A stretch of 64,000 nucleotides of DNA, taken from Candidatus Poribacteria bacterium (lineage in GTDB: Bacteria; Poribacteria; WGA-4E; WGA-3G). The position numbers and the translations under genes are program-made. A model generated the notes under the pieces. That model was not told the DNA's origin. It did no database searches and was given only the letters and a program-made list of their open reading frames with translations. Location of the stretch: the NCBI GenBank assembly GCA_965197475.1, contig CBDANF010000002.1, positions 224,001-288,000 on the forward strand, read 5' to 3'. Positions 1-64,000 of this stretch are shown here, piece by piece. Position 1 is the stretch's first letter. Every line of letters starts with the position of its first letter.

Positions 1-2
1 GC

Positions 3-824
3 GATCGACACATCCTTCTATTTTTCAGTCACATGAGTGGTGGGCAATATCTGCTCGGTGATTACGACACGGCACGTGATAAGTTCGTTGTGACAGCAGG
101 TGCAAAGAATAACTTCAGAGCAGCGTCTCCCGCTGGTGTTCATGCGCCGTCTGCGGTTCCTGATGGTGAGGGTGGTGTCATCGTAATCTACAACATGAAC
201 CCCGCAAAACCGACTAAGGGTTGGAACCAGATTATGACGTTGCCGCGTCGCCTGACGCTTCTCTCAAAAGATGATCTCGGTGTTGAACCTGCTGGCGATA
301 TTGAATCTTTGCGGTCCGACCATCAGCATGTTAATGCGACAACACTTCCTGCAAATGAGGAAGTTGTGTTAGAAAACATAAATGGCAACGCTATGGAGCT
401 TGCGCTTGAAATTGACACAAAAGGTTCACCCATGGTTGAACTGAACGTCTTGCGTTCACCACAGAAAGAGGAATTTACCCGTATCGCGTTCTTCAGAGAA
501 CGCGGCATGCGTAACCTCAATTCAGGCAGAAATGTTCGCGATAGCTTGCTAACAATTGATTCCTCTTATTCGTCAATTGCACCAGATGTGCGTTCGCGTG
601 CCCCCGAAACTGGTACGCTTTCAATTACCGGAGACGAAACGCTCAAATTGCGTGTGTTTGTTGATAAGAGTGTCGTGGAAGTATTCGCTAATGGACGACA
701 ATGTGTTGCTATGCGGGTTTATCCTGACAGAGAAGATAGTGTCGGTGTATCTTTGCGTTCGCAAGGGCAAGATAGCGAACTCAAATCGTTGGATGCTTGG
801 CAGATGAAGAATATCTATGCTTAG
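3..824 (+). CDS. Glycoside hydrolase family 32 protein, C-terminal part (5'-truncated by window edge)
   Basis: Frame is open from position 3. GH32-type motifs 'GWNQIMTLPRRLTL' and C-terminal beta-sandwich 'LRVFVDKSVVEVFANGRQCVAMRVYP'. Confidence 0.8.
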   Translation, partial: DRHILLFFSHMSGGQYLLGDYDTARDKFVVTAGAKNNFRAASPAGVHAPSAVPDGEGGVIVIYNMNPAKPTKGWNQIMTLPRRLTLLSKDDLGVEPAGDIESLRSDHQHVNATTLPANEEVVLENINGNAMELALEIDTKGSPMVELNVLRSPQKEEFTRIAFFRERGMRNLNSGRNVRDSLLTIDSSYSSIAPDVRSRAPETGTLSITGDETLKLRVFVDKSVVEVFANGRQCVAMRVYPDREDSVGVSLRSQGQDSELKSLDAWQMKNIYA

Positions 825-830
825 AAAGTT

Positions 831-914
831 ACGGTTCTTCGTATCCTACGTGCTATAAACATCGCGCCTTTACAAGAAGGCTATAGATTCAGTTTGTAGG
901 ATTTGAAGAACCGT
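831..914. repeat. Intergenic inverted repeat (REP/MITE-like)
   Basis: acggttcttcgtatcctac ... gtaggatttgaagaaccgt, imperfect ~19-bp arms with GTAG tetranucleotide. Confidence 0.5.
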
Positions 915-1085
915 GATCTAAAAATCTTGGGTATTTGATATGGCAAATACGGTATAAATAACGGGAAAAATCCTATTTTGCAGTCGGTGGTGAGGCGAAG
1001 ATTATTTCAATGGATGTGTGGCAGAAGGGTTCTATCTGGCAAGAATTAAAATATCGAGAAGGGGAGTAGCAAGACAGAAATTAGA

Positions 1086-2393
1086 ATGGGGAACCTCATG
1101 AAAACTCCACGAATTTATAACAATAATACAAATGGTGTCTTAGTCCGGGTGATGGCAATTTGCCTGATGCTTTGTTTAACCGCTATCTTTACAAGCTGCG
1201 GCATCTTTTATTCTATTCAACACACCGAAACAACACAAGACATCAACATACCTGAACCTTCTCCTCCCCCGGTCTCTGTCCGCAAGACTTTTGATCTGGA
1301 TCCGTTTTACCAGCAATGGATTGATGTGGAAGGATTACCTATTATAGCATCCGCGAAGGTGAATCCTTATGCCGTAAAAGAGGCAGCATGGCTCATCAGA
1401 CAAATGATCGGGCATCGGAAGGATGTGCTGCAGGCATTAGCACAAAATGGTGTGCGTTTTGCTGTTATGGCACACAATGAAATGACAACACAGATTCCTG
1501 AGCATAGTGATCTCCAACCTGACTTTTATTGGGATGTACGTGCACGTGGTTTAGGTCCTACACCTTCAAATCTCGCGACCAGTTGTGGTGAAGAAAATCT
1601 ACTGAATTATCAAGGCGATCCGTATGACACAGAAAATATTTTAATTCATGAATTCAGTCATGCGATCCATCTAATGGGACTGAATACAGTTGATCCAAGT
1701 TTTGATCAACGGCTTGAAGAAACATATAATGCTGCAGTAAACAAAGGGTTGTGGAAAGGCACCTATGCTATTACAAACAGAGAAGAGTACTGGGCAGAAG
1801 GTACACAATCCTGGTTTAATACAAATCGGGTAAATGACTACCAACATAATCATGTCAATACTCAGGAAAAACTAAAAGTATATGATCCAGCACTTGCGGG
1901 GATGCTTTCCGAAATCTACGGTGATTCAGACTGGCGATACTCGCTTGCAAAAACCCGGACCCATCTTTCACATCTGAAAGGATTCAATCCGAAGAATTCT
2001 CCAAAATTTAGCTGGCCTCCGGAGGTAACAGAATGGTCAGTACTACAACAGCAATTGCTGGACCTTGCAAGTGATGGCAATGGTAAATGGGTCCCTTTGA
2101 ATCAGCTTAATCCTAATCAACATCCAAAACCAAGTTCTGTAGATAGTAACGCCGAAACCTTAATCCTTTTTGCGAATGCCACGAAAGAAGTAGTCACTTA
2201 CCACTGGATAGATACAGAGGGTAATGAACATTTCTACGGCAGGGTCGCTCCCAATTCTTTTGCCGGTCAACTCACGTTCGCGGGGCATGTTTGGGTCGTC
2301 AAAGACGAGAAAGAGAAAAACATATCTGTCTTTCGCGCTGAGAAAAAAACGGGTCGGGCTTTTGTGACCACAAGACCTCAGATTAAGCAGTAG
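1086..2393 (+). CDS. Secreted/lipoprotein zinc metallopeptidase with C-terminal VHL beta-domain-like module
   Basis: Hydrophobic N-terminus ending 'IFTSC'; HEFSH zinc motif plus 'EEYWAE' third ligand; C-terminal 'FANATKEVVTYHWIDTEGNEHFYGRVAP...QLTFAGHVWVVKD' fits the VHL beta-domain pattern. Confidence 0.75.
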   Translation: MGNLMKTPRIYNNNTNGVLVRVMAICLMLCLTAIFTSCGIFYSIQHTETTQDINIPEPSPPPVSVRKTFDLDPFYQQWIDVEGLPIIASAKVNPYAVKEAAWLIRQMIGHRKDVLQALAQNGVRFAVMAHNEMTTQIPEHSDLQPDFYWDVRARGLGPTPSNLATSCGEENLLNYQGDPYDTENILIHEFSHAIHLMGLNTVDPSFDQRLEETYNAAVNKGLWKGTYAITNREEYWAEGTQSWFNTNRVNDYQHNHVNTQEKLKVYDPALAGMLSEIYGDSDWRYSLAKTRTHLSHLKGFNPKNSPKFSWPPEVTEWSVLQQQLLDLASDGNGKWVPLNQLNPNQHPKPSSVDSNAETLILFANATKEVVTYHWIDTEGNEHFYGRVAPNSFAGQLTFAGHVWVVKDEKEKNISVFRAEKKTGRAFVTTRPQIKQ

Positions 2394-2414
2394 GTTACGT
2401 AAGGAGTAAGAACC

Positions 2415-3563
2415 ATGAAACGACTTACACTAACATCGTTAGGACAGATCCCTGAAGCCGATATCTCCTTTGGGGACTTGACTGTGTTGGTAGGTGAACA
2501 AGCGAGTGGAAAGAGCATTCTACTCCAACTTGTAAAGTTAATTTTAGACGTAGGCGATATTACGCAAACTCTCAAAAAACACGGTTTTGATTGGCACGAG
2601 AAATCTGAGGATTTTTTATCCCTCTATTTCGGTGAAGGGATGGAAGGGATTTGGGACAATACCACGACGAAAATCACCGTTGACGACGTGGACTTTGATC
2701 TTGACAAAGAATTATCCAGAAAAGGTAGAAAAAAATCGGAGAGACTCTTCCTGATTCCTGCACACCGAGTAATGACACTCAAGGATGGATGGCCACGTGC
2801 TTTTACGGATTACGCTCTTGGTGACCCTTACGTTGTTAAGCAATTTAGTGAACACCTGCGTCTATTACTAGAAACGGGTTTGGGTTCTGGTAAAGGTGAC
2901 ATCTTTCCGCAGGCAGGCCGTATGAATAAAGCGATACGCGACACAATTGGGGAGCGTATTTTTGGCGGAGCTAAAGTTCAACTGGATCGTTCAGGTTTGC
3001 GTAAACGAATTGTCTTAGAGGTTGAAGGTAGTCATCTACCGTTTATGGTTTGGTCAACTGGTCAGCGGGAATTCGTGCCTCTGTTGATGGGACTGTACAG
3101 GTTAATGCCTGCGGGAGGCACGCGAAAGAAAAATAACCTCAATTGGGTTGTTATTGAAGAACCGGAAATGGGCTTACATCCTCAATCCATTTCAGCACTG
3201 CTCACTGTTATTTTTGAGTTAATGCGGCGCGATTACAAAGTAATTGTTTCTACTCATTCGTCGCAAGTTCCTGAGCTAATATGGGCGGCACAATTACTTG
3301 TCAAATGGAATGTTGATTCAACAACCCTATTAAAATTATTGGATTTGAATACCACTTCCTTTTCCACGGAGTTAGCAGAAACAGTATTTTGGAAAAAAAC
3401 TTTCAAGACCTATTATTTGTCTCCACATAACGAGGTTAAAGACATTTCAACATTAGATGCTGAAGATCCGGACGAAGCAGTTTCAGATTGGGGTGGACTC
3501 ACGATATTCAGCACAAAGGTCGCTGATGTCATTTCTGAAGCTATGTGGAGAGCAAACCTATGA
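2415..3563 (+). CDS. ABC-fold ATPase of AAA_15/AAA_21 (AbiEii/OLD-like) type
   Basis: Walker A GEQASGKS, signature STGQ, Walker B VVIEEPE, H-loop STHS; no TM segments; RBS AAGGAG. Confidence 0.8.
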   Translation: MKRLTLTSLGQIPEADISFGDLTVLVGEQASGKSILLQLVKLILDVGDITQTLKKHGFDWHEKSEDFLSLYFGEGMEGIWDNTTTKITVDDVDFDLDKELSRKGRKKSERLFLIPAHRVMTLKDGWPRAFTDYALGDPYVVKQFSEHLRLLLETGLGSGKGDIFPQAGRMNKAIRDTIGERIFGGAKVQLDRSGLRKRIVLEVEGSHLPFMVWSTGQREFVPLLMGLYRLMPAGGTRKKNNLNWVVIEEPEMGLHPQSISALLTVIFELMRRDYKVIVSTHSSQVPELIWAAQLLVKWNVDSTTLLKLLDLNTTSFSTELAETVFWKKTFKTYYLSPHNEVKDISTLDAEDPDEAVSDWGGLTIFSTKVADVISEAMWRANL

Positions 3564-4018
3564 GTTTTGTTGATGCAGTTAGGCACACTCTCGAAATTGC
3601 CGAATGCCTAAAAGCAGGGCTGCAGGCACTGGGTTCTAATCGTCATAAAGTCAAAGCAGATGCAACGCGCAGCATAACAGGAAGCGTTGATTTAGACGAA
3701 TGTCTTGCGCAACGTTATCCAAATGCGACTCGTTGGGACTATGTATTCGGTTATAAAGATCGGCTTTACTATGTTGAAGTTCATCAAGGGCGCGCAAGTG
3801 AAATAGAAAACGTCATAGCAAAATTAGATTGGTTAAGACAATGGCGCAAACAGGCAGCAACAAACCTTGAAAATTTGAAGGATCGGAGCACCTATCACTG
3901 GATTTCCACCGGAAAAATTGAATCAGCATTCGCTAAAAATAATAGATATCGTAGAATCTTGCGTCAAAAGAGTATCTTTGGACCAGATCGTATGTTGAAC
4001 GTTGATTCTGTTCCGTAA
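3560..4018 (+). CDS. Hypothetical protein, possible PD-(D/E)xK-like nuclease, translationally coupled to the ATPase
   Basis: ATGA overlap with the ATPase stop at 3560-3563; 'RWDYVFGY...YYVEVH' D...ExH spacing. Confidence 0.55.
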   Translation: MSFVDAVRHTLEIAECLKAGLQALGSNRHKVKADATRSITGSVDLDECLAQRYPNATRWDYVFGYKDRLYYVEVHQGRASEIENVIAKLDWLRQWRKQAATNLENLKDRSTYHWISTGKIESAFAKNNRYRRILRQKSIFGPDRMLNVDSVP

Positions 4019-4069
4019 TTATATTGCTGCCTGTTTAGACATAACCTTAAAAGATGTGGAAAAAGACAG

Positions 4070-4702
4070 ATGAGTGAATTGATCGAAAAAGTCACTGCAT
4101 TTATTACGCAAGAACGCAATGGGGTGAAGGCGTTACTTGTATTCAAACATCCCACTGCTGGTATCCAAATTCCAGCGGGGACAGTTGAAGTCGGTGAAGA
4201 TATTGAAACTGCTGTCCAGAGAGAGGCACATGAAGAAACAGGACTGCAAAATGTAAAGATTGAAAAATATCTCGGCTGTTTTGAAAATGAGTTAGGAGAG
4301 CAAGAGCGGATAATAACAGAAACAACGAAAGTTTATATCAAACCCGATTTAAACGCGATTCCGTATAAAGATAAACTAACCAGAGGACTCACTGTGGCGT
4401 ATCATTCAACCCATAAAGATTTCACTCACGTTTCATATTTTGAATACGATAAATTTCCCGATCCCTCGTATATTGCCTATAATATATCGGGATGGATGCC
4501 GAACAAAAACTTGAGCAAACAGAAAACACGACATTTCTTTCTGTTGAGTACTTCAGAAAAAACAGAGGATATGTGGGAATTGGAAAGCGATAGAGGTCAT
4601 ATTTTTCAGCCTTTTTGGACACCACTTGCACCGAAACCCGATATTGTGTTGCCGCAAAATAGATGGTTGGATTTTGTCTATGAGAAAATACTTGTTGAAT
4701 AA
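4070..4702 (+). CDS. NUDIX hydrolase
   Basis: Nudix box GTVEVGEDIETAVQREAHEETGL. Confidence 0.85.
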   Translation: MSELIEKVTAFITQERNGVKALLVFKHPTAGIQIPAGTVEVGEDIETAVQREAHEETGLQNVKIEKYLGCFENELGEQERIITETTKVYIKPDLNAIPYKDKLTRGLTVAYHSTHKDFTHVSYFEYDKFPDPSYIAYNISGWMPNKNLSKQKTRHFFLLSTSEKTEDMWELESDRGHIFQPFWTPLAPKPDIVLPQNRWLDFVYEKILVE

Positions 4703-5201
4703 TTATAGTAACAACATATCAGGAAAATAAGCAACAATAATCAATTTCAAAGATGAACACTGCCGCCGCATCGTACAGCACAGTTTCATTGAGTTGGCGG
4801 AAGCGGAGTTAATCAAGCGACGAGACGAACCGATTCTTTGGTACCAACGTTATGGACAGCAATCGCTCTACGCTAACCCGATGATGATTATCACGACCAG
4901 TGAGATAGAGAGATCTCGCCTTGCACCCATCACCGATTGAGTATCCATGAATGTTCAATTAGCAGATACCTCTCTCAGCAAGCATCGCTCTCGGAAAGCT
5001 GTCATGCTGAAAGCATAAAATATCCAGCCACCACTGAATTCGTCCAGATTTTTTGTTTAGAAAATTGAAACTGTGATAGAATGACGAACAATGGTAAGAG
5101 CGAGTCAGTGGTATGTCCACACATTGCATGTTTAACCCCTATATGTCGTCACGAATTCTCAATTCACAACCTTCTTACACAATAAAAGGAGATCATGACA
5201 G

Positions 5202-5966
5202 ATGAAGATCGTAATAGCGAATTTAATTCTTGGTTGTGCCAGTTTAATAGTCCTTAGCCTGATATTCGTTGGCATCAGCAATGCCGAACTTGATCTGAAA
5301 ACCGTTGTCGGAATGTGGCACTTTGATGATAATAAGGGGAATACGGCGGAGGATTCCTCTGAAAATGGCAATGACGGAAAACTTGTGAACAGTCCAAAAT
5401 GGGCAGAGAACGGTAAGTTCGGATCCGCACTGGAATTTGATGGAAATGAAAGTAAAGGCCAGGTGGCTGTTGGGGATTTGGGTTTATCTGGAACGATCAC
5501 ATTAATTTTGTGGGCGAATCCAAACGACGCGGTTAATGATGATCGGCTAATATCGAATACCAGTGGACCGACAAATCCAGCCTTCGCAACCCGGTTCCAA
5601 AATGGCGGAGTTGAAATCTGGGGTGCCGCCTGGAAACCCGTCATCCCAAAATTTGATAATAATAAATGGGGACACTATGTCTTCGTATTTGATGGTGCTG
5701 GAAATGTGACAGGCTATTACAATGGTAAAAAAGAGGACACAGTTTCCGATCCTTATGTTTTTACGGAGATCGGTATTGGCGCGAATTTTTTAGATCAATG
5801 GGGACAATATTTTTCAGGTCTCTTTGATGAGGTCGCGTTTTTCAATGTTGCTTTGACTGAGGTTGACATTAAAGTCCTCATGACAAAAGGGCTCAAATCC
5901 GCGTTGTCGGTTTACCCCGCAAGCAAATTAACTACAACATGGGAAAATATAAAAGCCACCCTGTAG
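5202..5966 (+). CDS. Secreted LamG-like (concanavalin A jellyroll) protein with conserved C-terminal motif
   Basis: Signal peptide; 'WHFDDNKGNTAEDSSENGNDG', 'GKFGSALEFDG', 'FSGLFDEVAFFNVALT'; C-terminus SVYPASKLTTTWENIK. Confidence 0.85.
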   Translation: MKIVIANLILGCASLIVLSLIFVGISNAELDLKTVVGMWHFDDNKGNTAEDSSENGNDGKLVNSPKWAENGKFGSALEFDGNESKGQVAVGDLGLSGTITLILWANPNDAVNDDRLISNTSGPTNPAFATRFQNGGVEIWGAAWKPVIPKFDNNKWGHYVFVFDGAGNVTGYYNGKKEDTVSDPYVFTEIGIGANFLDQWGQYFSGLFDEVAFFNVALTEVDIKVLMTKGLKSALSVYPASKLTTTWENIKATL

Positions 5967-6016
5967 GGATCAAGTTAAGTACAAAGCATGTCCTCATCAG
6001 CATTTTCGATTAGGAA

Positions 6017-6250
6017 TTGAATGGCATCGCTTCATCAAGTTATGATGCCATGCTGCTTTTGGCAAACGCGATTGAACAGGCCCAATCAACGGATCCTGTT
6101 GCGGCTCGCGATGCGTTGGCCGCAACAAAAGACTTTCAGGGTTCAACCTATATTTCTCATTACGATGAGAGCCAGCATCCCGACAAAAATCTGGCAATCC
6201 TGACGGTTGGCGATGGGAAATCCCAAACCTATAAAATCGTTGAGCCGTAA
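6017..6250 (+). pseudogene. C-terminal remnant of branched-chain amino acid ABC substrate-binding protein
   Basis: 'YDAMLLLANAIEQAQSTDPVAARDALAATKDFQG' matches the C-terminal end of LivJ/K-type binding proteins; only 77 aa, no N-terminal part. Confidence 0.65.
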
Positions 6251-6334
6251 TTCTCTGGTAGAGCTGTGCAAAGGAAGGGTTTAACGCCTTAAGCCTTCAC
6301 AGCTTCCTGACACACTTTCTTGGAGGAGATAAAG

Positions 6335-7435
6335 ATGTCAACTTATCGTGCAGGCGTAATCGGTTTAGGACGGATGGGGAGTACTTTTGATGACGAGATC
6401 ACGCAGGGAGGATCACTTTTTCTTCCTTATTGTCATGCTCCAAGTTATCAGGCTTCACCAAAAGTGGAATTGGTCGCGGGTGCGGATCTACATGCTGAAC
6501 AAGCCTCAATTTTTGGCAAACGTTGGGGATTAGGGTCAAAACATATCTATGGCGATTATCGTGAAATGTTAGAGAAGGAAAATCTTGATCTTGTAAGTAT
6601 TTGCACGACAGCACGGGTACGTGCGACTATTGTGCAAGATGTGGCGCGTGCGGGTGCAAAAGGGATATGGGCAGAAAAACCGATTTCGCTCAGTCTCGCC
6701 GAAGCAGATACGATGGTGGATGTCTGCCGAGAAAACGGTGTCGTAATGGCAATAAATTGTGCAAGACGGTGGAATCCTTTCTTTAGCGAGGCAAGAAAAC
6801 TTATTGACGAGGGTGAAATTGGTAATGTGCTGCAGGTAACTGTGTATGCACAGTGCGGTCTCTCGCATAACGGCAGCCATGCCATTGATATTCTACGTTA
6901 TATGGCAGGTGGAAATGTAGAATGGGTTTTCGGTGAGATGCAGTCCGATGAAGCCGCTGCAGGTGAAAACGACTTGATGGGAAACGGCTACATGGTATTT
7001 GATAACGGTGTGCGTGCATATCTCCGAAGCACAGCGTGTGGCGCAGCACCTTGGGAGGTGGATGTCATCGGCACAAGCGGACGTATCCGATCAATCAACA
7101 ATGCCGAGACGTTTGAACTGATTCGTATGGTTCCCGGTGGACGACGTGGACGCGGCGTTCCTGCTACGTGTCCGTTCCCGTGGCCCGTGCGGATGCAAGG
7201 CATGGGATTGACCATTGTTGACGACATCATCAACGCTATTGAAAACGGAGGTTCGCCTAAATGTTCAGGTGAAGATGGTCGTGCTGCGCTTGAGGTTGCC
7301 ATTGCACTTCGAGAATCGCATCGCCGTGGTGGTGTAAAAGTGGACTTGCCGATTGAAGATCGAAGTCTGCGTATTCTTTCGTCTGAGATTCGGGGTGATG
7401 ATACACCTGCACGGGTTAGACGGATGCGGAGTTGA
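6335..7435 (+). CDS. Gfo/Idh/MocA family oxidoreductase
   Basis: GVIGLGRMG Rossmann motif and 'AEKP' motif; GGAGG RBS before ATG at 6335. Confidence 0.9.
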   Translation: MSTYRAGVIGLGRMGSTFDDEITQGGSLFLPYCHAPSYQASPKVELVAGADLHAEQASIFGKRWGLGSKHIYGDYREMLEKENLDLVSICTTARVRATIVQDVARAGAKGIWAEKPISLSLAEADTMVDVCRENGVVMAINCARRWNPFFSEARKLIDEGEIGNVLQVTVYAQCGLSHNGSHAIDILRYMAGGNVEWVFGEMQSDEAAAGENDLMGNGYMVFDNGVRAYLRSTACGAAPWEVDVIGTSGRIRSINNAETFELIRMVPGGRRGRGVPATCPFPWPVRMQGMGLTIVDDIINAIENGGSPKCSGEDGRAALEVAIALRESHRRGGVKVDLPIEDRSLRILSSEIRGDDTPARVRRMRS

Positions 7436-7474
7436 AATAACTTATATGTGTATTACACAAAATAAATTTTTAAT

Positions 7475-7503
7475 TTGAAAATATATTGGAAATATGGTAT
7501 ATT
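7475..7503 (+). promoter_or_regulatory. Sigma70-like promoter of the STAND-ATPase pair
   Basis: TTGAAA-17 bp-TATATT with extended TG. Confidence 0.5.
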
Positions 7504-7558
7504 TACAGTAAGTTTTACTTTTCGCACTAAACTTTAAAGTGTCAAAAATAGAGTAGTT

Positions 7559-10500
7559 ATGCGTATACAATTAATTCAACAGAAGGTTCCAATTGGAAGC
7601 CAAATCATACTTACGCTAAAAAATGATGAGGAAGTCTCAGGACTTCTTACGGAAATCGGGCTTGATTATATAACTCTGGAAATAGCAAATCGTCAAAAAA
7701 CAATTTTGGCGGACGCAATCTTAATGTTTGACGTACAAGGAGAGGACAGTGAAGTTGAAGCAACTAATTCAACAGATGTTAATACAGTATCAACCGATTC
7801 GGTTCCAGAGCAGGTTGAAACACCTGACTCAACAGATGCTAACACAGAAGCAATAGACCCGGTTGAAGCATCAGAGTCTTCAGACGTTAAAACAGAGCCA
7901 ACAGAACCAGTTCCAGAGCAGGTTGAAGCCCCTGACTCAACAGATGCTAACACAGAATCAATAGACCCGGTTCCAGAGCAGGTTGAAGCATCGGAGTCTT
8001 CAGACGTTAAAACAGAGCCAACAGAACCAGTTCCAGAGCAGGTTGGAGCCTCGGAGTCTTCAGATGCTAAAACAGAAACATCTGACTCAGTTCCAGACCA
8101 AGTTGAAGCATTTAATCCAACAGATGCTGATACGGAATCAACAGATCTCGTTAATCCTGAAGAACAGGCTTCTGAAAAACTAACTGAAATCGTGACCCGA
8201 TATAATACTGAAATCAATATCTCCTCAATTGAATTGGAAGTGCCAGATTTTACCTTTCCCGCAAAAGAGTTGACAAGTTGGCAAAATACAGATATTGCTG
8301 GCAAGTGGTTACAAATCAAGAATAAGTATGAGAACGCTCAAAAAATCAATGAATTAAGTACTAAATTTGGTAGAATTCAACCACTTCTAATGGAAGTTAA
8401 ATCTTTAGTTCGGCGTTTCCCAAATTCTCCATCGCTAAAACGTGTTACTGCCTATTTTTACGCTGTATCAGATGATTGGCAGGAGGCTATCCAGATTTAT
8501 AAAGAGGTGGCGATTACTTCTGAGGACGCGAACGATTGGTTTAATGTTGCAGTATCAGCGTTGCAGCTGAATAAAAAAGAACTCGCTTGTTATAGTTTGG
8601 AAAAATACTTCAATGGCATTTCTGTAATTGATAAGTTAAATGCGTGGTATATCTATGTCAATCTCGTAGGGAAATTTAACAACCTTTCTGCCTTCCGTGA
8701 ATTGTGTAAAAAAGGCGAAAATGATGTTGCTGAAAATGAAATTGAAGTTTTATTGGATGCGGCTATATATCTCTTTAAGAGGAAGGTTACCACAGAATTA
8801 GCGGTAGAAATTGTACAAAAACGAATCAAAGGCGAACCCATTGCATCTCTGCTTATAGAAGTCTCTCAAAAACTTGGTGGTCAGTCCACTGAGTCCTACA
8901 AGCGATTCTTGTCAGAGTTCATGAACGATATGATTGCTTCGGAGAAAACAATACATCCGATTTCTCCTGAATATCCTGAACGCATTGATACCGTAAAAAA
9001 GAGCCTTCATCATATACCATCACAAAAACATGACTTAGAAACTCAAGAGGAAGACCCTTATACGATCGCAAAGCGTGCTGATTTAGTGGAAAAAGACCTT
9101 GAGAAAGCGGAACAGTATTATCGAGCGTGCATTAGCCAAAATATCAAGCATGACAGTGCAATTAAGGATTTGGCAATGGTTCTTGTTCGGTTAGGGCAAC
9201 CAGAGGAAGCAGTAGATTTACTCGAAAAAAATAGAGAAAAAGTTATAGATGAACAGTCTATAGATAACGTTTTAATTTCTGTGTACCCTGCTGCGGCTCA
9301 ATATGATAAAGCAATTAACCTGCTTAACAATGCTCTCAAGCAAACCCATGATCAGGAACGTAGACTGCAAATTCGCATGCAAATCGCTAGTGCTTATATT
9401 AAGCTAGAAGATTATGTAAGTGCTGAAAAGCAATTCCATCTTGTTCAGAAACTACGCCCACAAAATATTACTGTACAAAGGAATCTTGCCTTTTGTCTCT
9501 CAAAACAGAATCGCTATGATGAAGCAAAGCAGATTTTAGATATAATTCAGAGTACGTCCCCTGACGCGAAAACTACGGAGTTATTAGAAGCAATTGAAAG
9601 GGCAAAGAGGACAGGCGAATTTATACTTGATGAGGACGCAATCATTGAGGTTGAAACTGTCCTTTCATATTTGTCAGGTGAATTAAGTGACTTCGCACAT
9701 TTTTTCCTAGATCGGTGTGCATTTGATGGTGTCTCACCTGAACGGGTTAACGAGGGGAAATACACGGGTTCTGAAAAAGATTTTCGGTATGATATGGAAA
9801 GGCTTGAAGATATTGCCAAGCAACTAGGGACCAAGCGACCTCGTGATAGAAGTCATTATTATCTCTCGGCTGCTAGAATCTACTTTGATCTGGGTGGTAA
9901 TCAGAATGTTTTCTATCGTTACCTCTGCCGAAGTTTTGCTTCAAGAGGTGATGCTGCGGTGAGTGAAAATAAACACTTGGATACTGTTAGAGAATGGTAT
10001 TGTGAGGCATTAACTGCTTATGATGGCGACAAAACACGACGTAAAAGGGATGAGCAGGATGCAGTTAATTCACTCGTTAGATATCTATATTCAACATTGG
10101 GGAATGCACATATTGATTTAACTCCGAACACCCGCACTTTCAATGAAGTAGTGAGAAACGTTATTAATAATCATCCAGACAAGAAAAAAGTTTTTGATTT
10201 TATTGCGTATCTTATTTTACACAGTCGGTTTGCTGCTGACAGGCTTTTGAACCGTCTATACGATAATGATACTCTAAGAACAATTGCAGTAGATTATTTA
10301 AAAGAAATGGATATACTGGTACCTGATGTGATGGATCGGCTCGTGGATTTTGTCCATCCTTGGAATGAATTACGAAATGGGAAATTCAACGAAGCTCATA
10401 ACATATCAGACAAATTGCGATTATTGAACAATTTTGATCTGACACCGTCATGGTTAGAAGACAACATTAGATTCACAAAAGACATTCGGACAAGTTTGTT

Positions 10501-12316
10501 TTTTGAATTAGATCAACAACGTGTTGGAGCATTGCAGAGAATCCTTGAAAGCGCATTGGAACTTTGCAAACAGGTAACGTTTGAAGAACGACAACACTGG
10601 TGTTCTCAACTTCGTAGTTTTTGTCAGGATCTACTTAGAGGTATTGAAGAAAGCCCAACAAGAGTCTCTGTAGAAGATGTTTATCCTATTACTGAGGTCA
10701 TCCAAGAGAAAGTGAATTCATACCTCGACGAACTTTACGAGACCTCAAAACCTCAACTGACACTCAGACTACCTGTGGAATCTTATGTCCCTGATACTAA
10801 CCGACAAATAGAAGTTCAGATTGTTTTAGAAAATGAGAGAGGCCGAAGTCCCGCTGAGTCGTTAGAGTTAATCGTTCAGGCGGACGAAGCATTTTTTGTG
10901 GTGACAGAATCGGAGATTAAGCAGAATGAATCTTTACGTGGAGGCGAACAATCAATTCTGACAGTCCCATTACGCGTAACTCCGGACGCTTTACAATCCC
11001 AGACCTTTTCTTTATCCCTTTGTGCTCAATATCGTACTCGGACGAAAGAACAAGTACAAACTCCAGATGAGAATCTTTCCATTCGCCTTTATTCAGAAGA
11101 TGAATTTGAGAAAATTGAAAACCCTTATGCTGCTTATGCTGAAGGTGGTATTGTTGGCGATACGAATATGTTCTTTGGGCGGGAAGAACTTATCCGAAAC
11201 ATTGCACAAGCTATTCAAGAATCTCAATTGCAGAGCAAATGTGTCTTGGTCTTTGGACAAAAAAGATCTGGAAAGTCTTCGGTGTTGTATCACCTAAAAG
11301 AGTTGCTCCAGGAAGATAGAGAACTTCTTATCCTTGATTTAGGAAACATGTCTACGCTTCTGGATCAACATGCCCAAACCTCACTCTTGCACCAATTTCT
11401 CAACGGTATTTTGAGAGCATTTGAACGTGCGATTCAGCGAAAACAACATGAGGGTTTAAGTCCCCTTGAACTTGCTATTCCTGGTAAAGAATTCTACGAT
11501 CATCCCGCACCTCTGCAACTTTTTGAAGATACCTTTGTGAAACTAAAGGATTTGACTAACGGGCAAGCAGGCCAAGAAGATTGGCGTGGCACAAGGGTTG
11601 TCCTCCTGATAGATGAATTTCAGTACATCTATGACCCGATCATTGAAGGCAAAATTCCTGACTCGTTCATGAAAAATTGGAAAGCTTTGCTACAGGCGAA
11701 TTACTTTAGTGCTGTGTTGGTAGGACAAGATGTGATGAAGAAGTTCAAACTCCGATTTCCCAATGAGTTCGGCACAGCGCAGGATGAGCGAGTCACCTAT
11801 CTTAAGGAAGAAGATGCCCGGAAACTTATTGATGAACCAATACGCATTGATGGAAGGCAAGGGGACAGTCGCTACCGGGAACAAGCAATCGAACGTATTG
11901 TAGAACTCACTGCAAGAAGTCCATTCTATATTCAAATTATTTGCAACCGTCTCGTTGACTACATGAATGTTAAACATGCGGGACTGGTAACAGAGGCGGA
12001 TGTAGAACAAGTCAAAAATGAACTAATACACGACGTAAATGCACTTGGCCTAGACAAATTTGATAATCTCATCAATTCGGGAGATACATCACCAGATGCT
12101 ATTTCAGATGAAGATGCTCTAAAAGTTCTGAAAGTTATCGCTGACAATAGTAATAGGACAGATCCTTGTCATCGCGATCGAATCGTTTGCCAAACAAATT
12201 CACCAATTGATACAATTCTGGATGATCTTGTGAATCGGGATGTTGTTAAACGCCGCGATCAATCTTATCAAATTCAGGTTGGCCTTTTCAAAGAGTGGCT
12301 TGCTGTCAACGGATAA
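7559..12316 (+). CDS. Large TPR-containing STAND-type AAA ATPase (Sm-like N-terminus, acidic repeat linker, TPRs, Ig-like domain, C-terminal P-loop)
   Basis: TPR-like helices at about aa 290-680; 'NPYAAYAEGGIV...FFGRE' pre-motif; Walker A GQKRSGKSS; Walker B LLIDEFQ; 'TARSPFYIQ' STAND GxP-type motif. Confidence 0.8.
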   Translation: MRIQLIQQKVPIGSQIILTLKNDEEVSGLLTEIGLDYITLEIANRQKTILADAILMFDVQGEDSEVEATNSTDVNTVSTDSVPEQVETPDSTDANTEAIDPVEASESSDVKTEPTEPVPEQVEAPDSTDANTESIDPVPEQVEASESSDVKTEPTEPVPEQVGASESSDAKTETSDSVPDQVEAFNPTDADTESTDLVNPEEQASEKLTEIVTRYNTEINISSIELEVPDFTFPAKELTSWQNTDIAGKWLQIKNKYENAQKINELSTKFGRIQPLLMEVKSLVRRFPNSPSLKRVTAYFYAVSDDWQEAIQIYKEVAITSEDANDWFNVAVSALQLNKKELACYSLEKYFNGISVIDKLNAWYIYVNLVGKFNNLSAFRELCKKGENDVAENEIEVLLDAAIYLFKRKVTTELAVEIVQKRIKGEPIASLLIEVSQKLGGQSTESYKRFLSEFMNDMIASEKTIHPISPEYPERIDTVKKSLHHIPSQKHDLETQEEDPYTIAKRADLVEKDLEKAEQYYRACISQNIKHDSAIKDLAMVLVRLGQPEEAVDLLEKNREKVIDEQSIDNVLISVYPAAAQYDKAINLLNNALKQTHDQERRLQIRMQIASAYIKLEDYVSAEKQFHLVQKLRPQNITVQRNLAFCLSKQNRYDEAKQILDIIQSTSPDAKTTELLEAIERAKRTGEFILDEDAIIEVETVLSYLSGELSDFAHFFLDRCAFDGVSPERVNEGKYTGSEKDFRYDMERLEDIAKQLGTKRPRDRSHYYLSAARIYFDLGGNQNVFYRYLCRSFASRGDAAVSENKHLDTVREWYCEALTAYDGDKTRRKRDEQDAVNSLVRYLYSTLGNAHIDLTPNTRTFNEVVRNVINNHPDKKKVFDFIAYLILHSRFAADRLLNRLYDNDTLRTIAVDYLKEMDILVPDVMDRLVDFVHPWNELRNGKFNEAHNISDKLRLLNNFDLTPSWLEDNIRFTKDIRTSLFFELDQQRVGALQRILESALELCKQVTFEERQHWCSQLRSFCQDLLRGIEESPTRVSVEDVYPITEVIQEKVNSYLDELYETSKPQLTLRLPVESYVPDTNRQIEVQIVLENERGRSPAESLELIVQADEAFFVVTESEIKQNESLRGGEQSILTVPLRVTPDALQSQTFSLSLCAQYRTRTKEQVQTPDENLSIRLYSEDEFEKIENPYAAYAEGGIVGDTNMFFGREELIRNIAQAIQESQLQSKCVLVFGQKRSGKSSVLYHLKELLQEDRELLILDLGNMSTLLDQHAQTSLLHQFLNGILRAFERAIQRKQHEGLSPLELAIPGKEFYDHPAPLQLFEDTFVKLKDLTNGQAGQEDWRGTRVVLLIDEFQYIYDPIIEGKIPDSFMKNWKALLQANYFSAVLVGQDVMKKFKLRFPNEFGTAQDERVTYLKEEDARKLIDEPIRIDGRQGDSRYREQAIERIVELTARSPFYIQIICNRLVDYMNVKHAGLVTEADVEQVKNELIHDVNALGLDKFDNLINSGDTSPDAISDEDALKVLKVIADNSNRTDPCHRDRIVCQTNSPIDTILDDLVNRDVVKRRDQSYQIQVGLFKEWLAVNG
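7752..8157 (+). repeat. Intragenic 60-bp (20-aa) tandem repeat with 120-bp higher-order period
   Basis: Units start at 7861, 7921, 7981, 8041 and 8101 with (g/a)gttg(a/g)agc; the 7861 and 7981 units are nearly identical; one unit lacks 12 bp (PEQV). Confidence 0.9.
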
Positions 12317-12326
12317 ACGGAAAAAC

Positions 12327-13853
12327 ATGAATCCATTTGCTAATTACGGTAGAATCGTCCATGGTGACCGTTTCATTGGACGTAAGACAATTGTGAACAA
12401 TATCGAAAACCGGATTATTCATCCCGATAATCCGGGGAATCTTGTGATCATTGGGATGCATCGTATCGGCAAAAGCAGCCTGGCGCACAAAGCAATCATT
12501 GAGCAAAAAGAAAACCTAACAAAGAAAGGGGTACTTCCGATTTGGATGGGGGTTGCTTCATACGATCTGTCCTCAGATTTCTTCCACGCGCTGGTAAAGA
12601 GATGTGTTCGGGAAATGAAGAGGTTAGATTGGCTATCAGGCACGGTTCAAGACTTAGCTGACTACGCATTGGAAACTGAAGATTCATGGGACGAAATTAA
12701 AGATTTTTTTATAGAAGTTAAAGAAATCGGGTATCGGATGCTCCTTATTCTTGATGAATTTGATCACGCGCGACATCTCTTCAAAGGAAACACGGCCTTT
12801 CAACGTTTACGGGAACTTGCTGATTACCCAGATTACGGGTTTTCTCTCGTTCTCACATCCCGTCGAAGTATTAGAGATATCGAACTTTCGGCTGGATCCT
12901 CGTCCCCATTTCATAACATTTTTCAAGTTCAACGTTTGGGAATGTTTAATGACGAGGACTTAGAAATTTATTTTTCCAGATTTTCAAATATTGGAATACC
13001 AATTTCTGATGAAGACAAAAAACGTGTGTTGTTCTATTGTGGAGATCATCCCTATCTGCTTGAGATGTTAGGTTGGGAAATAGTTGAGAGGTATCGTCAA
13101 AATCAAGAACAGGAAATTGATGTTGATAAAGCTGCTGATGCTATTATTCAATCTGTCTTTGAGCATTATGACGACATGATTCGGTTACTGCGGGAGGAAA
13201 AAACACTTAATAAACTCCTCCAAATTTTGCTTGGTCCTGTCATTGATGTCAAGCCAACTGATGTAACTGAACTTCAAAACTACGGTTTGATTAAACTTAC
13301 CGAGAAAGATCATGGAGATGAAAAGCACCCTGAAAAAGGTACTTATGTTGCCTATTCAGAACATTTCCACGATTATCTTAAACTGCATGAACGTTCAACA
13401 GAATTTACTGATGATGTATGGCCAATCTGGAGGAAAACTGAGAAAGCATTGCGTGAAGTGATTACAACCACCCTGTTTAAGACGTATGGAGATGACTGGA
13501 TTAAAGAGTTAGAGAAAGGACGTTCTAACTTAAAGAAAATTTTCGACGAGTGTCGACAAGCACAACGGAAAGAAGAAAATTCTTTTGGAGACAGAGCGTC
13601 ACAGAATTTGATTGATTTCACCTATCCTGCAGATTTGTTTACGATTATTTTCGCAAAAGGATTGTGGCAACCATATTTTCAACCACTCTTTGGACATAAT
13701 CCAAATTACTGGGAGCAACGCAAACAGTTATTGACAAAGTGTAGAAATCCCTTGGCTCATAATCGTGGTGAGATACTTAAACCCCATGAGCGTAAGACTC
13801 TTGAAGCATACTGTGATGAAATTCTGGGAGTATTGTCTGATTATATAGAATAA
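12327..13853 (+). CDS. STAND-type AAA ATPase with C-terminal HEPN (Swt1-like) RNase domain
   Basis: 'NPFANYGRIVHGDRFIGR'; Walker A GMHRIGKSS; Walker B LILDEFD; 'GDHPYLL'; C-terminal 'EKALREVI' helix and RNPLAH (RxxxxH) HEPN motif. Starts 10 bp after the upstream stop. Confidence 0.8.
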   Translation: MNPFANYGRIVHGDRFIGRKTIVNNIENRIIHPDNPGNLVIIGMHRIGKSSLAHKAIIEQKENLTKKGVLPIWMGVASYDLSSDFFHALVKRCVREMKRLDWLSGTVQDLADYALETEDSWDEIKDFFIEVKEIGYRMLLILDEFDHARHLFKGNTAFQRLRELADYPDYGFSLVLTSRRSIRDIELSAGSSSPFHNIFQVQRLGMFNDEDLEIYFSRFSNIGIPISDEDKKRVLFYCGDHPYLLEMLGWEIVERYRQNQEQEIDVDKAADAIIQSVFEHYDDMIRLLREEKTLNKLLQILLGPVIDVKPTDVTELQNYGLIKLTEKDHGDEKHPEKGTYVAYSEHFHDYLKLHERSTEFTDDVWPIWRKTEKALREVITTTLFKTYGDDWIKELEKGRSNLKKIFDECRQAQRKEENSFGDRASQNLIDFTYPADLFTIIFAKGLWQPYFQPLFGHNPNYWEQRKQLLTKCRNPLAHNRGEILKPHERKTLEAYCDEILGVLSDYIE

Positions 13854-13871
13854 AACATCTCAAAGAACCGT

Positions 13872-14321
13872 ATGCCACAAAAAACAGCATTCGTCTATCA
13901 CTCAGACTACCTTAACCACGACACAGGTCCCGAACACCCTGAACGGTCTGACCGACTCATAGCCAGCCTTGCAGCACTCCAACAAAGCAATGTTTGGCAG
14001 CAGCTGCACCACATTGGCCCTACACCCGCGACCGTTGAGCAGATCACTTACGCACACAACCCCGGTTATAGCGAACATATCCGTCAATACTGTGAGTCGG
14101 AAGTTCCACTCACCTACGACACGCCTGTCGGACATGAATCTTATGATATTGCCCTGCTTTCAACGGGTGGGGTGTTATGTGCAGCAGAGGCAGTGATCAC
14201 AAAGAAAGTGAAAAACGCCTTTGCGATGGTTCGTCCACCAGGACACCACGCGACGCCGGGACAGAGCATGGGGTTTTGTCTATTCAACAACATCGCCATT
14301 ACAGCACGTTATCTTCAATGA
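13872..14321 (+). pseudogene. Histone deacetylase/AcuC-family protein, N-terminal half only
   Basis: 'HPERSDRL', 'RPPGHHA', 'GFCLFNNIA'; stops before the DxDxHHG Zn-binding motif, next to the IS630 remnant. Confidence 0.85.
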
Positions 14322-14399
14322 ATTGTGCTACTACAAACGCCTAATCGGGCTTACAAATCCTTCAACAATTTTGAGTTAGCTCATACTTTCAAAACCACA

Positions 14400-15060
14400 T
14401 AATACCATTTCTGAATAATTATATTCCATTTGCGACTTTCGTGAAATATTTAAAATTTGTGATTTGGGCAATAGCTGCCTTCGTATACTTTCTCAAGATT
14501 TGTGTGATTTTGTCCTGCATTTCCTCTATTGACCCCAATGTGTGCTGAAACAATTTGGCTTTGATGTCTTGCCAGAGTCTTTCGATCGGGTTCAACTCTG
14601 GACTATAAGGGGGTAGAAAAATCAAGGCGATGTTGTCAGGAAGTTGTAGCGATTTCGCCTGATGAAAACGACCATTATCAAGCACAAGGACATTTAGCGT
14701 CTCTGGAAAAGTCTTTGCTAACTCATCAATGCATACTTGGAAACAGACACCATTGAGCCAGGGCATTTCAAGGAAGAAACTTTCTCCTGTTATCGGTTCC
14801 ACAGCTCCGTATAGATAAAGGCTCTGGTAAGTGTGATCAACATTGGCAATCGGTTTAACACCGCGTAAGGTGGGACGCCGAGACGACACAGGCAAAAGAC
14901 CACACCTTGACTCGTCTTGGCAAAAAAGTCGGACGCTTTGAAAAGAAGATGCCTTCTCCGAAATCACCTCCTCAACTTTGGTAGCGAAGTTAGCAACGAA
15001 CGCATCACACGCTACATCGTTTTTTTTATGACTTTTGCGAGGCACTTTGAGTTTCGCATT
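14400..15060 (-). mobile_element. IS630-family element, 5'-truncated (catalytic DDE part only)
   Basis: ORF 14419..15045 with DESRCG, LDNGRFH, PPYSPELNPIE; 'AKLKVPRKSHKKN' junction with A-run; HTH part absent; TA-ended terminus near 14400. Confidence 0.8.
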
Positions 15061-16203
15061 CCATTCAGTGGTTGTGTTGAATTATGATGCTGCAATAGGT
15101 GGAAATCCTACTAACCTTGTAACATAAAACACAAAAATTATCAAGTGTTTACATGGCGCGTGCCTTGAATGTGTCAAACCAGCATCTTCTGATACTCTTA
15201 AATGGTGATAATTAAAGAGATATACTTTTCTCTTTTAATTTAGATGGTTTTGAATACATTTATTTCTGCTTAATTTCACCCCATAAAGTAGCGACTTTGT
15301 CTTTAGGATTTATACTATATCTAATCTGTGAATTAGATATTAATTTAGGATCGCCTACCGCAGGATGATCACATGATGCACCATCAACACTACTATCAAT
15401 TACCATTTTTAATACTTCTGCATCAAAAGGTATATAAAAATTAACCTCTTCATAAGGATCCTCACCAGTTAATAATCTGGATTCGTATACCTTCTTTCCA
15501 TCGATCTCAAATCTAAATATACAGCTACCGCCTACAAAACAACTTTTATTTTGATTTTTACCTATCTCAAAATCTCTATCATTAGTCATCCCAATATATC
15601 CTTCAAATGCGATATATTTATTTCCTTGCAAATTATATTTAAGAGATGAGGCTTTTGGATGATTAGGTGGAGATAGAGAAAGACCTCTTTCAAAAGTAAC
15701 ATTTCTAATAATAATAGGATTACCGTTATTAGTTTTATTATCTGAAATAGATTGCGATCCCCAACCATTTTTATATTCACGACTGGGATTAAAAGGTTTT
15801 AGACCATCTTCATCAGGTAAAGTCTTTTTTCCTGAATTAATATTAAGATATACAACATTTTTAGAAGTATCTTCTTTAATAGTTATCGGTTCTGAATCTT
15901 TTTCAATCCCTAAATCTTCATTTTTATTACGTATAGGAGTTTGTTTATCAACCAACTCATCTTTAAATCTTGGAGGCATAATAAAATCGTATTTATGAAA
16001 ATTAAAAGCACCAAAAATATCCATAGTCATAAACGTTATATGATTCTTTCCTATAAGTTTACTTCTATTTATTCTAAGATCTATATTAGTATTTTTACCA
16101 TTAATATATTGCCAACCTAATACTTGTACTGCCATCGGAAATTCGGGCCACTCTCTAAGACAAGATTATGGTATAATATCCATCTCCTTGAAAGGAGTAT
16201 CCG

Positions 16204-16494
16204 ATGGCGAAACGAAAACGAAGAAACTTCACCCCCGAGTTTAAAGCCGAAGTTGTTCTTGAGGCTCTCAGCGTTGAAAGTTCCCAAGCAGAAGTGTGTC
16301 GGCGACATAACCTCAGCGATGAACAACTTTCAAAGTGGAAGCGACAGCTTCTTGAAAAAGCGGCGACCCTCTTTGAACCCGCTGATAAACAGTCTGATGC
16401 CTCTGCGGAGCGGATCGCCCAACTTGAGCAACTCGTTGGGCGGTTGACCCTGGCACTTGACATCCAAAAAAAAGCCTCAACTTACTTGAGCTAA
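16204..16494 (+). CDS. IS3 transposase OrfA
   Basis: HTH_Tnp_1-like 'RRNFTPEFKAEVV'; A8 slippery run at 16466-16473. Confidence 0.88.
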   Translation: MAKRKRRNFTPEFKAEVVLEALSVESSQAEVCRRHNLSDEQLSKWKRQLLEKAATLFEPADKQSDASAERIAQLEQLVGRLTLALDIQKKASTYLS

Positions 16495-16499
16495 CCCCG

Positions 16500-17330
16500 A
16501 TGGAGCAACGAGAAATGGTTACGGCATTACGGACAGACTTTTCGGTTCGGCAGATATGTGAGACACTCGGTTTCAACCGAAGCAACCTCTATTATCACCC
16601 CAAGCAGGCCCCGTGTGAAGCGGGCCTCCAGGATGAAATAGAGACGTTATCTTTGCTATATCCAACATACGGATATAGGCGTCCCACACAGTTGTTGGTG
16701 CGTAACGGATACACCATCGGGTATAAACGTGTTGCCCGATTGATGAAGTCCGCCAACCTCTCGGTTTCTGTCAAGCGTGTCTGTCAAACCACGACATCCG
16801 TTGCGGGTGTGCGTCCCTGGAGCAATCGCCTTGAAAACCTTGATGTCTCCCGATGTGATCAGGTCTGGGTGGGCGATATCACCTACGTCCGCCTCAAAGG
16901 ACACTTTATCTATGTTTGTCTGCTCATGGATGTCTTCACTCGCATGATCAGAGGGTGGTATATCAGTCAACACTTGACGCAATCTCTAACGTTGAAACCT
17001 TTGGAGACAGCATTATGTCAAAATGTCCCAGAGATCCATCATTCTGATCAAGGCGTTCAATATCTTTCAAATGCGTCCATCTCACTGCTTAGGCATCATG
17101 GGATTGAGATTTCAGTCGCCCGGAGAGGGTGTCCTTGGGAGAACGGATATGCTGAAAGACTTATCCGCACGCTCAAGGAAGAAGAAGTTCATCTCAACGA
17201 CTATGAGGACATCCACGAAGCGAGAGCCCGCATTGGGCATTTTATTACACAAGTATATAATCACAAACGCCCTCACTCTGCGTTAGGGTATTTGACACCT
17301 GTGGAATTTGAGCAAAAAAACTTGTCTTAA
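16500..17330 (+). CDS. IS3 transposase OrfB (integrase core)
   Basis: WVGDITY, HHSDQGVQY, ENGYAER, RPHSALGYLTP; lies in the -1 frame relative to orfA. Confidence 0.92.
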   Translation: MEQREMVTALRTDFSVRQICETLGFNRSNLYYHPKQAPCEAGLQDEIETLSLLYPTYGYRRPTQLLVRNGYTIGYKRVARLMKSANLSVSVKRVCQTTTSVAGVRPWSNRLENLDVSRCDQVWVGDITYVRLKGHFIYVCLLMDVFTRMIRGWYISQHLTQSLTLKPLETALCQNVPEIHHSDQGVQYLSNASISLLRHHGIEISVARRGCPWENGYAERLIRTLKEEEVHLNDYEDIHEARARIGHFITQVYNHKRPHSALGYLTPVEFEQKNLS

Positions 17331-17796
17331 CTTTGCTAAATTTTGGTCTGAATAAACGGTAGCACTTCAACTAATATATTATTATCCATAACTATAACTA
17401 TAACTTGATATAAATCATTTGGACTTGTAATATTTGCTTTAATACTAATTATATTAGGTTCTATTTCTTCAACATTAAATACTTGATTTATCTTTGGATG
17501 TTGCCATGTTATTACTCGATTGGCATTAAAAAAATAATGTTTATGTAACCATCTAGCTTCGTATTCTGATAATCCTTTTCCTGGTCCCATAAAAGAATTT
17601 ACAGCTTCAGTATGATATAAACCAAAGGTATGTCCTATTTCATGTGCAATAAGTCTAACCATATCTGTATCTGCATTCTCTGCAAGATAACATGAACCTC
17701 CAAAATTAAAATTATAAAAAGGCCATCCAACTCCCCATTGACAGCATCCTTGATGCAAATTAATTGTATTAATACCTCCCACAATAAAAACATGTA

Positions 17797-18782
17797 GGCT
17801 CATGTAAAAAGTAAGTGCTATTTTTTCAAAGTTATGTTAGCGTGTTACCTATGGACTTTCCAATACAATCTCTCATGGATGAAGAAAAAACTCAAGCGTG
17901 GGTGTTGGATCATTTCCACCCTCAAGGGCTGTGTTGCCCAAAATGCCAAGCGAGCGTGGCGGAGGCACGCAAGTTCCGTCCGACTGAAACAAGTGGTCTA
18001 CAAGTGTATCGCTGCAAACACTGTGAGAGCATCTACAACCTCTATACCGGGACGGTCTTTGCTGGCACGCAGTTTCGTCCCTCACAGGTCGTTCTGCTTT
18101 TGCGCGGTGTCTGTCAAGGTGTTTCAAGTGCACAACTCGGGTGTGAACTGGGTCTAAGTCGTCAAACCGTTCTTTCTATAAGACGTAAACTCCAAACTTC
18201 GGCAGAGCAGATACAACCCGAAGCTGCTTTACCTGATGCTGAAGTCGAAACAGATGAGATGTTTCAAAACGCCGGTGAAAAAGGCGATAAGCACGTTGAT
18301 GCTTCGGATCCGCCGCGTCGGCGTGGCAATAAACGCAGGGGACATGGGACTTATGACAATGATCGTCCGCCTATTGTTGGGACGAAAGGTCGCGAAAGCG
18401 GTCTCCTGAGATTACGTGTTGTGCGGCACACCGATTCTGCGACGCTTTCAACACACGTTCATCAGTGGACGTTGCCGACTTCAACGGTGTATACGGATGG
18501 TTGGCGTGGCTATAACCGTATTCAGCGCGCCCGTGAGATTGTTCTCCATAAGGATGGCGAGTGGGCAAGAGACGCAGACGGTGATGGTCTTTACGAGATC
18601 CATACAAGGACGATTGAAGGTGCCTGGACGACGCTGCGAAACTTCCTTCGTCCCTTTCGTGGCGTTCATAAAAAGTTCCTCGCCGGTTACGTCGCAATCT
18701 GTGAGTTCGTCATGAATCTAAAAGCTGTCAGTGTTGATTTTATAGCAAAACTCGTCAAAAGCACTTACTCTTGACATGAGCG
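17797..18782 (+). mobile_element. IS1595-family insertion sequence (986 bp)
   Basis: IRs GGCTCATGTAAAAAGTAAGTGCT / rc CGCTCATGTCAAGAGTAAGTGCT; flanking direct repeat AAACATGTA. Confidence 0.9.
17851..18774 (+). CDS. IS1595-family transposase
   Basis: Zn ribbon CPKC...CKHC; VETDE, VYTDGW, 'HTRTIEGAW' catalytic motifs. Confidence 0.9.
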   Translation: MDFPIQSLMDEEKTQAWVLDHFHPQGLCCPKCQASVAEARKFRPTETSGLQVYRCKHCESIYNLYTGTVFAGTQFRPSQVVLLLRGVCQGVSSAQLGCELGLSRQTVLSIRRKLQTSAEQIQPEAALPDAEVETDEMFQNAGEKGDKHVDASDPPRRRGNKRRGHGTYDNDRPPIVGTKGRESGLLRLRVVRHTDSATLSTHVHQWTLPTSTVYTDGWRGYNRIQRAREIVLHKDGEWARDADGDGLYEIHTRTIEGAWTTLRNFLRPFRGVHKKFLAGYVAICEFVMNLKAVSVDFIAKLVKSTYS

Positions 18783-19169
18783 AAACATGTATATTCTTTG
18801 AATTCTTTAATACTTGAGGTATTTCAGGACTTATTTTATCCCATGTATTTGATTGATATATCAATGACGGATGATCACCATCTACTACATTTATTTTTAC
18901 ATTTCCATTTACTTCCCTTTCTAACTTAAAAGTTTGATTTCCATAACCATATCTGAACATTTCTTCCGTATATAGTTCCTGAACATCATTCATCCATCCT
19001 CTAATTTTATTAAATGGAATATTGTTTATATTATTAGGTTTAAAATAAATTGTTTTTACCAAATAATCTGCGTTAACTTGTATTGATACTATCATTAAAA
19101 CTATAGTTAATAATAGCAATCTTAATTTTTTCATAATAACTCCCTATATCAATTAATTATATTTTGTTT

Positions 19170-20106
19170 GAGGATATTGGTTAAATAATGATGCAAGAAT
19201 TAGCGGGATACCCTCTGAACCGCGCTGCATCATATTTCAGTTGCGGTAATGATAACACTTATAACGAGAGTTGTCAATGAAAAAATCAGACTGATTTTCA
19301 TTGACTTATATGCCTAAAACTTGTATCCTCATTGAAACAACTCATTTCTACTCACAGGAGGATACCATGAAAGCGTGTCCAAGATGTCAACATATTCACT
19401 TCGTCAAAAACGGGTTCGTCAACGCAAAACAACGCTATAAATGTCCAAGTTGCCACTATCAATTCACACGCAAAACACCACGAGGTAAACCCCAGACACA
19501 TAAAACCCTCGCTCTGCTCTTGGACTGCCACGGTATTTCAATGAATGCTATCTCAAAACTCTTCAACATTCATGTAACAACTGTTCTCAAATGGGGACGC
19601 TCCTATGCGAAAAAACACGCCCCGAAACGGACATTTTCACCCGGATCCACCGTAGTTTTGGAGCTTGATGAAATGTGGCATTATATCGGAAAGAAGAAAA
19701 ACAAACTTTGGATATGGAAAGCACTTGACAGGAACACAGGATACCTCATAGATTGGCAATGCGGCGGACGCAACACAGAAACCCTTGAAAAACTGACGCA
19801 TCGCCTCAAAGCCTTGAATGTCAAAATGTCCTACACCGACAAGTGGCAGGTGGACGAATCCATCCTACCTGCTTCAAAACATGTTCAAACGAAAGCGGAG
19901 ACACATCGCATTGAACGCAACAATTGCTTGATGCGGCACTGGTTCGGCCGGTTCAAACGTCCGTCCATTATTGTTTCAAAAAGTGTGGAGATGGTGAACC
20001 TAACGATTGCCTTGTTCGCACGATTTCGTGTTAATGGAGACGTGTTTGACATTTTAAAACTTGGCGGAATGGAAACCATGAATATCATTAGTTAGGCAAT
20101 ACCCTC
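19170..20106 (+). mobile_element. IS1-family insertion sequence (937 bp)
   Basis: IRs GAGGATATTGGTTAAATAATGAT / rc GAGGGTATTGCCTAACTAATGAT; 8-bp target duplication TTTTGTTT (19162-19169 / 20107-20114). Confidence 0.85.
19367..20095 (+). CDS. IS1-family transposase (single-frame InsA-InsB)
   Basis: CPRC...KNG...QRYKCPSC; ELDEMWHYIGKKKNKLWIW; YTDKW; IERNN; RBS AGGAGG. Confidence 0.88.
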   Translation: MKACPRCQHIHFVKNGFVNAKQRYKCPSCHYQFTRKTPRGKPQTHKTLALLLDCHGISMNAISKLFNIHVTTVLKWGRSYAKKHAPKRTFSPGSTVVLELDEMWHYIGKKKNKLWIWKALDRNTGYLIDWQCGGRNTETLEKLTHRLKALNVKMSYTDKWQVDESILPASKHVQTKAETHRIERNNCLMRHWFGRFKRPSIIVSKSVEMVNLTIALFARFRVNGDVFDILKLGGMETMNIIS

Positions 20107-20224
20107 TTTTGTTTTTGCAATTAGAAATGATAACAGGTTTGGCAAAAACTCTCAAGGAAAAGGCAGATTAAATCATTCTTCCCAAACTTGTCCAAATAAG
20201 GGTATAGTGTAAAATTTCTCTACA

Positions 20225-21814
20225 CTACTTTTCATTCTCTTTTGCTGGTTCTACAGAAATTTTTGCCTGAAAGGCATTGATGTTTCCTTTTCCACTAAAC
20301 CAAGTACCGGTAGCACCCAACTGAAAGATTTTACCTTCGTCAAAACTATATCGCATTCTCCCTATCTGTCCAGACGGGATATCCCACACAGAAGTAAGTG
20401 CCTCAGTGGGAATTCCTTTTATAGGCAATTCGGCATCACCGTCAAACAGATCAAACGACCCGCCAGATTTGGCACTACCCATACGGATATCAATCTTTGG
20501 CGTCCCACCATCCTTAAACGCAGTGGTATCTATTGTAATGACATTGTAGTCTTGGTCACCGTGCCTTGGTGCGCGAAGAACATGCAAGACCTCTTGCTCA
20601 AGATGCTCTCCATCAAGCACTATGTTCAAACCGTTCAATATAGATGCGGAGGTATTCTCCCCGAACCCTGGGAATTTCGCATCCAAGGAATCCATGAGAA
20701 ACGTAAGGTAAGCCTCCTCTTCCGATATGCCCATTCCTGAGGGGTTGTCATAGAGATCATCTTCTGGAAGTTTACCCATCATATCAAATTCCGGAGAAAT
20801 AACTAAGCAATCTACCGGTGAATGTTGTTTCCAACCCTCCATGATGGGTTTTGCTAACGGGTGTGTTCTGTTAAAAATCTTTGACTTATCCTTATATCTC
20901 TGTGCCATGTAGGCTTTCTTTCTGGGAGTGCGTTCTAATTCTGCATTGGAAACCCAGATGTTGATAAAATTTTCATTTAAGAACTCTATAGTTCGATTGT
21001 CAGAGAGAGCACCTGCCCTCAAGCCTTTTCCGCTCCCTCAGCAGGACTCATCCGCTAACGGACCATCTATTGAGATAACATGAATTAGCTTAGCTTGTTC
21101 TTCTGCCAACTCCACTGCTTGATATGGAGACATCCAGTTAATTTGTTCTGACTTGTAGAAACATAAACTCAGCGCGCGTTCTGCCTCTTCTTGGGTTATT
21201 GATTCTGTGAAATCGGTGTTTTGTGCCACATCTTCTATTCCTGTTGTTAGTTCCATTTGGGGGCAGAAACCTGCATCCGTAATAGCGTAATCATCGTTTT
21301 TGTCCTCATGCCAATTGACATCAAAGTTCACTGTGCCTTCGGGCACGTACATCTTAAAGAAAGCAATTTTATCTTCTATCTTGTCAATTATGAGATTTCC
21401 TTTAAACTGTGAGGGTGTAAACCATCCATCTTTTAACTTAAACTCTGCATGTATACGAAATTGAATTTCGGCAAATCTATCGTTATACGCACGTAGGCAT
21501 GCCCATAGACCTTGTGAGTCTTCTGCATCCATTTCCAGACGTGGATCGGGATGAAGTTGCCTTAGCAATGTGAGCACACCTTATTTTTCAATTTGCCAAA
21601 GTTCACCAACCGAAACCGATTCCGATGGAAGAAATGTTTGAAAAACCGATTCAGGATACTGCTTCTCCGGTTCAGCAACCTGCAGGTTTGCTAATTCATC
21701 CCACTCCACGTGGAAGTTGTATTGCGTGTATTCAATGGGCGCGATGAAACCTTTGACCAACACGTCTGCATCACCGTCAAGATTAAGCGTAATTTTGTCT
21801 GATAAAATACTCAT
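20225..21814 (-). CDS. Selenoprotein N (SelenoN)-like protein with in-frame UGA (Sec) at 21038-21040; also carries an in-frame TAA at 21581-21583 (pseudogene or sequence error)
   Basis: Three ORFs lie in one frame. 'GPLADESC-UGA-GSGKGLR' corresponds to animal SelN 'GALDDQSCUGSGRTLR'; 'FRIHAEF', 'WFTPSQFKGNLII' and 'LNENFINIW' also match SelN. RBS GGAGA before ATG at 21814. Confidence 0.85.
21005..21020 (-). promoter_or_regulatory. Putative bacterial SECIS hairpin
   Basis: GAGGGC-AGGU-GCUCUC stem-loop starting 17 nt after the UGA, with G in the apical loop. Confidence 0.6.
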
Positions 21815-21936
21815 TTTAATTCTCCACTGCAGAAATTTTTTGTATTCACTTATACGCATTTTCGGATGCAGTTTGCGGGTGTGTAGGTATTTTGTGATAT
21901 AAGGTTAACTTTCAAAAAACCTGTAGTGTTTTCAAT

Positions 21937-22112
21937 GTAGGGCCAAATCAACGCAGCGTGCGCGTGTGACACGCTGCGGGATCTCTGTGCCCGCCCGTTG
22001 TTTTCGTATATGAGAGATAGCGGGAAACCCAGAGACCCCGCCCAACGAGGCGTGACGAGATTTGTCTCCTAAATTGATACCTATGGGTTTCACGGTGTTC
22101 TACACAACCTAT
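21937..22112. repeat. Cluster of REP-like palindromes
   Basis: cgggatctctgtgcccg / gggaaacccagagaccccgccc pair, plus gggtttcacggtgttctacacaacctat, which is related to the 53073-53159 element. Confidence 0.55.
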
Positions 22113-22133
22113 AAATTTCAGTGCGATAGTGTG

Positions 22134-23261
22134 TCAGCGACCGCCCAGGTGTTCCAATCTTTTGAAAGGGACCCCGCCTTCGCTATACATGTGCATCACA
22201 TGGTCAATAAATTCGTATTTGGCAAGTGAACAGGAACGAAGTTTATTAGGGTGGAAAAGATAATATGCAACACTTTCCGCCCAATCTTCATTTGGATTCT
22301 TTGAATAAGCGTATGCTGTAACAAATTCTTTTTGACTTTTCGTCTTTGACCACCCATGCTTATTATTTGGGTCTTTACGCCATCCTCCAAGTTCCGACCA
22401 TTCCTTTCTAAGCTTCCCGTTAAGGGCATACTCCCATAAAAAATGTGCTTTTTCATGAATGATTATGCGCTGGAACTCAATTTGATTACCTATGCGAAAA
22501 GTATGTGCGGCATACTCAACACAATCTGCAACAATCCATGCCGAACCTGCATACGGTGCTTGCTGGCTACGAAGAAGATATTTTAATCGAGGTATTTTAT
22601 GTAATCCTTTGGGGAATTTTTCAAATACTGACATGAGCATCATAAGTTCTTGGTTTGTAAATTTCGATACACGTAGTTCCCCTATATACTTACGTAGTTT
22701 CTGTCCTATCTTCTCAGCTTCAGGTGTCCTTATACTAACTAAACTAAGACCGTACACTTCTTTCAGCACGAGTTCTATTGCATATCTGTCAGCCCCATCC
22801 TTCAGTATTAGTTTTACTGCAGGCATATTTGTCCAATCCTCAGTTACGAATTGAGCGACAACCCGAAAAAGCCGTTTGTTTGATAGCAATTCTTCCTGAG
22901 ATTCTTCTTCCTGAAATTCTTCAGTTGAAAAAACATCACTACTAATAGTAACGTGTTTCAAACTATTTACAGATTCAACCCGAACATCATCTTGTAAATC
23001 TTCATCACTTATCTTCCACACAGAAAGATTCAATTTGTGGTTTGGATATTTAGATTTTTGATATATAGGATAAATAGATTCAAAGGTTTCTAAAAGCGCG
23101 TCTGCTTGTTTTGTAGTCCAAGTAGTGTCTAAATTGACAGCATGCCTCTGTTTCAACTGTGTAAAAGTATTTTGACTCGGTTTTTGAAAAAGAGATACAT
23201 AGCAACTTGATTGAAAAATTATGATAGTAAGAAAAACAGTGCTGTTAATAACTCGCATCAT
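22134..23261 (-). CDS. Putative lipoprotein zinc metallopeptidase (gluzincin-like)
   Basis: N-terminal hydrophobic stretch ending 'FQSSC'; HEKAH plus 'NPNEDWAES'. Confidence 0.7.
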   Translation of the reverse strand: MMRVINSTVFLTIIIFQSSCYVSLFQKPSQNTFTQLKQRHAVNLDTTWTTKQADALLETFESIYPIYQKSKYPNHKLNLSVWKISDEDLQDDVRVESVNSLKHVTISSDVFSTEEFQEEESQEELLSNKRLFRVVAQFVTEDWTNMPAVKLILKDGADRYAIELVLKEVYGLSLVSIRTPEAEKIGQKLRKYIGELRVSKFTNQELMMLMSVFEKFPKGLHKIPRLKYLLRSQQAPYAGSAWIVADCVEYAAHTFRIGNQIEFQRIIIHEKAHFLWEYALNGKLRKEWSELGGWRKDPNNKHGWSKTKSQKEFVTAYAYSKNPNEDWAESVAYYLFHPNKLRSCSLAKYEFIDHVMHMYSEGGVPFKRLEHLGGR

Positions 23262-23472
23262 TACCTCTTATTGCTGTGAAGCACACATCTTAGACTTGTG
23301 ATATGAAGCCTTTTCTTTACTTTTAGCCAGTTTATTATAAGGTTATTAAGTTTCGATTTTTCGGGTGTATTTTAACAAATGTTAATGTTTTATAGCAAAT
23401 CTAAATATGTGAACGCACCTGTGCCTGGTAGGTGCAGTGAATAAACGTCAAATGCGCGTATGGCATTCGGAA

Positions 23473-23496
23473 GGAAACCCAGAGACCTCGCCCTAT
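23473..23496. repeat. REP-like palindrome, family A
   Basis: ggaaacccagagacctcgccctat, similar to the copies at 22021 and 55689. Confidence 0.55.
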
Positions 23497-23578
23497 AATG
23501 AAAAGGATAACACACGCTGAATTGATGTCTATGGGTTAGACTGAAAGTGAAGTCCAAACTTGGGCAAAGGGAGTTAGT

Positions 23579-24160
23579 CTATTGGTTTTCATACGCAGCA
23601 ATGTCCGCTTCATACTGCAAAGTCCAACCGATTTCATCGAGTCCATTTAGCATGCAGTATTTCTCAAAATTGCCAATCTCATAAGTGTGTGCAGTTCCAT
23701 CAGGACAGATTACCGATTGTTCTTCTAAATCTACCATTAGTCGGTACCCTTCGGTATCCTGCCCTGCTTGGCTCAGCGAGGCGATAACATCTGTAGATAG
23801 GGCTATGGGCAGTATACCGTTCTTATAACAATTGTTGCGGAAGATGTCGGCAAATGATGGTGCAAGAATCGCTTTGAAACCGTACTGCTGCAATGCCCAC
23901 GGCGCATGCTCTCGTGAACTACCACAACCGAAGTTTACACCAGCAATTAGTATACTTGCGCCCGCATAACGCGGATAGTTCAGCACAAACTCAGGATTTG
24001 GGTCGCCATTTTCGAGGTAACGCCAATCGTAAAATAAAAATTCGCCGAAGCCGGTCCGTTCAATCCTTTTCAGAAATTGCTTAGGGATAATCTGGTCGGT
24101 GTCAACATTAATTCGGTCAAGTGGTACAACAAGTCCAACGTGTTCTTTAAATGCTTCCAT
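23579..24160 (-). CDS. leuD: 3-isopropylmalate dehydratase small subunit
   Basis: [47 protein letters not shown]. Confidence 0.97.
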
Positions 24161-24187
24161 TTCTTTGTGACTCCTCTGTTACGAACA

Positions 24188-24268
24188 GTAGGACTGAGGC
24201 ACGGAGACCTCACCCTACAATAATTAAAGGGCAGTAACAAGGCTGAGGCACGGGGACCTCACCCTACA
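24188..24268. repeat. Tandem REP-like palindromes (family A) between leuC and leuD
   Basis: ctgaggcacgg(a/g)gacctcaccctacaat occurs twice. Confidence 0.8.
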
Positions 24269-24272
24269 ATGA

Positions 24273-25676
24273 TCACTGTGTGAATTCTCTGATGTCAACA
24301 AAACGACCTGTTACAGCAGTTGCAGCCGCCATCTGTGGACTGACAAGGTGCGTGCGTCCACCTTTACCCTGTCTACCTTCAAAATTCCTGTTTGATGTAC
24401 TTGCACATCGTTGGCCGGGCATGAGAATGTCGGGATTCATACCGAGACACATACTACAGCCAGCCTCGCGCCATTCAAACCCTGCCGCACGGAAAATATC
24501 GTGAAGTCCTTCCGCTTCCGCTTGCCGTTTGACCGCTTGCGAACCTGGGACGACCATTGCATCAACGGTCTCTGCAACTTTCCTGCCCTTCACAACCTCG
24601 GCTGCAGCGCGTAAATCACTGATACGTGAATTGGTGCAGCTACCGATAAAAACTCTCTCAACCGTAATATCTGTCATCGGCGTACCGGGTTCAAGGTCCA
24701 TATATTCCAAAGCGTGTTCTGCGGCACGTTTCTCGTCAGTTGTATCCATATCCACAGGATTTGGCACACGTCCTGTTACATCAGTAACCATGCCAGGATT
24801 TGTACCCCATGTCACCTGCGGTGCTATATCCGCTGCGTCAAGTTTTAGCGTCCGATTGTATGTTGCTTCCTCATCAGTTGGGAGTTGTTTCCAACTTTCA
24901 ACTGCTGCATCAAACGCTTCACCTTTCGGGGCAAAACGTTTGCCAGCGATGTATTCGTAGGTCATGTCATCAGGGGCAATCATTCCAGCGCGAGCACCTG
25001 CCTCAATTGACATGTTACAGACGGTCATCCGTTCCTCAACGCTGAGGGAGCGGATCGTGGAACCTGTATATTCCACCACAGCACCGTTGCCGCCATCTAT
25101 ACCGATATGTCCGATAATAGAGAGGATAATATCTTTCGCAGTTACGCCGTAAGGCAGTGTGCCATCAACTCGGATTTCAAAGGTTTCCGACTTGTGTTGT
25201 AATAAGCACTGTGTTGCGAGGACATGCTCAATCTCACTTGTCCCAATGCCGAAAGCAAGCGCACCGAGCGCACCGTGTGTTGAGGTGTGGCTATCACCGC
25301 ATACAATCGTTTGTCCGGGCTGCGTGATACCCAGCTCAGGTCCGATTACGTGGACGATGCCTTGCTCAGGACTGTTGATGTCGTAGAGCGGAATATCAAA
25401 CTCTGCGCAATTTTGTGCAAGTGTTTCCATCTGCTTCGCTGCGATCAGATCGGCAACAGGAAACGTTCTATCCGTGGTCGGAACGTTGTGATCCATCGTA
25501 GCGAACGTTAGCTCGGGACGGCGTACCTTGCGGTTGCTGAGCCGCAACTCTTCAAATGCTTGGGGAGATGTCACTTCGTGAACAAGGTGTGTATCTATAT
25601 AAAGAATCGGCACCTCATCTGCGGATGCCCGCACGAGATGCGCGTCCCATATCTTTTCATACATCGTTTTTTTCAT
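24273..25676 (-). CDS. leuC: 3-isopropylmalate dehydratase large subunit
   Basis: [46 protein letters not shown]; start placed at ATG 25676. Confidence 0.97.
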
Positions 25677-25961
25677 CGTTTTTCTATAACCTCTGTCTTG
25701 TTTATCTATAAAAAAATAAAAATTGTTTCGGTAATTCACAGCGGAGTTATCACAAAGCGGAGTAGCTGACGATGGATTTGTTGAAAAGCAAGTCGCTAAC
25801 AGGCTTGCAGTTTTGGTAGACACCGAGCATGAAGACCCCGGCGGTTGCGTGCCTGAAAAATGCTGTTAAAGCATTCAGAATCGCGTCTTATCTCCTTGTT
25901 GTAAGGGTATTGTGCCTTTCATAGATGTCAGTTGTTAGTAGGAATTCGCCAATCCGGAGTA

Positions 25962-26378
25962 TTAGGGGTTTACAATCCGCTGTTGTTTGAGCGTTTCGAT
26001 TTCTTGTGTGAGCGTTTCAATCTGCTTTTCAAGGGTGTAATCTTTTCTGCTTCGCCTATGTGCTAATATGCCCCACACAGTTGCACCGATCGCGAGAATC
26101 GCCAAAGGGATACCAATACAGGCAATGATGATGTTATTTTGTCTGTCAAAATTCTTTTGAATAGTGTCAAAGCCGTTACTCATAGTTTCTTTTAGATTTG
26201 TGACTTCTGTTTTTACGACTGCCCCATCAGTTTTTAGCGTCACAATATCGGCTTTTATAGGTCTGATTTCTTCTTGAACAATCAAGCGGATTTTATCAAG
26301 GTCAACATCAGTTAACGCTGCCATAGTTGGTAAAGCGATGACACAAAAGAGTATAGTGAGAGCGAGCATCGTTTTCAT
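25962..26378 (-). CDS. Small exported coiled-coil protein with one TM segment
   Basis: Signal peptide 'MKTMLALTILFCVIALPTMA', heptad region, TM segment, C-terminal coiled coil. Confidence 0.65.
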   Translation of the reverse strand: MKTMLALTILFCVIALPTMAALTDVDLDKIRLIVQEEIRPIKADIVTLKTDGAVVKTEVTNLKETMSNGFDTIQKNFDRQNNIIIACIGIPLAILAIGATVWGILAHRRSRKDYTLEKQIETLTQEIETLKQQRIVNP

Positions 26379-26603
26379 AGAGTATTCCCAGTGCCAGCTT
26401 GATTTATCCCCCAGCAAAGGTGGGAGGATGGTAGACATGTCTTGCCAGCATGCTTCACAGTATCACCCAAAACTGGATAACTTAATTATGGGTCTTTTCG
26501 TAGGCACGTTCGATCAAATATATCACTAACGAGTCGTTAACAACAGTATCATACCCTAAAAACAACCGAAAATCAAACAAAAAACGTCCTCGTTCTTTTT
26601 CCT

Positions 26604-29600
26604 CTACAGATACTTTGTGAGAATGGCATTTTTACGCTCAGTGGCTTCGTCAATTACGGCTTGTGCCCCGGTGATTTTTGCTTCTAATTGCCCAACTTCT
26701 GCCGCTAACTGTTTTTGAATGTTAAGCGGAGGAACAGGGATTCTTATGTTTTTAATTTCTGTTAGATTAAGCATGTCATATTGAGATAAATCTTGTATTA
26801 TTCGCTTATAAAGCGATTTCAGACAATAAAAAATATAAATATCCAGTATGTTCTTTGACAAAGATTTTATTCCTGCAATATTCTGATTCGTAGTTGCTTC
26901 AAATGTCAAAAAGGCAGTTTTGCCTTTTGTAGCACCTACTAAAGCAATTAAAGTCGTATTTGATGCAAGCCATTTTGCGCTGGAATTATTTAATCCTTCT
27001 TCGGTAATACATTCATAGTCAATATTTTTACTAATATGCGTTTCTTTACAGACTTCTGAGCGCAACCAAGGTATCAATCCGTTTTCCCAATAAGCATTAT
27101 TTTTTCTTGAAGGCGTACCACCGCTTTTAATATCTGTTATATCACCCAATTTTTTTATTTCAGAACTGGCACTTACAACAGTCTGTAGCTTTTCTTCAAT
27201 TTCCTGTTTGGCTGTGGTAATAGCTTCGCGGGCTTGAGCAGTTTCCTGATCCACCGCCTCACATTCATCAACAATCTGTTGCTGTTTATGGGACGGTGGA
27301 AGAGGAATTTTTATTTCTTTAAGGTTGGTTGAATTTAATCCGCCTTGGGCAGATCCTGTGATATTATGTTTTAGCAGATTTTGACCGTTTTCCGAAAAAA
27401 GAAAATTAAAAATATAATATTGCTTTAGTTGTAATTCACACCGCAAAAGAAAAACATGTTCATTCACCATTGCATTTTCATTGTTCAGTTCCTCCCTTAA
27501 AAGTGCAATTTTTCCAGTTAAAGCACCATCTTTGCAAAGCAAAATATCATTTTCTTGCAATTTACCTCTTGTGCTGTCGCGATAAAAATCTAACGGAACA
27601 TATTTAGGCGTGCTTAAATCAACCATTCCAGTTGTTGAATGTATATGTTCACCTCCCAAACTCCAAGCACCGCTTGATATATTTTCAACACCACCTTTGG
27701 GTCTATTTCCAGTTTCAATTGTTTCTATCTCATCTCCTAACTTCACCAATGGCCATTGGGTTTCAATATCAATATTTTGCTGAGGGTTTAAACTAATGAT
27801 TTTATGAAAATCTACACGGCTAAAATTCAACATATCGGTGAGTTTGGCATAATGGCAATGTTCGGGCAATGGGTCCGGGGTTTCACCAATAAAGTTTCGT
27901 TTAATTGCGGTGTTTATTTTTGCGATGTTATCTGGATCCTTCGGGTCAAATAGGGGTGTGATAATATCGTTTACCGTTTCGCCTCCCTCGTATTTAATGC
28001 CCTCTCGACCTTTGGCACTACTCCATTCATAACCTAAAAATCGCTTTCGTTCTTTGTTGATATTTGGTGCATTGACAATTAGCACCTTGTTTTCCTGCTC
28101 GTGTGCCAGAATAAAGTAGTAGAGTTTTTCTTTTTCTATGGTGTGTAGGTAATCAATAAGACGTTGTGCTAATTCTTCGGATTGTTCCGTTGGTGTTTTT
28201 TTCTTGAAGACATTGGATTTTTTCAGATTTTTTATATCAGTCCTTTGATTAAAGGCTTGCTCATAGTCTTGGAAAATATCGTATACTAATAGGTCGGCAA
28301 GCGGCTCAAGGTTGGTTTGGGCAAAGAGCTTAATGTATTCTTCATAAGAGACATCAATATGGTGGCAGTAAGCTTTTATTAGGTGGTGATCTTGGTAATA
28401 TTCTTCACTCTCGTCATCACCTGCAAAAAAGACTTTCACTCGATTGCGGTAATGGTCGGCGGCTTCCGGTTTTCGCTTTTTCCGTCTTAAAAAAAGCACC
28501 ACAGTATTGGTCCCAGTCTTGCCAAAGGTGCCACTTCCTAGTTCGGCAATACTCATTATATCAAAAAATTGTAGCAGAATCTCACGCGTCCGGTTGTGAA
28601 CCGCTTCCGTATTGGACAAGATGCTGGAGGGAACAATTACACCAACCACCCCATCTGGTGCCATTAAGTGATGAATCCGTTCTAAAAAGAAGCATTCAAT
28701 GTTATTGGTATTGCTATTTTCACCTGTGGCTTCAATGAGTTTATACTCATTTTTGTCCGCATCGCTCAAGGTTTGTAGAAAGCCTTCGACGGCAAAGGGT
28801 GGATTAGCCACCAAGACATCAAAACTTTGTGGTGGAATTTCAGGGCGAGAGGCGAGCGCGTCAGCGTCTAATATCTTAATCTGCTCTTGACCGTGCATAT
28901 ACGCTGCAACCTTGGCGACTTTTGCCAAGCGATCTTCTTTTTCTATGCCAGTGATGTGGTTATAATAGCGGACTCTTTCTTGTTTTTGAACAAACTGCTT
29001 TATTTGATAGGCGTATTCATTTAGGAAATGTCCAGACCCACAGGCGTAGTCAATCACTTTAATCGGTTCAGCTTTCTCTATTATTTTTTGTTCAAGTGGC
29101 AAGGAGCCGACGATAAATTTGCAGATAGGCAGCGGCGTGAAAAATTGACCTTCGGACTGCTTGATACCGTTGTCAAGAAAGAACTCAAACATATCACCCA
29201 AAAATTGGTTTTGCTCATCTGTTTTGAGGCGTAACCCTTGCCACATTTGTACAACCTCTGACAAAACTGCGGTGTTTCTTTCGAATAAATCTTTGTTATG
29301 GGTGTCTAAAAATGAGAACGCTGAGTTGGAGAAAAATTTAAGTTCTGTAAAAAAGTCATGAATCTTTTTCTTGGTGGCGTTGCGGTCATTTTTGACAGGC
29401 CAAAATGCCTCGTCAATTTGTTCACGACTGATGTAACTGATTTCTTCGTTTAGAAACTTACGCATTCCCCGCTGATAGAGGTTTTGCAGTCTATCAACGA
29501 AATCGAAATAGTTATCGTAAGCGGGCCCATTCCAATAAAATTTGAGGTTATCTTTGTTTTCTTCTTCATCAACAAGTTTGCATAGAAACAGATTGACCAA

Positions 29601-30407
29601 AACCTCAAAAGCGGTTTCCTTTCTTGCGATGTTGTGCTTTCTTAAAATAGTTCGGAACTTATCGTATTTACCTGTTTTATCGTCAACATCAATGGGTTTG
29701 GTGTCCTCGGCGAGGGTGTAGTTGTCCTTACCGATTTGGTAGGATTGAATATTAGGTTCAAAAATACCAGTTTCTGTGAATTCTAATTTGTAGGTATCAC
29801 GCCAAACAGCGAATCGGTGTTCGGCTTTGTTAGCCTTTTCATAGGTGAGTAGTGATGTATCTTCTGCTAAAAATTGCTTATTGTCATGATGCGGAATCAG
29901 TTTGTATTTATAATCTAACTCATTTTCTAAGAAACTGGAAGCGTAAAGACATAAATATTGAATTTGGGCATCTTGGTGGGCATAACTAAATAACTGCCCC
30001 CCATCTTGACGGGTATTATCCCACGCCTTTTCAAATTCCTCGCCTGCAGTTTTGCACTCAATAATCAACAAAGGATTACTTTGTTGGTCTTTAACCAATA
30101 TATCAGCACGTCCACCACTGGCACTGTGCCCAATTCTCCAGGTTGGTTCAAGTTCTAAATGTTCGGGTTTGTAACCTTTGTCCAGTAACCTATGGACACA
30201 CTCAAACACAACAAAATTCTCATCCTTAGAGAAATTGCATGTGTCCTGTCGATTGACTTTTAAACCTTTATCTTCGGGGTAAATAATTTTTTGTTTGCCG
30301 AAGTCTACCTTCAAATCGACTTCACCAATTGATTTTTGGAAGATGTTCTCTTCTTCTGTGAAGCCAAGCGTTTTGAGTAGGTTTTTAAAGTTGGTTTTCG
30401 TTATCAT
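26604..30407 (-). CDS. Fused restriction-modification enzyme (REase + N6-adenine MTase + two target-recognition domains; type IIG/IIB-like)
   Basis: 'GRADILV...IIECK' nuclease; GQFFTP, DYACGSG and NPPF MTase motifs; two HsdS-like TRDs each ending 'IPLPP' / 'IPVPPL'. Confidence 0.9.
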   Translation of the reverse strand: MITKTNFKNLLKTLGFTEEENIFQKSIGEVDLKVDFGKQKIIYPEDKGLKVNRQDTCNFSKDENFVVFECVHRLLDKGYKPEHLELEPTWRIGHSASGGRADILVKDQQSNPLLIIECKTAGEEFEKAWDNTRQDGGQLFSYAHQDAQIQYLCLYASSFLENELDYKYKLIPHHDNKQFLAEDTSLLTYEKANKAEHRFAVWRDTYKLEFTETGIFEPNIQSYQIGKDNYTLAEDTKPIDVDDKTGKYDKFRTILRKHNIARKETAFEVLVNLFLCKLVDEEENKDNLKFYWNGPAYDNYFDFVDRLQNLYQRGMRKFLNEEISYISREQIDEAFWPVKNDRNATKKKIHDFFTELKFFSNSAFSFLDTHNKDLFERNTAVLSEVVQMWQGLRLKTDEQNQFLGDMFEFFLDNGIKQSEGQFFTPLPICKFIVGSLPLEQKIIEKAEPIKVIDYACGSGHFLNEYAYQIKQFVQKQERVRYYNHITGIEKEDRLAKVAKVAAYMHGQEQIKILDADALASRPEIPPQSFDVLVANPPFAVEGFLQTLSDADKNEYKLIEATGENSNTNNIECFFLERIHHLMAPDGVVGVIVPSSILSNTEAVHNRTREILLQFFDIMSIAELGSGTFGKTGTNTVVLFLRRKKRKPEAADHYRNRVKVFFAGDDESEEYYQDHHLIKAYCHHIDVSYEEYIKLFAQTNLEPLADLLVYDIFQDYEQAFNQRTDIKNLKKSNVFKKKTPTEQSEELAQRLIDYLHTIEKEKLYYFILAHEQENKVLIVNAPNINKERKRFLGYEWSSAKGREGIKYEGGETVNDIITPLFDPKDPDNIAKINTAIKRNFIGETPDPLPEHCHYAKLTDMLNFSRVDFHKIISLNPQQNIDIETQWPLVKLGDEIETIETGNRPKGGVENISSGAWSLGGEHIHSTTGMVDLSTPKYVPLDFYRDSTRGKLQENDILLCKDGALTGKIALLREELNNENAMVNEHVFLLRCELQLKQYYIFNFLFSENGQNLLKHNITGSAQGGLNSTNLKEIKIPLPPSHKQQQIVDECEAVDQETAQAREAITTAKQEIEEKLQTVVSASSEIKKLGDITDIKSGGTPSRKNNAYWENGLIPWLRSEVCKETHISKNIDYECITEEGLNNSSAKWLASNTTLIALVGATKGKTAFLTFEATTNQNIAGIKSLSKNILDIYIFYCLKSLYKRIIQDLSQYDMLNLTEIKNIRIPVPPLNIQKQLAAEVGQLEAKITGAQAVIDEATERKNAILTKYL

Positions 30408-30547
30408 AGTGATGTTTTCGTTGGTTAGGGTATTCTACGGTCTGATTGAGATAAAATTCTACCAGAATTTGAGAAGGATGTCAAGTTTAGAATTTCGGGC
30501 ATCGATGCGGTTAGAAACCGCACCTACCAGATGCCGAATTCGGAGAA

Positions 30548-30576
30548 TTGCTTAATTCCTATTTTTGTGCTATACT
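30548..30576 (+). promoter_or_regulatory. Sigma70-like promoter of the WD40 gene
   Basis: TTGCTT-17 bp-TATACT with extended TG. Confidence 0.5.
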
Positions 30577-30608
30577 CTATTCAGAACTTTGAAAAGGGAA
30601 AATGTTAA

Positions 30609-31529
30609 ATGAACACAAATAACGAACAAGACACATCAAAATCGGATCTACCTGAAGGTGCAAAATTTCGGCTTGGCAAAAGTAGTATAATAGGTAATGT
30701 AGCGTTCTCTCCAGATGGCACTCGACTTGCTGTTGCTGGAGACATCGGAACATGGATATACGATGCAGATACTGGTGAAGAGGTTAGCCTCCTTGCAGGA
30801 CATACGGAGTATGTTTGGAGTGTTGCGTATTCTCCAAATGGCGAGACTGTTGCTTCTGGAAGTTATGAAGAGATATGGCTATGGGATAGTGCAACAGGGC
30901 TTCCAAAAGCGACACTCAAAGAACATAGGGATTATGTCAGAGCGTTAGCATATTCACCTGACGGGAGCACGCTCGCGAGTGGCGGTGCGGACAATATTGG
31001 GATACTGTGGGACGTTGCCACAGAAGAACCAAAAGCCACACTCAAAGGACATTTAGGGTCTATAAGGAGTATTGCGTATTCGCCTGATGGCAGCACCATT
31101 GCCAGCGCCAGTTCGGACGAGACGGTGATACTATGGCAAGCTGCAACCGGACAATCTAAGACGATACTCAAAGGACATACACACGTTGTCAATTCAGTTG
31201 CATATTCACCTGATGGTGCGACAATCGTTACCGGAAGTTCTGATGGTACAGTGCGGTTGTGGGATGCATTCACCGCACGCCGTAAAAGCACACTCACAGA
31301 ACATAAGTTTTATATTTGGAGTGTGGTATATTCACCTGATGGTAGCATCATTGCAATTGGTGGTAGAGATGGCGCGGTGCGTTTAGTGGAGGTTGTTACA
31401 AGTCAAGTCAAAAACGAACTCAAGGGGCACATAGGTTCTGTTAGAAGTGTTGCGTATTCGCCTGATGGCAACACGATTGCCAGCGGCAGTGAAGATCATT
31501 CAGTACTTTTGTGGGACCTTGCTTTGTAG
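30609..31529 (+). CDS. WD40-repeat beta-propeller protein
   Basis: About 7 repeats of 'GH...V.SVAYSPDG..IASGS.D.TV.LWD'. Confidence 0.93.
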   Translation: MNTNNEQDTSKSDLPEGAKFRLGKSSIIGNVAFSPDGTRLAVAGDIGTWIYDADTGEEVSLLAGHTEYVWSVAYSPNGETVASGSYEEIWLWDSATGLPKATLKEHRDYVRALAYSPDGSTLASGGADNIGILWDVATEEPKATLKGHLGSIRSIAYSPDGSTIASASSDETVILWQAATGQSKTILKGHTHVVNSVAYSPDGATIVTGSSDGTVRLWDAFTARRKSTLTEHKFYIWSVVYSPDGSIIAIGGRDGAVRLVEVVTSQVKNELKGHIGSVRSVAYSPDGNTIASGSEDHSVLLWDLAL

Positions 31530-31583
31530 CAGTTGATATTCTTGTGGGAAGGGTTTCAACCCCGATTTACAACCAAAAATATT

Positions 31584-33296
31584 CTACACTCGCATAACAA
31601 CAGGGAGAACTAACGGGCTCCGTTGCATCTGCTTCGCGAAAAACCGGCGGAGTGCGGTTCGTATCTCATCCTGCACTATTCCTGTTTCGTGTTTCTGTTC
31701 GTCAGTTAGATTTTCGATGACCTTGCGAGTAATTTCTTTCGCTTCAGTTACAAGGTCTTCCGAATTGTCCATGTAAACAAAACCGCGAGAAACAATCTCG
31801 GGTTCAGTAGCGATCCCACCGCCATCACTATGCAAGACAATAATTGGAATAACCATTCCATCTTGTGAAAGCTGGATTCTGTCCCGCAGAACAATGTCCT
31901 CAAGTTCATTTTCTGGTTTTCCATCAACCAATACCCTTCCCGATCGCCCCTGCCGTTCAAGCACTTCACACGACTCAGGCGTGAGACTAATCAGTTCTCC
32001 ATCTTCAGCCACTCTAATGTTGTCTCTTGGAACACCGACAGACTCAGCAAGTTCGGCGTGTCGCACCAGATTTTGATATTCTCCGTGTATAGGGACGAAA
32101 AACTTGGGTTGCAAGAGGTTAAGCATCAGTTTCAAGTCTTCACTTGAGCCGTGACCTGAAACGTGGACATTTGCATTGCGTTCATGGAATATGTTAGCAC
32201 CGCGTCTCAGTAGATGGTTTACGACATTTCCAATAGATTTCTCGTTGCCGGGAATAATACGGGCAGAGATTACGACTGTGTCGTTCGGTTCAACCTTTAA
32301 AAAAGGGTGGTTGTCAAGTGACATCAAGGTCATCGCGGAGCGCGGTTCGCCTTGGCTACCAGTGCATAAAATAACAACCTCATGCGGTTTGAACATAGAT
32401 GCATCGCGGGCATCAATCAAATAATCAGGATTCATTTTGAGATGACCAAGTTCAGTTGCTGTGCGGACATTGTTGATCATGGAACGTCCAGTAACAGCAA
32501 CGAGCCGCTGATGTTTCAGTGCCAAATCTATGAATTGTTGCAGACGGTGGAGGCTTGAAGAAAAAGTGCAGAGGAACAGTCTCTGCTCCGTTTTTTGAAA
32601 GATATTGTCTATTGCATCGTAAATGCTGCGTTCGGAAGGTGTCTGTCCCGGCCAGTTGGCGTTCGTGCTGTCGGATAGCAGTAACTGAACTCCCTCAGAA
32701 CCTAATCGGGCTAACGTTTGAATATCGGTCAACTTACCGTCAATAGGTGTTCCGTCAAACTTGAAATCCCCTGTATGGACGATAACACCAATAGGGGTTC
32801 GCAGCGCGATTGCAACTGAATCCGGTATACTATGTGTAACGTGAATGAACTCGGCAGTGAATTTGCCTAATGTTACGGTATCTCCAGGGGTGATGGGATT
32901 CAGTTGTGCTTTACCTAATACGCCGTATTCTTTCAGTCTACCGCTTGCGATTGAAAGTGTTAGTTGCGTGCCGTAAACTGGCACATCTAACTGTTGCAAC
33001 ACATAAGCCAAAGCACCGATGTGATCTTCGTGACCATGTGTTAAAAGTATCCCGCGAACCTTATCTTGCCGTTCAACGAGGTAGTGGATATCTGGAAAGA
33101 TTAGATCAACACCGGGCATGTCTGAATTCGGTAACATGAAACCTGTATCAATGACAATCATGTCATCTTCAGTCGCGTAGACCATCATGTTGAGTCCGAA
33201 TTCGCCTAATCCTCCTAATGGTATGATCGAAATACTTCCGTTAAGGATCTCTTCATTAAGGATCTCTTCATTTTTAATAAGTGTTGAATTTGTCAT
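31584..33296 (-). CDS. rnj: Ribonuclease J
   Basis: PLGGLGEFGLNM, THGHEDHIG, HTGDFK, TGSQGEP, HVSGH, PIHGE. Confidence 0.95.
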   Translation of the reverse strand: MTNSTLIKNEEILNEEILNGSISIIPLGGLGEFGLNMMVYATEDDMIVIDTGFMLPNSDMPGVDLIFPDIHYLVERQDKVRGILLTHGHEDHIGALAYVLQQLDVPVYGTQLTLSIASGRLKEYGVLGKAQLNPITPGDTVTLGKFTAEFIHVTHSIPDSVAIALRTPIGVIVHTGDFKFDGTPIDGKLTDIQTLARLGSEGVQLLLSDSTNANWPGQTPSERSIYDAIDNIFQKTEQRLFLCTFSSSLHRLQQFIDLALKHQRLVAVTGRSMINNVRTATELGHLKMNPDYLIDARDASMFKPHEVVILCTGSQGEPRSAMTLMSLDNHPFLKVEPNDTVVISARIIPGNEKSIGNVVNHLLRRGANIFHERNANVHVSGHGSSEDLKLMLNLLQPKFFVPIHGEYQNLVRHAELAESVGVPRDNIRVAEDGELISLTPESCEVLERQGRSGRVLVDGKPENELEDIVLRDRIQLSQDGMVIPIIVLHSDGGGIATEPEIVSRGFVYMDNSEDLVTEAKEITRKVIENLTDEQKHETGIVQDEIRTALRRFFAKQMQRSPLVLPVVMRV

Positions 33297-33339
33297 AAGA
33301 TAATCTAAGTTTCCACCTATGGTCAGTTAACGATTTGCT

Positions 33340-34365
33340 TTATTGCCAATGCAGATCAAAGTAATCGTAAGTAGTTGAGGTAATTTGCTGCATTTTGCCG
33401 GTTTCAACATCTAAGATGAAGATTTCGCTGGTGCGTCGTCCGTCCGAATCTTTACCGATAAATGCAACCTGGCTTCCGTCCGGACTCCATGTCGCGTCCC
33501 GTCCTGGGTAAAGACTCAGATTCTGATAGCTCTTAAATCGTCCCTGTTCTACAGTAGCAACGCATATCTCATCTGACGTATAAAACAGAAACTGTTTGCC
33601 ATCTGGTGACCACTCTTCAATGTTTTCACACGGCGGCTCGTTTTGTTGCAGAAACCATCTTCTCCCCATACTGACGACATCCGGTTCTGCAAGTGCAAGC
33701 AACTCCTCAGTCATAAAGGCTATCCATTTATGGTCTGGCGACCACTTGGGCCATTGTGTTCCCTTCGGCAACACTTCAAGTAATCTTCTATGCGGGTTTT
33801 TTACCGTTTTGCCCTTCACATCCCAATGTAACCATCCCTTTGCCCACTGCTCGCTCCGCCACCGTTTTATTTTTCCACCAACCGTTACCTCCCAATTTTC
33901 CAACCGATCTTTCGGGCGGTCAACCTCGATTACAACCAGAACGGCGTTACTTAACGGCGACCACCAGAAATCGTGAATATCATACTGTTTCTTGATCAGT
34001 TGCTTGTTCTCGGTGCCATCTGCCCACATCATATATAGCGATTTTGCGCCGTTGATCCCAGATATGTAAGCAATTCGCTCCCTATCCGGTGACCATCGCG
34101 GCTTGCGCGAAACCCCATTATTGGTGAGTCGGCGGAAATCTGTGCCGTCTGGATTCATCGTACAAATGTTATACTGATGAAATTCCCACCAATTTGTTGT
34201 ATCTCGACCCCTCTGCAGCGTCCGTGTTGTGGCTCGAAAACCGTCTTCATTCATAAACGGTTCACGGATGGCAAAGACCAATTTACCTGCACTTTCCTCT
34301 GCAAACACAACGCTACCTACCATGACAACTAATATGAACACACTCATCACACATTTGATACGCAT
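33340..34365 (-). CDS. Secreted TolB-like (PD40) beta-propeller protein
   Basis: Signal peptide; repeated 'WSPD' motifs. Confidence 0.8.
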   Translation of the reverse strand: MRIKCVMSVFILVVMVGSVVFAEESAGKLVFAIREPFMNEDGFRATTRTLQRGRDTTNWWEFHQYNICTMNPDGTDFRRLTNNGVSRKPRWSPDRERIAYISGINGAKSLYMMWADGTENKQLIKKQYDIHDFWWSPLSNAVLVVIEVDRPKDRLENWEVTVGGKIKRWRSEQWAKGWLHWDVKGKTVKNPHRRLLEVLPKGTQWPKWSPDHKWIAFMTEELLALAEPDVVSMGRRWFLQQNEPPCENIEEWSPDGKQFLFYTSDEICVATVEQGRFKSYQNLSLYPGRDATWSPDGSQVAFIGKDSDGRRTSEIFILDVETGKMQQITSTTYDYFDLHWQ

Positions 34366-34477
34366 AAGTCCTCCTATTTGAAATGAGGGTACATCTTGGC
34401 ATTGAACAAACCCGACTTTCTTGACATAATCCTTTTTCTTACAGTTTCCGCTAACTATTAGTCATTCCGGATGATCT

Positions 34478-37063
34478 CTAAACAACGATATTAATCAGGC
34501 GATTCGGGACAACAATTACCTTCCGAATCGGTTTTCCTTCAATAAACCGTTGAACCCGTTCATCTGTGAGAGCTGCTTCCTCTATCTCTTTTTCGGTAGC
34601 ATCAGTAGGGAGTTGGAGCCGATTTCGGAGTTTTCCGTTTACTTGTGCGATGATGGTTACGGTGGCACTCGTTAGGATGGATTCGTCATGTGTGGGCCAC
34701 TGTTCGTGCGCGATGAACCCTATTTCACCGAGACGGTGCCACAATTCTTGCGCAAGGTGCGGCGCGTAGGGTGAAAGCAGATGCAGAAACACCTTCACTG
34801 TCTCTATCGGCAGTGATTTTACCTGCGTTGCAGTGTTAACGAAAATTATCATTTGACTAATCGCGGTGTTCATCTTGTCGATTGACTCTGTGTCCTCTGT
34901 CACCTTCTTGATGGTCTTATGGAGTTCCCGCCAGAGTTCAGATTCTGTTGTACCAGGAGCATCAGTTAACTTCTCATTAAGTTCACCGTTCACTTCATTT
35001 ACAACAAGTCGCCACACGCGTTGAAGGAATCGATAGACACCCTCCACACCTGCGTCCTGCCACGGTGTACTGGCTGTGACGGGTCCAATAGACAGCAGAG
35101 AGAGACGAATTGCATCCGCGCCGTATTTGTCAATCACATCGTCTGAATTGATGACATTAAAACGGGATTTAGACATCTTTTCTATTTGCACATTGAGTGG
35201 TGTGCCATTGGTTTTTGCCACCGCTGATTTCCCGTCGTTCTGTTTAACTTCATGTGGGTAATAGTACTTGCCCGCGTCGTCTTGATACGATTCGGCAAGG
35301 ATTGTCCCTTGGTTCACCAAGCCTTGGAACGGTTCCTTGGTCGAGACTAAGCCGCAATCGTGCAGAACCTTATGCCAAAATCGAGCGTAAAGCAGATGTA
35401 ACACAGCATGTTCTGCGCCACCCAAGTACAGATCGACAGGCATCCAGTAACGTTCAAGTGCCGGATCAAAAGGTGCCTCGGTATTGTGGGCATCAAGGAA
35501 ACGGAGATAATACCAACAGGAGCCTGCCCACTGTGGCATGATGTTCGTTTCCCGTGTCGCTGCTCGCCCATCTAGTAGTGTCACGTTCAACCATTCGGAT
35601 CCAGCACGAGCAAGGGGTGGTTGCCCATCTTCTGTCGGTTTGTAGGCATCAATAGGCGGGAGTTCTAATGGTAGTTCCTCGTCTGGCAGTTGAACAATGG
35701 TTCCATCTTCAAGGTGTGCAAGCGGGAAGGGTTCGCCCCAATACCGTTGTCGCGAGAAGAGCCAATCCCGCAGACGATATTGAACCTGACGCGTGCCTCT
35801 CTTCTCACTTTCAAGCCATGCGATCATCTTTTCCTTAGCATCGTCAACCTGCAAGCCGTTGAGAAAATCGGAGTTTACACAAACGCCATCACCTTCAAAA
35901 GCTTCTTCTTGAACCGTAGTCGCTGAGGCACGGGGACCTTGCGCATCAGAGGAAATGGGAGAGATAACCTCAACGATAGGAATACCAAAAGTTGTGGCGA
36001 ATTCATGGTCGCGTTCATCGTGTCCTGGGACAGCCATGATAGCACCAGTGCCGTAAGTCATAAGGACATAGTCTGCTACCCAGATCGGGATAGGTTGGTT
36101 GTTACATGGATTGATAGCATAAGCACCCGTGAAAACACCGGTTTTTTCCGTGGCGAGGTCGGTGCGTTGGAGATCGGATTTGTTGGCTGCCTCCTGAACG
36201 TAATTGTAAACAGCAGAAACCGCATCGTGGTGCGTTATCTGGGAGACGAGCGGATGTTCAGGTGCAAGCACACAATAGGTTGCACCAAAGAGCGTATCCG
36301 GACGCGTTGTAAACACAGTGAAGTTGGCATCGCTATCTTTGATGTCAAAGGTAATTTCTGCACCTTCCGACTTACCAATCCAATGCCTCTGCATCTCTTT
36401 GAGACCATCGGGCCAATCCAATAGGTCTAAGTCTTCCAGCAATCGATCTGCATAGGCAGTAATTTTGAGCATCCATTGTCGCATCAGGCGACGCTCAACC
36501 GGATCACCAGTTTCAACATATTTTCCGTCCTTTACCTCCTCGTTTGAGAGGACAGTGCCTAACGCCGGGCACCAGTTTACAGGGACATCCGCAAGATATG
36601 CCAAGTCTTTTTCGTAGAGGCGGAGGAAAATCCATTGTGTCCACTTATAATAGTCGGGTAGGGAGGTGTCAATTTCACGCGACCAGTCGTACGAAAAACC
36701 GAGACGTTGAATCTGTTGCCGGAAGGTGTCGGTGTTCCGTTTTGTGATGTGTGCTGGATGTTCATTTTCACGTACTGCTGTCCGCTCTGTCGGAAGCCCG
36801 AATGCATCCCATCCCATCGGGTGCATCACGTGATAGCCCTGCATCCGTCGGAAATTCGCAAGTACATCAGTAGGTAAGTAATTTTTTGAGTGTCCCACGT
36901 GCAACCCGGCACCTGAAGTATATGGGAACATTCCAAGCACATAGAACTTCGGCTTAGTCTTTAGAGTCTCAATATCATTTGGAACTTTAAATGCTTCCTT
37001 TTCTCGCCACTCGGCTTGCCAATAGGGTTCTATTTCTTCCGGGGCATAACTGTGGTTCTCCAT
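34478..37063 (-). CDS. leuS: Leucine--tRNA ligase
   Basis: MFPYTSGAGLHVGH (HIGH), WLFSRQRYWGEP, KMSKS; RBS AAGGAG before ATG at 37063. Confidence 0.97.
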   Translation of the reverse strand: MENHSYAPEEIEPYWQAEWREKEAFKVPNDIETLKTKPKFYVLGMFPYTSGAGLHVGHSKNYLPTDVLANFRRMQGYHVMHPMGWDAFGLPTERTAVRENEHPAHITKRNTDTFRQQIQRLGFSYDWSREIDTSLPDYYKWTQWIFLRLYEKDLAYLADVPVNWCPALGTVLSNEEVKDGKYVETGDPVERRLMRQWMLKITAYADRLLEDLDLLDWPDGLKEMQRHWIGKSEGAEITFDIKDSDANFTVFTTRPDTLFGATYCVLAPEHPLVSQITHHDAVSAVYNYVQEAANKSDLQRTDLATEKTGVFTGAYAINPCNNQPIPIWVADYVLMTYGTGAIMAVPGHDERDHEFATTFGIPIVEVISPISSDAQGPRASATTVQEEAFEGDGVCVNSDFLNGLQVDDAKEKMIAWLESEKRGTRQVQYRLRDWLFSRQRYWGEPFPLAHLEDGTIVQLPDEELPLELPPIDAYKPTEDGQPPLARAGSEWLNVTLLDGRAATRETNIMPQWAGSCWYYLRFLDAHNTEAPFDPALERYWMPVDLYLGGAEHAVLHLLYARFWHKVLHDCGLVSTKEPFQGLVNQGTILAESYQDDAGKYYYPHEVKQNDGKSAVAKTNGTPLNVQIEKMSKSRFNVINSDDVIDKYGADAIRLSLLSIGPVTASTPWQDAGVEGVYRFLQRVWRLVVNEVNGELNEKLTDAPGTTESELWRELHKTIKKVTEDTESIDKMNTAISQMIIFVNTATQVKSLPIETVKVFLHLLSPYAPHLAQELWHRLGEIGFIAHEQWPTHDESILTSATVTIIAQVNGKLRNRLQLPTDATEKEIEEAALTDERVQRFIEGKPIRKVIVVPNRLINIVV
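35916..35947. repeat. REP-like palindrome (family A) inside the leuS coding sequence
   Basis: gtagtcgctgaggcacggggaccttgcgcatc; its reverse complement matches the intergenic copy at 57164 (gcgcaaggtctctgtgcctcagcga). Confidence 0.75.
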
Positions 37064-37685
37064 TACACGGGTTCTCCTTACGTTTTTTCTGATAGTATAC
37101 GTCGTGTGCCTACTACTTTTAAAATTGTTGGGGTGTGAAAGTCTTTGTGATTGTATGTAGGACGTTTTATAGGTTGTAATTAGGACGTTTTGCACGTCCT
37201 ACGGACGTGCAAATGCCAAGCAGTACAAGGAATAGGACGTGATTTCGCGTTTTTTGCCTTTTGTCTAGCTTCACTTTGTAGCATAAGCGGTTAATCTCTG
37301 AACATACAATCTTTCTGTGATAATAATTATAACATATACACGTATGTTTGTCAAATTATTTAGAGGCGTTTGGACTTTTGACAAAACTTTACACACCTAA
37401 ATTATTGCAGTATTAATGCACATTTCCTGAAACTATGTTATACTTAATGTTCGTTGTAGAATTTTAACACAAAATGTATACTGTGTCAAAACAAATCCTC
37501 TCCTTGTAGGCGAAATGGGAATGTAGAAACGCAATGACAGAATTCGCAAAGAATTGTCAATAAAACTTACAGAAATCTCAAAACAAATGTAGCATTTTAA
37601 GACTATCCTTAAACTTAATGGTAACGTGATAGTGTTGCAATAGGTAGTTGTTCTAATCAAAATTCAGAATAGGAGAAGGGAAACG

Positions 37686-39131
37686 GTGAAATTCAATTTA
37701 TCTCGACGTCAGTTTCTCAGCTATGGAGCAGTTGCTGCTGCGTCTGCAGCTGTCGGCTTCGGGTTTTCAGGCGTAAGTCGCAAACTGATAAAACACGTGC
37801 TGGGTTTCAGACCCAAGCCCCCCTATAAATTTAAACCAAGTCCGAACAAACTCCTTGACCTACCAGAAGGATTTGTTAGCCAGGCGTTTTCACGGACTGG
37901 TGAGAAGATGGACGATGGGCTTTGGGTGCCGGGCAAGCACGATGGAATGGCAGCGTTCCCCGGACCTAATGGAAAAACAATCCTGATCCGCAATCACGAA
38001 TTGAACGCAACTGACAAAATTGTCGGGCCTTTTGGGTGGAATAACGAAAAGATTGGCCTGGTTGACACGGAAAAAATCTACGATTTAGGCTCCAAGAAAC
38101 TTCCTTGCCTCGGCGCGACAACAACGCTTGTCTATGATACCCGCACTGCTACCCTTGAAAAACATTTCTTGAGTTTGGCTGGGACAATCCGTAATTGTGC
38201 AGGCGGTCCGACACCTTGGAATACTTGGGTGACTTGTGAGGAAACGGTGCAAAAAGCCGTGAACGTTTTTGAACAGGATCACGGTTACAATTTCGAAGTG
38301 CCTGTTTCTGCTACGCCGGGCTTGGTAACTGCCGTTCCACTAAAAGCGATGGGCAGGTTCAATCATGAAGCTATTGCTGTGGACGCTCACACCGGTATCG
38401 TCTACGAAACCGAAGACAGAAACGACGGATTATTCTATCGCTTCATTCCTGAAGAGCCAGGGAAACTTGTCAAAGGTGGCCGACTTCAAGCATTGAAAAT
38501 CCGAGATATGAAGTCCGCAGATACCCGAAATTGGAAAACCTCACTACAAAAGATTACGCCGTGGACTTATGACCCTATCTTTGTCTCACAGAAAATGGCT
38601 GTTGCATGGGTAGATGTGGAAAATGTAGAGGCACCAAAAGATGATCTTCGCAAGCAGGGGGTTGAGGGTAAAAATGCAGCAAAATTTGCGCGTGGTGAAG
38701 GTATATGGTTCAGTGGAGATGCAATTTATATGGCATGCACGAATGGCGGCATTGCACAGAAAGGGCAAATCTGGCGATACATCCCAAGTCCGTATGAAGG
38801 CACAAGCCGCGAAGATAAAGAACCTGGCACCCTTGAACTCTTTATTGAACCGAACGATAGTAATCTCCTTGAAAATGCAGACAACTTGACGGTTGCACCG
38901 TGGGGCGACCTTATTATTTGTGAAGATGGTTCAAGAGAGCAGTACATCGTTGGCGTTACACCTAAAGGACATACCTATCAATTTGCTCGGAACGCCTCAA
39001 ACACCTCCGAGTTGGCAGGTTCAACGTTCTCGCCAGATGGTACCACGCTCTTTGTCAACATCCAGAATCCGGGGATCACAATCGCTATTACCGGGCCTTG
39101 GCACGAAATACGTCAGCGGCATTTGGCATAA
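37686..39131 (+). CDS. phoX: PhoX-family alkaline phosphatase (Tat-exported)
   Basis: SRRQFL Tat motif; HDGMAAF, RNHE, NCAGGPTPWNTWVTCEE, GRFNHEA, RGEGIW, DNL, CEDG, NIQNPG. Confidence 0.9.
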   Translation: MKFNLSRRQFLSYGAVAAASAAVGFGFSGVSRKLIKHVLGFRPKPPYKFKPSPNKLLDLPEGFVSQAFSRTGEKMDDGLWVPGKHDGMAAFPGPNGKTILIRNHELNATDKIVGPFGWNNEKIGLVDTEKIYDLGSKKLPCLGATTTLVYDTRTATLEKHFLSLAGTIRNCAGGPTPWNTWVTCEETVQKAVNVFEQDHGYNFEVPVSATPGLVTAVPLKAMGRFNHEAIAVDAHTGIVYETEDRNDGLFYRFIPEEPGKLVKGGRLQALKIRDMKSADTRNWKTSLQKITPWTYDPIFVSQKMAVAWVDVENVEAPKDDLRKQGVEGKNAAKFARGEGIWFSGDAIYMACTNGGIAQKGQIWRYIPSPYEGTSREDKEPGTLELFIEPNDSNLLENADNLTVAPWGDLIICEDGSREQYIVGVTPKGHTYQFARNASNTSELAGSTFSPDGTTLFVNIQNPGITIAITGPWHEIRQRHLA

Positions 39132-39447
39132 AACCTCCTTTCCTTTCACAATTTCCTTTACTACAATCTCAAATTTCATTTTTCTTGACTTTTTTATTAT
39201 ATATGGTAATATAGAAGCATAAATAAACGCAATAAGTAGTTTTGGACTTGCAAAAAACATGTGAAAAAGTGTGATAAACCCTTGTGTAGACAAGGTTTAT
39301 ATGGTATAATATAGATAAGAAAAAAGGGAGGTTGTAGCCTCCCAATTAACCCAAAAAGCAGAGTTGCTTTCTGAAGGTTCTAATCTTATCTGATATTATA
39401 TCAGAAATCCGTCAGAAAAAGCAACTCCTATTTCAAGGAGTTATCTG

Positions 39448-40329
39448 ATGGATTTAATCAAGGTCATGGAACGTTTCCCCGATCAAGAGAGTTGTATTGC
39501 ACATTTAGAGAAGATTCGTTGGCGAGGTAAACCTGTGTGTCCGCATTGTGAAAGCGATCATATAGGAGAACGGACAGAAACAGAAATCGGTCGTATCGGT
39601 CGTTGGAACTGCCACGAGTGCCAAGTGAGTTTCAAGGTGACGTGCAGGTCGGTGTTTCACGGGACAAAGATAGCGTTACAGAAGTGGTTTTTGGCTATTT
39701 CGTTGATAACGAATGCGAAGAAAAGTTTGTCAAGGCATCAACTGGCGCGCGATTTAGACTTGAATCAAAAGACAGCATGGTTTATGATGGCACGTATTCG
39801 TGCTGAAATGGCAAAGAAAGGCGGGGCTTTACTACAAGGTATCATTGAAGCAGATGAGACCTATATTGGCGGTAAACCTCGTAAAAAGAACAAACGTGAA
39901 GATGATGAACCACATAAACGTGGCAGAGGAACGGAGAAAACTGCTATAATAGGAGCAGTGCAACGTGGGGGTAGGGTTGTCGCACAGGTGGCACATAACC
40001 TCACAGGACGCACTATCCTTGAGTTTATTCGGAGTGCTGTAAACCTAAAGGACTCGGAACTAATAACCGATGAGTATCAGGCTTACAACGCTATTGGAAA
40101 GGAAATGAAGCACGCTGTTATCAACCACAAGGTGCAGTTTGCTGATGGTGATACACATACAAACACGATTGAAGGGTTCTGGTCACTACTCAAACGGGCT
40201 TGGTATGGACAGCATCACCATTATCAGACAGGATACACACCGCTGTATGTGGCGGAAGCGTGCTATAAGTATAACTATAGGAGCGTTGACAGCTTGTTTG
40301 TCAAGTTTGTCAACGAAAGTATGTTGTGA
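39448..40329 (+). CDS. IS1595-family (ISXO2-like) transposase
   Basis: CPHC...CHEC; IEADETYIGG; ITDEY; HTNTIEGFWSLLKR. Confidence 0.93.
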   Translation: MDLIKVMERFPDQESCIAHLEKIRWRGKPVCPHCESDHIGERTETEIGRIGRWNCHECQVSFKVTCRSVFHGTKIALQKWFLAISLITNAKKSLSRHQLARDLDLNQKTAWFMMARIRAEMAKKGGALLQGIIEADETYIGGKPRKKNKREDDEPHKRGRGTEKTAIIGAVQRGGRVVAQVAHNLTGRTILEFIRSAVNLKDSELITDEYQAYNAIGKEMKHAVINHKVQFADGDTHTNTIEGFWSLLKRAWYGQHHHYQTGYTPLYVAEACYKYNYRSVDSLFVKFVNESML

Positions 40330-40346
40330 GAGAAGTTAGAGATTCT

Positions 40347-40559
40347 ATGGCAGATGTATTGAGTCAGCACGGACTAGATAAGAAAAGTGATAGTCCTTCA
40401 AGATCTGCTCTTTCTGAAACAGAATTCTTTGAAGAATTTTGTATCGTTGCTGAATATTTCATCGATGCATTTCACAGGTATGTTGAAGAATTCAGGACTG
40501 CCGATAATGTTCCTCAGACAAAACATTCTGGGAAAACAAGTGAGCTTGACACCGGTTGA
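40347..40559 (+). CDS. Small hypothetical passenger protein
   Basis: Short ORF immediately after the transposase, inside the IS ends; no motif. Confidence 0.3.
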   Translation: MADVLSQHGLDKKSDSPSRSALSETEFFEEFCIVAEYFIDAFHRYVEEFRTADNVPQTKHSGKTSELDTG

Positions 40560-40764
40560 GTGCGTCCATAAAATTATCAAAAGTGGTTAACATTTCCTCT
40601 TTTGATTTGAATTCTAACACCATTTTTGCGCGTTCTTTGTGATGTATGTAGATGTAGAAACTACTTTTTGCGCTTATGTGGCGTTCTTCAGTTTCAATTC
40701 TCTGACACATAGCCAAGTTTAATGCTTTTCTTTCATTATTTTCGGTATATTCAACGAAAAACAT
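40492..40764 (-). CDS. Hypothetical passenger protein
   Basis: AAGGAG RBS upstream; inside the IS1595 ends. Confidence 0.45.
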   Translation of the reverse strand: MFFVEYTENNERKALNLAMCQRIETEERHISAKSSFYIYIHHKERAKMVLEFKSKEEMLTTFDNFMDALNRCQAHLFSQNVLSEEHYRQS

Positions 40765-40819
40765 GATTTTAATCTCCTTTGGAGTTAGAGGGGACAGGGT
40801 CCCCTCGTTGTCAGAGTTG

Positions 40820-41194
40820 TTATAAGTATTCGGGGATTACTTCTGACACGCTGGTTATTGCTACAGCAATAGATAGTTCACTCTTTAAGCTCCATGTCGA
40901 GCATATAAGTGAGACAACAATCATACGTAAACCAAAAGGTTCAGATGGTTCACCAAGAGTTGCTGTATGCAAAATGCATTCGGTAAATTTATCGCGCTTT
41001 TCATTGGGCACACCAAAGGTGAGAGCAAACCCTCTAATAATCGTTTCATACAATTGCTTTTTGGGAGTATCAGAAGGGTTTAGATCACGCAAGGTTTCAT
41101 AATGTGTCAATGCAAGACGAGGGAATTCCCTTATAAGCCACTTATCTCTATCTTTGTGTTTCCTGCGTTCTTTCCAATCTGAAAACAAAGACAT
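40820..41194 (-). CDS. Hypothetical passenger protein
   Basis: AAGGAG RBS upstream; 124 aa; inside the IS1595 ends. Confidence 0.55.
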   Translation of the reverse strand: MSLFSDWKERRKHKDRDKWLIREFPRLALTHYETLRDLNPSDTPKKQLYETIIRGFALTFGVPNEKRDKFTECILHTATLGEPSEPFGLRMIVVSLICSTWSLKSELSIAVAITSVSEVIPEYL

Positions 41195-41480
41195 AATAGT
41201 CTCCTTGTGTAAAAGGGAGTGGTTTCAGCGATGTAATAAGCTAAATGCAAAGCGATTATTATGTCGCTGATTCTATAAATATGATGTTAACTGTTTGGTT
41301 CACGAGAACTATACACACGAAACTTTCCAATGTTACTTGGTTATGGTAGAGACCGCGCCTTGCGACGCGGGTAACATTCTCTACCAAAGTTTTCGTGATG
41401 TTAATAGGATACTATACTGGCAGGATTTTGTCAAGTAAAAAATTTGAGAAAAATTTTCAAGTCCAAAACTACTCATTGCG

Positions 41481-42303
41481 AAAAGCAATGCGGGATGTAT
41501 GGGAAATCTCTTATCTGAATTCGCAAGCGAAAGAACGCCTTGGCTATCCAACACAGAAGCCACGTGCCCTTTACGAACGCATGGTAAAAGCCTCCAGCAA
41601 CGAAGGCGAAATCGTCCTTGATCCGTTCTGTGGATGTGGCACAACTATTGATGCCGCGCACACCCTCAACCGATATTGGATCGGTATTGAGATAACAATC
41701 CTTGCACTGGACCCGATGCGTGAACGGTTAGCAGATCGACACGGATTAGAACCATCCGTTGACTACCAAATTGAAGGGTATCCGACTAATATGCAGGAAG
41801 TTCACAGGTTGTTGAAAGAAGGTGACAAACGCAAGTATCACGATTTCTCAAATTGGGCGGTAACACGGCTTGGGCTTAAACCGACGAAAGATGTCGACGA
41901 TGGCGGTCTTGACGGTGTCGGACATTTAACGTTATGGGATCCGCAACAGATGAAAGAGTCGGATTCACGTATCCTCGCCGAAGTCAAAGCCGGTAAACCT
42001 ACGATGACACAAGTACGTGCCTTCTGTCATGTGATGGATCAACACGAAGCGGAGGTCGGCATTTTTATTACTATTGAACCCGTCACCGCGAAAATGCGAC
42101 AAGAGGCACAGAATATGGGTACTTTTGAGCACAACAATAAAACCTACCCTCGCCTTCAGTTCTGGCAAATAGATGATACCTACTTTGAGAACCCGGATAT
42201 TATCAATACCCTCGTCCGGTTACCAGATGCATGGCGGATTCGTCCAACCCAAAAATCTGAACGTCACTTTGACGACCAACAGCTGCAATTACTGCGCGGG
42301 TAG
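41481..42303 (+). pseudogene. 5'-truncated N4/N6 DNA methyltransferase with C-terminal Mrr-like restriction domain
   Basis: 'DVWEI...GYPTQKP...LDPFCGCGTT' and C-terminal 'DGGLDG...EVKAG'; the catalytic DPPY-type N-terminal part is missing; homology begins at the IS right end. Confidence 0.8.
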
Positions 42304-42383
42304 TTTTGGTCCCGCATTCAAATAACTTTGTTCCTTCCATTTCCTACCCATTCCTCCTTCTAAGCTTCTTGTCTGATTTTATG

Positions 42384-42412
42384 TTGACAATAATTGTCAA
42401 ATTTGGTACACT
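42384..42412 (+). promoter_or_regulatory. Sigma70 promoter with a perfect palindrome over the -35 box
   Basis: TTGACA-17 bp-TACACT; TTGACAAT-A-ATTGTCAA at 42384-42400. Confidence 0.7.
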
Positions 42413-42447
42413 AAAAGAAGCGAAATAAATATGAATCGGGGAATTAT

Positions 42448-45400
42448 ATGAGAATTCGGAATTATATCATAGTCCATCTATTGGTTTTTCTGGGTTTCGT
42501 CTCATTCGGTTACGCAGCAGATGGCGAAAAAAAGTTAGGGCTGTCAGAGGCTGCTATTCAAATCCGAGATGAACTCTCCATTAGAAACATTCGGAAAGAC
42601 CTTGCACGATTATCAAGTCTTGAAAGCCGTGTCACCGGTTATCCACAAGCAGCAAATGGAAGCAAATATATTTTTGACCGTTTCGTTGAAATGGGATTGA
42701 AGAATGTCGAAAGCCGTGAATTTACAGTCACAGTCCCCGTCGATCATGGTGATAGTGCTATTGACATCCTTTCCGGTGATGGCACGGTGCTACGCACATT
42801 CCCGCTCAAAGCGTTGTGGCCAAACCTTGTCCGAACGTCCCTCCTTGCCGATGGTGTCAAACATACCGTTGAAGCCGGTGAAACCCTCGGAAAAATTGCA
42901 GAGAACTATGCTGTCTCCTTGACAGACATCGCAGAAAACCCGCATAACCAACATCTTCCTACACCTGTTGTGGAGGGAAACACTGTCTTTATTCCAACCG
43001 GCGGTCTCACCGGTCCGTTGCTTTATGGCGACGATGCGCAACTTGCCGATTTCAACGGACGGAACGTCGGTGGTTTTTGGTATCCGCTCCAAGAAGGCGA
43101 TACACTTGTTGCCCTCGCGAGACGTTATCGCGTTACGCAAGCAAGCATAACGGATGATGTTCTCAACGGACACCTCCAGAAAGCTTCTGATGGCATTGAT
43201 AACAATGAAGATGGCACCGTTGACGAATACGGTGAAATACCGCTGTTATCAGAAATTCTTGGCTGGGCAACTGACGGTATTGATAACGATTCTGATGGTT
43301 GGACAGACGAAGTTCCTGGCGATGCCACAGATGGCATTGATAACAACAAGGACGGTCGGATTGACGAAACAGGCGAATTTATTGCATCAAGCGAATCCGA
43401 TATTTTTATCCCCAAGGGCGCAATCATCCTCATTGAGTTTAACTCAGGCACTCGCTGGATCAATGCCGCAATGCTCGGTGCATCCGCGGTCATCTTTATA
43501 GAACCTGAAACGACGATCCGAGGTGAAGCAGAGAACAAGTTCCTCACCGTTCCGGCAAATATTCCCCGGTTTTGGGTTTCCAAAGCAGACGCAGCCGAAT
43601 TGAAGAATCGCCTTGCCACAGGCGAAAACGTGGATGTCCGTTTGCGTGGTAAAATGAAATGGGATCGGCGCGTCGGTCAGAACATTCGCGGGTTTTTAGA
43701 GGGTGGCGATCCTGTCCTGCGCGATGAACTGGTCGTGCTTACCGCCTACTATGATTCAATGTCTGTTGTGCCAGCAATCGCCCCCGGTGCTGATCCAACC
43801 TGTGGAATTGCTGTCCTCATGGAACTTGCACACTTGTTTGGACAACCCCAGTATCGTCCTGGTCGTTCTGTCCTATTTGTTGCTGTTGATGCACATTTTC
43901 AAGGCTTAACCGGAATGCGTGCGTTTATGGAAGGTATTGGACAAGACATTGTCGGTTCTGCAACCGATTCCCCCGGAACGCCTACTTTGCACGGGTTAAG
44001 AAGGGGATTATCTAATGATATTATAGAATTTGAAGAATTGGGACGTAAACTTTTGCTCTCCATTGATCGGAGTATTTTGGTTGACCTTGACGCGGATTTC
44101 TATCACGGTGTGCATGGCGTAAAGGGAGACCTTAAATCGCTTGCCACAACGTTAACAGGACTCTCTACAACCCGTTCTCAAATTGATTCGCTACACAGAG
44201 CGCAACGGGATTTCTCAGAACGACAGAAAAAAGATGCGGATCGCAACCGAAAACGCGAAAAACAGGGATTTACAGAAGAAGAGAAATCAAGGCTCAATGC
44301 CAATCTCGTCCGTTTTGAGAAGGAAGCACTCCAAACCACACACTTCCTCCGAGAGATCGTTAAACGGCTTGCACAGATTCGGACATCCGCCTTGGAAACA
44401 AGCAGGGAAGCACAGCGAGAACTCATTGATACCATCGCCCTACCTATTGCACGATTAGACACATGGGCAATCAATAAACTTGCGCGCGAACTTGAAGCAG
44501 ATGAAATAGGCGACCAATACGGCACGCATCCAAATTCATCCTATCTGTTGCCAGTGAGGGACGGAGCTGATTACAGTGTGCCAATGCCCGACGATCTGCC
44601 CTCAGAATTGGTTGCTGACATTGAGCAACTCAACAACACCCTTGCCAATTGGGAAATGAGTGATCTACGGAAGTTTGCGTTAATGTGGACACCGGATAAG
44701 ATACTCGATCGGCATTTGGATCTGCCATCTCTCAAACGGGCGAGGAACGCACGTAAAATCCTGGCAAAGACGACCGAATCAAAGGAAGCAGTCATATCGC
44801 AAGAGCGAGCATTTCTACAGAAAATTCATGAAAACCTCAAGGACAGCACATCCATCGAAAATCAGATTAAAGCTGCTATCACGAAATTGGGCGATGACCG
44901 TGAACACGATATACCCCCCGAAATACGGTCCCAGTATCTCACAGTTACATCCCAAGGACGGATTGATAGGATCAATGCGCAACTGCGGCAACGTTTGACC
45001 GAAGCAGCTGCAGCGTCTGATGCGAGTGAAAATACAGATGGCTTAATTAAGGATTTGGCGCGCGATAAGCAGGGCATTTTTGAAATTGCTATGCGGAATG
45101 CTCGTTTAGAACGAGAACGTATCCAAAACCTCCTCGATTCCCACGCCACCCTTACACGCGAATATCTTGATGAGGAATTGTTGATTCTAAGTAGTTATTT
45201 GTCCAGTGAAGAGGTTGAGCAAGCAAAAGAGGCACGTAAACGCGTCGCCGCCTATTTAATTGAGGCACAAGTTCTACAGGTTGTAAAACAGAATGCTGCT
45301 GCAGACGTGGTTGCTCTCAATAATTTCATCAAACAACTCCCATCGCTCACCACAGACTTAGATGCACAGACAAAGGTGCTTCTTCGAGACAATATGCTTA

Positions 45401-48400
45401 CCTTAAGGAACGCTCGATTCCGAAACATTCAGAGCAGAATTGAGAAAATGGCGCGCATTAGCGGAATAGAATATAATCGCAAACTCGCACAGATTGAAGC
45501 TGCAGTGGCACTACAAGACCTTTTCAACCGCTACTATACCTCCCTTTTCTGTAGTATTGACCTCTCTTCTCAATCAAATCAGTTCGGTGTATTTAACAAA
45601 GGGTGGTTCTATGACCAAGAACCAGAATTTGTATTACGCAGAGAATTCGCAAGCATCGGAAATAAACTTGCAGCTTATGCGGCAGATGCCGATTTCGGTG
45701 TCCGTGTCAGAAAATTATGGCGGGCAACAGATGATCAGATTCGCCAAGCGGTTATGGCACGGCAGTGGTCGGTGGCAAGTCAGATTTCCGATAAGGCTGA
45801 CCTTGAAGGGAAAACGCTTGAAACTTTGCTCAGCGCGCACTATGGAAAACTCACCGGTTTAGGTGGTGTCAGTCGCCTCATGAAGATGCAGTTTGAGCAG
45901 TGGCGGAACCGGGGCGAACCTTCTGAAGATATGCTCAAGGATATGGACTACATCCGCAAAGAGGTGGAACGGTTTATCCGAAACGATGTCCGTAGTGCAA
46001 AGAAAAATCGGAAGAACAGTATCCGCATGCGCGAGAAGTTAGATGCGATGCTCATACTCCGACACGAAGACCCGGATGCCTTCACAGAAGAAGAGATAGA
46101 GGACATAAAAACATTGATCTCAATTGTCGGACTTGGCGGCGGTTCAAACTTTGTTAATGCCATCTCTGCCAGTGGTGGGAAGACTTGGAAAACCTATATT
46201 CCCGGAAAAATTGCCTTTGACAGCGAAGTCGCAACACTTGTTGGTAAAACAGGTATCGCCTTTGCAACTATTGAGGACGCACGTGTCCTCACCGACACAC
46301 CGCTTGATACGATTGACCGTGTTGACCTGCGCGAAGATGGCAACCTACACCAGCAAGCGAAAACATTAGCATCGCTACTGATACAAGCACTACGCGACCC
46401 GCAGATGCCAACTGCAGCGAGGGTCGGAAACTTCTATTGCAACCTTTTCGGTGACGTTGTTGAATTCGATGCTCGCGAATCTGCACTACCAAATAAACCT
46501 GTTCCATACCCGATTCTGACGCTCCGCCGTAAACACAAGACGATGATGGGGGTGCGCGGTGACCTATTTGCCATGGGTGATAACAAGGGTAATTTTGAAG
46601 TCGCTGGGTTGGCAATGGAAGGAAGAGCGACCCGCCGACTCGGAGGGGCACAGGAAGTTGAGGCATACATCCTTGACCCTGATTCTGGGGATATTGTGTA
46701 CGCGCCTGATCTTGGGAATTACGGTGCCAAACTTCTGCCAAATAAAGTGCGGATCAACACACGGCGGCGTGGATGTCGGGTTGTCACCTTTCCCTGCGTG
46801 TCTACCACTATCTACGACTTGGTTGACCAACGTTATCTCCGAACTTTACGCGAATTAGAGGTATATGATGCGCTATCCGATAGTCCGCCAGAAAAATTCG
46901 GAATGTCTAAACCGTGGCAGCAGGAAGGTGTGTCCGCAGCTGAACCTATTGCGCTCGTCTATAGCGAACCCAATACCCGTATTAAAATCGGCATGGCTTA
47001 TGGGCAGATCGGTAAACGTTTGCTCCTGATTAAAGCAACTAAAAGCGGTATGAAAAATCCGATTCTTTATACTGGTGAAGGGTTTGTCGTGCGCGAAAAC
47101 GGTAGCATCCGCCTTACGCCGTATGTTGTTGTGCGTGATATGTGGTGGCTTGATGAAAACCGATCTCGACTTTACAAACGGTTCGGTATTTCCAGTGACC
47201 GTCTTGATAAATTACACCAATTTGCGAATGAATATCTCACACGTGCAGAAACCGCACTTTTCCAAAACGATTACCAACAGGCACTGAAGTTGGCACGCGC
47301 TGCATGGGGGTATGAATCACGCGCCTATCCGGATGTTAAAAGAACAGGCAACGATGTCGTTAATGGCATTATGTTTTACCTTGCGCTCTTGATGCCGTTT
47401 GCATACTTTATGGAACGCCTCATATTCGGGTTTCCTAACATTAACAAACAGATTTTAGCCACTTTTGGTATCTTCCTTCTCGTTTTTTACTTCTTGAGTC
47501 AGGTTCACCCGGCATTTCAGATAACGACAACACCCATAATCATCTTAATTGCATTCGTTGTTCTTGCTTTGACAGTAATTGTTATCAGTATCATTGTGAG
47601 GAAATTTGAGGAACAACTTGAGAAAATTCGACAGCAAGGCAATAAGGTGTATAAGGCAGATGTCGGTAGGTTGAGTGCAAGTGCTGCGGCATTTAGCCTC
47701 GGTATATCCAATATGCGGAAACGGAAAGGACGCACCATCCTTACCTGTGCAACGTTGGTTATCCTCACGTTCACTGTCATTTCGTTTACGTCGGTGCGGA
47801 CATTTTTGCGTCCTAACCGAACAAGCCTGCCACAGGTTACACCGCGTTATACCGGTTTGCTCATCCGAGATCAGTATTGGCGTCCTCTTGAAGAACCTGT
47901 GTTGAACTCGATCCTGAACGACATGCAGAAGACGCAAATTACTGTTGATGACTTGGAACGGCTTCTGCGACAGAAGAACGAACTTCTGGCAAAGCGGGGG
48001 CAAACGCAGTTAGATATTTCTGAGGCAATTGCTGGACTGCAGGAAAATGGGTTTATCCAAAATATGGATGAAGTACCGGTCCTCGCCGTTCAGAACGTTG
48101 TCGCGCCACGCGCTTGGTATCAGTCTTCAGGAACAGGCGATCAATCCTTTGTGCAATTAACCCGTAGTCCAAACGCGCAAGACCCCGTACCACCTACAAA
48201 TCCACTCACAGGTGAAGCGTTGAAGTTTGCGGCAAACATGCTTGTCGGGATGAGTGAGGCGGAACCCACGGTCACAGGTATTGATAGATATCTGCAGTAC
48301 GGAAAATGGTTCGACCGCGCCGACGCTGCCAATTGGCCAACTGAGTGGCCCTACGCTATCGTGCTTCCGAAAGGGATGGGAGATCTCTTGAAAATTACTG

Positions 48401-49719
48401 AGAGCGACATGGGGAAAGCGACAATCTCTGTATACGGGGCTGACTTCACCGTCGTTGGTGTTTTAGGAATAGGATTCAAGGACCTGACCGATAATGATGG
48501 TGAAGAAATGACACCTGTGGATTATCAATTGATGCAACAGCAACAAAGCCGTGGCGGCACAGGCGATGAAACCCTTGAGGGGGAACTTCAGAAATATCTT
48601 CATCTCACCCCAGATAGTATTGCCGTTTTGCCCTATGAAGTCGTTATGAACCAAGGTGGAACGTTGAGAAGTGTCGCAGTAAATATGGATTCTCAAGACG
48701 ACGATCCGAAGTTACTCGGTGCAATTGATAAGCTGGATCTCATCATGGCACCACTGATGAATCGCATCGCGCTTGATTTCTTTGTCGGGCGGGACAAAGA
48801 CACCTATCTTTATAGTAGTATCGGCATGACAAGTTTTAGCGGGATGGGTAACCTATTCGTTCCGATTCTGATTGCTGCGTTAATTGTCTTAAATACCATG
48901 CTCGGTGCGGTTTATGAACGCGTACGCGAAATCAGCATCTACAGTTCCGTAGGACTCGCACCTATCCATATCGCTTTTCTCTTCCTCGCCGAAGCGTGCG
49001 TCTATGCGATTGTTGGAGCTGTCTTAGGCTACCTGATGGGGCAGGTCATCGCAACAACGTTGGTGCATTTCGGTTGGCTTGCAGGCTTAACGCTAAACTA
49101 TTCTTCAATGTCTACCGTCGTAGCAACAGTTATTGTGATGATTGTCGTGCTGCTCAGTACGCTTTATCCTGCTGTAAAAGCCTCGCGTATGGCAGTGCCG
49201 GATATTGAACGTAAATGGAAGTTGCCCGAACCCGAAGGCGATGTTTGGCACTTCAATTTGCCATTTACCGTCCTTGCAGAAGAATCACTTGGATTGAACG
49301 TCTTTATGCGTGACTACTTTGATGCACATGCCGATGAGTCTGCCAGCGATTTCTATACGGACAATGTTACTTTCAGCACGAAAACCGAAGAGGATTCATA
49401 TCAGATTGGTATGATGGTGTGGTTGGCACCTTACGATTTAGGAGTGAGTCAATCTATCCAATTTGTCACCTCGCCTGTCGGTGGTGAAGAGGAAGACCTT
49501 TACAAAATCACATTAGATGTACACCGTGAAAGCGGAGAGATCGCTTCTTGGAAGCGAGTCAATCGTCGGTTCCTGAATTTGTTGCGAAAGCAGCTGCTGA
49601 TATGGCGAACCTTCAGCGTTGATATTCGCGCAGAATTCCACGAACGTGGTAGAACCGAAAGCACTGATACGTCGGAAGGCACAGTACAATTGGATCCTGT
49701 TGTGGCACTGGCGGATTAG
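42448..49719 (+). CDS. Giant membrane protein: signal peptide, PA/M28-peptidase-like domain with LysM and DGIDNxxDG repeats, helical inserts, FtsX/MacB-like permease
   Basis: LysM-like 'HTVEAGETLGKIAENY' and 'YPLQEGDTLVALARRY'; three DGIDN(N/D)xDG repeats; 'LTAYYDS...APGAD' M28 fold; 'NMRKRKGRTILT' and 'NTMLGAVYERVREISIYSSVGLAP' FtsX-type motifs. Confidence 0.8.
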   Translation: MRIRNYIIVHLLVFLGFVSFGYAADGEKKLGLSEAAIQIRDELSIRNIRKDLARLSSLESRVTGYPQAANGSKYIFDRFVEMGLKNVESREFTVTVPVDHGDSAIDILSGDGTVLRTFPLKALWPNLVRTSLLADGVKHTVEAGETLGKIAENYAVSLTDIAENPHNQHLPTPVVEGNTVFIPTGGLTGPLLYGDDAQLADFNGRNVGGFWYPLQEGDTLVALARRYRVTQASITDDVLNGHLQKASDGIDNNEDGTVDEYGEIPLLSEILGWATDGIDNDSDGWTDEVPGDATDGIDNNKDGRIDETGEFIASSESDIFIPKGAIILIEFNSGTRWINAAMLGASAVIFIEPETTIRGEAENKFLTVPANIPRFWVSKADAAELKNRLATGENVDVRLRGKMKWDRRVGQNIRGFLEGGDPVLRDELVVLTAYYDSMSVVPAIAPGADPTCGIAVLMELAHLFGQPQYRPGRSVLFVAVDAHFQGLTGMRAFMEGIGQDIVGSATDSPGTPTLHGLRRGLSNDIIEFEELGRKLLLSIDRSILVDLDADFYHGVHGVKGDLKSLATTLTGLSTTRSQIDSLHRAQRDFSERQKKDADRNRKREKQGFTEEEKSRLNANLVRFEKEALQTTHFLREIVKRLAQIRTSALETSREAQRELIDTIALPIARLDTWAINKLARELEADEIGDQYGTHPNSSYLLPVRDGADYSVPMPDDLPSELVADIEQLNNTLANWEMSDLRKFALMWTPDKILDRHLDLPSLKRARNARKILAKTTESKEAVISQERAFLQKIHENLKDSTSIENQIKAAITKLGDDREHDIPPEIRSQYLTVTSQGRIDRINAQLRQRLTEAAAASDASENTDGLIKDLARDKQGIFEIAMRNARLERERIQNLLDSHATLTREYLDEELLILSSYLSSEEVEQAKEARKRVAAYLIEAQVLQVVKQNAAADVVALNNFIKQLPSLTTDLDAQTKVLLRDNMLTLRNARFRNIQSRIEKMARISGIEYNRKLAQIEAAVALQDLFNRYYTSLFCSIDLSSQSNQFGVFNKGWFYDQEPEFVLRREFASIGNKLAAYAADADFGVRVRKLWRATDDQIRQAVMARQWSVASQISDKADLEGKTLETLLSAHYGKLTGLGGVSRLMKMQFEQWRNRGEPSEDMLKDMDYIRKEVERFIRNDVRSAKKNRKNSIRMREKLDAMLILRHEDPDAFTEEEIEDIKTLISIVGLGGGSNFVNAISASGGKTWKTYIPGKIAFDSEVATLVGKTGIAFATIEDARVLTDTPLDTIDRVDLREDGNLHQQAKTLASLLIQALRDPQMPTAARVGNFYCNLFGDVVEFDARESALPNKPVPYPILTLRRKHKTMMGVRGDLFAMGDNKGNFEVAGLAMEGRATRRLGGAQEVEAYILDPDSGDIVYAPDLGNYGAKLLPNKVRINTRRRGCRVVTFPCVSTTIYDLVDQRYLRTLRELEVYDALSDSPPEKFGMSKPWQQEGVSAAEPIALVYSEPNTRIKIGMAYGQIGKRLLLIKATKSGMKNPILYTGEGFVVRENGSIRLTPYVVVRDMWWLDENRSRLYKRFGISSDRLDKLHQFANEYLTRAETALFQNDYQQALKLARAAWGYESRAYPDVKRTGNDVVNGIMFYLALLMPFAYFMERLIFGFPNINKQILATFGIFLLVFYFLSQVHPAFQITTTPIIILIAFVVLALTVIVISIIVRKFEEQLEKIRQQGNKVYKADVGRLSASAAAFSLGISNMRKRKGRTILTCATLVILTFTVISFTSVRTFLRPNRTSLPQVTPRYTGLLIRDQYWRPLEEPVLNSILNDMQKTQITVDDLERLLRQKNELLAKRGQTQLDISEAIAGLQENGFIQNMDEVPVLAVQNVVAPRAWYQSSGTGDQSFVQLTRSPNAQDPVPPTNPLTGEALKFAANMLVGMSEAEPTVTGIDRYLQYGKWFDRADAANWPTEWPYAIVLPKGMGDLLKITESDMGKATISVYGADFTVVGVLGIGFKDLTDNDGEEMTPVDYQLMQQQQSRGGTGDETLEGELQKYLHLTPDSIAVLPYEVVMNQGGTLRSVAVNMDSQDDDPKLLGAIDKLDLIMAPLMNRIALDFFVGRDKDTYLYSSIGMTSFSGMGNLFVPILIAALIVLNTMLGAVYERVREISIYSSVGLAPIHIAFLFLAEACVYAIVGAVLGYLMGQVIATTLVHFGWLAGLTLNYSSMSTVVATVIVMIVVLLSTLYPAVKASRMAVPDIERKWKLPEPEGDVWHFNLPFTVLAEESLGLNVFMRDYFDAHADESASDFYTDNVTFSTKTEEDSYQIGMMVWLAPYDLGVSQSIQFVTSPVGGEEEDLYKITLDVHRESGEIASWKRVNRRFLNLLRKQLLIWRTFSVDIRAEFHERGRTESTDTSEGTVQLDPVVALAD

Positions 49720-49753
49720 ACACATCACTATCTTACGGACAAGGGAATAGTAC

Positions 49754-49945
49754 ATGGAAAAATTAGCAAGTTTTATCATTATCATTGGAACTGTCCTATG
49801 GTTAGTCAGCATTCTGTTTTTGGGAGGGCGTTGGCAGTGGCAGATGTTCGCTGCGCTTGTTTTGATCATTGGGATATTTACCGCTCATTTTTGGGAAGAA
49901 CTCAGCGAAGGAAAGAACAAAAATACACCGAAAGATGATAATTGA
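49754..49945 (+). CDS. Small two-TM membrane protein
   Basis: Two hydrophobic helices; co-oriented within the cluster. Confidence 0.6.
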   Translation: MEKLASFIIIIGTVLWLVSILFLGGRWQWQMFAALVLIIGIFTAHFWEELSEGKNKNTPKDDN

Positions 49946-50025
49946 ATGGCTCTCGACTCTCGGAGTTTGTAGCACACACGTTTACATTTTACCACAAAAG
50001 TTCTTTGTTGATTATTGAGAGTTGA

Positions 50026-52041
50026 TTGTCAACACAAAGGAGAATATTCAATTTGGCGAGAGAGAGAATCTCACAAGCAGATGAATGGCAATCTTGGGCA
50101 CAACGCTACGACATAGAAGGCGGCGTACGAACCTTTGAATCGGGATTAACCGTCAAAGTGTTCTTCGGCGCACTCTTTGTCGGGTTGCTGATGATGCCCG
50201 GTTCCATCTATCTGAGTTATGTATCTGGTCAGTCCGGTGCAGCTGCTGCCCCTTGGGTTGCAGTTATCCTGTTTACCGAATTAGCTAGACGTTCCTTCAC
50301 CACGGCACGTCGTCAAGAACTCTATATGCTCCTCAGTCTCACTGGGGCAGCAGTCGGCAGTGGTATGCAATATCGGAATTTTATCTGGTATGCCTATTTT
50401 GTAAACACGCCGCAAGCCGTTTCTTATGAAATTGCCGACAAGATCCCCGCATGGGTTGTTCCCGCGGGTGATTCTGCTGGGGTACTGACGAGGAGTTTGT
50501 TACATTCCGATTGGTTATTACCTATCGGTGTCTACCTTGCAACTAAACTTCTCGGCACGTTGCGTTTTGTCAGCGGTCAATATATCCTCTTTAGGCTTAC
50601 CGCAGATCTCGAACGACTCCCTTATCCGATGGCACCGATTACTGCGCAAGGTGCAACTGCCTTAGCCGAGACAACCGGTAAACAGGAAACATGGCGATGG
50701 CAAGTGTTCTCTATCGGATCTATGGCAGGCTTAATATGGGGATTCATCTATATCGGTGTTCCTGCGCTCACTGGAGTGATGATGAGCCAACCGATCCAGA
50801 TTCTGCAGATACCGTGGATAGACTTTACGCAAAGTATTGAAGGATTCGCACCGACAGGGGTTTTCGCGCTCCGGACAGATTTCGGGCAGATGCTCTTCGG
50901 ATTTGTCTTGCCGTTCCCAGTGGTCATGTCGGAGTTTGTCGCAGCGATGCTATCGCAATTCGTTTTGAATCCGCAAATCCTCTACAGATACGAGATTTTA
51001 CATCAATGGGAGCCTGGACTTGATGTACGCGCGACAGGACTTTTCAACAATCTTGATTTCTGGATGAGTTACGGCATGGGTAAAACGTTTAGCCTTGGTC
51101 TTGTTGGCATGGCAGCCTCTATCCCGATGCTTTTCAAACTTCGCAGTACCCAGAAAAAGGCGGGACAACGGGGTTCACTTGCCACACCACCGAACCGTGG
51201 TGATTTTCCATTATGGCTTATGGGAATACTATGGCTCATCGGTATGGCGGGCTTTGTCTGGCTCATCCATTGGATGGTTCCGAATTTCCCGCTTAGTTTC
51301 CTACTTGGGTTCGCGTTTATATATACACCGGTGAATTCCTATATCACCGCAAGGACGTTCGGCGTACTCGGACGTGATCTATTTGAAATACCTTATTTAC
51401 ATGAGATCACCTTTATTCTCAGTCGGTACGAGGAAATTGATATCTGGTTTGCACCGCTACCTGACGAAGATTACGGACAAGGCACACAGGGGTGGCGCGT
51501 GCTTGAACTTACGGGAACAACTTTTACATCAAACCTCGCTGCTACACTGCTGATTATGCCTATCCTGATTGTCAGTGGAATTGTGGTACAACACTTTATC
51601 TGGCAAATAGCCCCAATACCGAGCGCACAATATCCGTTTGTTCAGATGATGTGGCCTATTAACGCAACAAACGAATGTCTCATGAAAACATCACTACGCG
51701 ATGGGAATAGTGAAATGCTTCAAGCCATCCGGGGTGATTATGTCGCAGCAGGATTTACCTCAAGTCTTGCTATCTATGGGCTGCTTTGGGTGTTTAAATA
51801 CCCATCAATGTGGTTTTACGGTATCATCGGTGGAATCGGTGCGGATCCGGGCAGCATGGTTGCGCGGTTACTCGGTGCCGTCATCGGTAGATTCTATATG
51901 ATTAAGCGGTTCGGTTTGAAAAGGTGGTTTATGTTCAATCCGGTACTGGCAGCAGGTTTTGCTTGCGGCGTTGGACTGATCGGGATGGGTACTGTTGCAA
52001 TTGCCCTTGTATCCAAAGCCGTTATTGTTAAACCGTTTTAG
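50026..52041 (+). CDS. Polytopic membrane protein, OPT oligopeptide-transporter-like
   Basis: Many TM segments; 'ERLPYPMAPITAQGATAL' resembles the OPT 'L.fP' motif; exact start uncertain (TTG 50026 or 50053). Confidence 0.65.
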   Translation: MSTQRRIFNLARERISQADEWQSWAQRYDIEGGVRTFESGLTVKVFFGALFVGLLMMPGSIYLSYVSGQSGAAAAPWVAVILFTELARRSFTTARRQELYMLLSLTGAAVGSGMQYRNFIWYAYFVNTPQAVSYEIADKIPAWVVPAGDSAGVLTRSLLHSDWLLPIGVYLATKLLGTLRFVSGQYILFRLTADLERLPYPMAPITAQGATALAETTGKQETWRWQVFSIGSMAGLIWGFIYIGVPALTGVMMSQPIQILQIPWIDFTQSIEGFAPTGVFALRTDFGQMLFGFVLPFPVVMSEFVAAMLSQFVLNPQILYRYEILHQWEPGLDVRATGLFNNLDFWMSYGMGKTFSLGLVGMAASIPMLFKLRSTQKKAGQRGSLATPPNRGDFPLWLMGILWLIGMAGFVWLIHWMVPNFPLSFLLGFAFIYTPVNSYITARTFGVLGRDLFEIPYLHEITFILSRYEEIDIWFAPLPDEDYGQGTQGWRVLELTGTTFTSNLAATLLIMPILIVSGIVVQHFIWQIAPIPSAQYPFVQMMWPINATNECLMKTSLRDGNSEMLQAIRGDYVAAGFTSSLAIYGLLWVFKYPSMWFYGIIGGIGADPGSMVARLLGAVIGRFYMIKRFGLKRWFMFNPVLAAGFACGVGLIGMGTVAIALVSKAVIVKPF

Positions 52042-52070
52042 GCAGAGTTCTTTCGTGGTAGGAAAGAGAT

Positions 52071-53018
52071 ATGGACTGGAATCTTTTTGGTTGGGCAGGC
52101 ATTCAGTTAAAGATTCCGACAACTTGGGAAATCAGCGGCATCAGTGGCGATGAAAAGAATGGCTACCTTCGGTTAGATGACGCAGAGATGCCTCGCTTAG
52201 AACTCAAATGGGCAAAGGCACGGAAGAAGAAACCTGACCTACACAAAACACTTGACGAATACTTCAAGTTAGTCCGTAAAAACTACAAACGCGGTGGCAA
52301 TGTCTCATTTCGTAGAAACGTTGACCTTATTAAAGACGAGGATTTCTTAAAAGGCAGCACAGTTCTTGGGTTTAGTTGGAAGGGGGGTATCCGCGCAAAC
52401 GGGTTGATTGTGCATAATCCCGACACCAAACGGATTACCATCGTACAAATCATGGGGAGGCTTAAAGAAAACTGGCGTCCTACGGTGCTCCGCATCTTCC
52501 AATCCATTTCAGACCAAGCAGACCCGCAGCACACCGTCTGGAGTGCGTACGGTCTTAGGCTTGCTGTTCCGACAAATTACAAGTTAGAAAGCCAAAAACT
52601 TCTCAGCGGGTATCTGTTGTTTGCATTTACCAGAGGGAAAAGTCGTAAAATTAGTGTTGAACGTTACGGCCCTGCTGAGGTCTTATTGAACGTATTCAGT
52701 TCGGAACCGAATCCTTTAGAGACTTGGTTTCGGGCACGATATGCAAAAGCGATTCGTGGTTATGGGTTTGAAGTCACTCCACATCACGAAAACGGAGATG
52801 AACGCATAAATTTTGTCGGACAACAGACCCGACTTTACGATAGTGTGCCACTTGGATCTGTGTTGGTACTTGATAAACTCCGAAAACGGACAAGACTTAC
52901 GTTTTTTATATGGCACTGCCATCATACCAATCGTATCTATGTAGTGCAATCGATTGGACGCCACGAAACCTCCGAGAAACTTGCACAAGAGGTCGCAAAA
53001 AGTATCCACTGTCACTGA
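52071..53018 (+). CDS. Hypothetical soluble protein with two internal repeats
   Basis: Halves begin 'FGWAGIQLKIPTTWEI' and 'WSAYGLRLAVPTNYKL'; ends with 'CH'. Confidence 0.7.
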   Translation: MDWNLFGWAGIQLKIPTTWEISGISGDEKNGYLRLDDAEMPRLELKWAKARKKKPDLHKTLDEYFKLVRKNYKRGGNVSFRRNVDLIKDEDFLKGSTVLGFSWKGGIRANGLIVHNPDTKRITIVQIMGRLKENWRPTVLRIFQSISDQADPQHTVWSAYGLRLAVPTNYKLESQKLLSGYLLFAFTRGKSRKISVERYGPAEVLLNVFSSEPNPLETWFRARYAKAIRGYGFEVTPHHENGDERINFVGQQTRLYDSVPLGSVLVLDKLRKRTRLTFFIWHCHHTNRIYVVQSIGRHETSEKLAQEVAKSIHCH

Positions 53019-53072
53019 ATCTGAAGTAGTCAAACAATTAAAATCTACTATAACGTGAGTTTGACAAATATC

Positions 53073-53159
53073 GTAGGTTGGGTAGAACAACGTGAAACCC
53101 AACTATTTTCAAACCACAATGGTTGAGTTGTTAGGTTTCGCAAGCTCTATCCAACCTAC
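53073..53159. repeat. REP doublet (REPIN-like), family B
   Basis: gtaggttgggtagaac...gtgaaacccaac / gttaggtttcgcaagctctatccaacctac inverted pair. Confidence 0.75.
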
Positions 53160-53198
53160 ATCTGAGGTAGTAGAACATTCAAATTCTACTTATAAAAC

Positions 53199-53663
53199 AT
53201 GCTTAACAAAGTTTTATACGCGTTTAAACTGAAAAAACGACCTGATGTGGATAGAGGTAAGGTCCTCAAAGCATTCCCGTTACGGCATCAGTTGATAACG
53301 TGGGAATTAGACGACAAGGGGGAAGCATCACTCGTCATTCCGCAGAAAGACAAATTCTGGGTGAGATTTACAAGTAAAATCTTTATGCTCCCAAATAAAC
53401 GGGTTGTTGTGTTGGATAGCATCGGTGCGTACGTATGGCAGATGTGTGATGGGAAGCACACCATATCACAGATTATCAAGGCACTCCAGAAAAAACACCA
53501 GTTGACTCGAAAAGAAGCAGAAACTTCGCTCTTTACCTTTGTACAGCAACTCGGAAAACGAAATTTCATCCAATTTGCTATCCCGACAGAAGCTAAACCG
53601 AATGAAAATGCACCTCAGAAACCGGAGCAAAAAAGGCGTTTTGGGTTTTTATCTAAAGGGTAA
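53199..53663 (+). CDS. PqqD-like (RiPP recognition element-like) protein
   Basis: 'LDSIGAYVWQMCDGKHTISQIIKALQKKH...SLFTFVQQLGKRNFI' fits the PqqD winged-helix pattern. Confidence 0.8.
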   Translation: MLNKVLYAFKLKKRPDVDRGKVLKAFPLRHQLITWELDDKGEASLVIPQKDKFWVRFTSKIFMLPNKRVVVLDSIGAYVWQMCDGKHTISQIIKALQKKHQLTRKEAETSLFTFVQQLGKRNFIQFAIPTEAKPNENAPQKPEQKRRFGFLSKG

Positions 53664-53696
53664 GTGGCAGTTTGACAGCAAAAGGAGAAAACAGAT

Positions 53697-54503
53697 ATGC
53701 AAACAGAAATGGGTGGCGTACAACCAAATCTCGCCGAAACCCCGAAGCGATCCCAACGCATCCTTCCGAAAGAGAACACTGTCCGTGTCAGAAACCTCAT
53801 AAAACGCTATGAAATGGGGACAGCGACAGTGGATGCACTACGCGGCGTTAATTTCCAAATTCAACGCGGCGAATACATCTCTATTATGGGTCCCTCTGGC
53901 TCCGGAAAATCTACACTCTTTAATATGATTGGCGGATTAGACAAACCGACAGAGGGCAGGGTCTATATTGACGAAGTAGATATTGCGCAACTTGACGCTT
54001 ACGAGTTAGCGTGGCTGCGTTGTCGGAAAATCGGTTACATCTTTCAATCGTTCAACTTGATCCCTGTTATGACAGCACTTGAGAATGTCTCGCTTCCGAT
54101 GATTTTTGCTGGTATGAGTGCTGATGAGAGTCGGGAAAAAGGTGTAGACCTACTCTCTCTTGTGGGATTAGGGGACCGTGTCCAGCATAAGCCGCTTGAA
54201 CTCTCTGGTGGACAGCAGCAGCGTGTTGCAATTGCCCGTTCCCTTGCCAACGACCCCGCCATTGTACTCGCTGACGAACCGACCGGAAACTTGGATACCA
54301 AAACGGGGCTTGAAATCATAGATTTGCTGCGCCGACTCAATGACGAAAACGGCGTAACCATTATTACCGCAACACACGACCACAAGATGCTTGATGTCTC
54401 AGATCGGATTTTCCACATGGTAGATGGTAAAGTTGACAAAATTGAGTCGCGTGATGAAATTGACCTTCACGTCGGAAAATTGGACGGTCAGGAAGTCGGA
54501 TAA
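53697..54503 (+). CDS. ABC transporter ATP-binding protein (LolD/MacB type)
   Basis: GPSGSGKST, LSGGQQQRVAIAR, LADEPTGNLD, ATHD. Confidence 0.95.
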   Translation: MQTEMGGVQPNLAETPKRSQRILPKENTVRVRNLIKRYEMGTATVDALRGVNFQIQRGEYISIMGPSGSGKSTLFNMIGGLDKPTEGRVYIDEVDIAQLDAYELAWLRCRKIGYIFQSFNLIPVMTALENVSLPMIFAGMSADESREKGVDLLSLVGLGDRVQHKPLELSGGQQQRVAIARSLANDPAIVLADEPTGNLDTKTGLEIIDLLRRLNDENGVTIITATHDHKMLDVSDRIFHMVDGKVDKIESRDEIDLHVGKLDGQEVG

Positions 54504-54580
54504 CCCGTGAGCGCGTTTTTCAGAGGTGTTGTGTATAAAACCTATACTTTCACCCACGACTCTGAATAAGGAGTCTACCA

Positions 54581-55582
54581 ATGCTCAAAAAGTTGATAAC
54601 TTACTGTCTGTTATTGTGCTTACCGAGTGTCGCTGCCGCCAAAATCGTGTTCCTCTCAAAACGCGATGGGGGCAGCAATATCTATGTGATGGATGATGAC
54701 GGCAGCAATGTTCAAAGACTCACCTTCACACAATTTCCTCAAGTCGATGGGGGACCTGTATGGTCCCCCGATGGCACACGCATTGCGTTTGAGAGAGATA
54801 CAGATACGGGTAAGCCTAAGACAAATCAAAAGTATGATATATTCCTGATGGATGTGGATGGTAGCAATGTGCAGCAGCTCACAGACGATCGCGCGCTGGA
54901 TGGGGGATGTACGTGGTCACCGGATGGGGGCCGCATCGCTTTTACCAGTACTCGGAACAAGGGGTTTGATATCTATGTGATGGATATTTTAACCCGAGAA
55001 GTTGAGCAACTGACGCACAACCCAGGGAATAGAGATTGGGCTAAGAAACCCTCCTGGTCGCCCAATGGCAAACATATTGCCTACGAACAGGCACTCTTCG
55101 GAGGCTTCTTAAATGCGGGGACAACGATCTACGTGATGAATGCGGATGGCAACGGGGCAAAAGAACTTGTTCGCTCTGATAATGATTGGGCACGTGCGTC
55201 ACCCCGCTGGTCACCCGATAGCAAATCTATTTTGTACTCCGAGTCACGCTATGCGTTAGTCGGAAAGATTACGAAGTGGGTTGCCAGCAATGTGGTGATT
55301 CAGCGGAACGGTAGCAAAGTGCACAGGATTTTAAATACCCCGAAAAAGTGGTTAGTCAATTCTGTGTGTTGGATGGATAACGGGAAATAGGTGCTGATTG
55401 CCGCACAGGATGCCCAAGGTGAGCAGATTGACATTTACCGGTATCACCTCGTTACCGGACAGATAACCAACCTTACAAACCATCCAGCACTTGACAACTC
55501 AATGAATTGGATCAGTGATGATGTGCTGTCTGTAACACCACGCGGGAAAATAAGCCTAATATGGGGAACACTCAAAAAGTGA
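54581..55582 (+). pseudogene. TolB-like PD40 propeller protein with a premature in-frame TAG at 55388-55390
   Basis: Signal peptide and WSPDG repeats; the frame continues after TAG with another PD40 blade and the C-terminal motif SVTPRGKISLIWGTLKK. Confidence 0.8.
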
Positions 55583-55667
55583 AACTCGCCAAATGCCATA
55601 AGCGTATTTGAAGTTGATTCCGCGTATTCTGCCACGCACATTTGGCGTTGATTTGCCAAAACCGAAT

Positions 55668-55954
55668 TATACTAAATTAACCCAATTTGTAGCGTGAGGT
55701 CTCTGGGTTCTCCTCGCAATGCTGACTTTATCAGAAAAATACTAATCAAGTTAATTTGGTATTATACGCAATTAACGCGATTTGTAGCGCGAGGTCTCCG
55801 TGCCTCGCAATGTTAACCGCTATTAGAAAACTTCCGCTCATGTAAAAGGTGTGTGCGGTTATTTTCATGAAGGCAATGGCCACACGGGTTAAATTTTCAT
55901 TTGCACTCATTCTTTACATGAGCCAAAACTTCTAATCCCGTTAATTTGGTATTA
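55668..55954. repeat. Two adjacent MITE-like elements, each carrying a family A REP
   Basis: Ends tatactaaattaac / gttaatttggtatta (55668-55764) and tatacgcaattaacg / cgttaatttggtatta (55763-55954); internal tgtagcg(t/c)gaggtctc...cctcgcaatg in both. Confidence 0.65.
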
Positions 55955-56048
55955 GAAGAAAGGCAAGTAACGGTATAGTTGCCTGCCTTTCTTTATTATT
56001 TTGCGTGCGTTCAACCGCTATGCAAATTTCGTAGGTAAAAACGCTTCC

Positions 56049-57167
56049 ATGTCCATCTACAAACGTTTAGGTATCCAGACAGTTATCAATGGTAACGCCA
56101 CCTTAACACGCCTCGGTGGCTCCATAATGCCACCTGAAGTCGTTGCAGCGATGGCTGAGGCATCAAAGCATTTTGTAGACATCATTGAACTTCAAAAACG
56201 AGTCGGTGAAGAAATAGCAAAACTTACCCATAACGAAGCAGCGTATGTCTCCAATGGTGCTGCATCTGCCCTGACGCTTAGTACCGCAGCTTGTATAACT
56301 GGACTGGATGCTGGCAAACGTGCTAAATTACCTCACCTTGACAACTCAATGAAAAGCGAAGTTATCGTGCATCGTCACGGTAGAGTCGGATACGATTTTG
56401 CCGTGCGACAGGTCGGTGTCACATTCGTGGAGATAGGTGACGAAAACGGCACAACACCAATCGAACTCGAAAACGCTATCACCGATAAAACCGCTGCAAT
56501 CTTCTACTTTGCAAACCCCGGTAGAGAACACCTTTGGGTGTCTTACGAAAAAGGCATTGAAATTGCCAAAAAGCACGGTGTGCCATTGATTGTTGATGCC
56601 GCAGCACAGTTGCCACCGCCAGAAAACTTATGGTGTTTTACACATGAGGGAGCAGATTTGGCAATGTTTAGTGGTGGAAAAGGGTTGTGTGGTCCGCAAA
56701 GTAGTGGCTTAATTGTCGGTAAAAAATCGCTGATTGAGGCTATTGCATTCAATGGACCGCCTCATCCTTTCATCGGCAGAGGTATGAAGGTCGGTAAAGA
56801 AGAGATGGTTGGATTGCTGGCAGCAGTGGAATGGTATCTGAATCAAGACCACGACCAATTAATGCAGTCCTACGAAGATCAAGTTACCTACTATACGGAA
56901 GTGTTTAAGGACATCCAAGGCGTTACTGTGCATCGTAGCTTCCCATCTGAAGCGGGGCAACCGATGCCTCGCACCGAAATCCGATTTGACGCAGAACAAC
57001 TCGGCATCACCCGTGATGAAATTCTCCATCAACTACAAACAGGTGAACCCGCGATAGATATTGCTGGTGCAGGTGCGAACGGCGTACTCATAAACGGACA
57101 AACCTTGATGCCAGGAGAAGTAGAAATTATTGCAAAAAGATTAAAGGAGATTCTACTTGCACTGTAG
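56049..57167 (+). CDS. SelA-like / DgaE-family PLP-dependent enzyme
   Basis: 'INGNATLTRLGGS', VDAAA, FSGGKGLCGPQSSG (PLP lysine), GRGMKVGKEE. Confidence 0.8.
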   Translation: MSIYKRLGIQTVINGNATLTRLGGSIMPPEVVAAMAEASKHFVDIIELQKRVGEEIAKLTHNEAAYVSNGAASALTLSTAACITGLDAGKRAKLPHLDNSMKSEVIVHRHGRVGYDFAVRQVGVTFVEIGDENGTTPIELENAITDKTAAIFYFANPGREHLWVSYEKGIEIAKKHGVPLIVDAAAQLPPPENLWCFTHEGADLAMFSGGKGLCGPQSSGLIVGKKSLIEAIAFNGPPHPFIGRGMKVGKEEMVGLLAAVEWYLNQDHDQLMQSYEDQVTYYTEVFKDIQGVTVHRSFPSEAGQPMPRTEIRFDAEQLGITRDEILHQLQTGEPAIDIAGAGANGVLINGQTLMPGEVEIIAKRLKEILLAL

Positions 57168-57232
57168 CGCAAGGTCTCTGTGCCTCAGCGATGCTTACTT
57201 TATTAAAGCATATCATAAAAATAAGGAATACC

Positions 57233-57943
57233 ATGAAACTTAACAACGGAATACGTCTAACATGGCTCGGACATGCCACCTTTAAAATTGAAACCAAAGG
57301 TAAGACCTTCTTAATTGACCCGTGGGTTGATAGCAACCCCATCTGTCCCGATGAACTTAAAGTCTTTGACACCCTTGACTATATACTCATAACGCATGGA
57401 CATTGGGATCACATATCGGATGCTATCCCAATTGCGAAAAAACACACGCCAACAGTTGTGTCTATCATTGAGATAGCAAAATGGCTTGATAATCAAGGCG
57501 TTGAGAACACGATAGGCATGAATAAAGGTGGCACCGTAACGGTCAGTGGCGTGAAAGCAACGATGGTAACTGCAAACCATAGCAGCAGTTTTACAGAGGA
57601 AGATGGGACTATAGTCTATTTAGGTGAGCCGGCAGGTTTCGTGCTTGAGTTTGCTAACGGATATAAAATATATCACGCTGGTGATACAAATGTGTTCGGG
57701 GATATGAAAATAATCGGTGAGATATATCAACCCGACTTGGCACTGCTTCCTATTGGAGACCATTTCACGATGGGACCACGTGAAGCTGCTTATGCTACAC
57801 AATTGCTCAATGTGCCAACAATTATACCCATGCATTACGGTACCTTTCCGCTGTTGACAGGAACACCGGAAGAATTTCGTAAATTGACAGCCTCTCAGGA
57901 TGTAGAAATTATTGAATTAGAGGTCGGGGAAACCTTAGATTAA
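57233..57943 (+). CDS. Metallo-beta-lactamase-fold hydrolase (UPF0173-like)
   Basis: WLGHA, IDPW, THGHWDH, YHAGDT, IGDHFTMGP, PMHYGTFP. Confidence 0.9.
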   Translation: MKLNNGIRLTWLGHATFKIETKGKTFLIDPWVDSNPICPDELKVFDTLDYILITHGHWDHISDAIPIAKKHTPTVVSIIEIAKWLDNQGVENTIGMNKGGTVTVSGVKATMVTANHSSSFTEEDGTIVYLGEPAGFVLEFANGYKIYHAGDTNVFGDMKIIGEIYQPDLALLPIGDHFTMGPREAAYATQLLNVPTIIPMHYGTFPLLTGTPEEFRKLTASQDVEIIELEVGETLD

Positions 57944-58849
57944 GGTGTTTCGATAAGGACCGTGAAGTCCAAAGGCATAAGCGGTTTTTAACAGTTCTTG
58001 CGGGTTGCCAGTATCATAACGTTTGCCTGCAACGCGGTAGCCGGACATCCCTTCCTGCTTTACCACTTCAGCCATTGCGTCGCGCAGCTGAATCTCACCG
58101 TGCGTTAGAATCTTGTTGCGGTAGTTGTAATCCAGTATGTCAAACAGCAGAGGTGTGAGTAGATCAATCCCAAAATGACATAGATATTGATGCGTATCCT
58201 CAGCATCCCATATCCCTTCAACGCGCATGTGTTCTCTCGCAAAATCCACAGTCGGTTTTTCAGCAATGCATGCTAACTCAAAAAGACGAGGTGAATCAGG
58301 TTCTGGACTTCCTTGCACAATCCCGTTCACAGAGAGTTCGCTTTCATCACACACATCAAGACTTGTCACAGATTTGCCAACCTGCGCGTAGACATCTACC
58401 AACTGTTTTGCACAAGAAACATCCATCTCTGATATATACAAGTGGTCACCAAGCAGAATCATAACAGGTTCGCCTGCCGCAAAATCTCTGGCACAATAGA
58501 TGGCATGTCCGAACCCTTGCGGTTCCGCTTGAATTGCAAATTGCAGACGCTCCCCGATCTCTGCCAATCTATCAGCTTGCACCGCCAATTCCGGCTTTTC
58601 ACGAATAGCATCTGGAACGGCACCAGAAAAATAGTTGGTGATAGGGTCAACTTGGTGCGGTTGTGCAACGAGACACACCTCTTCCACGCCAGCTGTTAAC
58701 GCCTCCTCAATTATCAACTGAATGATCGGTTTTGCGAGACCATCCTGCGCGATAATTGGGAAAAGTGCTTTCGGTACAGCTTTCGTTGCGGGGAAGAGGC
58801 GTGTTCCGTATCCAGCGATCGGAATAACCGCCTTTTGAATTGATTGCAT
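57935..58849 (-). CDS. Sugar-phosphate nucleotidyltransferase (GalU-like)
   Basis: KAVIPIAGYGTRLFPATKAVPK, Q.EPQGFGHA, LLGD, EKP, GEIQL, RYDTG. Confidence 0.85.
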   Translation of the reverse strand: MQSIQKAVIPIAGYGTRLFPATKAVPKALFPIIAQDGLAKPIIQLIIEEALTAGVEEVCLVAQPHQVDPITNYFSGAVPDAIREKPELAVQADRLAEIGERLQFAIQAEPQGFGHAIYCARDFAAGEPVMILLGDHLYISEMDVSCAKQLVDVYAQVGKSVTSLDVCDESELSVNGIVQGSPEPDSPRLFELACIAEKPTVDFAREHMRVEGIWDAEDTHQYLCHFGIDLLTPLLFDILDYNYRNKILTHGEIQLRDAMAEVVKQEGMSGYRVAGKRYDTGNPQELLKTAYAFGLHGPYRNTLI

Positions 58850-58856
58850 CGTCCTT

Positions 58857-59624
58857 TTAGATTCTCTTCCGCTTGAGTGCCCCCCAAGTGGTAGAAAGTT
58901 TTTCAGCAGGTTCAACAGGTAATTGATCGGATTTCGCCTCAAAGTTCTGCATAACCTCATCAGCACTTAGCACCCGGTTATAGATGCGGACGTTATCTAT
59001 CATCCCGTTCAGGAATCTGCCGTTGTGTTCACTGCCGATTCGACGTTCATTCATGTTTTCAGGTGCTGCACCAGCATTGCCTTGTGCCTTTAATTCTCCA
59101 TCTACATAGAGTTTCAGTTCATTGGCTGCCGGATTGGTCGTGTAAATGATGTGATACCAAGTGTTAGCCTGAGCGGCAAAGCGAATCTTATCACCGCCGT
59201 TCTTCTGGGTCTGAATTTCGTTTGACTCAAACTTGAAGTGGATCTTGCCCACTGCCCGCTGCCACGTCGAAACAATGCCTTGACTGGTGCCAGGGGTGGT
59301 TGTATACGCGTAGCATTCAACTGACGCAAGCTCAAACCCACCCATGGCAGGAATTTCAACGTATTTGTTCGCTACGCCTTTAAATTCCAAAGCGTCTCCT
59401 ACAGGACCTTCTACGAAATCAAGTTTACCGCTCAACGTTGCATGGTTGTCATTGCCAGAAGTATCCATGACATTTTCACCATCAATATCAGACTTATTGA
59501 GCGTATACATGGCGACGAGACCGTCTGTCACAAAATCTTTTGCTGCATCAGCCGCGTTTACACACCAGAAAGTGGTAAGTAGTAGACTGAGGATACAAAT
59601 CACGTTTATAGTTTTGCGACTCAT
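58857..59624 (-). CDS. Secreted LamG-like jellyroll protein with conserved C-terminal motif
   Basis: Signal peptide; 'DTSGNDNHA', 'LKLYVDG', 'GMIDNVRIYNRVLS'; C-terminus PVEPAEKLSTTWGALK. Confidence 0.85.
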   Translation of the reverse strand: MSRKTINVICILSLLLTTFWCVNAADAAKDFVTDGLVAMYTLNKSDIDGENVMDTSGNDNHATLSGKLDFVEGPVGDALEFKGVANKYVEIPAMGGFELASVECYAYTTTPGTSQGIVSTWQRAVGKIHFKFESNEIQTQKNGGDKIRFAAQANTWYHIIYTTNPAANELKLYVDGELKAQGNAGAAPENMNERRIGSEHNGRFLNGMIDNVRIYNRVLSADEVMQNFEAKSDQLPVEPAEKLSTTWGALKRKRI

Positions 59625-59972
59625 TTGATTCTCCTTTAGTTTGGCACCCGAGAGGGTAAATATTCCACCTGTCAGATGCCATGTGTTATAAATTAACTTC
59701 AGATTACCTGATAGATATGAGCAAAAACCTTTAAACTAACAGGACATCAAACCAATGCACGTAACATAACATATTTTTTCAAATTTGTCAAGAAGTTTTT
59801 TTCGGACAGGGCTATTTAGTTTTCTATATTCCTGACACATAATCTCTGACACATTTTATCACATACGTTAATGTTTTATAATAGTATTGCAACTCTACCC
59901 GACGGACGATATAAACTTTCAGTAACACCAATCGACTGAAAATTATTAAAACTAAATAACCCTGGAATTGCT

Positions 59973-60001
59973 TTGCATGTTTATTGACAATCTGATATAG
60001 T
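59973..60001 (+). promoter_or_regulatory. Sigma70-like promoter of aroC
   Basis: TTGCAT-17 bp-TATAGT with extended TG. Confidence 0.5.
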
Positions 60002-60077
60002 ATATCGTAAGAAATGTAAATATACATCTTGAAAGCGAAGGTACGCACCTCAAAACGCACTTATTGGAACAAAAATA

Positions 60078-61157
60078 ATGAACACTTTCGGACACCTTTT
60101 TCGGATTACAACTTGGGGCGAATCACATGGTCCTGCTGTTGGCGTTGTTGTTGACGGATGCCCACCACAGATGGACCTGGATATATCCGCAATTCAATAT
60201 GAACTCAATCGTCGGAGGCCAGGGCAAAGTCATCTCACGACACCGCGCCAAGAAGGGGATGCTATTGAAATACTCTCTGGCGTATTTGAAGGCAAAACAC
60301 TCGGAACGCCTATCTCAATGCTGGTGTGGAATAAGAACGAGCGTCCATCAGACTATACACCCCTGAAAGATCTCTACCGTCCCTCACACGCGGATTTTAC
60401 CTATCAACAGAAGTATGGCATTCGGAACTGGCAGGGAGGTGGCAGAGCGAGTGCGCGGGAAACCATCGGGCGCGTTGCTGCAGGCGCAATCGCGAAGCAG
60501 ATTCTGCGTGAGCGATGTGATACCGAGACACTTGCGTATGTCAAACAGATCCATACATTGGAAGCCACAGTAGATACTGACACAGTAACACTTGAAGATA
60601 TAGAAGCAAGCCCGGTGCGGTGTCCCGACCTGATCGTTAGTCAGAAAATGACGGAACGTATTGATCAGGCGAGACGAGATAGAGATTCTCTCGGTGGTAT
60701 CATTGAATCGGTTACTCGTAACGTTCCGGTTGGTCTCGGTGAACCTGTCTTTGACAAACTCAAGGCGGATTTGGCGAAAGGAATGATGTCTTTACCCGCA
60801 ACGATGGGATTTCAGATCGGTTCCGGCTTTGGTGGTATCACAATGACAGGTTCTGAACACAACGATGAATTCTACAATGAAGAAGGGCGAATTCGCACCC
60901 GCACAAACAATTCCGGCGGAACACAGGGAGGTATTTCAAACGGTGAAAATATCGTATTCCAAGTCGCTTTCAAACCTACAGCAACAATCGGCAAACCGCA
61001 ACAGACTGTGGATATGGACGGAAACGAGGTGACTTTAGAGGCAAGTGGACGGCATGACCCATGCGTGTTAGTACGTGCTCCTGCTATTGTGGAGGCGATG
61101 GCAGCACTCGTACTCACAGATCATCTCCTTCGTCAACAGGCAAAATTGCAGACGTAG
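60078..61157 (+). CDS. aroC: Chorismate synthase
   Basis: [37 protein letters not shown]. Confidence 0.97.
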
Positions 61158-61166
61158 TACAAGGAG

Positions 61167-62813
61167 ATGAAAAATAAAAAAACTAAACGTATCCAGCGGC
61201 ATGCTGAAAATAGCAGAGGCTCAATAGTCCTCTTGAGAGGTAGTGGTTTCTTCAAGCATGGCAGAGGTAGTGGTTTCTTCGTAGCGCGTAACAAAATTGC
61301 AACAAACATTCATGTTATCGCAGGTGAAAAATCAGTTTCCGTAAAACTTGTCGCTACGGGAACCACGTTCCCTATTGAAGGAATAGTGGCATTTGATGAC
61401 AAAAACGATCTGGTTCTTCTGAAGGTTAAAGGTGAAGGTATTCCCCTTCCGATTGGCAACAGTGACGCGATTCAACGTGGAGATGCCGTTTGCATTGTGG
61501 GATATCCTGGCGGTGAGAAATGTGAGATTTCACAAGGAAAAATCCTTGGTCCTAGTAGAGCAGGCAAAGAGCTTCATATAAAAGCCTCCTTATCGCACGG
61601 GAACAGTGGTGCACCCGTACTAAACAGCAAAGGGAAAGTTGTAGGTGTCGCTGATTCTATTGGGGACTCATCTTTTAGTAGTGAAACTCCTAATAAGTCA
61701 GAAACAAGTCACGCTATTCCTTCAAACTTACTAAAATCTTTGTCTGTGAACGAGGGAAAAGTGGAACCTTGGGTAAAATGGCAGAAGAGACCACGGATAC
61801 GCGCCTATGTCAAGTATTTTGAAGGGCTTGTTAAACTGGAAAAGGGTAGAAATAAAGCTGCAATAGCACGTTATAACGCTTCACTCAAGCTTAATCCCGA
61901 TTTAGCGGATGCCTATGTCAATCGAGGGGTTGCAAAGCAGTTCCTTGAGCAATACAATGAGGCAATAATTGATTTTGATGTCGCTATCAGACTCAATCCG
62001 GATTCCAAAGATGCCTACACCAATCGTGGGAGTGCAAAACAGAGTTTAAAGCAATACAAAGATGCGGTTGCCGACTACGATGCCGCCATTATACTCAATC
62101 CGAGTTCCGCAATTACTTACCACAATCGTGGGTTAGCAAGGCAGATGTCGGGACAACACAAAAGAGCGATTGCCGACTACAATGCGGCTATAAAGCTTAA
62201 TCCGGCGAGTGCTCATACTTATGCCGTTCGGGGTTATGTGAAATCTATACTTGGTGACTATAAAGAGGCAATTGAAGATATTAATAAGGCTATTCACTAC
62301 GGTCTGAAGGCTAAGGAGGTCTACTACTGCCGCGGAGTTGCGAAACATCATCTTGGCAAATCTAAAGTCGATCAGGGATATCTTACGGATGCACAAGATC
62401 ACTATCAAGCAGCGATAGCCGACCACACCAAAGCTATCGGGCGAGACAAAAAGTTTGGTCTAGCTTACAACGGAAGGGGATGGGCGAAGTATCTCCTCGG
62501 TCAAACTGAAATTGAAAAAGGCAATATAGAAAACGTCCAAACGCTGTTTCAAGGAGCGATAAGCGACAGCAATAAACACATCCAGTTAAAACTAGATTCT
62601 TATGCCTCCTATCACACTCGTGGCGCGGCAAAAGCTGCTCTTGGAAAATACGATGTGGCGATTGAAGATTTCAACAAAGCCATCCAGTTAAATCCGAGAA
62701 GTGCGATAGCATACTATGATCGTGGACTTGCAAAAGAAGCTGTTGGGCAACAGGAAGAGGCAAGAACGGATATTCAAAAGGCGAAGGAATTGGATTCGGA
62801 GGTGGGAAAGTAA
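61167..62813 (+). CDS. Trypsin-like serine protease with C-terminal TPR repeats
   Basis: GSGFF...TNIHV, DLVLLK, GNSGAP catalytic triad motifs; repeated 'AY.NRG.AK...Y..AI.D...AI.LNP'. Confidence 0.9.
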   Translation: MKNKKTKRIQRHAENSRGSIVLLRGSGFFKHGRGSGFFVARNKIATNIHVIAGEKSVSVKLVATGTTFPIEGIVAFDDKNDLVLLKVKGEGIPLPIGNSDAIQRGDAVCIVGYPGGEKCEISQGKILGPSRAGKELHIKASLSHGNSGAPVLNSKGKVVGVADSIGDSSFSSETPNKSETSHAIPSNLLKSLSVNEGKVEPWVKWQKRPRIRAYVKYFEGLVKLEKGRNKAAIARYNASLKLNPDLADAYVNRGVAKQFLEQYNEAIIDFDVAIRLNPDSKDAYTNRGSAKQSLKQYKDAVADYDAAIILNPSSAITYHNRGLARQMSGQHKRAIADYNAAIKLNPASAHTYAVRGYVKSILGDYKEAIEDINKAIHYGLKAKEVYYCRGVAKHHLGKSKVDQGYLTDAQDHYQAAIADHTKAIGRDKKFGLAYNGRGWAKYLLGQTEIEKGNIENVQTLFQGAISDSNKHIQLKLDSYASYHTRGAAKAALGKYDVAIEDFNKAIQLNPRSAIAYYDRGLAKEAVGQQEEARTDIQKAKELDSEVGK

Positions 62814-62888
62814 GTATTGAAACCAAATGTCTCTAAATGGATACCAGCTTCTCCCAACGGTTTAGGACAAAATTGACGAGGATATAAC

Positions 62889-64000
62889 ATGGAAGGCCAA
62901 ACAATCATAACAACACAAGATGTTGATGAACTGTTTATCTCTACTGTTGTTCGTTTGATTCAACGGCGTGCCTTCCCGAACCTACGCAATATCATCGCTA
63001 AAACGCATTCGGTAGACATCGCAAGGTGGTTTCCGCGCCTCCGTCCCGAAGCAAAAAGTAGCCTCTTTACCCTTTTAATTGAAGAAAAACGGATGGGTGA
63101 GGTGCTGTGCGATCTGAACAACACGGATATAAGTGAGTTTGTTGAGGAAACAGAACCATCAACCGTTGCGAGTGTCTTACATACGATGCCTGCGGATGAT
63201 GTGACGCGAATTCTCTCTGAATTGCCCGAGGAAAAGAAGGCAGAACTTCTGGATCTCATTGAGGGAGCCACCTCTGCTGATGTTGAGCGTCTCCTGGAAT
63301 ACGAGGAAAAAACCGCGGGGCTATCATGTCACCGAATTACTTCGCCCTGCTTCAAGAGACAACCGCCGCTGAAGCCACCGAGATGATTCGGGAACTCACT
63401 GAAGTAGAAATGCCACCGATCACTTTCTACGTCTACGTCGTTGACGAAGAGAACGAACTAAAAGGCGTTTTATCGTTAAGGCAGTTGGTGCAAACAAAGC
63501 CAGAAACGCCTCTCAAAAATTTGATGACACCGCACTTATATACCGTTCATACCGACATGTCACAGGAAACGGTAGCACGTGCAGTTGCACGATACAATTT
63601 ACTTGCTATTCCTGTCATCAATAGCATCGGGCAGCTGGTAGGTGTTGTTACAATCGACGATGTTGTTGATGTGATTCGCGAGGAGAATACTGAAGACATG
63701 CTAAAGATGGCGGGTACTGGTGATCTGGATATTACCTCGCGTTCAATCTTTAGGAATACCCGCGCACGCTTGCCGTGGCTGCTCGCAAGTTTTGGTGGAG
63801 GTTTACTTGCTGTCTATATCATAGGTATTTTTGAGACGCAGTTGAAAGAAATTGCTGCCTTAGCAGCTTTTATCCCAATAATCATGGGAATGGGAGGAAA
63901 TATAGGAACGCAATCCTCTACTATTATCGTTCGGAGTATCGCTATAGGGGAGGTCGACATCAAAGACACATGGCGGGTGTTGTGGCGTGAATTTAGCACT
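62889..64000 (+). pseudogene. mgtE: Magnesium transporter MgtE, frameshifted near 63317-63320 and running off the window
   Basis: MgtE N-domain; 'TAG|AIM' junction lacks one G in a G-run; the other frame continues with 'YVYVVDE', 'TIDDVVDV', 'RLPWL', 'GMGGNIGTQS'. Confidence 0.85.

Follow-up and report, generated by a model that had tools for sequence, protein, structure and literature searches.

Two adjacent genes on the forward strand occupy positions 7559–13853 of the 64-kb stretch of DNA analyzed here (the window). Gene 1 is an open reading frame of 1585 aa (7559–12316; stop codon at 12314–12316), and gene 2 encodes 508 aa from an ATG at 12327 to position 13853, which leaves the 10 bp gap that the first-pass annotation, made from the sequence alone, had reported. 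A longer gene 2 ORF starting at 12240 was rejected; it runs into gene 1, and the closest homologs begin with MNPF. The window copy is flanked by oxidoreductase and deacetylase genes, at a site common to close relatives. No third conserved gene was found across lineages in the neighborhoods of the loci, and the unit consists of two genes. The features are as follows.

7475..7503, + strand: candidate sigma-70-type promoter (TTGAAA-17-TATATT with TG) 5′ of gene 1; tentative
7559..12316, + strand: gene 1, sensor-like protein with C-terminal STAND ATPase (ORF, domain matches)
7559..7741, + strand: Sm/Hfq-like (SH3-type) β-barrel, aa 1–61 (profile matches)
7754..8145, + strand: 60-bp tandem repeat, 6.7 copies, encoding an acidic Pro/Thr/Ser linker (repeat analysis)
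8186..8935, + strand: first helical, TPR-like block, aa 210–459 (weak TPR-family matches only)
9056..9628, + strand: second TPR block, about aa 500–690 (Pfam TPR_19, E 5e-16)
9656..10744, + strand: conserved α-solenoid and helical bundle, aa 700–1062 (AlphaFold model, mean pLDDT 93)
10748..11095, + strand: Ig-like β-sandwich, aa 1064–1179, directly N-terminal of ATPase 1 (fold match)
11105..12310, + strand: STAND ATPase 1 and presumed winged helix (the latter by homology to gene 2)
11255–11278, + strand: ATPase 1 Walker A, GQKRSGKS (motif)
11612–11617, + strand: ATPase 1 Walker B, DE of IDEF (motif)
12327..13853, + strand: gene 2, STAND ATPase 2, winged helix and HEPN (ORF, domain matches)
12327..13390, + strand: STAND ATPase 2, MNS/archaeal-ATPase-like (motifs, fold matches)
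12453–12476, + strand: ATPase 2 Walker A, GMHRIGKS (motif)
12753–12758, + strand: ATPase 2 Walker B, DE of LDEFD (motif)
13410..13850, + strand: Swt1/Abi2-type HEPN domain (Pfam, motif, fold)
13743–13760, + strand: HEPN motif RNPLAH, aa 473–478 (R and H each retained in 51 of 53 rows)

The stretch containing the candidate promoter is retained in two relatives (L048 and L058), and the evidence for the promoter is weak because promoter-type sites (17 observed) are no more frequent than expected by chance (17.9). Comparison of the upstream regions of relatives revealed no shared motif outside close relatives, and an Rfam scan of the whole window gave no match to an associated non-coding RNA.

Gene 1 encodes, from N- to C-terminus, an Sm/Hfq-like barrel, an acidic linker, TPRs (aa 513–683), a helical solenoid, an Ig-like domain and the STAND ATPase, in agreement with the first-pass description of N-terminal TPRs and a C-terminal ATPase. 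The barrel is found in 66 of the 79 loci and in 84 of 115 full-length representatives. Its profile has many matches among Hfq/LSm chains (E 1e-3 to 1e-2); however, the two best matches are other SH3-like barrels, and the biotin-ligase C-terminal, designed SH3 and RimP C-terminal barrels score equal to or above Hfq/LSm. Atlas matches for the barrel are leads below 0.9 only. The Sm-like identity assigned at first pass is therefore moderately indicated, within a wider set of SH3-like folds. The linker varies in length among relatives, and many relatives carry a cold-shock domain after the first helical block (for example, a match in locus L002) at a position where the window copy shows an alignment gap. 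The Ig-like domain resembles appendage/macroglobulin-type Ig domains (Z about 10, rmsd 2.6–2.8 Å over about 104 residues). The tandem repeat, the Ig-like domain and the cold-shock domain of the relatives are additions to the first-pass annotation. Fold searches with aa 700–1190 returned generic helical matches and no specific relative of the helical part, which was barely probed because matches to the Ig domain filled the result list; an Atlas search with the same residues gave no usable match, and a PDB sequence search with gene 1 gave generic TPRs only. The family is large and divergent, with 687 representatives of gene 1 aa 690–1585 at E≤1e-30. Sensor 1 of ATPase 1 is an atypical GQD. In all 68 aligned rows, which come from a locus search that itself relied on Walker motifs, the Walker K, D and E residues are unchanged, and GK[ST] is present in 142 of 144 representatives found independently of that search.

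In gene 2, the ATPase is N-terminal and the HEPN domain with its RNPLAH motif stands at the end, as first annotated. ATPase 2 carries a conserved Arg162 (R162) and TSRR, and all 53 full-length rows keep its Walker K, D and E residues. Its best fold matches are the Pyrococcus ATPase 2qen and Orc1/Cdc6, followed by NLRs, with 2fna also matched; the underlying gene 2 model was built from 18 sequences, has a mean pLDDT of 64 and is poor in the ATPase. The C-terminal tail matches Pfam HEPN_Swt1 at 27.5 bits, exactly at the cut-off, and its fold resembles AbiF (8vz6; Z 8.1, rmsd 4.4, 144 aligned) and the yeast Swt1 C-domain (4pqz; Z 7.4, rmsd 3.1, 108 aligned). With an Rx4H motif within a HEPN helical fold, the tail fits the Swt1/Abi2 HEPN group and is a putative RNase. 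No TPR match was obtained in gene 2, in which the HEPN domain begins about 10 residues past the ATPase module. A PDB sequence search with gene 2 gave no match, nor did tblastn of the window gene 2 against plasmid and phage collections. Judged by their sequences, the nucleotide-binding motifs of both ATPases, described as intact at first pass, and the HEPN site are intact.

Linkage and module exchange

In 78 of the 79 GTDB loci, counted in one direction from gene 1 loci to gene 2, gene 1 is followed by a gene-2-type ATPase or carries one as a fusion; the genes co-occur, which the first-pass annotation had proposed as a check. Intact pairs are also present in cultured hosts, for example Micromonospora (L077), Actinomadura (L079) and Streptomyces (L080). 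The spacing between the two genes is −4 to +19 nt in 66 of these 79 loci. In ATPase trees of 64 pairs, the gene 1 tree has 27 supported splits, of which 21 are found again for gene 2 and none is at odds with a supported split. These sequence comparisons support inheritance of genes 1 and 2 as a two-gene unit. Its range is patchy (Chloroflexota, Poribacteria, Latescibacterota, Cyanobacteria, Bacteroidota, Actinomycetota and archaea), and one archaeal copy branches inside the bacterial copies. Every part tested has a dN/dS of 0.10–0.21, which indicates purifying selection, and decay is seen in 12 of the 79 loci.

The two ATPases also occur as natural fusions in opposite orders: gene 1–ATPase 2–AlbA_2 (P0313, P0316 and L064) and ATPase 2–HEPN-like–Ig–ATPase 1 (P0305, P0390 and P0391). 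A search for longer gene 2 forms overlooked two known fusions and is therefore insensitive. HEPN and ATPase 2 share a single ORF in 60 of the 79 loci, with HEPN doubled in 6 of these, and other loci have Schlafen/AlbA_2, AAA_21 ABC ATPase or unassigned tails as output. On an Acinetobacter plasmid, hsdR is followed by a methylase–HsdS protein fused to an ATPase-1-type domain (94 vs. 11 bits) and then by an ATPase-2-type gene (73 vs. 12 bits), the RM methylase thus replacing the sensor; one plasmid was matched by tblastn of gene 1 against the plasmid collection. At the level of domain composition, the ATPase 1/ATPase 2 core stays constant, and both the input modules and the toxic-type effectors attached to it can be swapped. 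A clear defense-type gene is present among the two nearest genes on each side in 9 of 41 sampled loci, with 7 more ambiguous (raw count, author's classification), and many loci sit beside housekeeping genes; the defense-island context of the pair is modest.

The two ATPases as a proposed switch

The pre-motifs of gene 1 (NPY..GGIV..MFFGR) and gene 2 (NPF..GRIV..RFIGR) are mutually alignable, and hhalign relates the two ATPases with a probability of 98% at 18% identity. The common pre-motif noticed at first pass is thus present; since it aligns across both genes, it marks homology within one ATPase class and is not specific to the pair. Walker A/B, an hxGR pre-motif, a GxP helical motif and an AAA+/winged-helix fold (the winged helix of gene 1 being presumed) place the pair among the STAND-class AAA+ ATPases (MNS-like). 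An arginine finger shared by both proteins is one criterion for the nSTAND2 two-gene system discussed below; R162 is present in 64 of 65 gene 2 rows, and the aligned position is Lys in 68 of 68 gene 1 rows; this position may be the arginine-finger site.

A complex model of ATPase 1 with gene 2 scores 0.50, compared with 0.00 for the best control; the controls are unrelated proteins, not other STANDs. Of the solved complexes, 116 of 157 score at or above the mark, as do 2 of 215 mismatches; scores at the mark but no higher than 0.60 come from only 18 of the 157 solved complexes and from both mismatches. The runs share at least 87% of contacts, with a partner pLDDT of at least 82, and the score may reflect similarity to solved AAA+/STAND oligomers. 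Direct contact between the two ATPases is weakly supported by this modeling.

The two-gene unit, the exchangeable modules and the intact motifs count in favor of a switch-type conflict cassette, and the balance tilts toward the pair being a mobile two-gene conflict cassette, most likely for abortive anti-phage or anti-mobile-element defense. The patchy spread also speaks for this reading, while the modest defense-gene context and the many housekeeping neighbors speak against it. Gene 1 would supply the input of a single switch and gene 2 its output, each contributing one of two related STAND ATPases. Binding of a trigger (RNA, ribonucleoprotein or a phage protein) by the Sm, cold-shock and TPR parts would change the state of ATPase 1, which would form a mixed oligomer with ATPase 2. 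HEPN catalysis occurs in dimers, and the mixed oligomer would pair HEPN domains into a composite RNase site; RNA cleavage would then halt translation and leave the infected cell dormant or dead. Tentative, and clearly less secure than the cassette reading itself, is a sensor/executor receptor pair of two nucleotide-competent STANDs arranged tail to head, in which an Sm/Hfq-like ring (plus the cold-shock domain in many members) might sense RNA or ribonucleoprotein. The ATPase 1/ATPase 2 core would then be portable, taking TPR–cold-shock, Sm by itself or a type I RM methylase as input and HEPN, Schlafen or an ABC ATPase as output.

The first-pass proposal that sensor and effector are split over two co-oligomerizing STAND proteins in inverted order agrees with the linkage, the fusions in both orders and the weak predicted contact, but its TPR sensor is missing from 8 loci. 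In these loci (for example L032, L043, L045 and L056), the Sm domain lies 306–678 nt from ATPase 1 (normally about 3,500 nt) and the middle of the sensor, including the TPRs, is gone. In-frame loss of the TPR region means either that TPR sensing is dispensable or that the logic is one of restraint instead of activation, and gene 1 restraining gene 2 fits this loss equally well. Gene 2 could accordingly be a latent toxin held off by ATPase 1 (with the Sm barrel), in a guard or toxin–antitoxin arrangement in which damage to gene 1 or to a guarded host complex frees the RNase and the cassette may persist partly as an addiction module. In all 8 short forms, Sm and ATPase 1 remain in one reading frame (expected by chance in about 1 in 3), with differing junctions at about seven separate tree positions, and two of the forms are under constraint (dN/dS 0.12 and 0.15). 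However, translational coupling with gene 2, or a sensor that still works with Sm only, would also account for the retained frame, and gene 2, intact in 5 of the 8 short-form loci, is broken in 3 with the short gene 1 still in frame. PrrC-type systems guard restriction enzymes, and the RM-fused variant resembles such guarding. By contrast, four loci (L036, L062, L070 and L071) pair an interrupted gene 1 with an intact gene 2; ATPase 1 still lies within a long ORF there, and some of these interruptions may be assembly errors. Walker motifs intact in both partners suit an active switch, and the restraint arrangement is rather unlikely.

Improbable, too, is a role outside defense, in RNA surveillance or stress dormancy. 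The pair would then be a machine powered by ATP whose Sm, cold-shock and TPR parts bind host RNA complexes that are damaged or have stalled, and which cleaves these complexes. Three RNA-related domain types within one unit, the frequent housekeeping neighbors, the lack of a gene 2 match in the phage collection and the Swt1-type HEPN, whose family is linked to eukaryotic RNA quality control (PMC3710099), all point that way. Against it, the patchy spread, the inter-phylum transfer, the decay, the swaps to non-RNase effectors and the restriction–methylase fusion are marks of conflict systems, not of a core function. Least probable is a DNA-reading switch, in which the two AAA+/winged-helix modules would work as an Orc1/Cdc6-like heterodimer on DNA that is foreign or abnormal, with accessory N-terminal modules. 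In its favor, the top gene 2 folds are ORC/Cdc6 and archaeal AAA+–winged-helix ATPases, the pair also occurs fused to a DNA methylase and TPR-less forms persist. Against it, the model of gene 2 is of poor quality, this ATPase class gives ORC-like matches in general, and the appearance of the conserved N-terminal domains suggests binding of RNA or protein.

Comparison with known systems

PADLOC (2023 library; window proteins and 70 homologs) and NCBIfam searches found no system-level name. The matches obtained are a weak one to mad8 (E 0.0025, on the ATPase) and one between the HEPN part and PDC-M34B, besides weak matches of the ATPase to PDC-S01 and comparable models and generic TPR matches. 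Membership in MADS was rejected, given the weakness of the mad8 match and a unit of two genes versus the eight-gene mad1-8 operon. No published description of an Sm/TPR-STAND plus STAND-HEPN pair was found in the literature searched, which mostly lay outside subscription papers.

CARD-NLR/LypABC (PMC13236601) likewise has adjacent genes with ATPase domains, which interact there, but it combines CARD and trypsin-like peptidases with one Walker-less ATPase and C-terminal TPRs. No CARD-like domain or trypsin-like peptidase gene was found at loci of the pair; EAD1–trypsin genes occur only at L066, which lacks gene 2. The TPR–cold-shock fusion of many gene 1 relatives is shared with TOTE/TALON, as far as that system is presented in PMC12458937, where TBP-like genes are part of it; the window copy has no cold-shock domain, and none of 137 neighbors matched a TBP-like partner. 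The Swt1-family HEPN fusions to STAND-ATPase, TPR and S1 (Anantharaman et al., 2013, PMC3710099, Table 1) have the Swt1-type HEPN, STAND, TPR and S1/cold-shock inventory in common with the pair; they are listed there as fusions, with an N-terminal HEPN in the text example, whereas here two genes and two ATPases stand in inverted order.

Avs/AVAST and bacterial NLR-like receptors (Lee et al., 2026, PMC13581612) also combine a STAND ATPase, a TPR-type sensor and a toxic effector, and are activated by oligomerization in the Avs/AVAST model. They are single chains with an N-terminal effector, a central STAND and a C-terminal sensor, which the architecture here does not fit. PADLOC Avs models gave no match for the two window proteins, nor among 25 of the 28 families for the 70 homologs. 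The N-terminal sensor of gene 1 falls outside that survey because only regions C-terminal to the NTPase were clustered; a text search of seven of its supplements did not find the pair, and its clade tables may include the ATPase domains.

The closest precedent is the nSTAND2 two-gene counter-invader system predicted by Kaur et al. (2021, PMC8195603), in which "??+STAND+wHTH" precedes "STAND+wHTH+...+HEPN" in a proposed hetero-toroid; it is a prediction only. Both systems have two adjacent STAND genes with MNS-like ATPases, the first STAND C-terminal and the second N-terminal with a variable C-terminal effector. In contrast to the eroded Walker motifs of the effector-bearing nSTAND2 ATPase, those of gene 2 are intact; TPRs precede HEPN there and are missing from gene 2, and the Sm, TPR, cold-shock and Ig domains of gene 1 span about 1,180 aa. 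Among the rows listed in PMC8195603, almost all nSTAND2 systems are from Proteobacteria. Window gene 2 has no match to Pfam nSTAND2 (PF20702) at E≤0.1; among 35 rows of each type, weak matches occur in 14 of the gene-2 type and 1 of the gene-1 type. Of 10 matching rows that were rescored, 3 pass the 24-bit cut-off, with alignments confined to profile positions about 105–260 of 279. Because a two-STAND operon with a HEPN hetero-ring had already been predicted, the pair is a variant of the hetero-STAND design and not a new principle. It is probably an abortive RNase defense switch, with both the RNase and the immune role predicted from sequence. Compared with the single-chain STAND design, in which a C-terminal sensor binds phage proteins, the pair is inverted and split, and its candidate RNA-binding domains could be used to test non-protein sensing by STAND receptors, a question named in PMC13581612. 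The pair would also make the predicted hetero-STAND ring open to testing, for which the natural fusions and the short gene 1 forms of 500–650 aa are ready tools.

Domain organization of genes 1 and 2

Both genes of the pair lie on the forward strand, and the spacing of 10 bp given in the first-pass annotation is retained:

7559–12316, +, gene 1 (ORF, 1585 aa), with Pfam TPRs at aa 513–683 and ATPase 1 (nSTAND1/AAA_22/AAA_16) at aa 1201–1445
12327 (ATG)–13853, +, gene 2, 10 bp past the gene 1 stop (12316), with Pfam AAA_22/ATPase_2 (ATPase 2) and HEPN_Swt1

The Pfam matches bear out the order first read in gene 1, with N-terminal TPRs and a C-terminal ATPase. From the N-terminus, gene 1 comprises a barrel, an acidic linker (encoded with a 60-bp repeat), two TPR-type blocks, a helical solenoid and bundle, an Ig-like sandwich, and ATPase 1. 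The solenoid, bundle and sandwich come from a predicted structure of aa 700–1190 (pLDDT 93), and the sandwich of this model has fold matches at Z about 10 and rmsd 2.6–2.8 Å over about 104 residues. The 61-aa barrel was previously called Sm-like, which is likely from its profile, built from 49 sequences, with matches to LSm and Hfq chains (E 1e-3 to 1e-2), although two other SH3-like barrels, one designed and one from the C-terminus of a biotin ligase, rank above them. Cold-shock domain columns between the TPR blocks are occupied in 57/115 full-length gene 1 representatives (Pfam CSD match verified in loci L002 and L067 and protein P0321). The domain is absent from the window copy, in which these columns are unfilled, and among the 120 closest homologues only 25 fill them, each at rank 91 or lower. 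The 1961-aa homologue at L067:5594–11479 has three matches to these columns and lacks the Sm-like barrel.

The HEPN domain reported at the end of gene 2 is recognized by Pfam; the tail by itself scores 27.5 bits, exactly at the family cut-off, and by fold it resembles AbiF (Z 8.1) as well as the C-terminal HEPN of Swt1 (Z 7.4). The predicted structure of gene 2 (18 sequences) is weak in the ATPase part (pLDDT 64) and resembles archaeal AAA+-winged-helix ATPases, Orc1/Cdc6, and NLRs. The NP[YF]...GR pre-motif noticed in both genes is shared because the ATPase modules are homologous (333 columns, probability 98%, identity 18%); TSRR and R162 are conserved in ATPase 2, and at the aligned places ATPase 1 instead carries GQD and a Lys that never varies. 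Both genes have a G+C of 0.39–0.41, slightly lower than most of the window, and close homologues with names are chiefly from Candidatus Poribacteria.

Co-inheritance and genomic context of the pair

Genes 1 and 2 form a real, selected and widespread two-gene cassette. GTDB was scanned with a 50-sequence gene 1 alignment, and the best 80 of 285 relatives yielded 79 loci, in which co-occurrence was counted in one direction, from gene 1 towards gene 2. Co-occurrence of homologs was confirmed in this direction, with a gene-2-type ATPase in 78/79 loci: ATPase 2 and HEPN share a single ORF in 60, the tail is different or missing in 6 (including a fusion with gene 1 and a case behind an inserted YhcG gene), and gene 2 is broken or cut off in 12. 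Only L066 lacks gene 2, with EAD1-trypsin genes in its stead. Spacing is −4 to +19 nt at 66/79 loci; the other 13 comprise 9 without a located start, the fusion, the YhcG insertion, L066, and one likely mis-start. No third component was found in the 79 loci, where the neighbour clusters that recur at several loci either are confined to particular lineages or represent generic families.

FastTree trees of 64 pairs found in both alignments (broken gene 2 rows excluded) agree closely: 21/27 supported ATPase 1 splits are recovered in the ATPase 2 tree and 23/25 in reverse, with no conflict between supported splits among these pairs. Host ancestry held in common adds to this agreement; nevertheless, the tree intermixes phyla and nests one archaeal copy among bacterial copies, a pattern suggesting that the two genes moved together as one cassette. 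Of 13 pairwise dN/dS comparisons, HEPN included, 12 give 0.10–0.21 and one is saturated.

In Okeania (L066:8930–17036), the gene 1 homologue is followed by EAD1-trypsin and EAD1-ATPase1-trypsin genes; the YhcG PD-(D/E)XK gene at L069:14896–15927 separates gene 1 from a gene 2 ending in an ABC ATPase; and at L021:20228–24111 an additional gene 1 copy, with a frameshift, lies about 6 kb past the intact pair.

Context was sampled at 41/79 loci, hand-picked for spread, with 149 nearest neighbours (137 plus 3 domain-scanned, 1 antisense to gene 2, 8 outside the scan). By our own classification and as a raw count, 9/41 loci (L012, L018, L023, L024, L029, L060, L067, L073, L074) have a nearby gene that is clearly of RM, toxin, nuclease-helicase or STAND type; 7/41 have an ambiguous defence-type neighbour, and housekeeping surroundings occur at many. 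The neighbourhood neither proves nor excludes a defence role. Downstream of the pair, 0.5–17 kb away, the window contains an RM fusion and a number of IS elements:

2415–4018, +, AAA_21/AAA_15 ATPase (Pfam), 4 kb upstream of the pair, overlapping a 157-aa gene
13872–14321, +, histone-deacetylase-family gene, 18 bp past gene 2, stopping at 149 aa
14419–15045, −, DDE_3 transposase, adjoining the 149-aa gene
16500–20095, transposase cluster (rve, IS1595, IS1 families)
26604–30407, −, HsdR N-terminal, N6 methylase and HsdS fusion (1267 aa), single-chain restriction-modification candidate
42448–49719, +, longest ORF of the window (2423 aa)

The upstream ATPase and the 157-aa gene (without Pfam match) resemble ATPase-nuclease defence pairs and are syntenic in L016, L028 and L058. 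The histone-deacetylase-family gene, longer in relative L037, is a downstream neighbour common to close relatives only.

Modularity, short forms and the relation between the two ATPases

Two fusion orders occur, gene 1–ATPase 2–Schlafen/AlbA_2 (P0313, P0316, and L064 of Methanoregula) and ATPase 2–HEPN-like–helical bundle–Ig–ATPase 1 (P0305, P0390, P0391; Rx4H motif intact in P0390 only). Gene 2 tails also vary: six loci have a tandem HEPN pair (two domains), L069 an AAA_21 ABC ATPase, L068 an Rx4H motif with a faint DUF4145 match, L067 and L076 tails without family assignment, and L040 hardly any tail. An Acinetobacter plasmid (L001:5017–12782, NZ_MH220285.1) carries a type I RM system with hsdR, a methylase-HsdS protein with an ATPase-1-type domain at its end, and a gene of ATPase-2 type whose helical tail has no family assignment. 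With fusions in both orders and swapped modules, the ATPase pair is thus what stays constant in the cassette. Genes similar to the RM-fused pair are present on two further Acinetobacter plasmids.

At 8/66 loci with a barrel match, the barrel is 306–678 nt from ATPase 1, versus normally about 3,500. All 8 short forms keep barrel and ATPase 1 in one ORF, with differing junctions; four have a full-length sister, and gene 2 is intact in 5/8 and not in 3/8. L037, the window's closest relative, has an in-frame deletion and later frameshifts in both genes. For about seven independent events, staying in frame every time has a probability of about (1/3)^7; ATPase 1 was a requirement of the search, so its retention is partly ascertained, but an intact reading frame was not. 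Selection has retained an Sm–ATPase 1 protein, whether to restrain gene 2, to keep translation coupled or because this minimal form still works as a sensor.

Modelling of the complex, proposed in the first-pass annotation, paired the 402 aa of ATPase 1 with the 508 aa of gene 2; the score was 0.50 against 0.00 for the best control, with contacts agreeing between runs at at least 87% and partner pLDDT of at least 82. The score mark was reached by 116/157 solved complexes and 2/215 mismatches, and at 0.60 or under, where this score falls, by only 18/157 solved complexes but both mismatches. The model lends weak support to binding of ATPase 1 to the gene 2 product, and resemblance to solved AAA+ oligomers could be the source of the score.

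Plant NLRs form sensor/helper pairs, used here as analogy; HEPN RNases catalyse as dimers, and PrrC is a case of guarding. Our preferred reading, held at slightly better than even confidence, is an abortive conflict system in which the sensor-bearing ATPase of gene 1 would govern the HEPN-bearing ATPase of gene 2, with an abortive outcome. The main rival, that gene 1 holds gene 2 in check, is one of the three accounts of the short forms and seems to us rather unlikely.

Comparison with known systems

The available portions of Anantharaman et al. (2013; PMC3710099) list Swt1-type HEPN as fused to STAND, TPR and S1, with three examples, and those of Lee et al. (2026; PMC13581612) present single-chain Avs with C-terminal sensors. 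This gene pair is not described in the available portions of PMC11090510, PMC7159879, PMC13236601, PMC12458937, 10.64898/2026.10.19.760177, 10.1101/2023.03.30.534895 or 10.1101/2024.01.29.577857. Such a kind of system was predicted before, and genes 1 and 2 are a variant of it: the gene 2 family is akin to the nSTAND2 two-gene system (Kaur et al., 2021; PMC8195603) by weak profile matches, but the eroded effector-ATPase motifs and TPRs of that system were not found in the gene 2 family. The gene 2 family would therefore work like the nSTAND2 two-gene system and does not belong to it.

Follow-up and report, generated by a model that had tools for sequence, protein, structure and literature searches.

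Gene content of the locus

The window (the whole stretch of DNA analysed, 64,000 nucleotides) contains six open reading frames, g1 to g6, which lie in the same orientation on the + strand between positions 42448 and 54503, are separated by gaps of 29–180 nt, and have the sizes and domains given in a preliminary description of the locus (Table 1). The host, a member of the Poribacteria, is a sponge symbiont. The TolB-like neighbour gene g7 was excluded from the system. The promoter-like site upstream of g1, previously called strong, is indeed a consensus match and the top + strand site between 41800 and 56200, but the region has 12 such sites versus 20.5 ± 5.2 in shuffles; it is plausibly a promoter. 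Contigs from two sponge RNA libraries map to g1, g2, g3 and g4, and one crosses the g1/g2 junction without mismatch. They give a hint of expression, as the libraries may contain DNA and the contigs cannot show one transcript.

Table 1. Features of the g1–g6 locus (positions in the window)
Feature	Position	Strand	Basis
Promoter-like site TTGACA-17-TACACT, TG extension	42384-42412	+	Consensus match; 36 nt upstream of g1 start
g1, giant permease, 2423 aa	42448-49719	+	ORF; Pfam, structure-profile matches, hydropathy, alignment
g1 aa 3-21, N-terminal hydrophobic segment (signal peptide or anchor)	42454-42510	+	Hydropathy scan
g1 aa 125-320, Poribacteria-only insert	42820-43407	+	Pfam/NCBIfam, alignment
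g1 aa 322-495, PA and N-terminal half of M28 aminopeptidase-like domain	43411-43932	+	Pfam; orthologue head model
g1 aa 500-1200, charged helix-favouring insert splitting M28-like domain	43945-46047	+	Alignment, composition
g1 aa 1201-1636, conserved rest of head	46048-47355	+	Alignment; orthologue head model
g1 aa 1637-1715, three extra TM segments between head and permease module	47356-47592	+	Hydropathy scan
g1 aa 1763-2239, MacB/LolC-type permease	47734-49164	+	Pfam, NCBIfam, structure-profile matches, hydropathy
g1 aa 2250-2423, C-terminal cytoplasmic domain	49195-49716	+	Alignment; conserved in all phyla
g2, 63-aa protein, two hydrophobic segments	49754-49945	+	ORF, hydropathy
g3, 671-aa polytopic membrane protein	50026-52041	+	ORF, homologue searches
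g4, 315-aa cytoplasmic protein, two PsbP/Mog1-like domains	52071-53018	+	ORF, structure model
g5, 154-aa PqqD/RRE-type protein	53199-53663	+	Pfam, NCBIfam
g6, 268-aa LolD/MacB/FtsE-type ABC ATPase	53697-54503	+	Pfam, NCBIfam

The g1 protein runs from an N-terminal anchor through an outer head and three extra transmembrane segments (TMs) to a MacB/FtsX-type four-TM permease and a C-terminal cytoplasmic domain. Pfam matches above the cut-offs were found for FtsX (aa 2138-2248, 44.3 bits versus 25.5), Peptidase_M28 (aa 412-495, 34 bits versus 21.3, profile positions 1-78 of 193 only) and LysM (aa 139-163, 32 bits versus 20.9, profile positions 1-25 of 43), while PA (aa 322-385) scored 17.7 bits, under its cut-off of 23.9. 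Orthologues in other phyla are shorter, at 1460-1880 aa. The Poribacteria-only insert, which carries the LysM, a second LysM-like stretch and three DGIDNxxDGxxDE acidic repeats, has just 0-28 per 50 residues aligned in 12 non-Poribacteria orthologues. The second, charged insert is mostly Poribacteria-specific, with aa ~1000-1100 partly shared; E, K, R, Q, D, L and A make up 58% of residues 501-1000 and P and G 6%, and heptad-like windows reach 21% there and 16% in 1001-1100, versus 0-7% elsewhere. Neither the LysM nor the long helical insert occurs in the 12 aligned orthologues outside Poribacteria; the binding of peptidoglycan or GlcNAc polymers, named earlier as a property of LysM, therefore cannot be the core function.

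In the conserved rest of the head, the M28-like domain is completed by its C-terminal half, which carries the DTPLDT motif, and is joined by beta-rich domains and a membrane-proximal three-helix bundle. Hydropathy scans found the extra-TM pattern also in orthologues L064, L057 and L062, and two such segments in L049. In the permease, a 355-aa outer domain separates TM1 from TM2-4, which make up the FtsX domain; the match to LolC (7arh) has an E value of 1e-8, and MacB (5lil), YtrF (9o9x) and LolF (9w35) were also matched. The C-terminal domain matched the three giants of genome G005 with E values from 6e-38 to 4e-46; its Atlas search gave no usable match.

Among the smaller genes, g2 is limited to its own branch of Poribacteria (41/43 close loci, 0/4 distant Poribacteria, 0/30 loci of other phyla). 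Neither g3 nor g4 has any family match in Pfam or NCBIfam. The true start of g3, which is single copy in its genome, is probably near codon 10. The g3 family carries the label "peptide transporter", and the earlier term "OPT-like" holds for g3 indirectly: the g3 of the window has no PF03169 (OPT) match, and its profile found nothing in the PDB, whereas one of 15 aligned family members matches PF03169 (E 5.8e-4) and OPT is annotated on 15-33% of the members of the nearest Atlas clusters. DUF6784/6785 Atlas clusters score 0.87-0.88 against g3, and hhalign with DUF6785 gave a probability of 9.6% (E 0.0034), the two being colinear with a common E-[RK]-L-P/x-[FY]-P motif. By these comparisons g3 appears to be a distant OPT-superfamily relative, a placement with only indirect support, and DUF6785 proteins are its distant look-alikes.

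No hydrophobic segment was found in g4 by hydropathy scan. Its model (pLDDT 87.4) has two PsbP/Mog1-like domains, and its whole-length matches are Tli4/TplEi. The earlier assignments of g5 and g6 were both borne out. The g5 protein scored 45.9 bits against PqqD (PF05402, cut-off 23.4), with ScmD, PqqD and the lasso-peptide B1 type as closest NCBIfam families, all equivalog scores lying under the cut-offs. Unlike known PqqD/RiPP recognition elements, g5 has no radical SAM enzyme, cyclase, protease or precursor gene nearby; as noted before, Pfam domains and flanking genes revealed no radical SAM or other RiPP enzyme in the cluster or flanks. The g6 protein matched ABC_tran (Pfam, E 6e-35) and is nearest to LolD in NCBIfam (236.7 bits, under the equivalog cut-off of 307.75), with the exporter ATPases DarD and DevA also among the near matches.

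The outer head of g1

The head of an orthologue was modelled with a pLDDT of 94.5 and a pTM of 0.93, and the model matches PA-containing M28 aminopeptidases (2ek8, E 2e-26; BSAP; PaAP), GCPII and the transferrin receptor. Sequence matches of the head likewise include GCPII/III, nicalin (6w6l, E 2e-3) and the transferrin receptor. Judged from the orthologue's model, the outer head of g1 has a PA/M28 aminopeptidase fold, a fold it has in common with the active members GCPII, PaAP and BSAP. The M28-like domain reported earlier stands as a fold, with changed metal and catalytic residues: against 1amp and 2anp, the histidine of HxD is replaced by Y and the EE pair by HF. Among 56 family members, Y is found in 43, H in 55, F in 29, and D220 and D404 in 55 each; the replacing residues (YYD, PGAE, GHF, LDLS, DTPLD) are 77-98% conserved, except for the F of GHF (52%). 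In the alignment, therefore, the usual zinc and catalytic residues are swapped for a different, strongly conserved set, and this conservation suggests that the pocket is probably functional. Loss of the canonical catalytic residues in a PA and M28 fold is shared with the receptors of this class (transferrin receptor, nicastrin, nicalin), but here the replacing residues are themselves conserved and the domain forms one chain with an ABC permease.

Synteny and composition of the motor

Genomic comparison found a giant immediately upstream of g3 at 41/43 close and 4/4 distant Poribacteria loci and at 20/30 loci of other phyla. Same-strand adjacency of the two occurs in Poribacteria, Armatimonadota, Planctomycetota, Omnitrophota, Desantisbacteria and Abditibacterium, with protein identities of ~40%, and in metagenome loci collected with the small FtsX as seed, g3 follows 12 of 12 full-length giants. 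The g4, g5 and g6-type ATPase genes either accompany the giant and g3 or make up a separate operon. Complete operons in the order giant-g3-g4-g5-smallFtsX-ATPase are present in metagenome loci L158, L192 and L198, and the same order is found in Armatimonadota (L062, L065, L076, L077). Among 34 genome loci, the g1 and g3 families are the only ones present in at least 9. Fused forms of the components were looked for and none was found.

These data make it very probable that g1 to g6 form most of one conserved membrane machine, shared across many bacterial phyla, and we infer that its parts assemble physically. It would be highly improbable that an ABC system and an unrelated peptide transporter are chance neighbours in some lineages: although eight judgeable loci have g3 with no giant inside 10 kb, and the DUF6785 genes of the host genome are solitary among unrelated genes, the adjacency is kept across phyla at the identities above and in all the full-length metagenomic giants, and the five genomes with no giant beside g3 have giants elsewhere (and g4 in four of the five).

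The six genes, earlier taken as the whole system, are an incomplete set. Elsewhere the genome encodes, side by side, a 230-aa "headless" FtsX and a second ATPase; the small FtsX lies within the operon in other phyla, and the operons of other lineages often include DUF6785 proteins. Giant g1 and the headless FtsX are probably the two dissimilar permeases of the motor; in the host genome, g1 would pair with the unlinked small FtsX, as synteny elsewhere suggests. There is good support for an architecture in which a type VII (MacB/Lol/FtsX-type) ABC motor is combined with an OPT-superfamily protein and cytoplasmic partners, very likely the tandem PsbP-like g4 and the PqqD/RRE-type g5. We know of no OPT protein that works with an ABC motor.

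Two unlike FtsX-type permeases with a LolD-type ATPase recall LolCDE, and LolC and LolD are the best matches of the g1 permease and g6. However, the equivalog scores are far under the cut-offs (33 bits versus 473 for LolC, 237 versus 308 for LolD), one permease is headless while the other has a ~1600-aa head, three extra TMs and the C-terminal cytoplasmic domain, a LolA-like partner is lacking, and the genome encodes a separate pair of LolC/E-like proteins. The g1 permease is of MacB type, with four TMs and a large TM1-TM2 loop, as in MacAB-TolC and YbbAP-TesA, but here the ATPase is a separate gene and the neighbourhoods share no recurring membrane-fusion protein, TolC or TesA-like hydrolase. 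The cluster matched no characterised transporter, NCBIfam equivalog scores all being far under the cut-offs, and a literature search found no description of such a system. The machine is thus undescribed and uncharacterised, as first proposed for an envelope system that combines a MacB/FtsX-type permease with a LolD-like ATPase, and its genes do co-occur across phyla.

The host genome has one giant, one g3, one small FtsX and 12-14 scattered, solitary DUF6785 genes, of which two follow sulfatase genes. In genome G005, just one g4-g5-smallFtsX-ATPase operon was found together with three giants located elsewhere, two of which adjoin DUF6785 genes. One motor operon with several giants and OPT-fold genes resembles ECF transporters in genome organisation only; there is no sequence or fold relation, and the giants would share the motor.

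Possible function

Our best guess, a tentative one, is that the machine captures an oligomeric, peptide-like substrate and takes it up; we infer both the direction and the nature of the cargo. The ATPases would bind and hydrolyse ATP and so move the stalk helices of the permeases, as in MacB, LolCDE and FtsEX, and this motion would be transmitted to the outer domain and the tethered head. The aminopeptidase-like pocket could then grip the free end of the substrate and pass it to the OPT-fold protein, which would move it inwards across the membrane. At the cytoplasmic face, g4 and g5 may serve as acceptor or regulator; the RRE, for example, may bind the incoming peptide or a subunit tail and tune the ATPase. 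OPT-family carriers are importers and aminopeptidase-type pockets bind free peptide ends, which both count in favour, and the many DUF6785 paralogues look like a nutrient-uptake repertoire. On the other hand, OPT carriers need no ATP motor, and g3 has the weak link to DUF6785 and lacks the PF03169 and PDB matches. To our knowledge no characterised type VII ABC system imports, all of them extracting, expelling or passing force outwards, and a member that imports would therefore be without precedent.

The 34 genome and 35 metagenome loci contain no recurring membrane-fusion, TolC-like, LolA-like, precursor-peptide or modifying-enzyme gene, and the lack of a shared membrane-fusion/TolC-type partner or precursor peptide was counted for uptake. 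The same result argues against an exporter or extractor, which we consider unlikely. In such a system the PqqD/RRE and PsbP-like proteins would bind a cytoplasmic peptide or protein tail and feed it to an OPT-fold channel, or the type VII permease would pull out membrane-embedded cargo (a lipoprotein, lipopeptide or lipid), and the outer head would receive, trim or hand on the cargo. RRE domains usually bring leader peptides to their partner enzymes, and PsbP/DUF1795-type folds, the fold seen in the g4 model, act as protein-binding adaptors. The exporter ATPases close to g6 also fit, but g2 is lineage-restricted and the known direction of OPT carriers is inward. Among type VII systems, LolCDE, MacB and YbbAP-TesA extract or expel, according to the abstracts of two reports (PMC8333309, PMC12646458), which favours export.

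That characterised type VII systems all act outwards on the envelope also suits an envelope-remodelling mechanotransducer like FtsEX with EnvC, PcsB, CwlO or RipC, which we regard as possible though rather doubtful. Here cytoplasmic ATP hydrolysis would move the fused head, which would bind the wall or surface layer and trigger, or itself perform, cleavage of peptides in the wall or at the surface; the freed (muro)peptides would be recycled by the OPT-fold protein, and g4 and g5 would be cofactors like SweC/SweD of B. subtilis FtsEX-CwlO. A coiled coil and degenerate peptidase joined to FtsX is a recurring design, and FtsEX resembles the present system in coupling an ATP-driven FtsX-type permease to an outer helical segment and degenerate peptidase, with small accessory proteins; Poribacteria g1 fuses LysM and the long helical insert to the remodelled peptidase domain. 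However, these two elements are absent from the aligned orthologues outside Poribacteria and so cannot be what defines the core function; the peptidase-like part is of M28/PA type rather than LytM, CHAP or NlpC/P60 and is fused to the permease, and the OPT-fold, PqqD and PsbP-like proteins have no counterpart in FtsEX. Besides its LolC/E-like pair, the genome also encodes a distinct full-length FtsX-like protein (E 6e-32 across positions 2-292 of 292), and three giants per one motor, as in some genomes, would be odd for a division or wall machine. The gene g4 is present in single copy in 119 of 121 Poribacteria genomes, as expected for housekeeping, so that a housekeeping envelope role fits this distribution at least as well as the nutrient uptake we tentatively favour.

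The gene cluster and its flanks

An ORF check returned the six co-oriented genes of the preliminary description at exactly the same positions, all on the forward strand. They encode a giant permease (g1), a small protein (g2), a polytopic protein (g3), a PsbP-like protein (g4), a PqqD/RRE protein (g5; RRE, RiPP recognition element) and a LolD-type ATPase (g6). The strong promoter claimed ahead of them is a good consensus match, but the region holds no excess of such sites, and we refer to it as a promoter-like site.

Features of the gene cluster and its surroundings (window positions) and layout of the g1 product (aa positions)
Feature	Position	Strand	Description
IS1595-family transposase	39448-40329
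Fused remnant	41395-42303		DNA methylase C-terminus and Mrr-like nuclease domain
Promoter-like site	42384-42412
g1	42448-49719	+	2423 aa
g2	49754-49945	+	63 aa
g3	50026-52041	+	671 aa
g4	52071-53018	+	315 aa
g5	53199-53663	+	154 aa
g6	53697-54503	+	268 aa
g7	54581-55390		TolB-like propeller
Repeat spacer	55640-55960		between g7 and aminotransferase gene
g1 product	aa 3-21		N-terminal anchor
g1 product	aa 22-1636		outer head
g1 product	aa 1637-1715		three TMs
g1 product	aa 1716-1762		cytoplasmic linker
g1 product	aa 1763-1781		MacB-type TM1
g1 product	aa 1782-2136		355-aa outer domain between TM1 and TM2
g1 product	aa 2137-2239		TM2-4
g1 product	aa 2250-2423		cytoplasmic domain, kept in every phylum

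The flanking genes are unrelated to the cluster: LeuRS, PhoX, the IS1595 transposase and the methylase/Mrr remnant are found upstream, and g7, an aminotransferase and a metallo-beta-lactamase-fold protein downstream. The transposase gene and the remnant, together at 39448-42303, directly precede the promoter-like site. The closest database relatives carry the name Candidatus Poribacteria. Membership of g7 in the system was rejected: a DNA contig and an RNA-library contig of relatives run from 54503 straight to 56049, the DNA contig with 8 other letters in between. These contigs skip both g7 and the repeat-rich spacer; therefore the system ends at g6, and g7 with the spacer is an insertion/deletion difference between relatives. 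The spacer itself holds two or three units of a short dispersed repeat of ~95 nt, which was found at 44 other places in the genome with 76-100% identity (from 219 first-look candidates) and reached a depth of ~35,000 in one DNA run, versus 20-170 nearby. It looks like a MITE/REP-like element.

Contigs of two sponge RNA libraries cover parts of g1, g2, g3 and g4; one crosses the g1/g2 junction with zero mismatches and another, from a relative, covers g2 and g3. This is weak evidence for expression, because contigs of this kind could stem from DNA and do not prove that the genes share one transcript. No contig of the libraries X1 and X2 fell on 41534-42067, 45272-45805 or 54884-55417, uncovered stretches that prove nothing on operon boundaries.

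A type VII ABC motor

Type VII ABC systems (MacB, LolCDE, FtsEX, YbbAP) are the textbook examples of how force from ATP is passed across the inner membrane, and few of them are understood. The cluster encodes a motor of this type, as seen from its permease domain, topology and ATPase. The g1 product contains an FtsX domain (PF02687, 44.3 bits at aa 2138-2248; cut-off, 25.5), and its layout, obtained from a crude hydropathy scan and alignment with 14 orthologues, has the four TMs and the large extracytoplasmic domain between TM1 and TM2 of such permeases. The alignment with MacB (5lil) spans aa 2062-2248; the MacB periplasmic core family gave no Pfam match in g1, and the nearest NCBIfam models, LolC/MacB, stay far below their equivalog cut-offs. 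An Atlas search with the C-terminal domain gave a best score of 0.88, with families too inconsistent to be of use. The assignment of g6 as a LolD/MacB-type ATPase was confirmed by Pfam ABC_tran and by its nearest NCBIfam model, LolD (TIGR02211, 236.7 bits); YbbA, DarD, DevA, MacB and FtsE are also near, and all lie far below equivalog cut-offs.

Similarity to LolCDE was below equivalog level (LolC 33.4 bits versus 473, lolCE 20.3 versus 362, LolD 236.7 versus 307.75). Besides g1 and g3, no family recurred in at least nine of the 34 more distant loci analysed; thus these hold no LolA-like, membrane-fusion, TolC, precursor or RiPP-enzyme partner. The membrane-fusion and outer-membrane channel partners of MacAB-TolC were also not seen among the neighbouring genes in 35 metagenome loci, which were screened with the system's own proteins. 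FtsX models score 15-21 bits on g1 versus cut-offs of 225-255, and the genome has a separate 290-aa full-length FtsX-like gene, so that g1 is not its only FtsX. The idea that the machine replaces LolCDE or FtsEX was discarded, as both have separate candidates in the genome. With equivalog scores too low and the required partners not found, the cluster does not match a characterised transporter; the motor belongs to the MacB/FtsX superfamily and is distinct from LolCDE, MacAB-TolC and FtsEX.

The partner set of this type VII ABC motor is unprecedented. To our knowledge, an OPT-fold protein, a PqqD/RRE protein outside a RiPP pathway and a tandem PsbP-like protein have never been seen with an ABC motor. 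A full-text search of the literature outside subscription journals returned no paper on this gene combination, DUF6784 or DUF6785. Nothing relevant was retrieved on PqqD with FtsX, on MacB with M28, PA domain and permease, or on FtsX with peptidase M28; what was retrieved on Poribacteria and FtsX was unrelated, and among the papers listed on type VII ABC and OPT none concerned an OPT partner, as judged by titles and the beginnings of abstracts.

The outer head and the partner proteins

The head of g1 has a PA/M28 fold with a remodelled, conserved pocket. Pfam found a Peptidase_M28 match (aa 412-495, 34 bits versus 21.3) that is partial, covering the first 78 of 193 profile positions, and a PA domain below threshold (aa 322-385); sequence matches of the head include leucyl aminopeptidase, GCPII/III, nicalin and transferrin receptor. 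The head of a short orthologue (L064) was modelled over 750 aa from an alignment of 56 sequences (pLDDT 94.5, pTM 0.93). In Foldseek, its first ~440 residues resemble PA-containing M28 aminopeptidases (2ek8, E 1.9e-26; BSAP; PaAP), and GCPII and transferrin receptor are matched as well; in the model, beta-rich domains and then a membrane-adjacent three-helix bundle follow.

Canonical M28 enzymes carry H, D and EE in the N-terminal half and D and H in the C-terminal half. Compared with 1amp/2anp, the His of HxD is replaced by Tyr and Glu-Glu by His-Phe, with the bridging Asp kept. Among the 56 family members, the replaced positions hold Y in 43, E or D in 48, H in 55 and F in 29, and the Asp of LDLS (52/56) and the two Asp of DTPLD (43/56 and 55/56) are conserved too. 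The DTP[LF]D motif occupies what we take to be the position of the M28 His motif, the two C-terminal ligands not being alignable by sequence. Because the metal and catalytic positions are replaced by Tyr and His-Phe, the head is not a canonical di-zinc aminopeptidase; its pocket is nevertheless under selection, and "remodelled" describes it better than dead. At E <= 1e-3 the head family comprises 2424 cluster representatives (clusters at 50% identity), of which 687 remain at E <= 1e-30; most are 1450-1700 aa long and thus fused to the permease.

Orthologues outside Poribacteria are shorter (1460-1880 aa). The 12 that were aligned lack aa ~125-320 of g1, with a LysM match (PF01476, aa 139-163, 32 bits versus 20.9, profile positions 1-25 of 43 only), a second LysM-like stretch and three DGIDNxxDGxxDE repeats. 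They also lack most of aa 500-1000 and 1100-1200; by a crude scan, the insert at 500-1200, which interrupts the M28-like domain, is charged and Pro/Gly-poor with heptad-like stretches. LysM and this helical insert would suit an FtsEX-EnvC-like remodelling device, but their confinement to Poribacteria and the existence of the separate FtsX-like gene speak against it, and we hold such a device to be rather unlikely.

The partners are an OPT-related polytopic protein, a tandem PsbP-like protein and a PqqD protein; among the loci compared, g2 was found in 41 of the 43 close ones and in no others, which limits it to the window's branch of Poribacteria. Neither g3 nor g4 has a Pfam domain. The OPT likeness claimed for g3 is indirect, by way of its relatives: part of the content of its nearest Atlas clusters is OPT, clusters of archaeal DUF6784/6785 reach 0.87-0.88, and one of 15 aligned relatives matches PF03169 (E 5.8e-4), but the window's g3 itself has no such match at E <= 1. 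Some sources label the relatives (879 among 8000 candidates scored) "peptide transporter", and a few have precomputed OPT hits. The g3 profile gave 0 matches among PDB sequences at E <= 1, and neither did PF03169 match anywhere in the window's genome (92.7% complete) at this threshold. In the same genome, DUF6785 (PF20581, E <= 1) gave 14 matches at 13 places, g3 not among them: eleven full-length genes (~640-655 aa, 31-41% identical to the first), one gene in two pieces and one truncated. These genes are solitary amid unrelated housekeeping genes with no common neighbours, two of them directly behind sulfatase genes. Alignment of the g3 family with these paralogues by hhalign was colinear over 371 columns at weak significance (probability 9.6%, E 0.0034), and both have an E-[RK]-L-P/x-[FY]-P motif in common. 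At one locus of another Poribacteria genus (L032:7295-11995), two tandem g3 paralogues, 74% and 78% identical to the window's g3, were found, with an extra 243-aa gene without Pfam match between g3 and g4.

The g4 model (pLDDT 87.4, pTM 0.83) has two PsbP/Mog1-like domains; its whole-length structural matches are the tandem proteins Tli4/TplEi (E 7e-6), and single domains match PsbP (2vu4, 4rth; E ~3e-5, probability 1.0). In other groups, g4 orthologues have a CxxC together with two further Cys or His close to the C-terminus, which may form a metal site; the window's g4 has lost the CxxC. In the family's second Poribacteria genus, ~17 genomes have one in-frame TAA in the g4 match, located in a lineage-specific insert between the two PsbP-like domains, and g4 may there be encoded as two single-domain genes.

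The g5 product matches PqqD as claimed (PF05402, aa 63-124, 45.9 bits versus 23.4) and has the conserved motifs P-x-R-N, LD-x-VG and CDG. No longer protein carrying its domain was found, which is weak evidence, and no ORF in the analysed loci combined two system components. The absence of RiPP enzymes also held for cluster and flanks. Unlike RRE domains of RiPP clusters, g5 has no precursor peptide or modifying enzyme near it or recurring in related loci; a lasso or other RiPP cluster was therefore rejected.

Conservation, unlinked motor parts and possible function

A search of species genomes seeded with the g3 alignment gave at least 566 confirmed matches, of which the best 80, at 77 distinct loci, were taken with 10-kb flanks. 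The giant lies directly upstream of g3 on the same strand in 41 of 43 close Poribacteria loci, with g4, g5 and g6 downstream in 42, 42 and 40; all four are in place in the 4 distant Poribacteria loci (4/4 each). The giant-g3 order is kept in 20 of 30 loci of other phyla (Planctomycetota/Brocadiia, Armatimonadota, Omnitrophota, Desantisbacteria, Zipacnadia, Abditibacterium), with g4, g5 and g6 downstream in 7, 4 and 4; two of the ten without upstream giant are uninformative, as less than 3 kb of DNA is available ahead of g3. Five genomes with an incomplete window order were searched, two without giant and three without g4 beside g3: all five carry a giant, the first two with three each elsewhere, and g4 is present in 4/5. 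Evidently, the parts are inherited jointly across phyla, and a chance neighbourhood is very improbable. In one close relative (L001:8286-10001), g2 and g3 are ~1.5 kb apart, possibly through an insertion, so that g3 does not directly follow the giant.

Armatimonadota loci read giant-g3-g4-g5-FtsX-ATPase, the FtsX being small (~203-280 aa). Small FtsX and ATPase stand upstream of the giant at two other-phylum loci, accompanied by g4 and g5 at one (L056) and without them at the other (L060). A 46%-identical orthologue of the Armatimonadota small FtsX is encoded on another contig of the window's genome (G000:C3:412705-413373); it has 230 aa, an FtsX domain (L087:9703-10395, E 5e-15), ~25-45 residues between TM1 and TM2, and a second ABC ATPase behind it. 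Metagenome contigs were seeded with the small FtsX, and in the 35 loci of >=9 kb the ATPase follows it in 33, with giant (14), g3 (13), g5 (13), g4 (10) and DUF6785 (7) within 10 kb; g3 follows 12/12 full-length giants. Complete operons are arranged in more than one way: giant-g3-g4-g5-smallFtsX-ATPase, g4-g5-smallFtsX-ATPase-giant-g3 and smallFtsX-ATPase-giant-DUF6785-g3. Another genome, the complete chromosome G005, has one g4-g5-smallFtsX-ATPase operon and three giants elsewhere, two of them beside DUF6785 genes; its single ATPase resembles g6 more than it does the second ATPase of the window's genome, which has one giant and one g3.

We infer that the parts assemble into one complex. As a tentative reading, which we prefer, the head would capture an oligomeric, peptide-like substrate and pass it on to be taken up by the OPT-fold carrier; force or gating would come from the motor, and g4 and g5 may serve as cytoplasmic acceptor or regulator. 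Uptake is preferred because OPT carriers are importers, because the head pocket is of aminopeptidase type, because neither export partners nor cargo genes recur in the neighbourhoods, and because one motor with many modules, together with the dispersed DUF6785 paralogues, resembles a repertoire for nutrient uptake. Against uptake, OPT carriers can work without an ATP motor, and we know of no type VII system that imports. An exporter or extractor would have the RRE as cargo adaptor; given the empty neighbourhoods we think it improbable. Near-universal single-copy conservation counts against uptake and fits the housekeeping envelope role of a remodelling device: g4 is present in 119 of 121 Poribacteria genomes sampled and in 19/19 genera, almost always in one copy.

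A bolder form of the uptake reading, and a speculative one that we would not expect to hold, is a first type VII ABC system driving import, organised in the manner of an ECF transporter. A single motor module common to all (headless FtsX, LolD-like ATPase, PsbP-like and PqqD adaptors) would energise or gate interchangeable substrate modules, namely giant receptor-permeases with a remodelled aminopeptidase pocket and OPT-fold carriers, and the 12-14 solitary DUF6785 genes would supply alternative carriers suited to various oligomers of the sponge matrix.

With 687 head-family clusters and at least 566 g3 matches, the system is a further, widespread branch of type VII ABC systems, occurring in many poorly studied phyla (Armatimonadota, Planctomycetota, Omnitrophota, Latescibacterota-like genomes and others). 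Solving its function would give a role to several uncharacterised protein families and possibly reveal a new route for oligomer uptake or handling at the cell envelope. It would also test if RRE domains act beyond peptide natural products.

The small FtsX and second ATPase of the window's genome (L087, G000:C3:403000-422999) lie between a methyltransferase gene and a GFO/IDH/MocA oxidoreductase gene, near a 1822-aa bacterial alpha-2-macroglobulin and two WD40 proteins of ~970-990 aa, and one copy of the ~95-nt repeat adjoins the small-FtsX gene (C3:412556-412648). At G000:C3:2868902-2869246, well apart from the system, the genome has a further large open frame of 1196 aa that contains an FtsX-type domain.
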